Positions 1-64,000 of a stretch of DNA of 64,000 bases are shown piece by piece. A program made the translations under genes and the position numbers. Source of the stretch: Ranitomeya imitator (taxonomy: Eukaryota). Below the pieces are notes generated by a model that worked only from the letters and a program-made list of their open reading frames with translations, did no database searches and was not told where the DNA came from. Numbering within the stretch: position 1 is the stretch's first letter; every line of letters begins with the position of its first letter. The DNA lies in the NCBI RefSeq assembly GCF_032444005.1, contig NC_091288.1, positions 220,534,001 to 220,598,000 of the forward strand, read 5' to 3'.

Positions 1-329
1 TTCACATTGCGTTAGCGGGTGTCCGCTAACGGAATCCATTACATAGCGGCACTAACGCAATGTAACGGATCCGTTAGCGCACCCATTGACCGCAATGTAT
101 GTAGCGCATCCCTAACGCATGCCATTATTGGCATGCGTTAGCGATGTGCCGTTATTTTGTGACAGACCTCGAATGCTGTCTGCAGCGATTTTGGGTCCGT
201 TCCCGCTAGCGCAGATTGGGCATCTTTGCTAGCGCGATCGCATAACGTGATCCTTTTTGGCAATTGCGTTAACGCAGTTCGTTAGCGTATGCACTAAACG
301 GACTGCACTAACGCAATGTGAACTTAGCC
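1..329. mobile_element. PIF/Harbinger-type MITE, left end cut by window edge, inserted in the Gypsy protease region
   Basis: Window start TTCACATTGCGTTAG is the reverse complement of CTAACGCAATGTGAA (308-322). The element ends ...CTTAGCC followed by TTA, the same terminal pattern as other MITEs here. Confidence 0.7.
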
Positions 330-332
330 TTA

Positions 333-3172
333 TGTGCTAGAAGGTCTGCCCTCTCCTGTGGCTCACTCTGCACAATCCAGTGGTAGACTGGCAGACTCAG
401 GAGGTGGTAAAGTGGATGTGAGTATCGTCAAGGACACTGCATGGGTAACTGGCTAGCTAGGGTGGATACCCAGTTTTTGCCAAAATACCTGACTGATTTT
501 AGGGATGTGTTCTCTGAGCAGGGGTGCCAATAACTTCCTCCCTATCAACCTTATGACTGCGCCATTTATCTTTTTCCTGGGGTTAAGCTGCCTAAGAGCA
601 GACTGTATAATATCTCTGGTCTAGAGAGGCAAGCCATGAAGGACTATATCGCGGAAAATTTGGCAAAGGGTCATATCAGACCATCCTCATCCCCCATTGC
701 TGTGGGGTTTTTCTTTGTAAAGAAAGTATACGGGATTACGCCTATGCCTAGATTTCTGTGAACTCAATCTGATCACGGTCCGGGATCCATTTACGCTCCC
801 TCTCATCCCAGACCTCTTTAAACAGATTGTAGGAGCAAACTGGTTTTCAAAAGTGGACCTCAGAGGGGCATATAATCTCATTCGCATTAAAGAGGGGAAT
901 GAGTGGAAGACAGCTTTCAATACACCTGAGGATCATTATGAGAACCTGGAGATGCCATTTGGGTTGGCGAACGCACCCGCCGTCTTTCAACACTTTGTAA
1001 ATGACATCTTTAGTCACCTGGAAGGCAGATTTGTGGTAATCTATCTTAATGACATGTTAATTTATTCACCTGACCTTGAGTAAAGTAAGGTACATGTCAG
1101 GCAGGTCTTACAAATACTCAGAGACAATAAATTATTTGTCAAACAGGAGAAATGTATGTTCTCAGTTGAGCAGATCCCTTTTCCATGATATGTGCTATCG
1201 TAAACCAGTTGTAGCATGGATCTGGCAAAAAGATTGGGATTATCCTGAGGATTTGAAAACGTTACAATGGTTTTTAGGTTTTGTCAAATACTACCGTAAG
1301 TTCATCAAAAACTTTTCGATGGTAGCCAAACCACTGACGGATATGACTAGAAAGGGGACAGACTTTTCCAAGTGGTACAATCTGGACAGGAAGGCATTTG
1401 ACACCTTGAAGAGGTGTTTTGTATCTGTGCTGATCTTCATATAGCCTGATGTCACTCAACCTTTCATCGTCTAGGTTGACGCGTCTGAGTTGGGAGTGGG
1501 GGCTGTGCTGTTTCAGGGTGCATTTCCTGGTAAATGGCGTCCATGTGCATATTTTTCGAAAAAACTCATCTGCTAAGAAAAATGATGACATCAGTAACGG
1601 AACTCTTGGCAATAAAATGGGTTTTTGAAGAGTGGCGTCATTTCTTGGAGGGAGCAGTTCATCTGGTTATGGTGATCATGGATCATAAGAATCTTGTATA
1701 TTTAGAATCTGCAAAATGTCTAACGCCTTAACAAGACAGGCATTGTTCTTCACCAGGTTTAACTTTTTTGTCACATATAGACCAGGGAACAAAATATTAA
1801 GGCAGATGACTTATCTTGTTGTTTTCCTTGGAGTGGAAATAATTGTGAACTGGTTCTTATTCTACAAAAAGGGGTGGTTATAGCGTCTATATGCTCCAAT
1901 CTTGAAATGAAGTTGTTGTCACTCAGAGGTATGTCCCTGCTGCCTACCCGCAATTCGGTCTTGGCTGGACATCCTGGTAATAGAGCCACCACTGATCTTC
2001 TTACTCAGAGTTTTTGGTGGCCAGAGGGTCATCAGGGTGTCCGGGAGTATGTAGCCTCCTGCAGTGTCTGTGCATCTTCTAAGACCTCTCATACTCACCC
2101 GTCGGGGTCTCTCCAACCATGGAAGATTCCTTGTAAATCCTGGACTCACTTGTTGGTCAATTTTACCACGAATCTACCTGTGTCGGCTTGGAATACTGCA
2201 ATTTTGGTGGTGGTGGATAGATTCAGTAAGATGTCTCATTTTATTGCAATACCAGCTTTACCGAACGCCAAGTCCTTGGCGCAAATTTTTTTTGTCAAAG
2301 AAATTATATAGTGACATGGGATCCCGACTGATCTTGTTTCTGACTGGTTTATTTCCAAGTTTTGGAGGGCGTTTTGCACCCGTTTGGGGATCCATCTGTC
2401 GCTCTCTTCTGCATTTCACCTGTAGTCTAATGGGTAAACTGAACAGGTTAACCAGAATCTTGAAACTTATCTTGGGTGTTTTCTGTCTCAGAATCAGGAT
2501 TGGGTTACCTACTTACATCTAGCTGAATTTGGGCTAAATAATAGTAGTGATAAGTCTACTGGTAAGTCCCCATTATTCAGGGCATACGGGTTTCATCCTC
2601 AGTTCAGCTCATTTACTAAGAATCGATTACCTGAAAAAGAGCAGTTTTCATCTATTACATCTATATGGCAAAGGAATATTGATAATTTGAAGAAGATGGT
2701 ATCCAAATATAAGAGTGTGGCTGATCGGAGAAGTTTGGTGGGTTCAGACCATTGCGTTGGTGACTTGGTGTTTCTGTCCTCTAGGAACATTAAGTTGAAG
2801 GTTTCATCTTAGAAACTGGGTCCCAGGTTTATCAGTCCTTACAAGATCGTAGCTGTCATCAATCCCGTAGCATTCCGACTTGCTCTGCCACCTACCTTTA
2901 GGATCCATAATGTGTTTCATCAATCTCTATTCAAAATATATATTGTGTCTTCTGTACCATCACCGCTACCGCCATCCCCTGTCATTGTGGATGGAAACTT
3001 AGAATTTCAGATAGCAAAAATCATGGATTCTCGCTTATTTCATTGGTCGCTTCAGCATCAGTATGGGTACCAGCATCTGACGTCCATGCGGCTAGACTGA
3101 TCCAGTCTTTTCATGTGGCACACCTTGATAAACCTGGTCCTGAGGTTCTGGAAGTCCCTCGTAGAAGGGGGG
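333..3172 (+). pseudogene. Degenerate Ty3/Gypsy (chromovirus-type) pol: protease tail, RT, RNase H, integrase, chromodomain
   Basis: Fragments LTLHNPVVDWQTQEVVKW (protease tail), DLRGAYNLIRIKEGNEWKTAF..MPFGLANAP..IYLNDMLIYS (RT), [18 protein letters not shown] (RNase H), HPG..CSVC (integrase Zn finger), LVVVDRFSKMSHF (integrase core), VDGNLEFQIAKIMDSR..WVPASDVHA (chromodomain). Many stops and frameshifts. Confidence 0.93.
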
Positions 3173-3175
3173 TAC

Positions 3176-3800
3176 TGTCACGGGGTGACAGAGGAGCCAG
3201 AAGACCACAGCGTCTGATTGCTCCTACTCCTGCCCTGAAAAGAAGCACTTCACTTTCTTTTTAAACGGTGTTAATTTATTTTGGTGGTACAGGGGTAGGG
3301 GTTAATCAGCCATGTTGGGAGCTCTGGGAGTCTGAGCTCTCAGCTGAGCTCAGTTAGCCACGCCTATCCCCTATATAATTTGGGTCCTGACTGAAACACA
3401 TGTCAGAGTTATCTTATGCTGTATAGCTTGGAGGAGAGGTGTCTATATGAGAAGACATTTGGTGGGTTTATCAGTGACTGTTGCTTGGTTTAGTAAGTGT
3501 GATAATTCCCTTTCCTTCTACTTTGGTTTTTCCCCATCCTCCACTCCCCGGAGTGAATATGCCTGGTATTCTCATTGCCCTTGTTCATGTTGCCTTGTTC
3601 GTATGGTTGGTGTACTGCGGTGCACGGCAGCTCCCCTCTTCCCTGGGTGGGGGAAAGGAACAGACGGAGGCCGAACACATGAGATATGGCAAGGTACCTG
3701 GCCCCAGCATCTTCACCTCAAGAAGTAACACGGGGAATAGGAAGAGCTAGGGCACCCCCTAAAGTTAGGGACAGGGAAGCTCATACCTGGAATATTCCGT
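3176..3800 (+). repeat. 3' LTR of the Gypsy element (right boundary approximate)
   Basis: Polypurine tract AGAAGGGGGG (3163-3172) followed 3 nt later by TGTCACGG. TATATAA box at about 3373. Confidence 0.7.
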
Positions 3801-4077
3801 GGTCTTGGCACTGTGGGAGGTTTTCCTTTTCCACACATCCACAATGGAAATTTGCAAGAGACAAAATGAACATTATAAATATAAGAAAACTTTGATATTT
3901 GCAGATGATGAACAATAGTCTCAGCTTAATTGGCTTCTTTTAATTAAGTGAACCCTCTGGGTGGAGCTTATCCCTGTCACACGGCCCGACATGGATGGTA
4001 ATGACACATGCATTCAGAGTACAAATAAACATTAGTGTTGTGCTTTTCTCACAGTGGACTGTTTGCTTAAAGAGTAA

Positions 4078-4828
4078 GGGTACCGTCACACCATACCATT
4101 TCGATCGCTACGACGGTACGATTCGTGACGTTCCAGCGATATCGTTACGATATCGCTGTGTCTGACACGCAGCAGCGATCAGGGATCCTGCTGAGAATCG
4201 TACGTCGTAGCAGATCGTATGGAACTTTCTTTCATCGCTGGATCTCCCGCTGTCATCGCTAGATCGGTGTGTGTGACACCGATCTAGCGATGCGATCCAG
4301 CGATGCGTTCGCTTGTAACCAGGGTAAAAATCGGGTAACTAAGCGCAGGGCCGCGCTTAGTAACCCGATGTTTACCCTGGTTACAAGCGTAAAACTAAAA
4401 AAAAACAGCACATACTTACATTCTGGTGTCCGTCAGGTCCCTTGCCGTCTGCTTCCCGCACTGTGACTGCCGGCCGTAAAGTGAAAGCAGAGCACAGCGG
4501 TGACGTGCTTTCACTTTCACTTTACGGCCGGCAGTCACAGTGCGGGAAGCAGACGGCAAGGGACGTGACGGACACCAGAATGTAAGTATGTGCTGTTTTT
4601 TTTTAGTTTTACGCTTGTAACCAGGGTAAACATCGGGTTACTAAGCGCGGTCCTGCGCTTAGTTACCCGATGTTTACCCTGGTTACCCAGGGACCTCGGC
4701 ATCGTTGGTCGCTGGAGAGCTGTCTGTGTGACAGCTCCCCAGCGACCACACTACGATTTACCTACGATCATGGCCAGGTCATATCGCTGGTCGTGATCGT
4801 AGGTAAATCGTATAGTGTGACGGTACCC
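4078..4828. mobile_element. Palindromic PIF/Harbinger-type MITE
   Basis: TIRs GGGTACCGTCACAC / GTGTGACGGTACCC with TAA on both sides (3-bp TSD). Long internal inverted repeat at about 4315-4686. Confidence 0.88.
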
Positions 4829-5964
4829 TAACTGTTGATTTAATTTTCACTTAATAAATGAATCGTTCACCTGAAAATAAGCAACTTAGTAATATATTTT
4901 ATTAGAGAAATCCATTTCTTTCTCCTCCTGGACCGATCATTCATTCTCAAAATTCTCAATTCACAGGTAAAATGTGTCTTCAGTGAATACAGGTTTTCCC
5001 ATTATGGTGTTCTTGAAGTTCAGTGTAGATGTGTAACTGTCATTGCAGGAGAACTTGCAGCAGAATGTGTCGGCCTCCAGAGCCTCATTATCCCTCTCCT
5101 TCCCTCTCCATAGAATCTTATAAGCACCAACTGCCATCTTCTATTTCAGTAATATGAATATTTGTCTTCAGTGAATATAGATTTTACCCATGAATTTACA
5201 CTGAAGGATCAGTCCAGGAGGAGCAAGATGCAGATGTCTATGATAAGGGATAGTTGTATTATAAAGTTCCTTATTTTCATGTGTGCTGTTGATTTATGAA
5301 GCAAAAATTAAAGCAGTTATTCTTTAACTCTTAACTGACCAGCAAAGTAATATATCTAGGTGAATATATAATATCGCAGAATAATGCACTATGATCTGTA
5401 ACACACAGCCAGGCTCCTGCCTGAAATCATGAAAGTTTAACCTTAGATGTCGCCGATTGTACAACTATGGAATAAGGAGCGATGGAGCACCCCCTGTCTC
5501 GTCAATGGCCCCTACTGATGTAAACTTGGGATTGTAATTAAATAAAAGATGTAATATGGTGATTGTCAATCCGTTAGGACACACCTGAAATATTGGGTGG
5601 TCTTTTTGGCACTGGTGGACGTTGTCCGTCTCTAGACATCCTTATTGAAGATTTGGTAGCTATCAAAAGAGACAAGATGAAAATGACAAACATGAAAATA
5701 ACAATGTTTTCATACTGGGAAATGAAGGGCAAAATATTCAGATTAATTTGCTTCACATGGATTGAAATGGTCTCTAACCCCCGTGGCTGATGTGTTGGTC
5801 TCTTCAATGTTTTGCGACAGGATGGGAAGAGATGTTCTTGGTCATGGTCTTTGCTCACTTGACTGCCGGGCTTGTGATTCGCTTCAGTGATAGAGTGACT
5901 GTAATGATCCAAGACTCATCTCATGGCATCTGTTCCAGCCAAATGGCTGCAGGGTTTAATCATA

Positions 5965-7337
5965 CATTGGGGAAAATAAGTATTTGATATTCTGCTGATT
6001 TTGCAAGTTTTCTCACCTGCAAAGAATGGAGAGGTCAGTAATTTTTATCGTAGCTACACTGTGCCTGTGAGAAACAGAATCTAAAAATAAAAAGCGCTCC
6101 TACTCTGCACTCATTACCTGTATAAAAGACACCTTTCCACACACTCAATCACACTCCAACCTCTCCATCATGGCCAAGACCAAAGAGTTGTCTAAGGACA
6201 CTGGAGACAAAATTGTAGACGTGCACAAGGTTGGGATGGGCTTGCCTTCTCACCAAGAAAATGAATGAAACACAAGATGACTGTCAATCTTCCTTGGTCT
6301 GGGGTTCCATGCAATATCTCGCCTCGTGTGGTAGGGATGTTTCAAGGAAAGGTCTGGAATCAGCACAGAACTACACGAGAGGACCTGGTCAAAGACCAGA
6401 AGAGAGATTGGACCACAGGCTCAAACATTACCATTAGTAACACACTAGGCCATCATGTATTAATATACTGCAGGGCACGAAAGGTCCCCCTGCTCACGCC
6501 ATCACATGTCCAGGCCTGTTTAAAGTTCATAAATGACCATCTAGATGATCTTTAGGAGGCATGTGAGTTGTGGTCAGATGGGACCAAAATAATAGAACTT
6601 TTAGGTATCAACTTCACTCTCTGTGTTTGGAGGAATAAGAAGGATGAGTACAACTCCAAGATCACCGTCCCAACTGTGAAGCATGGTGGGGGAAGCATCA
6701 TACTTTGTGGGTGCCTTTCTGCAAAGGGGACAGGATGACTATGCCGTATTGAAGCGAGGATGGATGGGATCATGTATCACGAGAATTTGGCCAACAACCT
6801 CCTTCCCTCAGTAAGAGCATTGATGATGGGTCATGGCTGGGTCTTCTAGCATGACAATGACCCAAAACACACAGCCAGTGCAACTAAGGTGCGGCTCCGT
6901 AAGAAGCATTTCACTGTCCTGGAGTGGCCTAGCCAATCTCCAGACCTGAACCCAATAGAAAATCTTTGGAGGAAGCTGAAACTGTTACCCAGAGAAAGTC
7001 CAGAAAACATAAGGATCTGTATGGAGGAGGGGGCCAAAATCCCTGCTGCAGTGTGTGCAAACCTGCTCAAGAACTACAAGAAACGTCTGACCTCTGTGAT
7101 TGCAAACAAAAGTTTCTTGACCAAATATTTAATTCTTTTTTCTATTCTATCAAATACTTATTTCATGCAATAAAATGCAAATTAATTATGTAATAATCCA
7201 ACAATGTGATTTTCAGGATTTTATCTTTAGATTTTGTCTCTCACAGGTGAAGTGTACATAGGATAAAAATTACAGACCTCTCCGTTCTTTGTAGGAGGGA
7301 AAATCTGTAGAGTATCAAATACTTATTTTCCCCACTG
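5965..7337 (+). mobile_element. Tc1-family DNA transposon with degenerate transposase
   Basis: TIRs CA(T)TGGGGAAAATAAGTATTTGA / TCAAATACTTATTTTCCCCACTG, with TA on the left. Transposase starts MAKTKELSKD at 6170 and contains VKHGGGS, HDNDPKH and [15 protein letters not shown], broken by stops and frameshifts. Confidence 0.92.
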
Positions 7338-7937
7338 TCGGTCTCAGCAGATGGATGACTATAGAGCAGGAACTCCTTGCAGTTGCTTATTATGTCCTTG
7401 CATAGATTCAATCCCCAGAGGAGCTCAGAGCTGCAGAGGAGCAGTGCTGACCACTGAGCTAAGAGCTGCCCTCCAGGAGAAACTTGAGGGCAAAGATGAA
7501 ATTGTGCTTACGTTGATGATGCAGATGCTCCTCCACGCTGTTGTCTGAATTCTACAAGACAAAATTCTTATTTTATCAAAAGGACATTTTTTTCTGTAAT
7601 GATCTGTATTTAAACTTGTTTTACTAATTTGTTGTGGCAGTAATTAAAAATAATGATCAGCTGTTACACGTACTCCCGAAGTGCACGCATCCTCTGCCGC
7701 TGCTCTGGTGCTTGTGCTGTAGCAGTACCGGCTGATTTTATTATTTTTACTATAGCCAATACAATGAAGTAAAAAAGAAGCTGAATGCATAAAACCCCTT
7801 TAAACTTTGCAATGTTTCTAGTATTTAACATCAATAATAGTTTATTCGGAGTCTGCTGTCCCAAGCACAGGACGTTTCAAGTCTGATACACTTCTAATGT
7901 GATATAACAGCAGATTCCCCCCAAAGTAACCCAATTA

Positions 7938-8300
7938 GGCTGGAAGCACACGAGCGTTTGACATTCGATGCGATACGCTATTGACCCTTGGCTCAAACTC
8001 TGCTGCGTGCTGGAGCCGCGTGTCCACGCTCTGTGCTCAGATCTCTCACATGAGACAACGGTAAAAGTAATTTCGCCATCTCCTCCATTGCCTGTCTCCG
8101 CGTTTATCGGACTGCACTGGGATGACTTCTGAGTGCAGTCTGATGTTTCACATGAATCCATAGACTTCTATGGGTGTGAGCGGAGTCTCGCTGCCAGTCA
8201 GCATGAGACAATAATCGCTGATCTGCACTGCCCCTTAGTATAACACTAATAAAACATCAGACAGCACTCAGCCGTGTTATACGCTTGCGTGATCCCGGCC
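7938..8300. mobile_element. Degenerate Harbinger-type MITE
   Basis: Imperfect TIRs GGCTGGAAGCACAC / GCGTGATCCCGGCC with TTA on both sides. Confidence 0.55.
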
Positions 8301-8980
8301 TTATACAAGCTATAGCCCCATGGATTTATACAGGAATGCAGTCAGAATGTTGATAGACACAGGCGTTTCACAAAACTGTATACATCAGGCTGTGAAGAGT
8401 GAAAAAAAAATAAGTTTTTCACTAACATGACTTTTTAACATGAGTACGCCAAAAACTCATCATAAACCCCACCCATCGGCGGCCCGTCACATGATCGTGG
8501 GGCGCCGATGTGTTGGCATGACAACCAGGGGTCTGCAGGAGAGCCCTGTGGTTATCATTCCAGATCTGCTATGAGTGTCGCCCCGTGCCCGACATTCATA
8601 GCTGAAGCCCTATGTGTAGCAGAGGCGATCGGATGATCGCAGCTTCTAGTCTCCCAAGAAGACTATTGAAAACAGTGAAAATTAAATAAAAAAGTTTTAA
8701 AAAATATTAAAAATTTTGGATTCTTTTTACCACTTTTTTTTTGCAATTTCACCCCACTTAGATTGTGTTTCCCGTTTTCCCGTACACTATATGGTAAAAT
8801 CAATGGTGTTGTTCAAAAGTACCAATTGTCCTGCAGAAAATAAGCCCTCACACGGCCTTATTGACGGAAAAATAAAGTTGTGGCTCTTTGAAGAAGCGGA
8901 GCAAAAAACAAAAAAGCAAAAATGGAAAATGGCAAGATAATGAAGGGGATAATGCTTCTATATGAATGTGGCCCATCTTC

Positions 8981-9347
8981 GGGTATGTGTCCACTGTCCG
9001 GATTACATCCAGAATAGCTGCGGATTGAACGCTGCGTACAGCCGCAGCGTTCAATCCGCAGCGTCCAGATGTTACAGCATAGTGGAGGGGATTTCATGAA
9101 ATCGAGTCTCCACTATGCGTGGTAACACACATCCGGCTGCCCTGCGTTTCCGGACATGCGGCACGTCTTTTTAGATCGCAGCATGTCTGTTTACATTGCG
9201 ACGACGCTCTGTCTCCGCCAGGTAAATAGCAGGGTCCTATGAATGGGGTGCAGAAATTCCGGATGTGTGCAATGACACATCCGGAATCACTGCGCGTATA
9301 GAAGGGGGTGGAGTGAGTTTTCCGCTCCAGAGAGTGGAAACATACCC
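8981..9347. mobile_element. Harbinger-type MITE
   Basis: TIRs GGGTATGTGTCCAC / GTGGAAACATACCC, followed by TTA. Confidence 0.75.
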
Positions 9348-9350
9348 TTA

Positions 9351-9697
9351 GGCCATGTGCACACGCTGCGGATTCCATTGCGGAATTTTCCGCAGCGGTT
9401 TTGATAAATCCGCAGTGCAATACCGCTGCGGTTTTTACTGCGGATTTATTGCGGTTTTTATTGTGGTTTCCGCTGCGGTTTTTCACCTGCAGTTTCCTAA
9501 TGGAGCAGGTGAAAAACTGCTGCGGATTCCGCACAAAGTATTGACATGCTGCAGAAAATAAACCGCTGCGTTTCCGCATGTTTTTTTCTGCAGCATGTGC
9601 ACTGCGGATTTCATTTCCCATAGCTTTACATGGTACTGTAAATGCATGGGAAACCGCTGTGGATCCGCAGCAAAATCCGCAGCGTGTGCACATACCC
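9351..9697. mobile_element. Harbinger-type MITE abutting the previous one
   Basis: TIRs GGCCATGTGCACACGCTGCGG / CCGCAGCGTGTGCACATACCC with TTA at 9348-9350 and 9698-9700. Confidence 0.8.
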
Positions 9698-9769
9698 TTA
9701 CTGCTGCACTCCCTTCATCAAGACTGGCACCTGTACTGACGCACAAAAGCCTGGTTCGATGAAGCCTGA

Positions 9770-10170
9770 GAGTATGTGCACACGTCTGGATTTTATGCAG
9801 AAATTTCCTGAACAAAACCGGAAATTTTCTGCAGAAAATCTGCGCGCGTTTTTCTCGCGTTTTACTAGTGGTTTTTGCGTGTTTTTTGCATGATTTTTGT
9901 GCGGATTTCTCGCATTTTTTACCAGAGCTTCCCAATGCAATAAATAGCAGGAAATCCGCGAAAATTCCACAAAATTAATGAACATGCTGCATATTTTTCC
10001 GCAATGCGTTTTTATCACGGAAAAATACGCAGCATGTGCTCAAAAATAGCGGAATGCATATAAAATGATGGGATGCTTAATGTATGCGTTTTTTAAGTGT
10101 TTTTGTCGCGGAAAACGGCCGAAAAAAACGCTTAAAAAACATGAAAAATCCGGAACGTGTGCACAAACCC
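9770..10170. mobile_element. Harbinger-type MITE
   Basis: TIRs GAGTATGTGCACACGT / ACGTGTGCACAAACCC followed by TAA. Interior resembles 32208-32604. Confidence 0.75.
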
Positions 10171-13013
10171 TAAAACTTTTTCAACAAATTTTCTAAGAAC
10201 TGTACATTGGACAAGGAAAAATCAACATCTGTCTACAACAGGTAGTAATGACTGATATAATGGCAGAACTCATCCCTACATAGTACGGCTGAAAAAATGC
10301 ATATGTCAACCGCAGTTAGAAAAGCTGAAAACTTTTATGTGATGACTAGTAATGACAATTAGTTATAAATAATATTTTACATATACAAGGGATTGAGAGA
10401 TTGTAAAGAATGAGTTACTCATTTGGTATAATTAGAAGGAGGCTTATAATCCAGCTCAGGTGAGACCCCGCTCAGGTGAAACCCAGGCCAGCTGGATGGG
10501 GTCTTGAATATGGATTCTGTTTCTCCTGGGGTCTTCACCTGATGTTTTACCTAGACCTAAAGAAGTCTTAATGATGTAGACAGCACCAGGACTTACGTAA
10601 AAGTGGGGGTCATGGCATAAAAATTCCGTATTACCCTCTAAAGCGTCCTGAACAAAAATGAAATGATGTAGAAATTCCCCAACAAACTTAGAATGAGGTC
10701 TAATATCTAGTAATGAATAACTTTAATGGTTTTACTCTGAACTAGTAAAATGTGGAGCAGACACATCACTAATAACCAAAAGTGCAAAATATAAAAGATC
10801 AAAAACACCATTGTTTTATATTATTCCTACAATCCTAATGACAATTCAACGCTCATTAGACAGACTTACCTGGAATGCAATGGTTCGTCCAAGTACTGAG
10901 GCTTATTGGGTCCAGCAACAAGTCATTGAATGTTCCTGCCTTGGGAACAAACCACAGGGTTTACCTTCTCCAATAATATGTGGCATTGTAAAGAAGAGAC
11001 ATCTGGATACAGCTTCAGGAGTGACAGAAGAACATTTGTGGACATGAATGATAACATTTTGTCTGTGTTGCACTACAGAGAGATACCATGAGGAATTTTG
11101 AACTCTATCCTCCCGATGTTCCTCAAGGAAGAAGCTGGAGAAAAATCCCTTCTCATTAGCTGTGATTGTAATGCAAATTAGATATCATAAAATGTCAGCT
11201 GCATGTGTCGCGGCCATGTGACAGTCACAACACATGCATGGAGAGCCCCACAAACAGGCCCTCCATGCATGTCACATGGCTACGACACATGCAGCTGCTA
11301 CACCAAACAGCTGATCAGCCGGAGCAATCCAGGTATCCGGGTTCCCTCTGTAGCTTATTCGGTAAGTGCTATAGATTGCTGAATAAGGAGGGATCCATGA
11401 TCTGAGATAGCCCTAACCACCGACTAGACCATAGCAACTTGGACCTATGCTGCCCTAAAAGCCATTGAGTACTTCACATTCCTGCTGAAGAACCTGCCAA
11501 TCCATGCCCCTAGGGTGGGGATATGTGAGCAGTCATTCCCACCCATCTCTTTTGACTGCTCGTAAAACCTGGCTTGACCTGTGCTGATTTATAGCACAAC
11601 TTCACAGGTTAGTCAATTTTCTGACTATAGCAGGAGGATTACTTTTCATAGCATTATTGTTGTACGGAGTACATTTTTCCTTTCTTCTCATTGTAAATAA
11701 TGTTATTGTGATGCTCCTAGGTGGTACACATGGTTTGTGGACCCACTGTGCCACAGACCAGACTTACTCTGGATGGGTGTGTCTAAGCAGCTACCTTGGT
11801 GTTTGCTGGAGCCTCTAGTGGTGAGGCCAGACTTGTGCGGCAGATAGCTACCTGGTGCCACTGCAGGGCGATGTCCGGAAGTAGCTGCTGACCCCAAAGG
11901 GCAGAGATGTTACTACAGATTCTAACACAATGCAGGATGGCCTCTTGAGACAATTTCTGACAGGACGGCCACTTGGGACAAGTTCACACTTTGTGGGCAG
12001 GACGGCCACTGGGACAGTTTCCGCAGATGCGGTTTAAGAATTTGGACACTATGGTGGACAAACAGGAACACAGGATACGGGAAATGGAACACTAACAGAC
12101 TAGGAAAGGAGGACCTGGCAACATACAGTTGCACCCAAACCACCTAACCGAACTATATGGGTTGCTCAGGCATCTCCCAATAGGGGAAGGTGCCTTATAT
12201 ACAAGGTGTCTCCCAGCAATTATATATATTGATGGTATTTTCCATACCAAAACCCACTTTAGGCCCACTGATAACAAATCATACATTGATGCCATAAGTT
12301 GCCAGAAGCCATCATGGCTTAAAAAATATACCAAAATTGCATTTCTTTATGTTTAAATCGAAATTGTAATAAAAAAAAAATCCAATTTTCCTTCATTACT
12401 AATAAAAGTAAAAATTCTTCACAGATGGAAACTGTTTAGCAATAACTGGGACAAATTAAAATATGATCCAGTTAGCTTGATTCCAGATAAGGCAGTTTAT
12501 TTTTATTTTTTTAAAGAACACCTAAAATTAAATAAGGGATAGTAAGAATCTGTTGATCTGACAACCAAAAAGATTGTGAGATTGTTAAAGCTGTATTCAT
12601 AAGGTGTGTTTTTTTGCTTTGGCCGTAAAATTTTGCCCAGAGAAGAAAAGAGCAAAAAAATACATTCTTTTTCAATGTAACACTAATAATGTGGATCACA
12701 GACTACGATCCCAGTAATCTTATGAAACCTCTAACAATTGTTTTCTGGAGTTCCCGTTTGGCCTCCAGTATGTGGGCAGACCTATGTACAAATTATAGGC
12801 CAGGCTTAGGGAACATGTTTACAGCATTACATGTACACATTTGTACACCTACTATAGTGCCGAATGTAAGAATATAAATATTGTTTGCAATAGTTAATAT
12901 AGTTCAAAATTAAGAGAGATAGTCCAGAATAGAAATGCAAATAATGCAGAATGACAGATCACATCCTGATATCTTCATTGAGACGGATCATAACAAGAGT
13001 TAGTGCTGATTAA

Positions 13014-13434
13014 GGCTACTTTCACACTAGCGTCGTGCACTGCACGTCACAATGCGTTGTTTTGCAGAAAAAAACGCATCCTGCAAAGTTGTCTGCAGGA
13101 TGCGTTTTTTTCTCCATAGGCGTGTATTAGCGATGCATTGCAACGCATTGCCACACATTGCAACCGTCGTGCGATGGTTGCGTCGTGTTGTGGCGGACCG
13201 TCGGCACCAAAAAACGTTGCTTGTAACATTTTTTGGTGCGTTGTGTCCGCCATTTCCGACTGCGCATGCGCGGCCGGAACTCCGCCCCTCCTCCCCGCAG
13301 CTCAGAATGGGGCAGCGGATGTGTTGTAAAAATGCATCCGCTGCCCCCGTTGTGCGGCGCTTCCACAGTATGCATCAGTACGTCGGCCCGACGCACTGCG
13401 ACGGACCGAGTATGATGCTGGTGTGAAAGTAGCC
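13014..13434. mobile_element. Harbinger-type MITE
   Basis: TIRs GGCTACTTTCACAC / GTGTGAAAGTAGCC, flanked by TAA and TTA. Internal inverted repeats. Confidence 0.82.
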
Positions 13435-14681
13435 TTAATGAGGGAGTGAAAAGGGGGAAGCAAGTCAGAAGCCTCAAGATCGAATCCCTTACAAAGGGGT
13501 TTAGTCCTCTTTATACATCTAAACAACAAAAAAGAACAGTTTAATCTCGGTTATCATCTTTCCTTTAATTCAGATTAGGGAGGAGGATAGAGGTTTAGGT
13601 GGGTCAGGAAACATCATGGAGATGGGGGGCTTTTTTCAGTGGAGCTTACTGCAAAGTTCTTCAAAGCTCATACTGAAAAAGCATGGGCAACTAACTGGTG
13701 CCCCTGTCTACATCAGCAGGGGCTTTACTACAAGAAAATCACTTCTCAAACTTTCACTAGCGGTCGGGTGCAGCACATCTATAACAGGTGAGGGTAAAGA
13801 CCAGCAGATGTATCTACTACATGCCACCCTCCTCTATGACCAGGATCTTCTCACCTCTGTATCCATTTCCATATTGTCCGTTCTGTGTGTAGGATGATTC
13901 CTCCGGGGAGGAAGTATCTGTCCTAGGACAAATTTCAGAGAATCCTTTGGGCTTTGTAGACACTGGATAAGGCAGCTGAAAAATCAACGGGGGCCTCAAA
14001 ACTTTACAGGAGGACAATGGAATCCTTACTAGAGGCAGGAAGGCGTTTAGTGCAGTATGTCACGTCATATGAGTGTGGTGAATTGGGTTGGGGAAGGCTG
14101 CTATATGGGGATTGAGTTCTGTTATTAAGTAAAAAAGAAAAAAAGTGCCATTTTTAAGATAGGAAAACTATACGATCATTTAGATTTTAATCTGTTGATG
14201 GATATGGTAGAATGGGCCAAAATCACACCTAAGTAATGCCTGCGACTAGTTTCTCCATACAGAACGTGTCTTGAAGCTTCATGAACAACAAAGGCTTTTG
14301 TATCAAGTATTAATTACCTTTCACTAACTTGTTCAATACTTTTTTCCCTGTGTCATTTTCATTATTACATATAATTTATGGACATCTGTGGTGATTTCTT
14401 TCTGGTGTGCATCGGACGGGATGTTACCGACATCTGGGGAGAATTTCACGTCAATAGCGGCTTTGCCAATAGATTTACTTAGAAACGTGATATTCAATAG
14501 TTATTTCACCCACTGTAAATGCGGATGGCACGCAGATGTAAAAAATGAACACACAGATGACAATATGGATGAAAATCGTCAGATTTGACAGGATTGGATG
14601 ATTTTTATATGCTTGTCTGAATATGGCCTAAGAGAAAGATAAATGAATAATCATTTCACAGCGATGTTTTGCTACCTATAG

Positions 14682-14730
14682 TTATCAATATGAAGTTCAA
14701 ACATCAGACCAAAGTGAAGCAAGAGAGGAG
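14682..14730 (+). CDS. Candidate upstream coding exon of the VLIG gene (phase 2 to 0)
   Basis: Acceptor TTTTGCTACCTATAG, donor GAG|GTTGGA, open frame YQYEVQTSDQSEAREE. Phase matches the next candidate exon. Confidence 0.33.
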
Positions 14731-15018
14731 GTTGGATAAAATTTATCCGAGAATCCAGACTATATATATTAGCAGTGCACAGTGTAATGCTCTAGAAAGG
14801 CAAATCATTGGGAAACGAGCATATTGGGCTCTCTGAACAGGACACCAAACGCCCTCAGAATGAGCAAAATGATAATACTTTGGGGGTAATAGATTTTATG
14901 TTGACTCATTAATTAACGATTTTATCCCCTGCAGATCGTCCCAGTAACAAGATATTCTATGTGCACAGAACGATCGCATCTCATGACTAGATATTTTTAT
15001 ATATTCTGCATTTCTCAG

Positions 15019-15101
15019 ATAAAATCTCCAAAACCTTCTGCCTCGCTTCCCATTAATGATGGTTCTGCGCACAGAGATTTGCGCTCTTCTGGCCTAAACA
15101 G
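15019..15101 (+). CDS. Candidate coding exon (phase 0 to 2)
   Basis: Acceptor TTCTGCATTTCTCAG, donor CAG|GTTATT, open frame IKSPKPSASLPINDGSAHRDLRSSGLN. Confidence 0.38.
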
Positions 15102-15307
15102 GTTATTAACCATCGATCAGCACCATGTAGGTGATCAGCTGACACATGTAAATCCATTAGAAGGATGATTTGTTCTCTTCCCAGGGATTGCTCTGATATC
15201 GGCCACTGCTGACTTTTCACTGAGGGTTATACATTAACGTGGGGTATTTTTTATTGCCATTTCCTGTTTTCCTTATTGCTTTGTGCCTTTGATGACCTGA
15301 TTTGTAG

Positions 15308-15385
15308 TGAAGGTCCATATCTGTATTCAGAAGGTAACACTAAAGATGAAGTGAAGAACGTCAGCGCAGATCTAGAGAAGCGAAG
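15308..15385 (+). CDS. Candidate coding exon (phase 2 to 2)
   Basis: Pyrimidine tract ending TTTGTAG, strong donor AAG|GTAAGA, open frame EGPYLYSEGNTKDEVKNVSADLEKR. Confidence 0.45.
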
Positions 15386-15870
15386 GTAAGAGGCTAAATC
15401 GCTCATTACAACAAAGACATGAAATATCCCCAGGAGAGTCCAGAAATGCTTGATGGCTGCCGGTCTCTCTTCTGTCTTGAGAATGCGACCACGGTACATC
15501 ATTCGCTTCTTTTGGAGTCCCAAGGATATGGACAGGCTGTAATCTGTGTGTTTTATGATGGTGTCTGGCCTTCAGAGATGTTACAGTGAATGTTTAGCAA
15601 GGAGCCGCATCATCACTGTATAAACGCTGAGCCTACAGAAAGAATTGCCCACCAAGAACCTTACTATACTTAAAAGGTAACGTTTTATTCAAGGCAGAAT
15701 AGAATAAACATATAACACTTAAAATAACTTTAAATGTATTTTAGTTTGATAAAGTTTGATCTATTAACAGTCGGGCCACGACTCCGAAATAATTTTTCAT
15801 TATCCGTGTTTGTGTCTATTAGCCATTTTTCCTTCCTACTTCCTTTTTGTTTTTGCTTTTTTGCATATCA

Positions 15871-16305
15871 TCTATATATATAATTGTCTACGGGTTTTTC
15901 TGTCTGTCTGTCTGTCTGTCCTGGAAATCCCGCGTCTCTGATTGGTCGAGGCGCCAGGCCTCGACCAATCAGCGACGGGCACAGCATGGCGACGATGATG
16001 TCATAAAAGTTGCCTCGACCAATCAGCGGCGGGCACAGTCTGCCGCGAATTCACCTCGACCAATCAGCGATGGGCACAGTATCGACGTAGATGTCATAAT
16101 GGTTGCCATGGCGACGATGTCATAAAGGTTGCCTCGACCAATCAGCGACGGGCACAACATTGCGACGATGATGTCATAAAGGTTGCCTCGACCAATCAGC
16201 GACGGGCACAGTCTGCCGCGAATTCTGGAATCATCATTGTCCATATACTACGGGGACATGCATATTCTAGAATACCCGATGCGTTAGAATCGGGCCACAA
16301 TCTAG
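15871..16305 (+). mobile_element. Non-autonomous Helitron with internal minisatellite
   Basis: 5' TC after host A. 3' CTAG before host T. GC-rich hairpin CCCGAT-N8-ATCGGG (16275-16294) close to the 3' end. No TSD. (TGTC)n and CCTCGACCAATCAGC repeats inside. Confidence 0.85.
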
Positions 16306-16482
16306 TTTTTGTTATAAATAGAGATCTGGTCTCACTTATGTGTGAACTGATTTAGTAAAAAAAAAAAATCCCACCATTTCGTTACTTGGTACACATTATT
16401 AGCTGTAGTATCTCATGACATCCAGTGTAATCTTAGGTTGATGTGGTCATTAATTTTGGGTATTTCAAATATCTTAGTTTTT

Positions 16483-16610
16483 NNNNNNNNNNNNNNNNNN
16501 NNNNNNNNNNNNNNNNNNNNNNNNNNNNNNNNNNNNNNNNNNNNNNNNNNNNNNNNNNNNNNNNNNNNNNNNNNNNNNNNNNNNNNNNNNNNNNNNNNNN
16601 NNNNNNNNNN
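16483..16610. other. Assembly gap (N run)
   Basis: Run of N characters. Confidence 0.99.
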
Positions 16611-17532
16611 CATTTGATACACTGTCGATTTTGCAAGTTTTCCCACCTGCAAAGAATGGAGAGGTCCCCTGCTCACACCAGCACATATACAGGCCCATTT
16701 GAAGTTCACCAATGACCATCTGGATGATCCAGAGGAGGGATGGGAGAAGTTCCTGTGGTCAGATGAGACCAAAATAGAACTTTTTGGTATTAACTCCACA
16801 CGCCGTGTTTGGAGAAAGAAGAAGAATGAGTCCAAGTCCAAGAACACTGTCCCAACTGTGAAGCATGGTGGGAGAAACATCATACTTTGGGGCTGCTTTT
16901 CTGCAAAAGGAACAGGACGACTGCACCATCTGGAAGGGAGGATGGATGGGGTCATGTATCGCAAGATCTTGGCCAACATCCTCCTTCCCTCAGTAACAGC
17001 ATTGAAGATGGGTCGTGGCCGGGTCTTCCAGCATGACAATGACCCAAAACACACAGCCAGTGCAACTAAGGAGCAGCACAGTAAGAAGTATTTTACAGTC
17101 CTGGAGTGGCCAAGCCAGTCTCCAGGCCTGAAGCAAATAGAAAATGTTTGGAGGGTGCTGAATCTCCATGCTACCCAGCGACAGCCCCAAAACCTGAAAG
17201 AACTGGAGAAGATCTGTATGGAGGAGGGGGCCAAAATCCCTGCTGTAGTGTGTGCAAACCTGGTCAAGAACTACAGGAAACATCTGACTTCTGTAACGGC
17301 AAACAAAAGTTTCTGCGCCAAATATTAAGTTCTGTTTTCTATTGTATCAAATACTTATTTCATGCAATAAAATGCAAATTATGTAACAATGTGATTTTTT
17401 TAATTTTTTTTTTTAAGATTCTGTCTTTCACAGTTGAAGTGTACCTACGATAAAAATTACAGACCTCTCCATTCTTTGTAAGTGGGAAAACTTGGAAAAT
17501 TGGTAGAGTATCAAATACTTATTTTTCCCACT
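16611..17532 (+). mobile_element. Internally deleted Tc1 copy, same family as 5965-7337
   Basis: ORF 16699-17328 has the DDE-domain motifs WSDETK, HDNDPKH and [11 protein letters not shown]. Right TIR TCAAATACTTATTTTTCCCACT. The N-terminal HTH region is missing. Confidence 0.9.
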
Positions 17533-17911
17533 TCCTCCAAACACGACGAGTGGAGTTGATACCAGAAAGTTATATTTTGGTCTCATCTGACCACATGACC
17601 TTCTCCTGTGCCTCCTCTGGATCATCCAGATGGTCACTGATGATCTTCAAACAGGCCTGGACATGCTGGTGTGAGCAGGGGGACCATGTGTGCCCTGCAG
17701 GATTGTAATCCATGATAGCGCAGTGTGTTACTAACGGTAATGTTTGACACTGTGGTGCCAGCTCTCTTCAGGTCATTGGCCAGGTCCTCCTGTGTAGTTC
17801 TGGGCCGATTCCTGACCTTTCTCAGAATCATCCTTACCCCACGAGGCGAGATCTTGCATGGAGTCTTAGACCGAGGAAGATTGACAGTCATACTGTGTTT
17901 CTTCCATTTTC
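17533..17911 (-). mobile_element. Inverted fragment of the same Tc1 family (N-terminal transposase part)
   Basis: Minus [40 protein letters not shown] matches the 6265-6555 translation. Confidence 0.85.
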
Positions 17912-18329
17912 CATAACTTTAATTTTCCGTCAATATGGCCATGTGAGGACTTCATTCTTGCCTGCCAAGTTGTACTTTTGAAGAACTCCATTGGTTTTAA
18001 CATATCGTGTACGGTAAATAAAATGCAAAAAAGTGCAATTCCACAGTTGTTGTGTTTTTTTTTACCATGTTCACTAAATGCTAAAACTGACCAGCCATTA
18101 TTTTTTGAACAGTGTTTCACGTTAGACATTGCTCCTTTTAGATAAGATGGGCCCATTTTCAGAGTCCACGCACCTTCAGGAGGAAAGGTGAAAAATATTC
18201 CTTCCTGACCCTCCCTTACACAACCACTTATGTTTTTATTGGGAAGAGGGGAGTATGTCGCTGCTGTGGACACTTCTGTCTCCTCTGGACCCCTCTCTCA
18301 CCTTCAGATACTTGTATCCCTCTCCAGTA

Positions 18330-20365
18330 GGTAGTGAGGAGGCATTAAATAAATACAGAAAATTAAATAAATTCTGTAAAAAGCAAATCAAGGCAGCAAA
18401 GATTGAGACAGAGGGACTCATTGCCAGAGAGAGTAAAAATAATCCTAAAATATTCTTTAACTACATAAATAGTAAGAAACTAAAAAATGATAGTGTTGGC
18501 CCCCTTAAAAATAGTCTGGGTGAGATGGTGGATGAGGAAAAAGCCAATATGCTAAATGACTTTTTTTCATCAGTATTTACACAAGAAAATCCCATGGCAG
18601 ACAAAATGTCTAGTGATAAAAATTCCCAATTAAATGTCACCTGCTTAACCCAGCAGGAAGTGCGGCGGCGTCTAAAAATCACTAAAATTGACAAATCTCC
18701 GAGCCCGGATGGGATACACCCCCGAGTACTGCAGGAATTAAGTACAGTCATTGATAGACCATTATTTTTAATCTTTAAAGACTCCATAATAACAGGGTCT
18801 GTACCACAGGACTGGCGTATAGCAAATGTGGTGCCAATATTCAAAAAGGGAACAAAAACTGAACTGGGAAATTATAGGCCAGTAATCCTGGAGGGCATTC
18901 TAAGGGACGCAATACTGGAGTATCTGAAGAGGAATAACCTCATGACCCAGTATCAGCACGGGTTTACTAGGGACCGTTCATGTCAGAATAATTTGATCAG
19001 TTTCTATGAAGAGGTAAGTTCCGGATTGGACCAAGGGAACCCAGTGGATGTAGTCTATATGGACTTTTCAAAAGCTTTTGATACGGTGCCACACAAAAGG
19101 TTGATATATAAAATGAGAATAATGGGGATAGGGGAAAATATGTGCAAGTGGGTTGAGAGCTGGCTCAGGGATAGGAAACAAAGGGTGGTTATTAATGGAG
19201 CACACTCGGACTGGGTAGCGGTTAGCAGTGGGGTACCACAGGGGTCAGTATTGGGCCCTCTTCTTTTTAACATATTTATTAATGACCTTGTAGGGGGCAT
19301 TCAGAGGAGAATTTCAATATTTTCAGATGACACTAAACTCTGCAGGGTAATCAATACAGAGGAGGACAATTTTATATTACAGGATGATTTATGTAAACTA
19401 GAAGCTTGGGCTGATAAATGGCAAATGAGCTTTAATGGGGATAAATGTAAGGTCATGCACTTGGGTAGAAGTAATAAGATGTATAATTATGTGCTTAATT
19501 CTAAAACTCTGGGCAAAACCGTCAATGAAAAAGACCTGGGTGTATGGGTGGATGACAAACTCATATTCAGTGGCCAGTGTCAGGCAGCTGCTACAAAGGC
19601 AAATAAAATAATGGGATGCAGTAAAAGAGGCATAGATGCTCATGAGGAGAACATAATTTTACCTCTATACAAGTCACTAGTTCGACCACACTTAGAATAC
19701 TGTGCACAGTTCTGGTCTCCGGTGTATAAGAAAGACAGAGCTGAACTGGAGCGGGTGCAGAGAAGAGCGACCAAGGTTATTAGAGGACTGGGGGGTCTGC
19801 AATACCAAGATAGGTTATTACACTGGGGGCTATTTAGTTTGGACAAACGAAGACTAAGGGGTGATCTTATTTTAATGTATAAATATATGAGGGGACAGTA
19901 CAAAGACCTTTCTGATGATCTTTTTAATCATAGACCTGAAACAGGGACAAGGGGGCATCCTCTGCATTTGGAGGAAAAAAGGTTTAAGCATAATAAGAGA
20001 CGCGGATTCTTTACTGTAAGAGCAGTGAGACTATGGAACTCTCTGCCGTATGATGTTGTAATGAGTGATTCATTACTTAAATTTAAGAGGGGACTGGATA
20101 CCTTTCTGGAAAAGTATAATGTTACAGGGTATATACACTAGATTCCTTGATAGGGCGTTGATCCAGGGAACTAGTCTGATTGCCGTATGTGGAGTCGGGA
20201 AGGAATTTTTTTCCCCAGTGTGGAGGTTACTCTTTGCCACATGGTTTTTTTTTGCCTTCCTCTGGATCAACATGTTAGGGCATGTTAGGTTAGGCTATGG
20301 GTTGAACTAGATGGACTTATAGTCTTCCTTCAACCTTAATTACTATGTAACTATGTAACTATATA
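18330..20365 (+). mobile_element. 5'-truncated CR1-clade LINE (RT ORF 18255-20141)
   Basis: SPSPDGIHP, YMDFSKAFDTVPH, GVPQGSVLGPLLF, IFSDDTKL, EYCAQFWSP, RRLRGDL. 3' tail (TAACTATG)n at 20340-20362. The first ~25 aa of the listed ORF are flanking DNA. Confidence 0.95.
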
Positions 20366-20540
20366 AAGAGGATGTTGTAGTATACGCCATCCCTTATTGG
20401 ACACATGGTGTTGTAGTATACACCATCCTTTATTATAAAGAGGATGTTGTAGTATACGCCATCCCTTATTGGACACATGGTGTTGTAGTATACGCCATCC
20501 TTTATAATAAAGAGGATATTGTAGTATACCCCATCCTTTA
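20360..20540. repeat. Short minisatellite (about 35-bp alternating units)
   Basis: Repeated TGTTGTAGTATAC(G/A)CCATCC(C/T)TTA. Confidence 0.8.
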
Positions 20541-20687
20541 AATGTCAGTTTTGTATGCAACAATCAATACTAGGACACTTTTGTAGAAAGGACTGCAATC
20601 AATCAGATTGAGGTGGTACTGGACCACTCCACTCCATTCAGCTGCCTCTTCCTGGTAGGTGAGAACTTTAAGGTGTTACTTTATGTA

Positions 20688-21031
20688 AAAAAGGAAAAAA
20701 CAAAATCCAGCTCACCATACCGACATTCCCAAGAGCTCGGAGCACGGAACCGCTGTGTCAGGGCGTGGACGAACAGGAAAGAGAAGGAGATCCAGCTCAA
20801 CGAAATAGTGAAAAATCCATAATTTATTTCACTTAAAATATAGTGAAAGGACAAAACATCAGCATACAAAAAAAAAATTAAAACCTTAAGGGTGCTTAGT
20901 CACCGGAAACGCGTTGACCTTGGTTTTAATTTTTTTTTTGTATGCTGATGTTTTGTCCTTTCACTATATTTTAAGTGAAATAAATTATGGATTTTTCACT
21001 ATTTCGTTGAGCTGGATCTCCTTCTCTTTCC
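20688..21031. mobile_element. Penelope-like retro-insertion with a long inverted repeat, flanked by a direct repeat
   Basis: Essentially identical inverted arms 20772-20885 and 20922-21035. TGTTACTTTATGTA is repeated at 20674-20687 and 21032-21045. Spacer contains GAAACGCGT. Confidence 0.6.
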
Positions 21032-21542
21032 TGTTACTTTATGTAGACCGCAATAACCCTTTAAGGAAATAAAAGTAAAATTTAAAAAACAAATATTATA
21101 AGCTTGAGCTTAATGAATGACAGACTGGCATAATCTCAGTGACCTGTGTGGAGTTCTGCTCTTAGTACAATAGATCTAGTTTTTTTATGAGTGTCGGTCA
21201 GAAGATGATGTGGTGAAATGTAATCTGTAGATAAGCCGAAGTCTACTCTGACCTCACACCCCAATCTGTACAATCTGCTTCTAGGTTCTAGGGCTTCAAA
21301 ATGGACAGTCGGGAGAAAACGAACCAAAATCAATCTGCAGGTGCGAGGTAACTCATGTAATTAATGCTTTGTCACATTCTGTATATTTCATTCTATGCAG
21401 TCAAAGTAAAAGACACAACAGAAAGGAAAGAAAAAAATAATTCACATGGTCATAAAACTCAGATCAGAGCTTAACTTGATGCCTAAATCTTACAGTCCGA
21501 TAAAGGGGAAAAATGAGTGAGAACAATATTTCTCAGCTCATA

Positions 21543-23104
21543 CGGTTAGGTCCAGAAATATTTGACCACTGACAGAATCTCCGTGATTTCAGCTCTGCAG
21601 GTCGCTATATTGCTATTTTGGATGTAAAATAAAACACCTGAGATGTGACTCAAGTGGAGACTTTTAGGTTTACTTAAAAGTGATGAACAAAATTATCCTG
21701 TAAAACATTTAGGAATTGTAACAATTTTTCTACAAACCCTCATCATTTCAGGGGCTCAAAAGTAATTGGAAAAATGTAATTAATCATAAATAAAATGTTC
21801 ATTTTTAATACTTTGCAGAGAATCCTTCGCAACAATGACAGCCTGAAGTCTGGAGGCCATGGGTGTCACCATTGATCGGTTCCCTCCTTTGTGAGGCTTT
21901 GCCGCCTTTACTGCAGTTGACTTCAGATCTTTCTTGTTTGCGGCTCTTTCTACCTTAAGTTTTGACTTCAGCCTGTGAAATGCTCCTTGATGGGGTGAGA
22001 ACTGATGATGACGCGGTCATAGCAGAATATTCAACTTCTTTGCTTCTGCAATATGTTTTGGGTCATTGTCCATCTGTCCTGTGAAGCGCTATCCTATCAA
22101 CCTTGCTGCATTTGGTAGAAATGTAAGAAGTATTGTCCCAAACACACAGAATTCATCCGGCTGCTTCTATCTTCAGTCACATCATCAATAACCACCTATG
22201 ACTCGGTGCCATTGGCAGTCATGCATGCCCGCACCATCACGTGGCCTCCACCATGTGTTACTGAGGATGTGCAGTTCTTTAGGTCATGAACCATTCCAAG
22301 CCTTCTCCATACTTTCTTCTTCCCATCATTCTGGCACAGGTTGACCTTCGTTTTGCTTTCCCAAAACTGGGTGTCTTTTAGATGTTTTTTTGTCAAGTAT
22401 AATCTGGCCTCTGTATTTGCTCTCATGACGTCTTCTTGTTATGGTAGACATTGATAATGAGACACTGATTTCCTGGAGAGTGGTTTTCACATGGGAGGAT
22501 GTTGTGAAGGGGATTTTCTTCACCATTGTTTGGATTCTGCGATCATCCAACAATGTTGTCTTCTGTGGATGTCCAGGCCTTTTTGAGTTCCCGAGTTCAC
22601 CTGGGTTCTGTTTATTTATTCATTTTCAGAATGTAACAAACTGTTGATTTGGCTGCTTTTAACATTTCTGCTACTTCTCTGATGGATTTCTTCTTTTTTA
22701 TTCAGCCTAATGATGGTCTGTTTTTTTCCTTTGAAAGCTTCTTTGACTTCATGTTGTGGGCTCACAGCAACGGCTTCCAAATGCACATGCCACACCTGGA
22801 ATAAGCTCCAGACCTTTTACCTGCTTAATTGATGATGGAATAACAAGGCAAAAGCTCATGCAGCCCATTAAAGAACTTTTTACATAATTGTCCGATTTTT
22901 CTTTTGGTCCCTTGAAAAGCTACATATAAAAGAGCTGTAATTCCTAAACCCGTACTAAAATTAGGATGTGACTACCATCAAATTAAAGCTGAGAGTCGGC
23001 ACTTTAAGCCCAGATTGATTATAGAACTATATCTTGAATATTATTTGTAAACAGCTAAAATGTCAAAACTTGTGTCACTGACCAAATATTTCTGGACCTA
23101 ACTA
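21543..23104 (-). mobile_element. Degenerate Tc1-family transposon (second family)
   Basis: TIRs CGGTTAGGTCCAGAAATATTTG / CAAATATTTCTGGACCTAACTA with TA flanks. Minus-strand fragments LDDRRIQTMVKKIPFTTS and KKKVWRR..VTHGGGHVMV. Confidence 0.88.
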
Positions 23105-23513
23105 TATATGCCTGGCATTGACATGAGGCTTCAGAATGATTTCTTGCACCAGATTTCCAGAATGAAAGTGAGGTATATGTATTGTTCTAAAATAAGTGCA
23201 AAATGATTTCTTATTTAGACCTAACAATGCTTTCATTCATAAATGGTTAAAATAAAAGATTTGCTAAATAAAATCATAATGAGTAGATATCGGAGGCAGA
23301 CAATCATTCCAACTTGGTATAATTATTACATTTATGTATAAGGCCTTTTTTCTCTGATTATGATTACATTTGATTAATCTGCAATCAGTCGTGCAGTCTA
23401 AGTTACTATCCTAAATCCAATAATCACATTAGTCGTCATTAATCTTTTTGAGTCTTTTTTATCATTTGCCCTAAACTTTAGCAGACATGATTTTGCTTAA
23501 TTTACATTTACAG

Positions 23514-23590
23514 ACCATGGCAAGGAAAAGGAATATACCGAAGAGTTTCTGCCCCTCGGGCAAAAAAAGGAACCGAGGATCTTCCGAGAG
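23514..23590 (+). CDS. Candidate coding exon (phase 2 to 1)
   Basis: Acceptor TTTACATTTACAG, donor GAG|GTAATA, open frame PWQGKGIYRRVSAPRAKKGTEDLPR. Also contains ACCATGG in another frame. Confidence 0.45.
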
Positions 23591-24089
23591 GTAATAAATG
23601 TGTTATCTCTATGTTCACTAGACTCTATTCACATGTTGAATTTGTCAAAATTGGATGCAAAATGCAAACCAACTGTTATCATCTGTTTTCCATAGACTTA
23701 AATGTTTAAGAAATCAAAACTGATCTGGTTGCTTTATCCTTTTTTTGGACAGAAAAATAGTTGTATAGACTTTTTTTTTTCAATCCATCTAAAAACAGAA
23801 AGCAGCTGGAAGGGAGGCAAAAGGGAGACATTTTATGACACTTCCACTCCCAGTCAGTAGAATGGATCCTGTACTGGATCATTATATTTCCATTTTTATG
23901 AGCCCAAAATGAATCCATCACAGAGAGATGTAGGGAATATGTGAACAGAGCCTTACAGCAGAATAAACCTCACATATTGTGCCCTCCACTACGGATACTG
24001 GGAGCCTGTGCTAGCATTTCTTCTGTGATGTTGCTATCAGTGTGTCAAGAGTGGGAGAAGAGGGTTGCATTGACAATCCAACACAATGG

Positions 24090-24397
24090 GCAGCACACAT
24101 TTTATAAGTGGTCATAAACTTGTAAATAACTCATGAAAAAATAAAGTTACATTAAAACCAAGCACACCATTGTTTATCTTGTGGAATTCTCAATAAGTCT
24201 GATGTCACATGACCCTCTTCCCATTGAAAAAAATAAAGTTGGATTCAAAATGTCTAACTTCAAAATGGCCGCCATGGTCACCACCCATCTTGAAGAGTTT
24301 TCCCCCTCCCATATACTAATGTGCCACAAACAGGAAGTTGATATCACCAACCATTCCCATTTAATTTAGGTGTATCCATGAAAATGGCCCACCCTGT
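24090..24397. mobile_element. Tc1/mariner-like non-autonomous fragment
   Basis: Ends GGCCCCACCCTG followed by TA, a mariner-like terminus. Left end not resolved. Confidence 0.35.
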
Positions 24398-24965
24398 AGT
24401 ACCAGTTTTTGGAAGGACTCGACAAGAAGTGATGAATCTGTAACATCTGGACATTTCTAACATTGTAGGGATTGTGGGAAATGTCACAAAATCACTTTAC
24501 CTAAATTGTAAAAAAAAAACAAAAACAACAAACTAGTGAAGGAAGAGTGAAAAGACTAAATTAGAAAAATGTTCATTATTACCCCAGATTCTCCACCTCC
24601 GAGCATAGATTGAGGGAATAAATTACCAAATGGGAATTTTATTTGTCCTCTGTGTGATTTTACTGTTTTTTAGTATGAAATATTAATCCAACATGGCTAT
24701 AAATGAAACGAGGCTCTAAATACAATAATCTGATAGGTCATTTTTAGCTTTCAATAACTAAGAAAATATTTAAAATCAATAAAAGGGTTATAAATCCGGC
24801 CTAAGTACAAAATAAACATCTGAGTGACAAAGAAAGTTAAAATAAGCCAAAAGATTATTTAAGCAAATGAATGGCTAAAACTAGTTCAAAGCGTATAGGT
24901 CCACTAAATAATGATAATGGGCAACAAGAGAAAGCAGAGATACCACTGAAGTAAGTAAGTAAGTA

Positions 24966-26965
24966 AGACAGGCAATTAACAGTAAAAAGAAAGCATTTGC
25001 ACTACTAAAGCAGGATGGCACCATTGAAGCTCTAAAAAACTATAGGGAGAAAAATACTTTATCTAAAAAACTAATTAAAGCTGCCAAAAAGGAAACAGAG
25101 AAGCACATTGCTAAGGAGAGTAAAACTAATCCCAAACTGTTCTTCAACTATATCAATAGTAAAAGAATAAAAACTGAAAATGTAGGCCCCTTAAAAAATA
25201 GTGAGGAAAGAATGGTTGTAGATGACGAGGAAAAAGCTAACATATTAAACACCTTCTTCTCCACGGTATTCACGGTGGAAAGTGAAATGCTAGGTGAAAT
25301 CCCAAGAAACAATGAAAACCCTATATTAAGGGTCACCAATCTAACCCAAGAAGAGGTGCGAAACCGGCTAAATAAGATTAAAATAGATAAATCTCCGGGT
25401 CCGGATGGCATACACCCACGAGTACTAAGAGAACTAAGTAATGTAATAGATAAACCATTATTTCTTATTTTTAGGGACTCTATAGCGACAGGGTCTGTTC
25501 CGCAGGACTGGCGCATAGCAAATGTGGTGCCAATATTCAAAAAGGGCTCCAAAAGTGAACCTGGAAATTATAGGCCAGTAAGTCTAACCTCTATTGTTGG
25601 TAAAATATTTGAAGGGTTTCTGAGGGATGTTATTCTGGATTATCTCAATGAGAATAACTGTTTAACTCCATATCAGCATGGGTTTATGAGAAATCGCTCC
25701 TGTCAAACCAATCTAATCAGTTTTTATGAAGAGGTAAGCTATAGGCTGGACCACGGTGAGTCATTGGACGTGGTATATCTAGATTTTTCCAAAGCGTTTG
25801 ATACCGTGCCGCACAAGAGGTTGGTACACAAAATGAGAATGCTTGGTCTGGGGGAAAATGTGTGTAAATGGGTTAGTAACTGGCTTCGTGATAGAAAACA
25901 GAGGGTGGTTATAAATGGTATAGTCTCTAACTGGGTCGCTGTGACCAGTGGGGTACCGCAGGGGTCAGTATTGGGACCTGTTCTCTTCAACATATTCATT
26001 AATGATCTGGTAGAAGGTTTACACAGTAAAATATCGATATTTGCAGATGATACAAAACTATGTAAAGCAGTTAATACAAGAGAAGATAGTATTCTGCTAC
26101 AGATGGATCTGGATAAGTTGGAAACTTGGGCTGAAAGGTGGCAGATGAGGTTTAACAATGATAAATGTAAGGTTATACACATGGGAAGAAGGAATCAATA
26201 TCACCATTACACACTGAACGGGAAACCACTGGGTAAATCTGACAGGGAGAAGGACTTGGGGATCCTAGTTAATGATAAACTTACCTGGAGCAGCCAGTGC
26301 CAGGCAGCAGCTGCCAAGGCAAACAGGATCATGGGGTGCATTAAAAGAGGTCTGGATACACATGATGGGAGCATTATACTGCCTCTGTACAAATCCCTAG
26401 TTAGACCGCACATGGAGTACTGTGTCCAGTTTTGGGCACCGGTGCTCAGGAAGGATATAATGGAACTAGAGAGAGTACAAAGGAGGGCAACAAAATTAAT
26501 AAAGGGGATGGGAGAACTACAATACCCAGATAGATTAGCGAAATTAGGATTATTTAGTCTAGAAAAAAGACGACTGAGGGGCGATCTAATAACCATGTAT
26601 AAGTATATAAGGGGACAATACAAATATCTCGCTGAGGATCTGTTTATACCAAGGAAGGTGACGGGCACAAGGGGGCATTCTTTGCGTCTGGAGGAGAGAA
26701 GGTTTTTCCACCAACATAGAAGAGGATTCTTTACTGTTAGGGCAGTGAGAATCTGGAATTGCTTGCCTGAGGAGGTGGTGATGGCGAAATCAGTCGAGGG
26801 GTTCAATAGAGGCCTGGATGTCTTCCTGGAGCAGAACAATATTGTATCATACAATTAGGTTCTGTAGAAGGACGTAGATCTGGGGATTTATTATGATGGA
26901 ATATAGGCTGAACTGGATGGACAAATGTCTTTTTTCGGCCTTACTAACTATGTTACTATGTTACT
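24966..26965 (+). mobile_element. 5'-truncated CR1-clade LINE with an unbroken RT frame
   Basis: Frame is open from about 24968 to the stop at 26858. YLDFSKAFD, GVPQGSVLGP and IFADDTKL intact. 3' tail TTACTAACTATGTTACTATGTTACT. Confidence 0.95.
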
Positions 26966-27688
26966 GGGGTTCTCTAGCTTGGGGAATACAAACGAAGAAA
27001 GATGAGGCAGAGCAGGTTGTGGAAGAACTGAGGAATAGAGATGAACCGAATCAAGAAAAATTGGATTTTTCCTGTTTGTGCAGATTTTCGATTCCCAGAG
27101 AAGTTATTTTCCAAAAATGTAATGTCTCTTATTATGCTTTGGGGTCTTTTAAGACGCCAGAGCATAATAAATGTAAGATGTAAAAAAAAACCCTAATACT
27201 CATCTCACCACTCAACTTTTCGGCCCATCCAGTCTTCATCATCATCGGTCTGTCCATGCTGCATCTTCAGATCGCTGCCGCTCGTGTTAAATTACCCCAG
27301 GCCTCTCACAGTGCTATGGCACTTCTGGGTTTGATTATGCTTGGGAGGGTTCTACACAAAATTCTTCTGGCCTAGTCAAACTTGGAAGCCCTGGCCTAGA
27401 CTGAGAACCCTGGGGATCTCAGCACAATCATAGGCGATCTGAAGATGTGGCAAGGACAGGGTGGGTGGGTGAGTAGAGGAGAGGCCAGATAGGTGAGCAG
27501 TGAAGTGAATTAAGTGTTTTGTTTTAAACATTTTAATTACATTTTTCTGAATCCTCGGTAAAAGGAATTACAAAAAATGTGCATTTTTCACTTGAGTTTA
27601 TTCGCTAATCTCCTCTGGGGATGCCTGTGCTAGTGCTGAGGAGATGACAAATGATATCCTAATGCTGAAATGCTGAGATGATCTAGAC

Positions 27689-27850
27689 CAGAGGTCCCCA
27701 ACTCCAGTCCTCAAGGCCCACCAACAGGTCATGTTTTCAGGATTTCCTTTGCATTGCACAGGTGATGCAATTATTACCTGGGCAAGACTAAGGAAATCCT
27801 GAAAACATGACCTGCTGGTGGGCCTTGAGGACTGGAGTTGGGGACCTCTG
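27689..27850. mobile_element. hAT MITE (162 bp, palindromic)
   Basis: TIRs CAGAGGTCCCCAACTCCAGTCCTCAAGGCCCACC and its complement. Perfect 8-bp TSD ATCTAGAC at 27681-27688 and 27851-27858. Confidence 0.93.
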
Positions 27851-28075
27851 ATCTAGACTTTGCCAATGCTGATATGCTCATGTGAGGAAGGACAGTTCTG
27901 AGGAGCATCATCGGTCAGGGGAGGGTCAGGAGGCCACCAAACATATTCAACGGTTGTCTGCTGTGGTCAAAATCGGGTGCTTTGTCCAATTAGGATACAG
28001 CCTTAAGTTATTAGTAAAATAATTTAAAACATTTGAAGAAATAGCTAAGAATATAATAAGACTTTTATTTTTCAG

Positions 28076-28762
28076 CTTCGAAAAACCAGGAAAATGATCA
28101 AGATCTTCAACTTCAAAGCAAAAAAACCTTCCACTTGGATCAAAAAGAGGAGTCTTGTAAAAACGGTGGTAATAAATCAGATCAAGGAAAATCCTATCTC
28201 TCCATAACTCGCAATAGAGCAGCATCTCCAGAATTTGACACGTCTCACCCCCAACATAGAGAAGACTCCCCAACATCTTTTGCAGATAATCCTCAGAATT
28301 TATCACCCACAACAGACCCAGAAAATATAGAAGTATATAAATCCTTAAAAGCAACCACATTCAAGAAGAAAGGATCACCTGGAGGAGAATATAAAGCCAG
28401 AGATTCAGGTGGGGAATGGTGGTCAGAAGAAAGGACAGAACCTTGTTATTCTCATTCAAAGCAGGTAGACACTTCCTCAAAAACAAAACCATGTAACAAA
28501 GATGACTTCCCATTACATAATCAAGAGGAGACCTTAGAACATGATCGTCAATGTGCAGGAAATAATTTAAAGTATGTCGGTAAAAGAACACCCTCAACAC
28601 TCTCAGAACAAGAATCCTCTTTCCCTGATCTCTTTCAAGACACAGAACTGTCCTCAATTCCTCAAGGTTTGGAGTCTCAATATGGAAATGAAAGTGCTAA
28701 GATCCACCGCTTACACGATGAAGTACATTCCTTGACTTCTAACCAATTGAAAGGGAATGTAG
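28076..28762 (+). CDS. Candidate large low-complexity coding exon (phase 1 to 1)
   Basis: Acceptor TTTTATTTTTCAG. About 229 open codons of S/E/D/K/Q-rich non-repeat sequence (SKNQENDQDLQ...LKGNV). Donor TAG|GTACCA in phase 1 fits the acceptor at 37806. Confidence 0.55.
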
Positions 28763-29384
28763 GTACCAGTTACTGACACTAACAGTAGTTATGAGTGAAT
28801 TACACAACTTCTACAGCTTGTTCATTTGGATTCGTATTTGGATTCCAGAGAATTTTTCCTAAAAGTTCACTAAGGGATCTTTCAGATGTCAATGTTTCCG
28901 GTAGCAGCACGGGCCGCAAAATGTTCCGCACATGTGCACACTGACGACACACGGATGACATCCCTTTGTCTTTAGTGTGATACGTACTGGTGCCTGGGAA
29001 TCAGCAGTACTGTTCGTGCTATTCCCTGGTGCCGGGTGCTGAAGTGAAGACAGCTCACATCATGGTACCCTGCTCGCACTGCAACCAGCGCTAGCAAGAG
29101 ACAATTTTGAGAGTTGAATTTAACTGTTAACGGTAAGAGCAAGCAGCGGCAGATGGGAGTATTCACCAGCTGCGCTATAAATAAATTTTAAGAAATGACA
29201 TGGGGCTCCCGTTTTTTTGATAACCAGAAAAGGCGCATCTGTTAGATGTGCCAATTCTGGCACTTTGCCCGACTCTTCCCACATGCCCTGTGGTGGTGGC
29301 AAGTGGGGTTCATATTTGTGGAGTTGGTATAATCTTTGAATTGTCCGGTGACATCAAGCCCATGGCTTAGTAATGGAGAATCCT

Positions 29385-29880
29385 CTACAAGAGAGAGGTT
29401 AAATATTTTAGTTAGGTGGGTAGTGACAACCAGGGAGAGAGACTGAAGGAGATGTGAGAGAATAGGGTTAAGGGTGTAGGACAAGAAGAAGCAAAGAGCT
29501 TGGTAGCATCCTCTTCTGTGACAGGCTGAAAGATGAAAAGTGAAGTTGATGTATGTGAGGGAAGGGGATCCAAGCTCTTTGGAGACTGGGGAAAAATGTC
29601 CTGATGAAGCTGATTGATTTTTTTTTATTGGACATAAGTGGCCAGATTGTAAGCTCTGAGTTTGGAGATGGGGGCCTGTACTTTAGGCTCAGAGGTGAAT
29701 GGTAAGGTTTGACGAGTCATTTTGGATTGTTTGATAATGATGTGATGAAGACAATGAAATTGTTTGTTTGGCCAGATGGATAGCAGAGTTATAAGTTTTA
29801 AGAATGAACTTATAGTGGATGAAAAATTGTGCTAAAACTGATATGCACATCACTGGCACTTGGCACGTGGAGCACAACTG
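29385..29880 (-). mobile_element. L2 LINE ORF2 fragment
   Basis: Minus translations IHYKFILKTYNSAIHLAKQ and NPILSHLLQSLSLVVTTHLTKIFNLSL are typical of the L2 pre-RT region. Confidence 0.7.
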
Positions 29881-30111
29881 GAGAATACGTGTTTGCAGCG
29901 TGTGCCAGGGTTGTTATTGTCCATGTCGAGTCTTTCTGCGTGTGGGAAATGCTGCTTCATCTATGCCATTTTCCAATGTCTTATTATAATGTGACAATGC
30001 TAGGACAGGAGAAGGAGGAGATGGGAGCCGAAAATGACTGTATGTTCAAAAATTGCTGGATATTGATGGCATGTACATTTCTATATATGTGATAAATGGA
30101 GGTGTCCTGAA

Positions 30112-30347
30112 TAGAGTTGAGCGAATTTTTTCAGATTTGGTTGACGAATCTGAATTTGCCATATTCTTGCCATATTGTTACCCAATTTGTGCCGAATGTA
30201 TGTTTGCTGATCGGTTCTAAACATATTCGGAAATTTCTACTCTCATTGACTCTAATGACGTTCGGCCGTGTTTGACAAATATTGCAAAAACAATATTTGC
30301 TGCCGATCATATTCAGAACGGAATCCGAACAAATTTGCTCAACTCTA
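30112..30347. mobile_element. hAT MITE
   Basis: TIRs TAGAGTTGAGCGAA / TTTGCTCAACTCTA. Perfect 8-bp TSD GTCCTGAA at 30104-30111 and 30348-30355. Confidence 0.9.
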
Positions 30348-31117
30348 GTCCTGAACAGGGCGATTGTTCTCGACAGGGAAAGAAAGAAGGTTGTGAACAA
30401 AAAGAAAGAGCAAGTGATTCTGTGATTTGTCTGAACGATTCGTGTGCTGTATGGTGGTAGTGGATGGCTTGGATTTTTTCAGAAAAGTGAGTAGAGCCTA
30501 ATCCCTTAACTTGGGAGGGAGGAGGTGAGAGGGACTGATGTGGAGAGAGAGCACAAAGTGTAAAAGGTCGGTGAGTGCCTGAGCTGTTTCGATAAACTGA
30601 TGACTAACTTCTAGTCTACTGATATATTTTTTTATGGTTTTGTAGTTTGATCAGACTCATCATGGTGGTACAAGACAAGGTAAGGGATATGAAATATAGA
30701 TAGAGTCCATGTATTTATCTTTTAAATTTTTATGTTATTTTTATGTTGTTGTTTTTTTAGGAAAACAAGGATTTACGATTGATTGTGGCCTACCAGTGAT
30801 CAAAAAGGTATTACAAATGGTGCTGAACCTCCAGGACTTTGCTGGGTTTGAGTTGCTGAGATGCAGAGAGGTGGATGATGATTCTCCCTCTGTAATGATT
30901 ATTATTAGGGATGTGGGACTTTATACTGTTCATTGACTGGTAGAATTAGACTATTTCACACGTTGCTTGTTTTGCTGCTTTTTTAATGCAAATTAAAAGC
31001 TGCTTTTTATAGAACCAGCAAAAGCTATGAGATTTGAGAAACCTGCACATGCTTCAGTTTTTCTTGACTGAATTGGAAAACTGCGCCTTATTAAAAACTG
31101 CAGCATGTCACTTCTTA

Positions 31118-31455
31118 GAGTATTGTGCACACGTTGCGGATTCGTGTGCAGATTTTTCCGCGCAGATTCCGAAAACTCCGCAGGTAGAACGCAGGGCGGA
31201 TTTACCTTGTTTTTTGTGCGGATTTCACCTGCGTTTTTACACCTGCGGATTCCAATTATGGAACAGGTGTAAAACGCTGCGGAATTCGCACAAAGACTTG
31301 ACATGCTGCTGAAAATAAACCGCAGCATTTCTGTGAGGAATTTTCCGCAGCATGTGCACTGCGGATTTGGTTTTCCATAGGTTTACATGGTACTGTACAA
31401 CGCATGGAAAACTGCTGCGAATCCGCAGCCAAATCCGCAACGTGTGCACAGACCC
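31118..31455. mobile_element. Harbinger-type MITE (same family as 9351-9697)
   Basis: TIRs GAGTATTGTGCACACGTTGCGG / CCGCAACGTGTGCACAGACCC with TTA on both sides. Confidence 0.8.
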
Positions 31456-32207
31456 TTACAGCATTTTTGCAGCATTTCTTTTACCCATAGAAAGCAATGA
31501 GTAAGCGCAAAAATGCAACAAAAAACTTGGACATCAGTTTTTGCAGTGTTTTTAGTGAAAAAAATTAGATACCGCAGGATGTGAAACCCATCTTGTTTTT
31601 GTGATTTTCTGAAGTTTATACCATGTCTTTGTGTCCTCACATTACCATGGATGCTAGGATTAGTACAGCTTAATGAAATTAGTGAGATGTGTGAAAGTGA
31701 ACATTGTCCGACCAATGTGTGAAACTGAATAATATATGGCCAACTCAAGGGCCGATTAATGTGGGAAAGTAAACCATGTCCGACCGACAAAATGCTTTGC
31801 TAATGTCTTGGGTAAGCTATGCCTGACCGATCCAACTGTCCCTGCTCTTTTTACATTTGCAATTGTTTATTTTTTTCATGAACTCGTGAACTTTTTTGTT
31901 CAGAAAAGTCACTATTTTTTCAGACATAAAAATCTTTTTCCACTACATAATTTGATCAAATTGCCCCTTTTTTCCAAAAATGATTTATGGTTTCACACAT
32001 GTCTTCGATTGGTGGCCGAACACTTTGCATTGTTTCTGCTTCTATGGTGGAACCAAAGCTGAAATTTGGGATACTGAAAAAGGTACTAAAAAATGCAGCA
32101 AAAAGACAGCAAAACCTGAGTTTTGTCTGCAGCTTTTTACCGCTAAGAGATCAGGTTTTGGCTGCAGAAAAAAAGGAGCAAAAAAGCAATATGTGAACAT
32201 AGCCTTA

Positions 32208-32604
32208 GGGTATGTGTACACGTCAGGATTTCTTGCAGAAATTTTCCTGACAAAAACCGGACATTTCTGCCAGAAATCCGCATGCGTTTTTACCGCGATT
32301 TTACCACATTTTTTCCACACGGTTTTGACGCGTTTTTGATGCGTTTTTGGTGCGTTTTTTTAAGCATTTTTTCCCAAATGCATAGAATAGCAGGAAAAAT
32401 GCAGAAAATCCGCAAAATTAATGAACATGCTGCTTTTTTTACCCCGATGCGTTTTTTTTTTTGCTGAAAAAAGCGCATCATGTGCACAAAACATGCAGAA
32501 TCCATTCTAAATTATAGGATGCATAATGTATGTGTTTTTAATGAGTTTTTATAGTGTTTTTACCGCGAAAAAATGCGAAAAAACCTGAACGTGTGCACAT
32601 AGCC
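32208..32604. mobile_element. Harbinger-type MITE (same family as 9770-10170), abutting another MITE end at 32204
   Basis: TIRs GGGTATGTGTACACGT / ACGTGTGCACATAGCC, flanked by TTA and TAA. Preceded by GTGAACATAGCC. Confidence 0.8.
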
Positions 32605-34659
32605 TAATAGTTTGTTCCTCACTGATTTTTTTTAATATCTGCCAGGAAATAACACCAAATAGAAGAAAAAACCTTAACTAAAACATTCCGGACTCCTACA
32701 GATTAATAGGATTTCTAGCTCAGCTGCATTATTCCTTGGCATCACTTGGCCACAGCCATAGTCAGTGACTCGGACTCACTTCATTGTCGGTCCCAGGTCC
32801 CTGCACTGCAGCTTTGCTTATTTGGCTTCCTTAAAGTGGTTGTCCAGTCTTCTGATAAGTCTGCAGTTGTGCCTATGTGACTACTGCAGAGTGTGGAATC
32901 CTAACCGTGTGTGATGCGCACTCTGCCAGGATTCTCCATTATTTCCAGTAAGAGCGTTAGCTTCGTGACTGCAAGTACTTCTGGCCGCATTTGGCTAGAT
33001 GTGCTCGGCCGCCAACAATACAAGTGAATTGAGTGAGTTTGAGCACATATAGAGGCCATGTTATTGCATATATGCAAATTGCACGCATACGGTCATGTGA
33101 CCGCCTGTTCTCACCGGCAATGCTGGGGAATCCTGACAGTGTGCATCACACCCTGCTGGAGTTCCCGCAGACTTCGCTGATATCGACGGGTTTCGGTTGA
33201 CAGTCCAATCTGCATGGTGGCACCGACCGATGATCGGAGATGTCAATCGCACATGTCCAATTTCCGATTATAATGTCAGACGAAGCTTTACATTATATCA
33301 AAGACAAAATAAAAACTCGAATCCAAAAGCAATGAAATCCAGTACATTGACCGAGACCTGGTTGTCCCCTTCATAACATACATACAGCGTTGATGAGCAG
33401 TGAGACGTTCTTCAGGTCTGGTGTAAGCACAGGAACCGAACTTGTGATGACCATGTCTCCATTTGTGTAGGAGCTGAAGATGCACTTACGTATGAGTGAT
33501 GTCAACACTAGAAATCAAACCTTCCAAAGCAATGAGAACGCCATAAGTGAGTACATACCTCCATGATTATCTTATCTGGTTTTTGCATTGTGGCTTTTTT
33601 GTCAGTTATAAATTATGCAGAAGTGAATGTAGGTTTTACAGCACCCTGAGCAAAAATTCCATTTCATGCTCCCTCCTATACACAGCGTAAGTGGTTTGAG
33701 TAGACTTCACGTGACCGCTCAGATGCAATTTGCACATTTACAGTAACTCGCTAACGAGCTGCTTTTCATAATTTACTCAATGTTCAGTGAAATACCACAG
33801 CCTCCATTTCACTGAGAGAAGTAGGAAAAGAAGCACGTTAGCATGTGCCCGTAGGTATGAAAATCACATACGAATGATGATGTGCTGACTCCCAGAACCG
33901 AATCCTGCGTATATTACACACTGTTCGGATAGGACATGCTACAGTACTTAATGTTCTAATTATTTCTTTATATATATAAAATTATATATAATTCTAATGT
34001 TACAGTTAATGCTACTAACATAAATACAGATGTAGTAACCCTTAACTTGTCAAATGGCACAATACTTTAACATAGACATGTATCACGCTATCTGACAAGT
34101 TATGATTTGTTAATCACGTATAGCATTCCCTATATATTAAACCCATATATATCATAGAGTGAAGGTACCATTAGATAAACAATAATTCACTATATTGGCG
34201 ACCACAAGTGAATAATGATCCCCCCCAAAAAAAAAAAAAAAAAAATTTTTTTGGGTACTAAAATAAATAATTTTATTATTGTAGTTATAAAATAAATATT
34301 TAAAAGATTTTTTTTACATATGAATAGTAGGAAAAAGGTGCTGGATTCAATTACAAACAGGGATCATAATGCCATGGGGAGATCTAGTTGTACATAACGG
34401 TCAAACAACAAAAAGTTTAAAATACAATGACATGATCCATTAAATGCCCAAGGATTTCCAATCAAAAGGCTTCAGAAACATGTGTGCCTATACTAAAGGA
34501 AAATATCCCATCCTTAATACAGCATCGAATGTCTCCCTATGTGTTAAGCCTGTGATAATGTCATATATCCTAGTATCTATCATTATAGACAACTAAATGA
34601 CACTACATTTTCTGATGAAGTATATTACCTGTATGACCGTATGTAATCCCCTGGCGTCT

Positions 34660-34702
34660 CACGCCCCGACATGCGTTTCCCTGTGCTTCTTCGGGAGGCG
34701 TG
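34660..34702 (-). ncRNA. Degenerate minimal type I hammerhead ribozyme motif
   Basis: Minus strand CACGCCUC-CCGAAGA-AGCACAGG-GAAAC-GCAU-GUC-GGGGCGUG: stem I, core variant and GUC cleavage triplet. Stem II is poorly paired. Confidence 0.55.
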
Positions 34703-34779
34703 ATTGTTATGATTTGTTACATGATTATGATTGTTATGATTTGTTACATGTGTACGGAATCAGAACAAAAAATATTACA

Positions 34780-35330
34780 GGAATGTATCACCAGAAACAC
34801 CGACAATACAGAAATATACTACCAGATCCACCAGCAGTACAAAAATACATAATTAGAACCACCATCAGTACAGAATTACATTACCATAACCGTTATCAGT
34901 ACAGGAATACATGACCAGAACCACCAATAAATACCAGAGTACATCACCGGAGCTATCATTAATATAGGAATACATCATCAGAACATCCATCAGTACATGA
35001 GTACATCACTAGAACCATCATCATAATATAAATATATCACCAGACCTCCATTACTACATGAATAAATCAACAGAACTGCCATTAGTATAGGCATCACCAG
35101 AACCACCAATTTGTATGTGAATACATCACTAGAACCACCATCAGCGCATGAAAACTCCACCAGAACCACCATCAGTAAATTAATACAACCACAGAACAAC
35201 CATTAGTACAGGAATTCATCACCAGAACCACCATCAGTACAGGAATGCATAACCAGAACCATTACTAGAAGCACCATCAGTATATGAATACAACTCCAGG
35301 ACCACCAAAAGTACATGAGTACAGTTCCAA
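34780..35330. repeat. Degenerate minisatellite of about 30 bp
   Basis: Recurring AGAACCACCATCAGTACA(G/T)GAATACATCACC. Confidence 0.75.
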
Positions 35331-35689
35331 GCTTAGTGCAGTGATCAAATGTGATGTCAGGTAAGCACCATATGCTATTGTATTGCATGAACCTATGATT
35401 CCCAGTATGTCCTTAATGAGCTACTGACAGTTGTTGTTATCAGTCATCATCAGACTGCAGACCATACAGGAACCACAGGACTAATGAGACGTAGTCAGTA
35501 TTACAAATAAACATTTACATGCAGGTACCTTATAAGTGACCTCTTCTCTGATTTGGAGTTGTTCGTCTTTGCACACTTCCCTCTTCTCTGGTCTTCTGCA
35601 GCACATCTCGATTCAGTGCCTTTAAAAATAAATCATTATAATGACTGAATAAATATATTTGCTGTACACTAATAATAATTGTCTTGCAC

Positions 35690-36620
35690 TCTGCTCCCTA
35701 TGCCTAGCCTTCACACTGTCCTCTTCTTTCCATACCGGACCTTATCTTCACACTCTCTTCTCAGACTGTGTTCCCCCTATATGACCCACTTTCCATACTG
35801 TACCCTCTTCTCAAACTCCCCTCTCTGCTTAATATGTACTCCATACTGTGCCCTCACACTATCTCCTATGCTGCCTCTATCCCTATCCATACTGTGCCCT
35901 CACACTGTCCCACTACACTGCTCCCTCTCTATACTGCCCCAGCACACTATCCTCCCACTATTCCCCTCAATACTGTCCCTTCACACTTTTCACCCCTATA
36001 CTGTTCCCTCACACATTTTCCCCACTTTCCCCCTATGCTGCTCCTCTCACTACACAGTCTCTATGTTGTACGTCCTAACACATTTCTCCCTCCATAATGT
36101 CCTTTGACACATTTCTCACCCATACTGTCCCCTAACACATTACCCTGCTCACCTGTACAGTCTTCGCACACATTTATATCCCCAATACTGTCTCCTTGCA
36201 CATTACTACCCAATCCCATACTGTTGCCTGACAAATCCCCCCCATATTGATAACATGTCCTCACACAATTGCCACATGCTCTCTCCTCACACATTTACCA
36301 CATTCCACTTATCATACTGCCTCCTCATACATTTCCTCATACTTCCCCCTCATGTATTCTCTTTGCCCATACTGCCTCCTTACACATTTTATTCTCCCTA
36401 TACTGTCTCCTCACACATTTAGTCCCTCCCTATACTGTCTCCTCACCCTCCCCATCTTTCCTCTCCCTATACTTGCTACTCACACATCCCCCTCCCAATA
36501 TTGCTTCCTTACAATTCTCTACCCTCCCCATACTGCCTCCTCATATAATTCCCTCCCCATACTGCCTTCTCACACATCCCCCTTTTCCAATACTGCCAAC
36601 TTACACATTTCCCTATTACA
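35690..36620. repeat. Pyrimidine-rich degenerate tandem repeat
   Basis: Recurring CCCCATACTG(T/C)CTCCTCACACAT. Confidence 0.75.
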
Positions 36621-37805
36621 TATTTATATGTCGATATGATCACTGCCAACTCCACAATAATAAAAGGAAATAGCTGCCACCATCAATTGTTTATACAGGA
36701 CGATTGGACACCCGTTGAGCTAGCATATTGTTTCAAGGGTGCGGTTTACAAGGCAAGAGGAACAGAACTATTACATTTTATATATTTAAGCCGAAGAGTA
36801 GGCAGTGTTTATGAAAAAAAAATCTACAAAGAAGTTACAAAATGGGGACAAAACAGTATGGTGTATACAATAATATAGAATAAAAGGGATAACAAAATAA
36901 AAGTACTAAGCCTGTGTCATGGAAAAGGCTCAGAGTTTATCAAAGGAAAGCACTCCTTAGAGCCAATCCTTAGGGCAACGGACAGAATCACAGAGTACTG
37001 TGTGTTCCAGAACTGAGAAATTACAAAAACGCAAACTCTGATTTTTATTAAATCAAGGATATCATATTGGGGGCTGGTCGTGGGATATGCTTGGTCTTTA
37101 GAAGACTATAAGATCCCCAACTTTCAAGATATCTTTACCCCTGCAGGTCCCAGGTGGGAGATACTGTTGTCATGTTTCGTATCACGATATTACCTTTCTA
37201 TAGAGCTGAAACATTGCATGGATAGCATCATCCTGGTGATGTGAGTGAATGTGTTATGTTCATCCCTTTGTTATGACATCGAATATATATGTCCCATAAA
37301 TATTGGATCAATGCAAACCCCAAAATTCATCACTGACTACAGGTTCCAGAGCGTCTGAGATATTTCCTTTGCACAGAGGAAGCCCCTGTTCTGCTCCACC
37401 TCTGATTTGGTGTGTGGTTCTCAACAGACCCCTGTTGTAATTGCCTGTTCACGGCTGGAGGTCCTATTTCAGTGGAGGATGAATTATCAGCTCTTTCTGT
37501 ACCTAGTTATAATTAATCCCATATGTTCAATGTGAGGATGATATGTCCCCTCTTAAGAGATGTTTTTATGGATTTTACAACAATCCTCTATATACTACAC
37601 CACACAGGACAGATCTTCAATATACAACACCACACAGAACAGATCCTGTATATACAAGACTACAACTTAGCAATTATAGATCCCTTTTATTAAACAAGAC
37701 ATAATAATGAACAGGCCCATATATTTTAATGTAGACAATGAAACATGTCATGAAATATTTTTAGTAGCGTCTATTACATTAAGCATTTTCTGATTTTTGT
37801 CTTAG

Positions 37806-40800
37806 GAGAAACAAGTTCAGTTTATGAAGTTCTAAATCGACTGGATAGAAAGAAGAGTTTAATAAAAAGACCTCGCAAGTTCACCATTCATGATGTGCTG
37901 GTCATAAGACCTGTTTGCATTGAGAAACAAGCCTTTGATGAAGATATTATCTGGCATTTTCTGCAAAAGTTAATGGCCCTGAATGCCTCAGCAAGGAATA
38001 CAAACGTTCAGGAAAGCACAGAAGTCGGATCTAGAAGTATTATTGATGTTGCAGACATTAGTGTTTCAGCGTCTATACATCCTCTAGATATAGTTTGCAT
38101 TCTCCTACATTCTTCGGACATTTTTTTACAACAGGAAATTTTGTCAAAAATGTACTTGTGTCAGTACGCCGTCCCACTGCTGCTCCCGGCCGGTAATGGC
38201 CACAACTGCACTTTCATGCTGTGGGTGATGAGAGAGATCATTATAAAATGGATTTCTTGCAGTAAAGACCTCAGAGAAGATAATTTAGTGAACATAAAAA
38301 TGCCAACAATTTCCTTCGTAAGACTTGGAGAATCTGGCTTTTCGAAGTCCACAATTCTTAATAACTTGCTTTCTTCGTCGATGTCTCGCTTTGAAATGTT
38401 TTTCAGCTGTGAAATGGATGGTGGAGACCAACCTAAAACTGTATCTAATGGTCTGGTCGAAATCTCCTGGTACTTTCCCGGTAAACAGCAGAATTTATAC
38501 TCTGAACCTTTTGCAGTTACAAATTTACACGGAGACATCAGGGACCATTACAAGCAGTTCAGATTTATAGCAGAAATATCGTCCGTGGTGTTCCTGTTTA
38601 TTAAAGATGTGACCGATGCAGATTTTAACTTCTTATCTTCCTGCAAAAACACACACTTTTTTGTAATTGTGGAAGAAAGTACTAAGGTAAAATCAACAGA
38701 ATTACTTAGAAATCTGGAAATGTTATCTAAAACCATAAACCTGAAGATGTGCAAAATCAGCACTAATAGAAATAGAGAACTGGTGAAAATGGTGCGGTCA
38801 CGTGTGTCAGACATTGTTAAAACCACTGACAAAAAAATGTGCTTGGTCGACATGGCTCCCACTGCTAAATACTTAGACATTGAGGTGGACGAAAACAATG
38901 GACCTTGTCAAAAGGCGAAAGAATATGCCCAGTCAATAATTCAACATATAGAAAGTACACTTGAATATAAGAGCGGTACAATGAAACTGCAGGGCGCTCT
39001 ATGGAAGGAAATATCTAAAATAGACAAGGAGTTATGTAGACAGAAATACCAAGGGGACACAGATGACACAGATCACAAGAACCGACTAGTCAGTAGGCGC
39101 TTGGAAAACCACAGAGCTCAGTATCAGCAGGCGGTTCCTCAGGACATTCACTCATTTATTAAAGCAATGAAGGAGTTGGACATGACAGAAAACCGCTATT
39201 TTCTAAAGTGGATGAAAACTTTCCTTGATTCTCTTGCTAGAAAAAATCTATCCGCTCTACGTACAAAATTCAAACAGAAGCAGAAGGAGTCATCAGCGTT
39301 TGACAAAGGGATATTGTATTTGTCTCAAGAGATCTCTGATAGTTCGCTGGGTGTTGAACACTTTTTACGTGAGTTAGCACAATATTATGAGGCTGAATGT
39401 TCTTTGGTAAAGGTGGATGAAGTGAAAGAGAATCAGAGAAAGTTTACAGATCTCCCAGGTATTGCCGCCGATCTCCTGTTGGATGGTTTCCCATTGGAGC
39501 TGATTGATGGAGATGCCTCCAACATTCCCTTACAGTGGATAACTGATGTCCTGACTGAGCTGGATAACAAGACTGGAGGACAATGCAGGATGAGGGTGAT
39601 CACTGTGCTGGGGGTGCAGAGTACGGGGAAGTCCACCCTCCTGAACACCATGTTTGGTCTACAGTTCCCTGTGGCCAGTGGTCGATGCACACGAGGAGCC
39701 TTCATGAATCTTTTGAAAGTGGAGAAGAACTTCCAGAAAGAACTAGGATGTGAATTTATTCTGGTGATTGACACTGAAGGGTTGAAAGCTCCTGAATTGT
39801 CTAAACTCGATGACAGTTATGAACATGACAATGAGTTGGCCACACTTGTGGTTGGGTTGAGTGATGTCACCATAGTTAATATCTCCATGGAAAATACATC
39901 AGACATGAACGACACATTGACCATTGTTCTGCATGCATTTCTTAGAATGAATGGAGTCGGTAAGAAGCCCAACTGCCAATTTGTACATCAGAATGTAAGT
40001 GATGTGAGTACAGATGACAATACCATGATAGGTCGAGCACAATTTTTGAATGAACTCCAAGAAATGATCAAAGTAGCTGCAAAAATGGAAAAGAAGGATA
40101 CAAACATACAGTTTTCAGATATCCTTGACTATGACCCCCAGAAACACAGCTGGTACATCCCAGGTTTGTGGCACGGTGTTCCTCCGATGGCTTCAATTAA
40201 TGTTGGATACAGTGAAACTATTTATGAATTAAAAAAATTCATGTTCAAATTCATGACAGAAAAACATCATGCAGGTATCCATAGCATTAGATCTTTTACC
40301 AAATGGACAAATACCTTGTGGCAAGCTATAAAGTACGAATCTTTTATCTTTAGTTTCAGAAACATCCTGGCAGCCGAGGCCTACGAGCAGCTGTGTAACA
40401 AGTACTCAGAACTAGAATGGGAATTTCGGAGGCAGGCCTACAAACTGATCTCCAAATTTGAAAATTCAATCAAGAATCAATCAATCGAAAGTAATACTCA
40501 GGGACAGTTAGAGCAAACATTAAATGAATCAATGGATCAAGTCTTGGAGCAAGGGGAGAAAAATATGAACACTCAACTATCAACGTTTTTTAAAACTGGA
40601 AGCAACAATCCTCATCTTATAGAAAGATACAAAGAAGAATTTTTTAATTCTGTGAAATGTCTCAGGAGAGAGCTGCAAAATCTCATCTCAAGCAAATTTA
40701 CAGAAACTATTTCAGTTGAAAAGGGAAAACATAATCTTGAAATGATACTGAAGCAGTATCTCCAAAATATTGACAGCCAACTCAATAGTTATAAAGCAAA

Positions 40801-42490
40801 GTTATCTGGCCTGCGCGACGTCAGAGAGCTGGAGGAAGAGTTTGAGTCCATATGGCAGGGAATAATTGGAAACCTACAACCACACACCATAGAAAAACTG
40901 AATGTTGGCAGCAGAATGTTAAAGCAACTTCGAGATGAAATGAGGAACAGAGGAAGCGATGTCAGCGGGATGTTACATAATGTGGGGTCTCTTCAACAAT
41001 ATCAAGAGAAAAGCTTTTGTGTAGAAGACAAGCATACAGATATCAGTATTTTACAAAAATGTGTTAATTTACTGAAACGTAACAATGCCAAAGACCAACT
41101 TCAGAACTGTGCATCAACAATCACTGAGCTTTGCCAAGATTACGTTACAGAGAAGGTCAAGACCGGAGAGGATTACAGTGACATGTACTGCAGAGAATTA
41201 CTAAACATCATAAATGGCCACCTTGAGAAAAATTCTGGAAAACTGTCCTACAACCATTTGTTTCAGGTAGAGCTCAAGCTCCATATATTGGGTAGAGCAG
41301 CTCCTCAATTTCAGAATATGCATGACCACTATCGGGTGAGTAATGATCCTATCTATCAAATTCGAGCGCTGAAACCAAAGTATTTCAACATACTTAAAAG
41401 TAAAATCATCCATACTAATGAAACAAACGTCAGAGCAAAGAATTTTTGTGAGCAAGGATTAATTCCGGCTATAAAGGCTTATATTTACAACAATCTCGGG
41501 AGACAGATAATCGATGATATTCTCAAAGACGCAGATGGTGCAATATTTAAAAGTAGAAAATCCTTCCATTACTATCTCTTGGAAGAGATGCTTGACATAG
41601 ACTCCTTCGAGAGGTATAATATGTACATTAACAATTACAAGACCTACGTTAAGAGATGGATTTACATGTACATTCTACAAAAATATCAAAACAATGATAC
41701 CTTATCAAAGCTGATAGATAAAAACCTAAAGTCAATTCTTAAAAAAATAAGATGTGCCATCGGTGACACTCAGGCTCAGCCCTTTGACAACATGTCAGAA
41801 TTTCTCAAATATTTCTCTATGGTTTTAAAGCAAGATTTGGTGATTCCTCGGATTGAGATGGAAATGACCGCCTTCCAAAACAAAGCAAATATGTCCCAAT
41901 TCTGGCGAGACATTGAATCGTTCCTCTTTGAGATTAAAAATCAAATTAGGGCCAGTCTAAAGACTAGCAGCGTTGCATTTCTCCTTAGTAATCTTCGTCT
42001 ACAGCCTCAAACTGCATTGGCTTCTAAAGTCATTGGCTGCGACCAGGAATGTCCATTCTGCCATGTTCCATGTGAAGCAGAAAGTGTTAACCATAGGGAA
42101 CATTTTGCAACTTGCCACCGACCTAAAGGAATGGCCCAGTATACATGGTCGGAAACCAATGCTCTGTGCACTTCAATTTGCACCAACGATGTCGTTTCTG
42201 ATGACTGTTTTGCAAATCTGCACACTAATGGAGAATGGATTCCTTATAAAAACTACCAAATGGTTTATCCAGAGTGGATCATAGAGACCGAGGAGAAGAA
42301 CAATTCTTCAAATTACTGGAAATTCATCTTCACAAGCTTCAATCTTGAATTTGCTAAATTATACGATGTTGAGCCAGCTGAAATACCGGAGGAATGGTAT
42401 CGAATAACAAAGAAGCACGCTCTGCGGAACTTGAAGGATGCCTATAACATAGGAGAAAAGAGGGAGAAATACAAGTTCATTAACATTTAA
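37806..42490 (+). CDS. URGCP/GVIN1-family very large inducible GTPase (VLIG), giant terminal coding exon
   Basis: Acceptor TTTTTGTCTTAG at 37805, then an open frame of about 1560 codons to TAA. G1 GVQSTGKS (39611-39634), G2 GRCTRG, G3 DTEG (39770-39781), HDNELAT, FVHQNV, WYIPGLW, C-terminal GCDQECPFCHVPC..H..CHRP. No exact orthologue assigned. Confidence 0.93.
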
Positions 42491-42937
42491 TTGGGAAAAA
42501 ATAGCACAGTTGTTATGTATGATCAATTAGATCCATCTTTGGAAATACTATTCTAATCTGAATTAAGGCGTTACTTAAAGGGGTTGGCCACTACTTTACA
42601 AGTGCATATCCTGTGAAATGACTGACTAAATATCTTGCTTTCCTAATTCCTGCAGTAACCTCAGCTGTTCCCCTGGTCAAATAATCTCTTTCCCATTGAC
42701 TATCTTGCTGAGATGAGGAGACTTAAAGCTGCAATGCTCCTCTGGGAAATATGCAAAGAGGAATAGAACTCTAGCGTCTCTGCCATTTAAGATCTTATCA
42801 TCCACTCCATACCCCAATACCCTCTGGATGAGAAGAACCCTAAAGGTTTATAAAGGACAGTATCCAATATTGCATCATTAAAGCTTTATCATTACAGAAC
42901 AAAAACTTGAGCACATTTCTGATTTGGAGGAGATTAA

Positions 42938-44542
42938 CAGCTGTGTGAAAAAATGTTCACCCCCTTCCTGATTTCTTATTCTTTTGTATGTTTTTTACAC
43001 TTAAATGTTTAAGATCACCAACCAAATGTAAATATTAGAGAAGGATAACACAAGTAATCTCAAAATGCAGTTTATAAATGAAGATTTTATTATTAAGGGA
43101 AAAAGAAATCCAAACCTCCAGGGCCCTGTGTGAGAAAGTGATTTCCCGCTAAACCTAATACCTGGTTGGGCCGCCCTTAGCAGTAACTGCAATCCATCGT
43201 TTGCGATTACAACGCTCTGGAGGGATTTTGGCCGCTCATCTTTGTAAAATTGTTGTAATTCAGTCACGGAGGTTTCCAAGAATGAACCGCATTTTTAAGG
43301 TCATTACAGCATCTCAATCTGATAAAGGTCAGGACTTTGACTAGGCCACTCCAATGTCTTAATTTTGTTTTTCTTAAGCCATTCAGAGGTGGACTTGCTG
43401 GTGTGTTTTGGGTCATTGTCCTGCTACATAACCCAAGTGCACTATAGCTTGAGGTCACAAACAGATGGCCGCACATTCTCCTGCAGGATTTTCTGGTCAG
43501 AAAAAACTGCAGAATTCATGTTTCCATTTACCACAGCAAGTCTTCCAAGTCCTGAAGCAGCAAAACAGCCCCTGACCATCACACTACCACCACCATATTT
43601 TACTGTTGGTATGATGTTCCTTTTCTGAAATGCTGTGTTACCGTACTTCTAAGCCAGATGTAATTGGACATACACCTTCCAAAAAGTTAAACTTTTGTCT
43701 CGTCAGTCCACACAGTATTCTCCCAAAAGTCTTGGGGAACATCAAGATGTTTTCTGGCAAAACTGAGGCAAGCCTTTATGTTCTTATTGCTCAGCAGTGG
43801 TTTTTGTCTTGGAACTCTGCCATGCAGCCATTTTTGCCCCGTCTCTTTCTTATGGTGGAGTCATGAACACTGACCTTTGCTGAGACAAGTGACTGCTGCA
43901 GTTCTTTGGATGTTGTTGTGGAGTCTTTTGTGACCTCTTGGATGAGTTGTTGCTGCACTCTTGGAGTAATTTTGGTCGGCCGGCCACTCCTGGGAAGGTT
44001 CAACTCTGTTCCATGTTTTCGCCATTTGTGGATAATGGCTCTCACTGTGGTTCGCTGGAGTCCCAAAGCTTTAGAAATGGCTTTATAATTGTTTCCAGAC
44101 TGATAGATTTCAATGACTTTGTTTCTCAGTTGTTGCATAGTTTATTTTGATTGCGGCATGCCTAGATTTTGAGGATCTTATGGTCTACAGTATTTACTTT
44201 GTCAGGCAGGTCCTATTTAAGTGATTTCTTGATTAAGAACAGGTGTGGCAGTAATCAGACCTCTGTGTGTGGCTAGATAATGTGATCTCGGCTTCACAAA
44301 GAGGTGATAAATCACAATTAATTTATGTTTTAGGTGGGCCGCAATAAAGTTTTCACACAGAGCCCTATAGGTTTGGATTTCTTTTTCCATTATTAATAGA
44401 CATTCATTTATAAACTGCATTTTGTGTTACTTGTGTTATCTTTGTCTAGTATTTACATTTGTTTGTCCTAAACAATTAAGTGTGAGAAACATGGAAAAAT
44501 GACAGGAAATCTGGAATGGGCAAACACTTTTTCACACAACTG
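42938..44542 (-). mobile_element. Degenerate Tc1-family transposon (third family)
   Basis: TIRs CAGCTGTGTGAAAAAATGTTCACCCC / GGGCAAACACTTTTTCACACAACTG followed by TA. Minus ORF ..YKAISKALGLQRTTVRAIIHKWRKHG..LPRSGRPTKI. Confidence 0.9.
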
Positions 44543-45204
44543 TATGAAAATTGATGTAAAGGTGCATTGGAGCAGTTACTAATGTCCGCCAATCAAATGT
44601 CACTATATATTTTTGGAAGATTTAAAAATAATGAAAGTAACCTTACGGGCTGTTATCGGTGACCTCCTACTTGTCCTCTGCTCCAGCTTTTCCTTCTTCA
44701 GTTTTTTCTCTGCATTATATCTTACACACAGCTTGATGTCTTTTATAAAACTTAGATTTTTATCTTTTATAATACTTATAAATGTTTTGCGCTAATAAAC
44801 ATTGATGGTTAATATAAACTCTGAATTTATTTTGTATAAAAAAAAATAAAAAAATAAAAAATAATCGCCATAAAGTAAAGTCATGGGAAACTGAAATGTA
44901 GGCGTGATGGAATAAAGTATGTGACTTATCAAAAGATACTGTGAAGCTCCGCCACTGGACACCATTTCTTTAATCTTTATAAGTCCCACGTTCCGCAATA
45001 ATTGATGATATATTGTCAACATGAACATTTATTTTTGTAAAAAGCTTATAAGGAGTCCAAAGAATAAAAGATACAATACTCATCACACAGATCTCCCCTT
45101 CCTCGATCCTGCACCTCTTGGTGCCCCGCAGGTGTCTGCTTCCCAGGATGTTCCGACACAGAAACATGTGACCGCTGAAGCCAATCACTGGTTAAGGCAG
45201 CCAG

Positions 45205-48200
45205 TGTATCTCTATAGAGGGAGCTCCCTCTAATGGTGGCTGCAGACTGGATCTCATCATCTATCTCTGTATACAGTGAGCTCCCCCTAGTGGTGACTGC
45301 AGACAGGATCTTATCATGTATCTCTGTATACAGGGAGCTCCCCCTAGTGGTGACTGCAGACAGGATCTTATCATGTATCTCTGTATACAGGGAGCTCCCC
45401 CTAGTGGTGGCTGCAGACAGGATCTTATCATGTATCTCTGTATACAGGGAGCTCCCCCTAGTGGTGGCTGCAGACAGAATCTTATCATGTATCTCTGTAT
45501 ACAGGGAGCTCCCCCTAGTGGTGGCTGCAGACAGGATCTTGTGTATCTCTGTATACAGGGAGCTCCCCCTAGTGGTGGCTACAGACAGGATCTTATCATG
45601 CATCTCTGTATACAGGGAGCTCCCCCTAGTGGTGGCTACAGACAGGATCTTATCATGTATCTCTGTATACAGGGAGCTCCCCCTAGTGGTGGCTGCAGAC
45701 AGGATCTTATCATGTATCTCTGTATACAGGGAGCTCCCCCTAGTGGTGGCTACAGACAGGATCTTATCATGCATCTCTGTATACAGGGAGCTCCCCCTAG
45801 TGGTGGCTGCAGATAGGATCTTATCATGTATCTCTGTATACAGGGAGCTCCCCCCAGTGGTGGCTGCAGGCAGTATCTTATCATGTATCTCTGTATACAG
45901 GAAGCTCCCCCTAGTGGTGACTGCAGACAGGATCTTATCATGTATCTCTGTATACAGGGAGCTCCCCCTAGTGGTGGCTGCAGACAGGATCTTATCATGT
46001 ATCTCTGTATACAGGGAGCTCCCCCTAGTGGTGACTGCAGACAGGATCTTATCATGTATCTCTGTATACAGGGAGCTCCCCCTAGTGGTGGCTGCAGACA
46101 GAATCTTATCATGTATCTCTGTATACAGGGAGCTCCCCCTAGTGGTGACTGCAGACAGGATCTTATCATGTATCTCTGTATACAGGGAGCTCCCCCTAGT
46201 GGTGGCTGCAGACAGAATCTTATCATGTATCTCTGTATACAGGGAGCTCCCCCTAGTGGTGGCTGCAGACAGGATCTTGTGTATCTCTGTATACAGGGAG
46301 CTCCCCCTAGTGGTGGCTACAGACAGGATCTTATCATGCATCTCTGTATACAGGGAGCTCCCCCTAGTGGTGGCTGCAGATAGGATCTTATCATGTATCT
46401 CTGTATACAGGGAGCTCCCCCCAGTGGTGGCTGCAGGCAGTATCTTATCATGTATCTCTGTATACAGGAAGCTCCCCCTAGTGGTGACTGCAGACAGGAT
46501 CTTATCATGTATCTCTGTATACAGGGAGCTCCCCCTAGTGGTGGCTGCAGACAGGATCTTATCATGTATCTCTGTATACAGGGAGCTCCCCCTAGTGGTG
46601 GCTGCAGACAGGATCTTATCATGCATCTCTACATACAGGGAGCTCCCCCTAATGGAGACTGCACAGGATCTTATCATGTATCTCTGTATACAGTGAGCTC
46701 CCCCTAGTGGTGACTGCAGACAGGATCTTATCATGTATCTCTGTATACAGGGAGCTCCCCCTAGTGGTGACTGCACACAGGATCTTATCATGTATCTCTG
46801 CATACAGGGAGCTCCCCCTTTTGGTGACTGCAGACAGGCTCTTATCATGTATCTCTATATACAGGGAGCTCCCCGTAGTGGTGACTGCAGACAGGATCTT
46901 ATCATGTATCTCTATATACAGGGCGTTTCCCCTAGTGCTGACTGCAGACAGGATATTATCATGTATTTCTGTATACAGGGAGCTCCCCCTAGTGGTGGCT
47001 GCAGACAGGATCTTATCATGTATCTCTGTATACAGGGAGCTCCCCCTAGTGGTGGCTGCAGACAGGATCTTATCATGTATCTCTGTATACAGGGAGCTCC
47101 CCTTAGTGGTGGCTGCAGACAGGATCTTATCGTGTATCTCTGTATACAGGGAGCTCCCCCTAGTGGTGACTGCACACAGGATCTTATCGTGTGTCTCTGC
47201 ATACAGGGAGCTCCCCCTTTTGGTGACTGCAGACAGGATCTTATCATGTATCTCTATATACAGGGAGCTCCCCGTAGTGGTGACTGCAGACAGGATCTTA
47301 CCATGTATCTTTATATACAGGGAGTTCCCCCTAGTGGTGACTGCAGACAGGATCTTATCATGTATCTCTATATACAGGGCGTTTCCCCTAGTGCTGACTG
47401 CAGACAGGATATTATCATGTATCTCTGTATACAGGGAGCTCCCCCTAGTGGTGGCTGCAGACAGGATCTTATCATGTATCTCTGTATACAGGGAGCTCCC
47501 CCTAGTGGTGGATGCAGACAGGATCTTATCATGTATCTCTGTATACAGTGAGCTCCCCCTAGTGGTGGCTGCAGACAGGATCTTATCATGTATCTCTATA
47601 TACAGGGAGCTCCCCCTAGTGGTGGCTGCAGACAGGATCTTATCATGTATCTATGCATACAGGGAGCTCCCCCCAGTGGTGGCTGCAGACAGGATCTTAT
47701 CATGTATCTCTATATACAGGGAGCTCCCCCTAGTGGTGGCTGCAGACAGGATCTTATCATGTATCTCTATATACAGGGAGCTCCCCCTAGTGGTGGCTGC
47801 AGACAGGATCTTATCATGTATCTCTGTATACAGGGAGCTCCCCCCAGTGGTGGCTGCAGACAGGATCTTATCATGTATCTCTGTATACAGGGAGCTCCCC
47901 CTAGTGGTGACTGCAGACATGATCTTATCATATATCTGTATACAGGGAGCTCCCACTAGTGGTGACTGCAGACAGGATCTTATCATCTATCTCTGTATAC
48001 AGGGAGCTCCACCTAGTGGTGACTGCAGACAGGATCTTATCATCTATCTCTGTATACAGGGAGCTCCCCCTAGTGGTGACTGCAGATAGGATCTTATCAT
48101 GTATCTCTGTATACAGGGAGCTCCCCCTAGTGGTGGCTGCAGACTGGATCTTATGTATCTCTGTTTACAGGGAGCTCCCCCTAGTGGTGGCTACAGACTG

Positions 48201-51200
48201 GATCTTATGTATCTCTGTTTACAGGGAGCTCCCCCTAGTGCTGATTGCAGACAGAATCTTATCATGTATCTCTGTATACAGGAAGCTCCCCCTAGTGGAG
48301 GCTGCAGACAGGATCTTATCATGTATCTCTGTATACAGGGAGCTCCCCCTAGTGGTGGCTGCAGACAGGATCTTATCATGTATCTCTGTATACAGTGAGC
48401 TCCCCCTAGTGGTGACTGCAGACAGGATCTTATCATGTATCTCTATATACAGGGCGTTTCCCCTAGTGCTGACTGCAGACAGGATATTATCATGTATCTC
48501 TGTATACAGGGAGCTCCCCCTAGTGGTGGCTGCAGACAGGATCTTATCATGTATCTCTGTATACAGGGAGCTCCCCTTAGTGGTGGCTGCAGACAGGATC
48601 TTATCACGTATCTCTGTATACAGGGAGCTCCCCCTAGTGGTGACTGCACACAGGATCTTATCATGTATCTCTGTATACAGGGAGCTCCCCCTAGTGGTGG
48701 CTGCAGACAGGATCTTATCATGTATCTCTGTATACAGGGAGCTCCCCCTTTTGGTGACTGCAGACAGGATCTTATCATGTATCTCTATATACAGGGCGTT
48801 TCCCCTAGTGCTGACTGCAGACAGGATATTATCATGTATCTCTGTATACAGGGAGCTCCCCCTAGTGGTGGCTGCAGACAGGATCTTATCATGTATCTCT
48901 GTATACAGGGAGCTCCCCCTAGTGGTGGCTGCAGACAGGATCTTATCATCTATCTCTGTATACAGGGAGCTCCACCTAGTGGTGACTGCAGACAGGATCT
49001 TATCATGTATCTCTGTATACAGGGAGCTCCCCATAGTGGTGGCTGCAGACAGGATCTTATCATGTATCTCTGTATACAGGGAGCTCCCCCCAGTGGTGGC
49101 TGCAGACAGTATCTTATCATGTATCTCTGTATACAGGAAGCTCCCCCTAGTGGTGACTGCAGACAGGATCTTATCATCTATCTCTGTATACAGGGAGCTC
49201 CCCCTAGTGGTGACTGCAGACAGGATCTTATCATGTATCTCTGTATACAGGGAGCTCCCCCTAGTGGTGACTGCAGACAGGATCTTATCATGTATCTCTG
49301 TATACAGGGAGCTCCCCCTAGTGGTGGATGCAGACAGGATCTTATCATGTATCTCTGTATACAGGGAGCTCCCCCTAGTGGTGACTGCAGACAGGATCTT
49401 ATCATGTATCTCTGTATACAGGGAGCTCCCCCTAGTGGTGGATGCAGACAGGATCTTATCATGTATCTCTGTATACAGGGAGCTCCCCCTAGTGGTGACT
49501 GCAGACAGGATCTTATCATGTATCTCTGTATACAGGGAGCTCCCCCTAGTGGTGGCTGCAGACTGGATCTTATGTATCTCTGTTTACAGGGAGCTCCCCC
49601 TAGTGGTGGCTACAGACAGAATCTTTTCTTGTATCTCTGTATACAGGGAGCTCCCCCCAGTGGTGACTGCAGACATGATCTTATCATGTATCTCTGTATA
49701 CAGGGAGCTCCCTTAGTGGTGGCTACAGACAGGATCTTATCATGTATCTCTGCATACAGGGAGCTCCCCCTAGTGGTGGCTGCAGATAGGATCTTATCAT
49801 GTATCTCTGTATACAGGGAGCTCCCCCCAGTGGTGGCTGCAGGCAGTATCTTATCATGTATCTCTGTATACAGGAAGCTCCCCCTAGTGGTGACTGCAGA
49901 CAGGATCTTATCATGTATCTCTGTATACAGGGAGCTCCCCCTAGTGGTGACTGCAGACAGGATCTTATCATGTATCTCTGTATACAGGGAGCTCCCCCTA
50001 GTGCTGACTGCAGACAGGATATTATCATTTATCTCTGTATACAGGGAGCTCCCCCTAGTGGTGGCTGCAGACAGGATCTTATCATGTATCTCTGTATACA
50101 GGGAGCTCCCCCTAGTGGTGGCTGCAGACAGGATCTTATCATGTATCTCTGTATACAGGGAGCTCCCCTTAGTGGTGGCTGCAGACAGGATCTTATCGTG
50201 TATCTCTGTATACAGGGAGCTCCCCCTAGTGGTGACTGCACACAGGATCTTATCATGTATCTCTGCATACAGGGAGCTCCCCCTTTTGGTGACTGCAGAC
50301 AGGATCTTATCATGTATCTCTATATACAGGGAGCTCCCCGTAGTGGTGACTGCAGACAGGATCTTATCATGTATCTCTATATACAGGGCGTTTCCCCTAG
50401 TGCTGACTGCAGACAGGATATTATCATGTATCTCTGTATACAGGGAGCTCCCCCTAGTGGTGGCTGCAGACAGGATCTTATCATGTATCTCTGTATACAG
50501 GGAGCTCCCCCTAGTGGTGGCTGCAGACAGGATCTTATCATGTATCTCTGTATACGGGGAGCTCCCCCTAGTGGTGACTGCAGACAGGATCTTATCATGT
50601 ATCTCTATATACAGGGAGCTCCCCCTAGTGGTGGCTGCAGACAGGATCTTATCATGTATCTCTATATACAGGGAGCTCCCCCTAGTGGTGGCTGCAGACA
50701 GGATCTCATCATGTATCTCTGTATACAGGGAGCTCCCCCCAGTGGTGGCTGCAGACAGGATCTTATCATGTATCTCTGTATACAGGGAGCTCCCCCTAGT
50801 GGTGACTGCAGACATGATCTTATCATATATCTGTATGCAGGAAGCTCCCCCTAGTGGTGACTGCAGACAGGATCTCATCATCTATCTCTGTATACAGGGA
50901 GCTCCACCTAGTGGTGACTGCAGACAGGATCTTATCATGTATCTCTGTATACAGGGAGCTCCCCCTAGTGGTGACTGCAGATAGGATCTTATCATGTATC
51001 TCTGTATACAGTGAGCTCCCCCTAGTGGTGGCTGCAGACAGGATCTTATCATGTATCTCTGTATACAGGGAGCTCCCCCTAGTGGTGGATGCAGACAGGA
51101 TCTTATCATGTATCTCTGTATACAGGGAGCTCCCCCTAGTGGTGGCTGCAGACTGGATCTTATGTATCTCTGTTTACAGGGAGCTCCCCCTAGTGCTGAC

Positions 51201-52876
51201 TGCAGACAGAATCTTATCATGTATCTCTGTATACAGGAAGCTCCCCCTAGTGGAGGCTGCAGACAGGATCTTATCATGTATCTCTGTATACAGTGAGCTC
51301 CCCCTAGTGGTGACTGCAGACAGGATCTTATCATGTATCTCTATATACAGGGCGTTTCTCCTAGTGCTGACTGCAGACAGGATATTATCATGTATCTCTG
51401 TATACAGGGAGCTCCCCCTAGTGGTGGCTGCAGACAGGATCTTATCATGTATCTCTGTATACAGGGAGCTCCCCTTAGTGGTGGCTGCAGACAGGATCTT
51501 ATCATGTATCTCTGTATACAGGGAGCTCCCCCTAGTGGTGACTGCACACAGGATCTTATCATGTATCTCTGCATACAGGGAGCTCCCCCTTTTGGTGACT
51601 GCAGACAGGCTCTTATCATGTATCTCTATATACAGGGAGCTCCCCCTAATGGTGACTGCAGACAGGATCTTATCATGTATCTCTATATACAGGGCGTTTC
51701 CCCTAGTGCTGACTGCAGACAGGATATTATCATGTATCTCTGTATACAGGGAGCTCCCCCTAGTGGTGGCTGCAGACAGGATCTTATCATGTATCTCTGT
51801 ATACAGGGAGCTCCCCCCAGTGGTGGCTGCAGACAGTATCTTATCATGTATCTCTGTATACAGGAAGCTCCCCCTAGTGGTGACTGCAGACAGGGTCTTA
51901 TCATCTATCTCTGTATACAGGGAGCTCCACCTAGTGGTGGCTGCAGACAGGATCTTATCATGTATCTCTGTATACAGGGAGCTCCCCCCAGTGGTGGCTG
52001 CAGACTGGATCTTATGTATCTCTGTTTACAGGGAGCTCCCCCTAGTGGTGGCTACAGACTGGATCTTATGTATCTCTGTTTACAGGGAGCTCCCCCTAGT
52101 GGTGGCTACAGACTGGATCTTATGTATCTCTGTATACGGGGAGCTCCGCCTAGTGGTGGCTACAGACAGAATCTTTTCTTGTATCTCTGTATACAGGGAG
52201 CTCCCCCCAGTGGTGACTGCAGACATGATCTTATCATGTATCTCTGTATACAGGGAGCTCCCTTAGTGGTGGCTACAGACAGGATCTTATCATGTATCTC
52301 TGTATACAGGGAGCTCCCCCTAGTGGTGGCTGCAGACAGGATCTTATCATGTATCTCTGTACACAGGGAGCTCCCCCTAGTGGTTGCTGCAGATAGGATC
52401 TTATCATGTATCTCTGTATACAGGGAGCTCCCCCTAGTGGTGACTGCAGACAGGATCTTATCATGTATCTCTGTATACAGGGAGCTCCCCCTAGTGGTGA
52501 CTGCAGACAGGATCTTATCATGTATCTCTGTATACAGGGAGCTCCCCCTAGTGGTGACTGCAGACAGGATCTTATCATGTATCTCTGTATACAGGGAGAT
52601 CCCCCTAGTGGTGACTGCAGACAGGATCTTATCATGTATCTCTGTATACAGGGAGCTCCCCCTAGTGGTGACTGCAGACAGGATCTTATCATGTATCTCT
52701 GTATACAGGGAGCGCCCCCTAGTGGTGACTGCAGACAGGATCTTATCATGTATCTCTGTATACAGGGAGCTCCCCCTAGTGGTGACTGCAGACAGGATCT
52801 TATCATGTATCTCTGTATACAGGGAGCTCCCCCTAGTGGTGGCTGCAGACTGGTTCTTATGTATCTCTGTTTACAG
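45205..52876. repeat. 57-bp satellite array, about 135 units, with higher-order structure
   Basis: Unit ATGTATCTCTGTATACAGGGAGCTCCCCCTAGTGGTGGCTGCAGACAGGATCTTATC with recurring diagnostic variants and occasional 54-bp units. Confidence 0.98.
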
Positions 52877-53146
52877 GTAGCTGGTGTGTGTAGTTTTATT
52901 ACATCTCGGTAGCTTCTTTGTTCCTGTGGAATGAAGATGCATGAGAGATATTTCCCACACTCAGTATCTGCTCTCATTCTGATAGTTATCTGGAGACACC
53001 AGGGATCTGCTGATTCAGCAGGAGACGCTTGCACTTGCAGAACATAACTGTCCTCTGGTCTGCATGTCTTGGCAAGCCGCCCTTCACCAGTGTTAAATTG
53101 TCTCATCATGTCGGAATACATCTGATGTATGATGTCTGTGCAAAAG

Positions 53147-56100
53147 GGTCAGTTGCACTGCAAATAGCAACCCCCCAGCAGAAAGCAGTAAAAAAATGCA
53201 AATAAAAATGTAATTAAGAATGGAAGTGGTGCAAGTGGTGTGAATAGTGTCTGTGATAATGGTGACGGGTCAGGGGCGGTTTCTGCTGGAGGTATGGATG
53301 GTGTGAATGGTGCCAGTGCGGGGACTTCTACTAGTGAAAATGGTGAGGCTGAGGTAAGTGAGGTGGAGATGGTTGACTGTGAGGTTGAGGGTTCAGGGAA
53401 TATAGGGGCTGGTCCATCGTCCCCCTCACCTGCAGCCGCCATTAGTTATGCGGCTGCTGCTGCTGGGGTTCCACAGGGGGCTCTCCGGACCCAGAGAATG
53501 AAGCTTTTTGCCGCCGTTTCCTGGAGGCCCTCAAAAAAGGGGAGCGGACGATCAATGTAGAGGGGAGAGAGGTGGTGTTGTCCTACTGGCTAGAAAATTT
53601 TGGTCTAGCTCCCTTCCAAGAGAAAAGGGAGGGGTAGACCGTGTGGTTCCTCCCGACAGCCGGGCAGGGGGTCTCCAGGAGAAATGTGGTTCGTCTTCGC
53701 TGGAGGGGCGATGAAGCGTGTCCATCCAGGACAAATGTGGTGAAGCTGCTCATGAAGATGGACTTCAGGGCTATTGGCATCCTTGCTCTGATACATCCTT
53801 TTGGGACCTCCACCTTTTGATATCAGCTTTGTTTGGCCGGAGGGCTTGGAGCTTTTTTGGTCGAATTATGAGCTGGTATAAGAGGAGCCGGGCTGGCGAG
53901 GGTTCATCATGGACTAAATTCTCGCCAAAGTGGGCCGAAGAAAGTGACCGTTTTAACATGTAATGAGTCTCTTTCTGGCGTTGACATAATGACCTGGTTG
54001 AGTCGGTAATGCGAGGTTGTGGAGGTCCCTAAGAAGAACTGGGAAGATTTTGGCATCTGGCAAGGAGGCTGGACCTTCATGGTAAAGTTGAAGCTTTCAG
54101 GTGGCACTGTCACCCACATCCCTTCCTCGGCTTTCCTGGGAAGGGATCGGATTCTGGTCTTCTACCAGCGGCAGCCGAAGGTATGCCACAGGTGCGATGA
54201 TCCTCGCCACTACAGTGCGGGCTGCAAGGTGCAGAAATGTGCCTTGTGTGGCGAGGTAGGTCACTTCGCCACATCCTGTGGTGTCATTTTGTGTCACCTC
54301 TGTGGTGATCTAGGTCACCTGTTCAGCCGCTGCCCTCGTTCCTTCTCTAATGCCATGGCCAGCCAGGCGAAGGGGAGCCGTGAGGAAGTTCCTGGCGGTG
54401 CAACTTCTGCAGAGGTTGGAGGTGGCAGTGGGGGAGGAGCTGAGGGGCTGATGAGGAATGGCAGGGCTAGGGGCCCCTCTTACCAGCAGAGGCAGGCAAG
54501 GCGGCAGGGGGCAGAAGGAGTCTTGGGAAACTGGGGTAATGGCTGCCCCCTCCTCCGAAGCGACGGCCCATGTCACTTGGGCCCCGGGGGAGGAAGCAGT
54601 GAATGAGATCAGATGGATGGAGAATGAGGAAGTGGCTGATCTCTGATGCCTTCCAATATGAAAGTTTTGATGAGGGTGGAGGGGAACAGCCAAAAGAAAT
54701 GGGTGACAAGGGTACCAAGAGTGCCAAGAGTGCCAAAAGTAAAAAAAAGAAGAAAAAAGGTGGAAATCTTCTTCCCTGACCAAGGTGCCTAAGGAAGGTC
54801 CCACCGATTCCCCTCTGATCCCTCTCTCCAACCAGTTCCAAGCCCTTGACGACCTTGCTGTGACGGGAGTCGGGGGTGAGGTTCCGGAGGTAACATCGGG
54901 AGGGCCTTTGGGAAGTGGGGGAGTCCCTTCTCCAGGGGGTGTGTTTTCCTCGGGAGGTGGGGACAACCCTGGGTCCGGAGATGAGAAAGAGGTGGGAGGG
55001 ATGGATACCTCTGTCTCTCTGAAAAGAAGAGGGGGGGCTTCATCGTCCGGTGATGAGCGGGCTAAGAAAAAGGCCATCTAACTCGATCACTCATAATGGC
55101 GGCACCCACCCCGTTGACTCTAGCGACATTAATGGTTAAAGTCTGATGCGGCTAGATTTGCGGCCTTTGATTTTCTCACCCGATTTGAGGCTTAAATTTT
55201 GTTTTTGCAGGAGACCAGGTTTACGGATATGGGGGCCATACGCAAGGCGGAGAGCGAGTGGAGGTGCGGGTCTTCGTACTGGTCTCTTGCGGTCGAACCG
55301 TGTAGCGGGGTGGCAGTCCTTTTTAAGACTGCATCGGTTGAATTCCGGAGAGTTATCGAGGTAGAAATGGGGAGGTGCCTGGTCTTAGACATCTTCATGA
55401 GGGGACAGGAGCTTCGGCTCATTAACATCTATGGTCCGCAGTCAAAGTGGGACTGTAAATGTCTCTTCCTGAAGATTAAGCCCTATCTTTTTACGAGTCA
55501 GCAGGTGGTCTTTGGAGGTGACTTTAATACTGTCACAAGGCTTCGTGATAAGGGAGGCTCCATTGACCGGCTGGCTTATGATAGTAATACTCTTAATAGC
55601 ATGGAGGAGCACCGTGAGGAGATCTCCAGAGTGAAGTCTTTACTCAAGAGGTGTCAGCACGATAGGCACACATCTTTGGTTTTTGAGAGGGATTTCGGGA
55701 GGTACCGCTCGCCTAACCCCTACAGAAACTGTAAGATGTCAGTGACTTGTAAGGTGGTGACAGGTTTGGTCGACGATACGGGTTCCCTGAACAGATCCAA
55801 ATCAGGGATCCTGGAGGTGATCAGATCTTTCTACTCACACCTCTTGGGGAAGAGGGATCTGGATCGGAACGTGATGTCAGCTTTCCTGGCCGAGGCCATC
55901 CCTGAGCCAGGGGATGACCCCTCGCTTCACGTTTTGACAGAACCAATCAGGGAAGAGGAAATGCGACTTGCCATTGATGGGCTTTGGCCTAAGAAATCGC
56001 CAGGTCCGGATGGCTTAACATCTGAGTTTTATAAGACCTTTAGGGACTCCTTGTCCCCCTCTTGACTGAGGTGTTTAACGATTGTCTCTCCTTGGGTGCT

Positions 56101-57585
56101 CTTTCCCGGTCAATGAGGCAGTCGGCCCTGATTATCCTGTCAAAGGGTAAGGACCCGTCCCGTATTGAGAATTGGCGTCCCATAGCGCTTCTCAATACGG
56201 ACTGGAAGGTTCTGGCAAAGGTGCTGTTCAAACGGCTGGTGAAGTTTGCACCCCGGCTCCTTTCGGGGGTCCAGCACTGCTCTGTTCCAGGCTGCAGTAC
56301 ATTTAGTGCTGTGCTCGGTGTCCGAGAGGCAGTGAAGCAGGGCAGGGTGGGTCACTGGAAGGGGTACTTGCTGTCTTTAGACCAGGCGAAGGCTTTTGAT
56401 CGGGTTAACCACGATTACCTCTGGTCCATCCTTCTGAGGTACGGTCTGCCTGGGGGGTTTGTAAATTGGCTAAAGATCTTGTTTCCGCGGGGGCAGAGAC
56501 TTTCCCGCTCGTGAATGGTTGGTCTGGCCACCCTTTTGAGGTTGGGTCTGTTGTCCGCCAGGGCTGTCCATTGAGCCCGCTGGTATACGTGTTTGCGATA
56601 GATCCCCGTGAGGGGTGTTGCGACACGCTGGAAAGCATGGAGCACTTCCTCCTTCAGTGTCCTTTTAATACAGGGGTCTACAACAGGGTGGGTGCTTCCA
56701 TAGGCTGGCCTCGGCTGGCACACCTTTCCTATGCGGAGTGGGCGTATGGGGCATTCGGATCCCTGGGTGGCCGAGATCGGGGCACTTTATTTCTAGTCAG
56801 TTTAGTCATCAGGTTTTACACGTGGAACGCACGGTGCTTAGTGTCAACTCAGCAGAAAATCCTCCCCCGGGACGAGGTTGTTCGGAACATTCTGGGTGGC
56901 CTGGTGAAGGTGCGCTCTCTGGAGTATGACAGGCTAGGTGCAGCGAGGGCCTCTCTTCTCTGGAGAGGGTTCTCATTTAGTGTACCTAGGGCTTAGATAA
57001 GCAGGTAAATGGTAGGGACAGGTAGATAGCTTCAGTAGGGACAGGTAGATAGTTAGGGACAGGACAGGGACAGCCCAGGGACAGTTAGGTAGGCACGCGG
57101 TGAGTTAGGTAGGGTAGTAGGGTCAGGCAGGGAGAGACAGGGAAAGGTAGTTAGAAAAAATAGGGGCAGATATCTAGACAGGTAGGGACGGCTGGTAGAG
57201 TAAGGATTGCTAGGGTAGAAGCCTGTCATCTCCGGTTTCCCGGTGGCGGGCTGGGGCTTTTCACGATCAGATTTTTGTTTTGCAGAAGTGAATTACTGAT
57301 ATAGGGCTTACAGGCACCAATCCTGGCTCTGGGTAAGTGTTGTAATATAGAGAGTTATGTAGCATTATATTGTAATGTGAGGTGATGATCCTGTGGCTTA
57401 CAGGGTTAATGCACCTGTCTTGTAAGCAAGAGGTTATGAGTTCCTCGGTGAGCTTATTTTTCTATTGTGTTTTTTTTTTTGGGTGGGATGGAGGGGTTTG
57501 GTGCTAGGTTGTTTGTAGTTGTATTTGCTGTGTAACAAAAATGAAATAAAAAATAAAAAAATAAATTAAAAAAATAAAAAACTTT
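53147..57585 (+). mobile_element. Tx1-clade L1 non-LTR retrotransposon, internally deleted
   Basis: ORF1 has three CCHC knuckles (CHRCDDPRHYSAGC, CALCGEVGHFATSC, CHLCGDLGHLFSRC). ORF2 has APE motifs (FLQET, NIYGP, GGDFN), RT motifs (SLDQAKAFDRV, QGCPLSP) and C-terminal ESMEHFLLQC. A-rich tail at about 57540-57585. Confidence 0.9.
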
Positions 57586-57789
57586 TTTTTTGTGTGTGTT
57601 TTAGATAGATGTGCTTAAGCCAGGTGGCTATAGTGTTTCTTTTTGGGCGATGGAGCAGAGTTTTCTTTGTCAGGTTTGGTATGAAGTGTGTATGTGCGCG
57701 TGTATTAATAAAATGTTTCTTCTCTCCTTGGGTGAGGTAACCTGGGGAGGAGGAGATCTGGATGAATTCAAATGTGAAAAGACAAAGGA

Positions 57790-58356
57790 CAGAAAACAAC
57801 ATAAGAAAGAAAGATGGAGGAAGCTTCTCCATTATTAATCTGGCTTAATGTCACCTTACAATAGCAAGGTGACATTAACCCTTCATTACCCCATATCCCA
57901 CCGCTACACTGGAATGGGAAGAGAGTGGCCAAGTGCCAGAATAGGCGCATCCTCCAGATGTGCCTGTTCTGGGGTGGCTGGGGGCAGATGTTTTTAGCCA
58001 GGGGGGGGGCCAATAACCGTGGACCCTCTCCAGGCTATTAATATCTGCCCTCAGTCACTGGCTTTACCACTCTGGCGGAGAAAATTGCGCAGGAGCCCAC
58101 GCCAATGTTTTCCACCATTTAACCCCTTAATTTACTAACTAGAACGGCCAAATTTTGCACATACACACTACTAACATTAGTAGTGTGGAATATGCAAAAA
58201 AAAAATGGAGATATGAGATGGTTTACTGTATGTAATCATGTCTCATATCATGTCGGGTTTAGGAATGAGAAAGCAAAAGCCGGTAATTGAATTACCGGCT
58301 TTAAGGCTATATCGCGCTCGATGAAATATTAATATATATACATATGTGTCTCACTG

Positions 58357-58391
<35 letters not shown>

Positions 58392-58655
58392 TATATATAC
58401 ATATACATATATATATAATATATGTTTTTACGATTTTTTGAGAACATGGATCCATTGTATGTCGGTTTTGAAAGCCTGCGAGAAAATCTCGCAGTACAGA
58501 TGCCATACGGATTACATACGGAGGATGCCATGCGCAAAATACGCTGACACACCCTGCCTATGGATGACATACGGACCACTATTTTGGGGACTTTTCTGCA
58601 TATTACGGCCGTAAAAAATGGACCGTATTTTTATACGCTGAGTGTGAGGCCGGCC
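57790..58655. mobile_element. Right part of a large Harbinger-like non-autonomous element containing an (AT)n tract
   Basis: Ends GTGTGAGGCCGGCC followed by TTA. Interior resembles 29080-29380. (AT)n at about 58355-58422. Confidence 0.5.
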
Positions 58656-58659
58656 TTAT

Positions 58660-59065
58660 ACAGCTACCACTAGAGGAGTGCTCTACATACAGATTTATAC
58701 AGTCACCACTAGGGGGAGCTCACTACATACAGATTTATACAGCAACCACTAGGGGGAGCTCACTACATACAGATTTATACAGCCACCACTAGGGGGAGCT
58801 CACTACATACAGATTTATACAGCCACCACTAGGGGGAGCTCACTACATACAGATTTATACAGCAACCACTAGGGGGAGCTCACTACATACAGATTTATAC
58901 AGTCACCACTAGGGGGAGCTCACTACATATATATGCAGCCACCACTAGAGGGAGCTCACTACATACAGATTTATACAGCAACCACTAGGGGGAGCTCACT
59001 ACATACAGATTTATACAGCAACCACTAGGGGGAGCTCACTACATATATATGCAGCCACCACTGCA
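58660..59065. repeat. 40-bp tandem array, about 10 units, sharing its core with the 57-bp satellite in the opposite orientation
   Basis: Unit CAGCCACCACTAGGGGGAGCTCACTACATACAGATTTATA. Confidence 0.93.
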
Positions 59066-60289
59066 GAAGTCACTTTATTTATGTTTTTGTCCTCACAGAA
59101 TGATGTTTGTTTTTTTAGGAAAGTCCCTTTTTCCTTTGCTCATCCATACACTCATATACTTGTATTCTGGGCTGTTTCTCCGGGCATTATTGCATCTTTC
59201 TCTTGTTTCTGCCTCCTGATCTCAGCACATTAGACCTGGTCTCCTCCCTCCTGACATGTTCAGACACAGGAGACGCTATCACCACAGGCCGCGTTCATTT
59301 CTATAAGCGGTAAGAATGATAAGCGCTATGTTACTGATGACGATGATGATGATATGCGGCTCGGAGGAGGCAGATCCTTGTGAGTTGTACACGGACGGTC
59401 AGAGAATCCAGTTGATCCTCACATTGTGAAGGAATATCCCCTGCCCCCAAGAAACCAGCTCTGGGGGTCCCTCATCCTGCAGGATTCCTTCTGAGGTACG
59501 TTATAATATCCTTATTGGAGGGGGGATATGTGGAGGGAGATTAGCAGCAGCGGTGATTGATCTGCAGGCATGGAGTCACTCCATACGCAGGCTTACCAGT
59601 AGGGTCATAGGATGCATGGTTTTACGAGACCCTCCATCTCAGAGCTTCTAATTACATTTTCACTTCACACCTGTATTTTCTTTTACTAAAACTTGTTACT
59701 TTGCGGTAATAAATTTGGCGCATTTACCAATATACTAACGGCATCTATTTTCTTAATAGTTTTCAAAATTGTTTGCAAAAAGTATAAGAAAGTAAATAAT
59801 AAATTGTTCAGTTTTCTAAGACACTTTTGTAAATCAATTCCAGGAATTTATAACTTTAGAACCGATCACAAACTTTTTGTTTCCATGTGATGGACATTTG
59901 TGCTTCCTCTGCTGCTCTCTAGTGGTCACTGTGAAGAATGCACCACTTTATGCCGATCACTTTATCTGGTTATTTGCTAATATTCTCCTTACACTCTGGT
60001 CTAACAGTATTTGGTCAGTATTTTATATCAGTATTTGTAGCCAAAACCAGGAGATGTGATAACACAGAAGTGGCGACGTGTTTCTATTATACTTTTTCTC
60101 TGATTGTTTGTCTCCTGATTTTGGCACATAAATACTGATGCAAATACTGACCATTACTGGTAGTGTGAAGGCAGCCTTAGAAATGAAGAGGACTGGATCT
60201 CTAGCGCCACCCATTGGATGTAGCAATCCTAAAAGTGAATATTAACCCTTTAAAAAACCTTAGGATGAGAAGCCAAATTAGACACTCTA

Positions 60290-60334
60290 TTTGAAGACAC
60301 GTGTTTCGGGTTGTTCGCCCCTCATCGGTGCAAA
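60290..60334 (-). ncRNA. Type I hammerhead ribozyme motif
   Basis: Minus strand UUUGCA-CCGAUGA-GGGG-CGAACAA-CCC-GAAAC-ACGU-GUC-UUCAAA. Palindromic stem III ACACGUGU. Flanks AGCCAAAUCAGAC / GUCUAAUUUGGCU extend stem I. Confidence 0.75.
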
Positions 60335-60698
60335 GTGGAGGTCTGATTTGGCTAGATGGTTATAAAAACTTCAGAGCACAACAGAATGCGTTTAGAACAT
60401 GAGATCCACATGACCAGAACTGCAGCAGAAGCTGGAGCAATTAGGTTCCGAAAAACAGGTGGTGGTCCTGCCGCCACGCTATCTGATATGACACTGTGCT
60501 ACATCCTGTGGCTGCTGCTCAACGAAAGGTGTTTTTGCTTCTGTTTGCTGCAGTTTAGTTGATGTCAAACAGATACAATAATCAAAAATCACGTTATATA
60601 TAAATAGGCCGCGAGCACGGTAAATGTATGTTAGAAAAAGTGGAGTCCTCCAACAATATGATAAACACCAAGAGAAAAGGAGTAACTAGAGAAACACT

Positions 60699-60922
60699 AA
60701 AATCAAAAAGGTAGCCTTTATTAATTCAAATACAACACAAAAAATGTGTAACCACAAAACAAATAAGAAAATGGAGGAAACAGGTACACAAGGGAGGGTT
60801 GCAGGTCCACAATATGACCTGGGAAAGCAAGAGGTGAGAAGGCAGTCACGTGTATATGACAAAATCCAGCTCGTAATATCAAGTGTTGTATTTGAATTAA
60901 TAAAGGATACCTTTTTGATTTT
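60699..60922. repeat. 40-bp inverted repeat with 144-bp spacer (Penelope-like remnant)
   Basis: 60699-60738 is the reverse complement of 60883-60922 with one mismatch. Confidence 0.7.
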
Positions 60923-61690
60923 GCTGACTCTGCTCTGCAGTATTGCCCATTCTCTGTGTGTGGGTGCACCATATCATGGTCTGAGAAGAGACGAGGGCCC
61001 ATTGCTGACTCTGCTCTGGGACACTGCTCATTCTCTGTGGGTGCACCATAGCAGGGTCTGAGAAGAGACGAGGGCCCATTGCTGACTCTGCTCTGGGACA
61101 CTGCTCATTCTCTGTGGGTGCACCATAGCAGGGTCTGAGAAGAGACGAGGGCCCATTGCTGACTCTGCTCTGCAGTATTGCCCATTCTCTGTGGGTGCAC
61201 CATATCATGGTCTGAGAAGAGACGAGGGCCCATTGCTGACTCTGCTCTGGGACACTGCTCATTCTCTGTGGGTGCACCATAGCAGGGTCTGAGAAGAGAC
61301 GAGGGCCCATTGCTGACTCTGCTCTGGGGCACTGCCCATTCTCTGTGGGTGCACCATATCATGGTCTGAGAAGAGACGAGGGCCCATTGCTGACTCTGCT
61401 CTGGGACACTGCTCATTCTCTGTGGGTGCACCATAGCAGGGTCTGAGAAGAGACGAGGGCCCATTCCTGACTCTGCTCTTTGGCACTGCCCATTCTCTGT
61501 ATGTGGGTGCACCATACCAGGGTCTGAGAAGAGACGAGGGCCCATTCTTGACTCTGCTCTGGGGCACTGCCCAGTCTCTGTGTGTGGGTGCTCCATACCA
61601 GGGTCTGAGAAGAGACGAGGGCCCATTCCTGACTCTGCTCTGGGCACTGCCATTCTCCGTATGTGGGTGCACCATACCAGGGTCTGAGAA
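60923..61690. repeat. 77-bp tandem array, about 10 units
   Basis: GAGGGCCCATT recurs at 60993, 61070, 61147 and 61224. The last units gain TG/TA insertions. Confidence 0.93.
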
Positions 61691-63129
61691 GGAGGCTTTA
61701 TACAAAGACATGATAGAAATGTATACACAGAGGCTGTCATTTTATTAACCACTAGGGAGCACTCACCTCATTTATGAAGCCATCAGTCACGGCTCTGTAT
61801 GCAGTGAGCGGCCCCCAGAAGAGCTCATAAGTGAGGAGTAAATGCAGTTTAGTGCAGATCACAGGCTGAGCGGCAGTAACATGCTCACCTGAAATGTCAC
61901 CAGTCCGATCAGATCAGCAGGAAGTTCAATCAATCAATCGTGTGATTAATTTCTATCCAGTAAAAATAATAAGGAGCTGAAAACCCCCCACAAATATAAT
62001 AATGACCCCAGATCCAGCGTCCGGTGGAGCAGAGCGCACATATGGGACCATTTTTGGCTTCATTTTCAGCAGAGTAATTTATTCCTGGAATGTTATCAGA
62101 CCGATGATAAATTACAGTGAATGTCAGCCGCCAGGATAAGGGCTAATATACCGGGCAGCCTGCCAAAGACTGAACACCTGCGAATGTCAGGGAGCCGCGC
62201 CAAACACTGAGATTACATAGTCCCATTACAGATACGACAAGATAACGCGATAATGGCAGTAACGCTGCGGCTGCTGTTGGGTCTTTTTATTTGATGCATT
62301 TACAATAAGGAATATGGAACAAATGTCAATGTCAGGCAGCAGCCGGCAAAGCAAACGAGATTTTTTTGCTGTTTGAAATAAAAAGATGTAAAACACTGAC
62401 GTGAATGTAACATCACCTCTACTATAAATGTTATCACCTCCTGGTATAAGTATAAATGTCACGAGCAATGTCCACTCGCCTATCCCTATAAGGTGAGCAT
62501 TAGCGCAGCGCCCCCCACAGGCAGTCACACATCCACCACCACACTCCTTGCTGCCACTGCTCGCCGTTTGGATAGTCCAGAGAAACGCCTGCCCAGGGTG
62601 ACACAGGTAGTTCAACCAGGCAATACGTTCCCTCTTTGAGGTTGTGGGTACATTTAGAGCATAAAAGAACAAACCTATTAAATTTATACTTTATTTATTA
62701 AGGAAAGCCCATAACTCAGAAAGTTACAAGATGAGACAACAAAAAGACGGCAAAAGCAACATAAGAACAAAAATGTACAGATTAAAGAGAGAAATGTCTT
62801 ACGCAGGGGATCTGTGAGGTTCAGGTGGAGACGCCGCAGGAGTTGGGACAAATCTACAACAATCTGGATCTGACCAGGAGTTTTCTGGATATTATAAAGG
62901 GTCCCGTCCACGCCCTTCACCCCTCCTCCAGTTCTGGTGAGAGGAGGACGACTACTTGTATGCAAGGAAATTGCGCATATGTGCACTTTTATTCGTGCAT
63001 ATTTAATCTAAGTACATTTATCAAAGTACTGGCAGTTACAACATGGCAGTTAGACAGGGCAGGAGACAGGCAAGACCATTAAATAATTCTATTCCCTGTA
63101 CATTTGGAACAGAACAAATACTCACCATA

Positions 63130-64000
63130 TGTATTTGTATATTCTATATGCTGGCTGCTGCATTCAATCACATTCACCGCCCTTGCATTAACTCTTTACA
63201 CTCCATCCATATCGGCCCCTCTGTCCTTTGCTCTCCTATGTATTGCACTCACACTTTGTTCACATTGCTTAACAGCGCAGATCCATTCAGTCCCACCATC
63301 CAATACACGAGATGCTCTCACAAATCACTTAACCATCTGCTCACTCTTTCTATCTTCCTTCTCTTAGTCGCAGGAGACATCTCTCCAAATCCTGGCCCCC
63401 CATATTATAGCAAGTCAAACCTCCCAACTGCTACACTCAGAAACCCCTCTAACCTTATTAATATTCCCTGCATGCCTTCTGTCTCTTTCAATTGTGCCCT
63501 TTGGAATTCTCGCTCAGTGTGTAATAATAAACTCCCTTTCATCCACGACTTCTTCCTTTCTAATTTTCTTAACCTTCTGGCTTACTGAAACCTGGATCCA
63601 GCAGTCAGACACCACCGCTGCTGCTGCTCTTTCATATGGTGGACTACACTTTTCTCATACCCCAAGATCGGAAAACAAAGCACATGGAGGTGTTGGTCTG
63701 CTCCTTTCACCCAAATGTACCTTCCAAGTTATCCCCCAAGTACCCTCACTTGTCTTCCCTTCTTTTGAGGTCCATGCTGTCAGACTCTACATCCCCAACT
63801 CCATGCGAGTGGCAGTGGTGTATCGTCCTCACGACCCCTTTCATCAGTTCCTGGATCACTTTGCCACCTGGCTTCCTCACTTTCTTTCCTGTGACATCCT
63901 CACCCTCATCATGGGTGATTTCAACATCTCCATTGCTTCTCCCCTCTCCCCATCTGCTTCTCACCTTTTATCTCTATCCTCCTCTTTTGGCCTCTCGCAG
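63130..64000 (+). mobile_element. L2-clade LINE 5' part: 2A-like peptide followed by APE endonuclease (frameshifted), cut by window edge
   Basis: LLLVAGDISPNPGP, ALWNSRSV, (T)ETWI after a 1-nt frameshift near 63583, GGVGLLL, VVYRP, IMGDFN. Confidence 0.88.

What the first reader, a model, noticed from the sequence alone, without database searches (positions are those of the whole stretch)
45205..59065. Two divergently oriented arrays of CTCF-like motifs: a possible repeat-built insulator beside an immune GTPase gene
Seen: most 57-bp units carry GCCACCACTAGGGGGAGCTC on the minus strand (some units have point variants), and the otherwise different 40-bp array at 58660-59065 carries the same core on the plus strand. 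A further CTCF-like site, CCAATGGGTGGCGCTA, lies on the minus strand at 60202-60217. Established: the vertebrate CTCF core is close to CCACYAGGKGGCRC; the unit differs mainly by a C-to-A change, and divergent CTCF sites typify domain boundaries. Inference: on the order of 100 leftward and about 10 rightward sites could form a strong, copy-number-variable boundary 3' of the VLIG gene. Two repeats of different period keeping the same core suggests the core is what is retained.
Basis: partly seen in the sequence, partly recalled or inferred. Interest (0 to 1): 0.7.

Follow-up and report, generated by a model that had tools for sequence, protein, structure and literature searches.

The report
Frog satellite blocks carrying CTCF-like motifs
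Two back-to-back repeat blocks next to a frog immune GTPase gene do carry about 130 strong matches to the binding motif of the genome-folding protein CTCF, but they belong to one repeat family that is very abundant across several related genomes, so they are probably ordinary satellite DNA, and binding is untested.

Summary
A 57-bp array (45205-52882, about 135 units) carries the core on the minus strand, and a 40-bp array (58656-59062, about 10 units) carries it on the plus strand. With a CTCF matrix recalled from memory, the commonest unit scores 20.6 of 28.3 bits (p about 7e-8). At p<=1e-5 there are 122 leftward and 9 rightward sites.

- The two units are not "otherwise different": they align over 34-36 nt at about 90%, so the 40-bp unit is a shortened variant of the 57-bp one.
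- Contigs of four runs from four coded organisms pile onto both unit types in very large numbers. This is a genome-wide satellite family, not a locus-built element. The scan found a 57-bp satellite of this kind before on other DNA of this genome.
- Within the 57-bp array the core is no better conserved than the rest of the unit, and its variants damage the motif as much as unobserved ones would.
- The 5.8 kb between the arrays is a decayed LINE plus other high-copy repeats.

The units are almost free of CpG. CTCF occupancy and insulation remain untested and possible. Interest is modest.

The parts
45205..52882 (-). 57-bp satellite array of about 135 units. Each unit has a CTCF-type core on the minus strand (122 sites at p<=1e-5). 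It is nearly CpG-free (18 CpG in 7.7 kb, observed/expected 0.04). The terminal units are degenerate or truncated.
58656..59065 (+). 40-bp (occasionally 36-bp) array of about 10 units. It is a shortened variant of the same satellite unit in the opposite orientation, with 9 CTCF-type sites on the plus strand and no CpG.
53170..57580 (+). Decayed non-LTR retrotransposon (LINE) between the arrays. It has ORF1-like pieces (ZCCHC3-type RNA-binding domain and CCHC knuckles, 54019-54606), an AP-endonuclease piece (55199-56065), a reverse-transcriptase piece (56062-56514) and an A-rich tail at about 57537-57581. Its frames are broken. It is multi-copy in all four runs.
57770..58655 (.). Other repeats directly left of the 40-bp array. 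A very high-copy element lies at about 57770-58170. An AT microsatellite lies at 58357-58423. The stretch 58430-58655 is a further part of a run (58169-58568) that is high-copy in runs X1 and X3 and less deep in X7 and X9, most markedly at 58169-58368.
52883..53169 (.). Low-copy flank right of the 57-bp array. One 420-nt contig of run X1 (depth 16.7, 2 differences) bridges the array and flank at 52825-53244, so the junction is real in at least one independent data set or in the source sample.
37895..42490 (+). Large coding exon of a VLIG/URGCP-type GTPase gene. Its stop codon lies 2.7 kb left of the 57-bp array.
60202..60220 (-). It is one of four non-array hits between 59.9 and 62.5 kb.

Best explanation
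The two arrays are blocks of one satellite DNA family. The main form has a 57-bp unit. The 40-bp unit is the same unit with about 17 bp removed. The family's founding unit happens to contain a strong, CpG-free match to the vertebrate CTCF motif, so every copy carries one.

Shown: the family is present in very large numbers in several related genomes, which earlier notes of this scan call poison frogs. Inferred: the blocks sit here through ordinary satellite dynamics, meaning unequal exchange or slippage for growth, an inversion or independent seeding for the opposite orientation, and a later LINE insertion and other repeats between them. They were not built or kept as an insulator for the neighbouring VLIG gene.

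Because the motif is strong and cannot be silenced by CpG methylation within the unit, some CTCF binding is possible. If it occurs, it would act as a by-product barrier: leftward sites anchoring loops on the VLIG side and rightward sites anchoring loops on the other side.
For: - Tandem structure and counts.
- The units are homologous beyond the core: 34-36 nt at 88-91%. A 22-nt stretch is identical, 14 of the remaining 18 nt of the short unit align, and there is a 12-17-nt gap.
- Genome-wide abundance. In four runs of four coded organisms, the 200-nt bin holding the last two 57-bp units collects summed contig depth of 0.8-3.3 million, against 17-380 in the next bin. Between 13,000 and 53,000 contigs were laid per run.
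- Those contigs show tandem joints of 44-59 nt in three runs and of 38-80 nt for the short unit in all four, so many length variants exist elsewhere.
- If the 16.7-deep bridging contig of X1 is single copy, this suggests on the order of 1e5 units per genome. The tool warns that summed contig depth is not a copy number.
- No sign of selection on the motif within the array.
- The interior is a decayed LINE plus high-copy repeats, and the window is transposon-dense.
- Frog genomes are known to be rich in transposon-derived minisatellites that expand by unequal crossing-over (PMC10794172).
- In human alpha-satellite higher-order repeats, enriched CTCF motifs gave no binding signal in DiMeLo-seq, so a motif in a satellite need not mean binding (bioRxiv 10.64898/2026.07.18.739380).
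Against: - The motif is much stronger than a chance resemblance (p about 7e-8 per unit).
- Between the 57- and 40-bp consensus units the 22-nt core stretch is perfectly identical, while the rest differs (22/22 against 14/18 plus an indel). That is what retention of the core would look like, although it is a single comparison.
- The units lack CpG, which removes the usual methylation block.
- The orientation is exactly the boundary-type divergent one.
- Nothing here measures chromatin, so non-binding is not shown either.
Confidence: 0.7

Rival explanations
1. The arrays are occupied by CTCF and act as a strong, copy-number-variable, divergent domain boundary 3' of the VLIG gene. This is the first reader's reading, either as a selected function or as a consequential by-product.
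For: - 122 leftward and 9 rightward sites at p<=1e-5, with a relative score of 0.93.
- The A at matrix position 15 is the second commonest base in the recalled matrix (about 11%) and costs only about 3 bits.
- No CpG in the units.
- The orientation is divergent.
- Xenopus TAD borders use convergent CTCF motifs and need CTCF and Rad21 (PMC8270788).
- Tandem CTCF sites insulate in mammals (PMC7087399, listed).
- The core is identical between the two unit variants.
Against: - The family is genome-wide, at roughly 1e5 units, so nothing is specific to this locus. Binding to all copies would far exceed normal numbers of CTCF sites.
- There is no extra conservation of the core within the array, and the variants seen are as damaging as unseen ones.
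- The gap between the arrays is recent junk: a LINE and other repeats.
- Satellites are commonly heterochromatic, and motif-rich human alpha-satellite repeats showed no binding.
- Sites 40 bp apart could hardly all be occupied at once (my inference from CTCF's footprint size).
Confidence: 0.2
2. The conserved stretch is kept for, or bound by, something other than CTCF. In the 57-bp unit the core overlaps a perfect 10-nt palindrome, GGGAGCTCCC. That palindrome could be a site for a dimeric factor (it fits the loose NF-kB-type pattern GGGRNYYYCC, recalled from memory), or a cruciform or recombination-prone element that favours array growth.
For: - The palindrome is visible in the unit consensus.
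- Its positions (unit positions 32-41 on the core strand) are among the less variable.
- An earlier scan note (s1-288135, unverified) traces another CTCF-like minisatellite of this genome to a dispersed hairpin repeat.
Against: - The 40-bp variant keeps only the inner 6-nt palindrome GAGCTC, yet it keeps the whole CTCF-type core.
- No factor or structure was tested.
- The NF-kB resemblance is recalled from memory and fails the stricter W at position 6.
Confidence: 0.05
3. Assembly artefact: the length, orientation or placement of one or both arrays is a mis-assembly of satellite reads.
For: Satellites of this abundance are hard to assemble. No laid record spans the whole stretch, and only one short contig supports one junction.
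Against: - A 420-nt contig of X1 bridges the array/flank junction with 2 differences.
- The array shows mosaic unit variation (64 distinct units among 134) rather than a collapsed or duplicated consensus.
- There are no N runs near it.
Confidence: 0.03

Closest known systems
[quoted passage not shown]
   Same: These are satellite monomers that carry CTCF motifs at high density. Gamma satellite has been proposed as a CTCF-dependent barrier to heterochromatin spreading. The alpha-satellite repeats show that such motifs can be present without detectable binding (bioRxiv 10.64898/2026.07.18.739380).
   Different: The units here are far shorter (57 and 40 bp against about 215 and 171 bp). There is one strong site per unit (about 17 sites per kb). 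The units are CpG-free rather than GC-rich and methylation-sensitive. They lie interstitially beside a gene, in a frog. Binding is untested.
DXZ4 / Dxz4 and FIRRE CTCF-binding macrosatellites
   Same: These are tandem arrays in which every unit carries a CTCF site in one orientation. They act as architectural anchors (PMC3491370, listed).
   Different: Those are single-locus arrays with kb-sized units and allele-specific binding. Here the unit is 57 bp and the family is dispersed genome-wide at about 1e5 units.
Transposon-derived subtelomeric minisatellites of frogs (for example the 52-bp SINE/tRNA-V-derived array of Xenopus)
   Same: Short-unit arrays are abundant in frog genomes. They are thought to expand by unequal crossing-over and differ between frog lineages (PMC10794172).
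   Different: No transposon progenitor of the 57-bp unit was identified here. The CTCF-type core is not a described feature of those arrays.
Retrotransposon-borne CTCF sites (for example rodent SINE B2)
   Same: A repeat family spreads many copies of a CTCF motif through a genome (established knowledge; cites the model).
   Different: The spread here is by tandem amplification of a satellite, not by dispersed retrotransposition. Occupancy is unknown.

Membership tests
Vertebrate CTCF binding site | Match to the core position weight matrix above the usual thresholds (p<=1e-5 or relative score >=0.85) | tested here: met
   20.6 of 28.3 bits, p 6.9e-8, relative score 0.93 for the commonest unit. 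122 + 9 sites pass p<=1e-5. The matrix was recalled from memory and only its consensus was checked against a paper.
Vertebrate CTCF binding site | Occupancy by CTCF in vivo or binding in vitro | not testable with these tools
   No ChIP, CUT&RUN or DiMeLo data were available. All the runs laid were DNA contigs.
Vertebrate CTCF binding site | Core evolves more slowly than its flanks | tested here: inconclusive
   Not met within the 57-bp array: minor-base frequency 0.037 against 0.044 (p 0.87), rho with information content -0.01, and observed variant types as damaging as unobserved ones. Weakly in favour between the 57- and 40-bp consensus units: 22/22 identical against 14/18, but that is one comparison only.
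Vertebrate CTCF binding site | Upstream module for zinc fingers 9-11 at the canonical spacing | not tested
   I had no reliable matrix for the extended motif.
CTCF/cohesin domain boundary (insulator) | Divergent motif orientation across the boundary | tested here: met
   All sites of the left array are on the minus strand and all sites of the right array on the plus strand.
CTCF/cohesin domain boundary (insulator) | Insulation in Hi-C and cohesin stalling | not testable with these tools
   No contact or RAD21 data were available.
CTCF/cohesin domain boundary (insulator) | Element specific to, or conserved at, the locus it insulates | tested here: not met
   Both unit types are very abundant elsewhere in four runs of four coded organisms. 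The spacer between the arrays is a decayed LINE and other high-copy repeats.
Satellite DNA family | Head-to-tail tandem arrays of a short unit | tested here: met
   135 and 10 units, with a wrap-around alignment of 136 units.
Satellite DNA family | High copy number at many places in the genome | tested here: met
   Summed contig depth of 0.8-3.3 million on the two terminal units against 17-380 beside them. Tens of thousands of distinct contigs were laid, with many tandem joints of varied period. Depth from contigs is only a rough guide.
Satellite DNA family | Shared by related species (satellite library) | tested here: met
   Runs labelled organisms A, B, C and D all hold both unit types. The organism names are coded, so how they are related is not known to me.
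DXZ4/FIRRE-type macrosatellite | kb-sized unit at a single locus | tested here: not met
   The unit is 57 or 40 bp and the family is dispersed.

The most novel reading that the evidence does not exclude
The 57-bp family, with its 40-bp and other length variants, is a genuine genome-wide CTCF-binding satellite. Because it lacks CpG it cannot be switched off by DNA methylation. Its 19-22-nt core is kept by selection across unit variants and species. Blocks such as this pair act as very strong, orientation-specific loop-extrusion barriers in a giant frog genome.

A further speculative step is that breakage at CTCF-bound anchors itself drives the tandem growth. That would explain why so many unrelated minisatellites of this genome carry CTCF-type motifs.
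Probability: 0.15. Interest if true: 0.7.

Novelty: new member of a known kind. Interest (0 to 1): 0.33.

Why it matters
If CTCF binds, this family would add on the order of 1e5 methylation-proof sites to the genome. That is enough to act as a sink for CTCF or as a large set of hard barriers. It would be a natural test of how site number, spacing (57 against 40 bp) and orientation set boundary strength, and of how giant amphibian genomes are folded.

If CTCF does not bind, the arrays are a useful caution that a near-perfect motif repeated 130 times does not make an insulator. For this locus, the practical point is that the arrays should be annotated as satellite DNA. They should not be read as a regulatory feature of the VLIG gene without chromatin data.

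Tried and rejected
1. Fetching more family members through the open reading frames that the array creates. A word-based protein search with the 272-aa array ORF (46733-47551) scored 8000 candidates and none passed.
2. A scan of metagenome contigs for the 18-nt core gave two single matches in unrelated contigs, as expected by chance, and no frog DNA.
3. A search of the scan's notes by sequence was blank for both arrays.
4. A transposon with terminal inverted repeats enclosing both arrays is rejected. BLAST of the outer and inner flanks against the window found no matching arms beyond the array units themselves.
5. A higher-order repeat or recent block duplication inside the 57-bp array is not found. 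There is no clear minimum of unit distance at any offset, and the longest runs of identical consecutive units are 3-4 units. A self-BLAST printed nothing and was not repeated.
6. Solo copies of the unit elsewhere in the window: nhmmer with the unit profile gave only marginal hits (best E 0.05 at 61793-61818).
7. Rfam and tRNA scans of 42-64 kb found nothing.
8. A literature search for the core string found no paper.
9. Chance as the explanation of the motif is rejected.
10. I did not verify the species. "Poison frog" comes from earlier notes of this scan.
Full report
**1. What is there**

Tandem Repeats Finder reports a 57-bp array at 45205-52882 (135.4 copies, 93% matches, no indels) and a 40-bp array at 58656-59045/59062 (9.9 copies, 91% matches).

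The 19-nt core CCACCACTAGGGGGAGCTC, allowing three mismatches, occurs 135 times against 0.01 expected. 126 copies are on the minus strand, all inside the 57-bp array. 9 are on the plus strand, all inside the 40-bp array. None lies elsewhere in the 64 kb.

**2. Is it CTCF-like?**

Its consensus is the string that bioRxiv 10.1101/2022.08.11.503410 calls the canonical CTCF motif. The individual counts remain unverified.

- The commonest unit scores 20.6 of a possible 28.3 bits (p 6.9e-8 by exact score distribution, relative score 0.93).
- 122 sites of the 57-bp array and 9 of the 40-bp array pass p<=1e-5.
- The one departure at an informative position, A for C at matrix position 15, costs about 3.3 bits.
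- One natural unit (52710-52728) has the C and scores 24.1 bits.

In Xenopus tropicalis, TAD borders show convergent CTCF motifs found with the standard vertebrate matrix, and TADs need CTCF and Rad21 (PMC8270788). The motif model is thus appropriate for a frog.

The left array points left and the right array points right. This is the divergent arrangement expected at a boundary.

**3. The two arrays are one family**

It is not.

- The repeat finder pairs the last 57-bp units with the 40-bp units over 34-36 nt at 88-91% complementarity.
- A global alignment of the two consensus units over all rotations gives a 22-nt identical stretch (CAGCCACCACTAGGGGGAGCTC), 14 further identities among the other 18 nt of the short unit, and a 12-17-nt gap.
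- The similarity of the non-core parts alone is marginal (275 of 5000 shuffles reach it).

The honest summary is that the 40-bp unit is a shortened relative of the 57-bp unit, with the core as the best-kept part. This is a single comparison. It favours retention of the core only weakly (22/22 against 14/18).

**4. Within-array test of core conservation**

A wrap-around alignment cut the 57-bp array into 136 units, 134 of them complete and interior.

- Mean minor-base frequency is 0.037 in the 14-nt core and 0.044 in the rest (Mann-Whitney p 0.87). It is 0.059 against 0.034 if the 19 matrix positions are used, because position 1 is a C/T polymorphism of 72 against 62.
- Variability does not fall with the information content of the matrix position (Spearman rho -0.01, p 0.96).
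- The 22 variant types seen in the core lower the score as much as the 35 types not seen (-3.6 against -3.7 bits, p 0.93). Substitutions at the most informative G (position 10) occur in 8 units.

The units are young and co-amplified, so this test has limited power.

There is no clear higher-order period. Runs of identical consecutive units reach only 3-4 units. The outermost units are degenerate or truncated.

**5. The family is genome-wide and shared**

An index search with 49300-59299 found 20 holding runs from 9 studies, labelled as four coded organisms. None holds more than 44% of the words. I laid the contigs of one run per organism on 52769-58768. That is 6000 letters, covering two 57-bp units, the whole interior and 2.8 of the 40-bp units.

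- In all four runs the first 200-nt bin collects summed contig depth of 0.8-3.3 million, against 17-380 in the next bin.
- 13,452-53,090 contigs were laid per run.
- The contigs show many "goes back" joints of 44-59 nt within the 57-bp units in runs X1, X3 and X7, with one of 54 nt also in X9, and of 38, 62 and 80 nt within the 40-bp units across all four runs. Both unit types therefore exist as tandem arrays of varied period elsewhere.
- In X1, a 420-nt contig of depth 16.7 with two differences bridges the array/flank junction (52825-53244). If that is single-copy depth, the figures suggest on the order of 1e5 units (very roughly 3-6 x 1e5) per genome.

The tool states that summed contig depth is not a copy number, so I use only the order of magnitude. 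I could not compare the sequences directly, so identity of the two families is likely but not proven. The scan has therefore found this kind of thing before on other DNA.

**6. What lies between and around the arrays**

- The 5.8 kb between the arrays holds a decayed LINE on the plus strand. It has a ZCCHC3-type RNA-binding domain and CCHC knuckles (54019-54606), an AP-endonuclease piece (55199-56065), a reverse-transcriptase piece (56062-56514) and an A-rich tail near 57537-57581. It is multi-copy in all four runs.
- Next comes a very high-copy element at about 57770-58170, then an AT microsatellite, then a further repeat abutting the 40-bp array.
- No inverted repeats link the outer or inner flanks, so the pair is not the two ends of one transposon.
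- To the left, the 1531-codon ORF at 37895-42490 is a VLIG/URGCP-type GTPase (PF25683 E 1.6e-191, PF25496 E 1e-91).
- The rest of the window holds further LINE reverse transcriptases.

**7. Other properties**

- The arrays are almost CpG-free: 18 CpG in 7.7 kb (observed/expected 0.04) and none in the 40-bp array, against 0.42 for the window. Methylation could not block binding at the motif.
- In the 57-bp unit the core overlaps a perfect 10-nt palindrome, GGGAGCTCCC. The 40-bp unit keeps only GAGCTC.
- Sites spaced 57 bp apart might just be co-occupied. Sites 40 bp apart probably could not all be. This is my inference from CTCF's known footprint and was not tested.

**8. Reading**

Shown: these are two inverted blocks of one abundant, shared satellite family. 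Each unit is a strong in-silico CTCF site, and a LINE and other repeats have landed between the blocks.

Inferred: the blocks are here through satellite dynamics, not because a boundary was selected beside the VLIG gene.

Open: whether CTCF binds. Precedents point both ways. Human gamma satellite is proposed to act as a CTCF barrier, while motif-rich alpha-satellite higher-order repeats gave no DiMeLo-seq signal (bioRxiv 10.64898/2026.07.18.739380). Frog genomes are known to teem with transposon-derived minisatellites that grow by unequal crossing-over (PMC10794172).

My odds are about 0.7 for satellite DNA without a locus-specific role, 0.2 for a bound and consequential boundary, and small odds for another factor or an assembly artefact.

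**9. Limits**

- The CTCF matrix was recalled from memory.
- The species name rests on unverified scan notes.
- Contig depth is only a rough guide to abundance.
- Only one read-laying run was allowed, so the left edge of the 57-bp array, the bulk of the 40-bp array and possible transcripts were not examined.
- No literature match to the core string exists in the held library.

Noticed in passing
window 59910-62524: Four non-array CTCF-type hits cluster just right of the 40-bp array: 59910 (-) 17.2 bits, 60202 (-) 13.8, 61746 (+) 16.5 and 62506 (-) 17.2. Outside the arrays the window has 6 hits at p<=1e-5 against 1.6 +/- 1.2 in shuffles. Two of them contain CCACTAG, as the satellite core does.
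   Followed up: partly
window 60921-61691, with 60699-60738 and 60883-60922: A separate 77-bp tandem array (9.8 copies, 89% matches). It is immediately preceded by a 40-nt inverted repeat at 97.5% identity with a spacer of about 144 nt. The unit is unrelated to the 57-bp satellite.
   Followed up: no
window 57770-58570: A very high-copy dispersed element at about 57770-58170, with summed contig depth of 0.15-1.7 million in all four runs. The adjoining stretch 58169-58568 is very deep in runs X1 and X3 and less deep in X7 and X9, most markedly at 58169-58368. This suggests a lineage-restricted repeat. There is no Rfam or tRNA match.
   Followed up: partly
window 61746-61764 (+) and 61793-61818 (-): A weak, inverted pair of unit-like sequences (nhmmer E 1.1 and 0.05) just right of the 77-bp array. 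It may be a relic of a dispersed hairpin-type progenitor of the satellite unit.
   Followed up: no
window 45205-52882, unit positions 32-41 on the core strand: GGGAGCTCCC, a perfect 10-nt palindrome with a SacI site at its centre, overlaps the 3' half of the CTCF-type core in every 57-bp unit. It fits the loose NF-kB-type pattern GGGRNYYYCC (recalled from memory).
   Followed up: no
window 18255-20141 and 25212-26858: Two further reverse-transcriptase ORFs (RVT_1, E 2.9e-29 and 1.8e-34) on the plus strand. They lie inside the span that another first-stage note models as introns and exons of the VLIG gene.
   Followed up: no
window 42937-43137 and 44350-44543: A 200-nt inverted repeat (82% identity) between the VLIG stop codon and the 57-bp array, probably two copies of a small transposon.
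   Followed up: no
runs X15-X20: Six small runs guessed to be RNA hold 11-20% of the sampled words of 49300-59299. I could not tell whether this reflects transcription of the satellite, the LINE or the other repeats.
   Followed up: no
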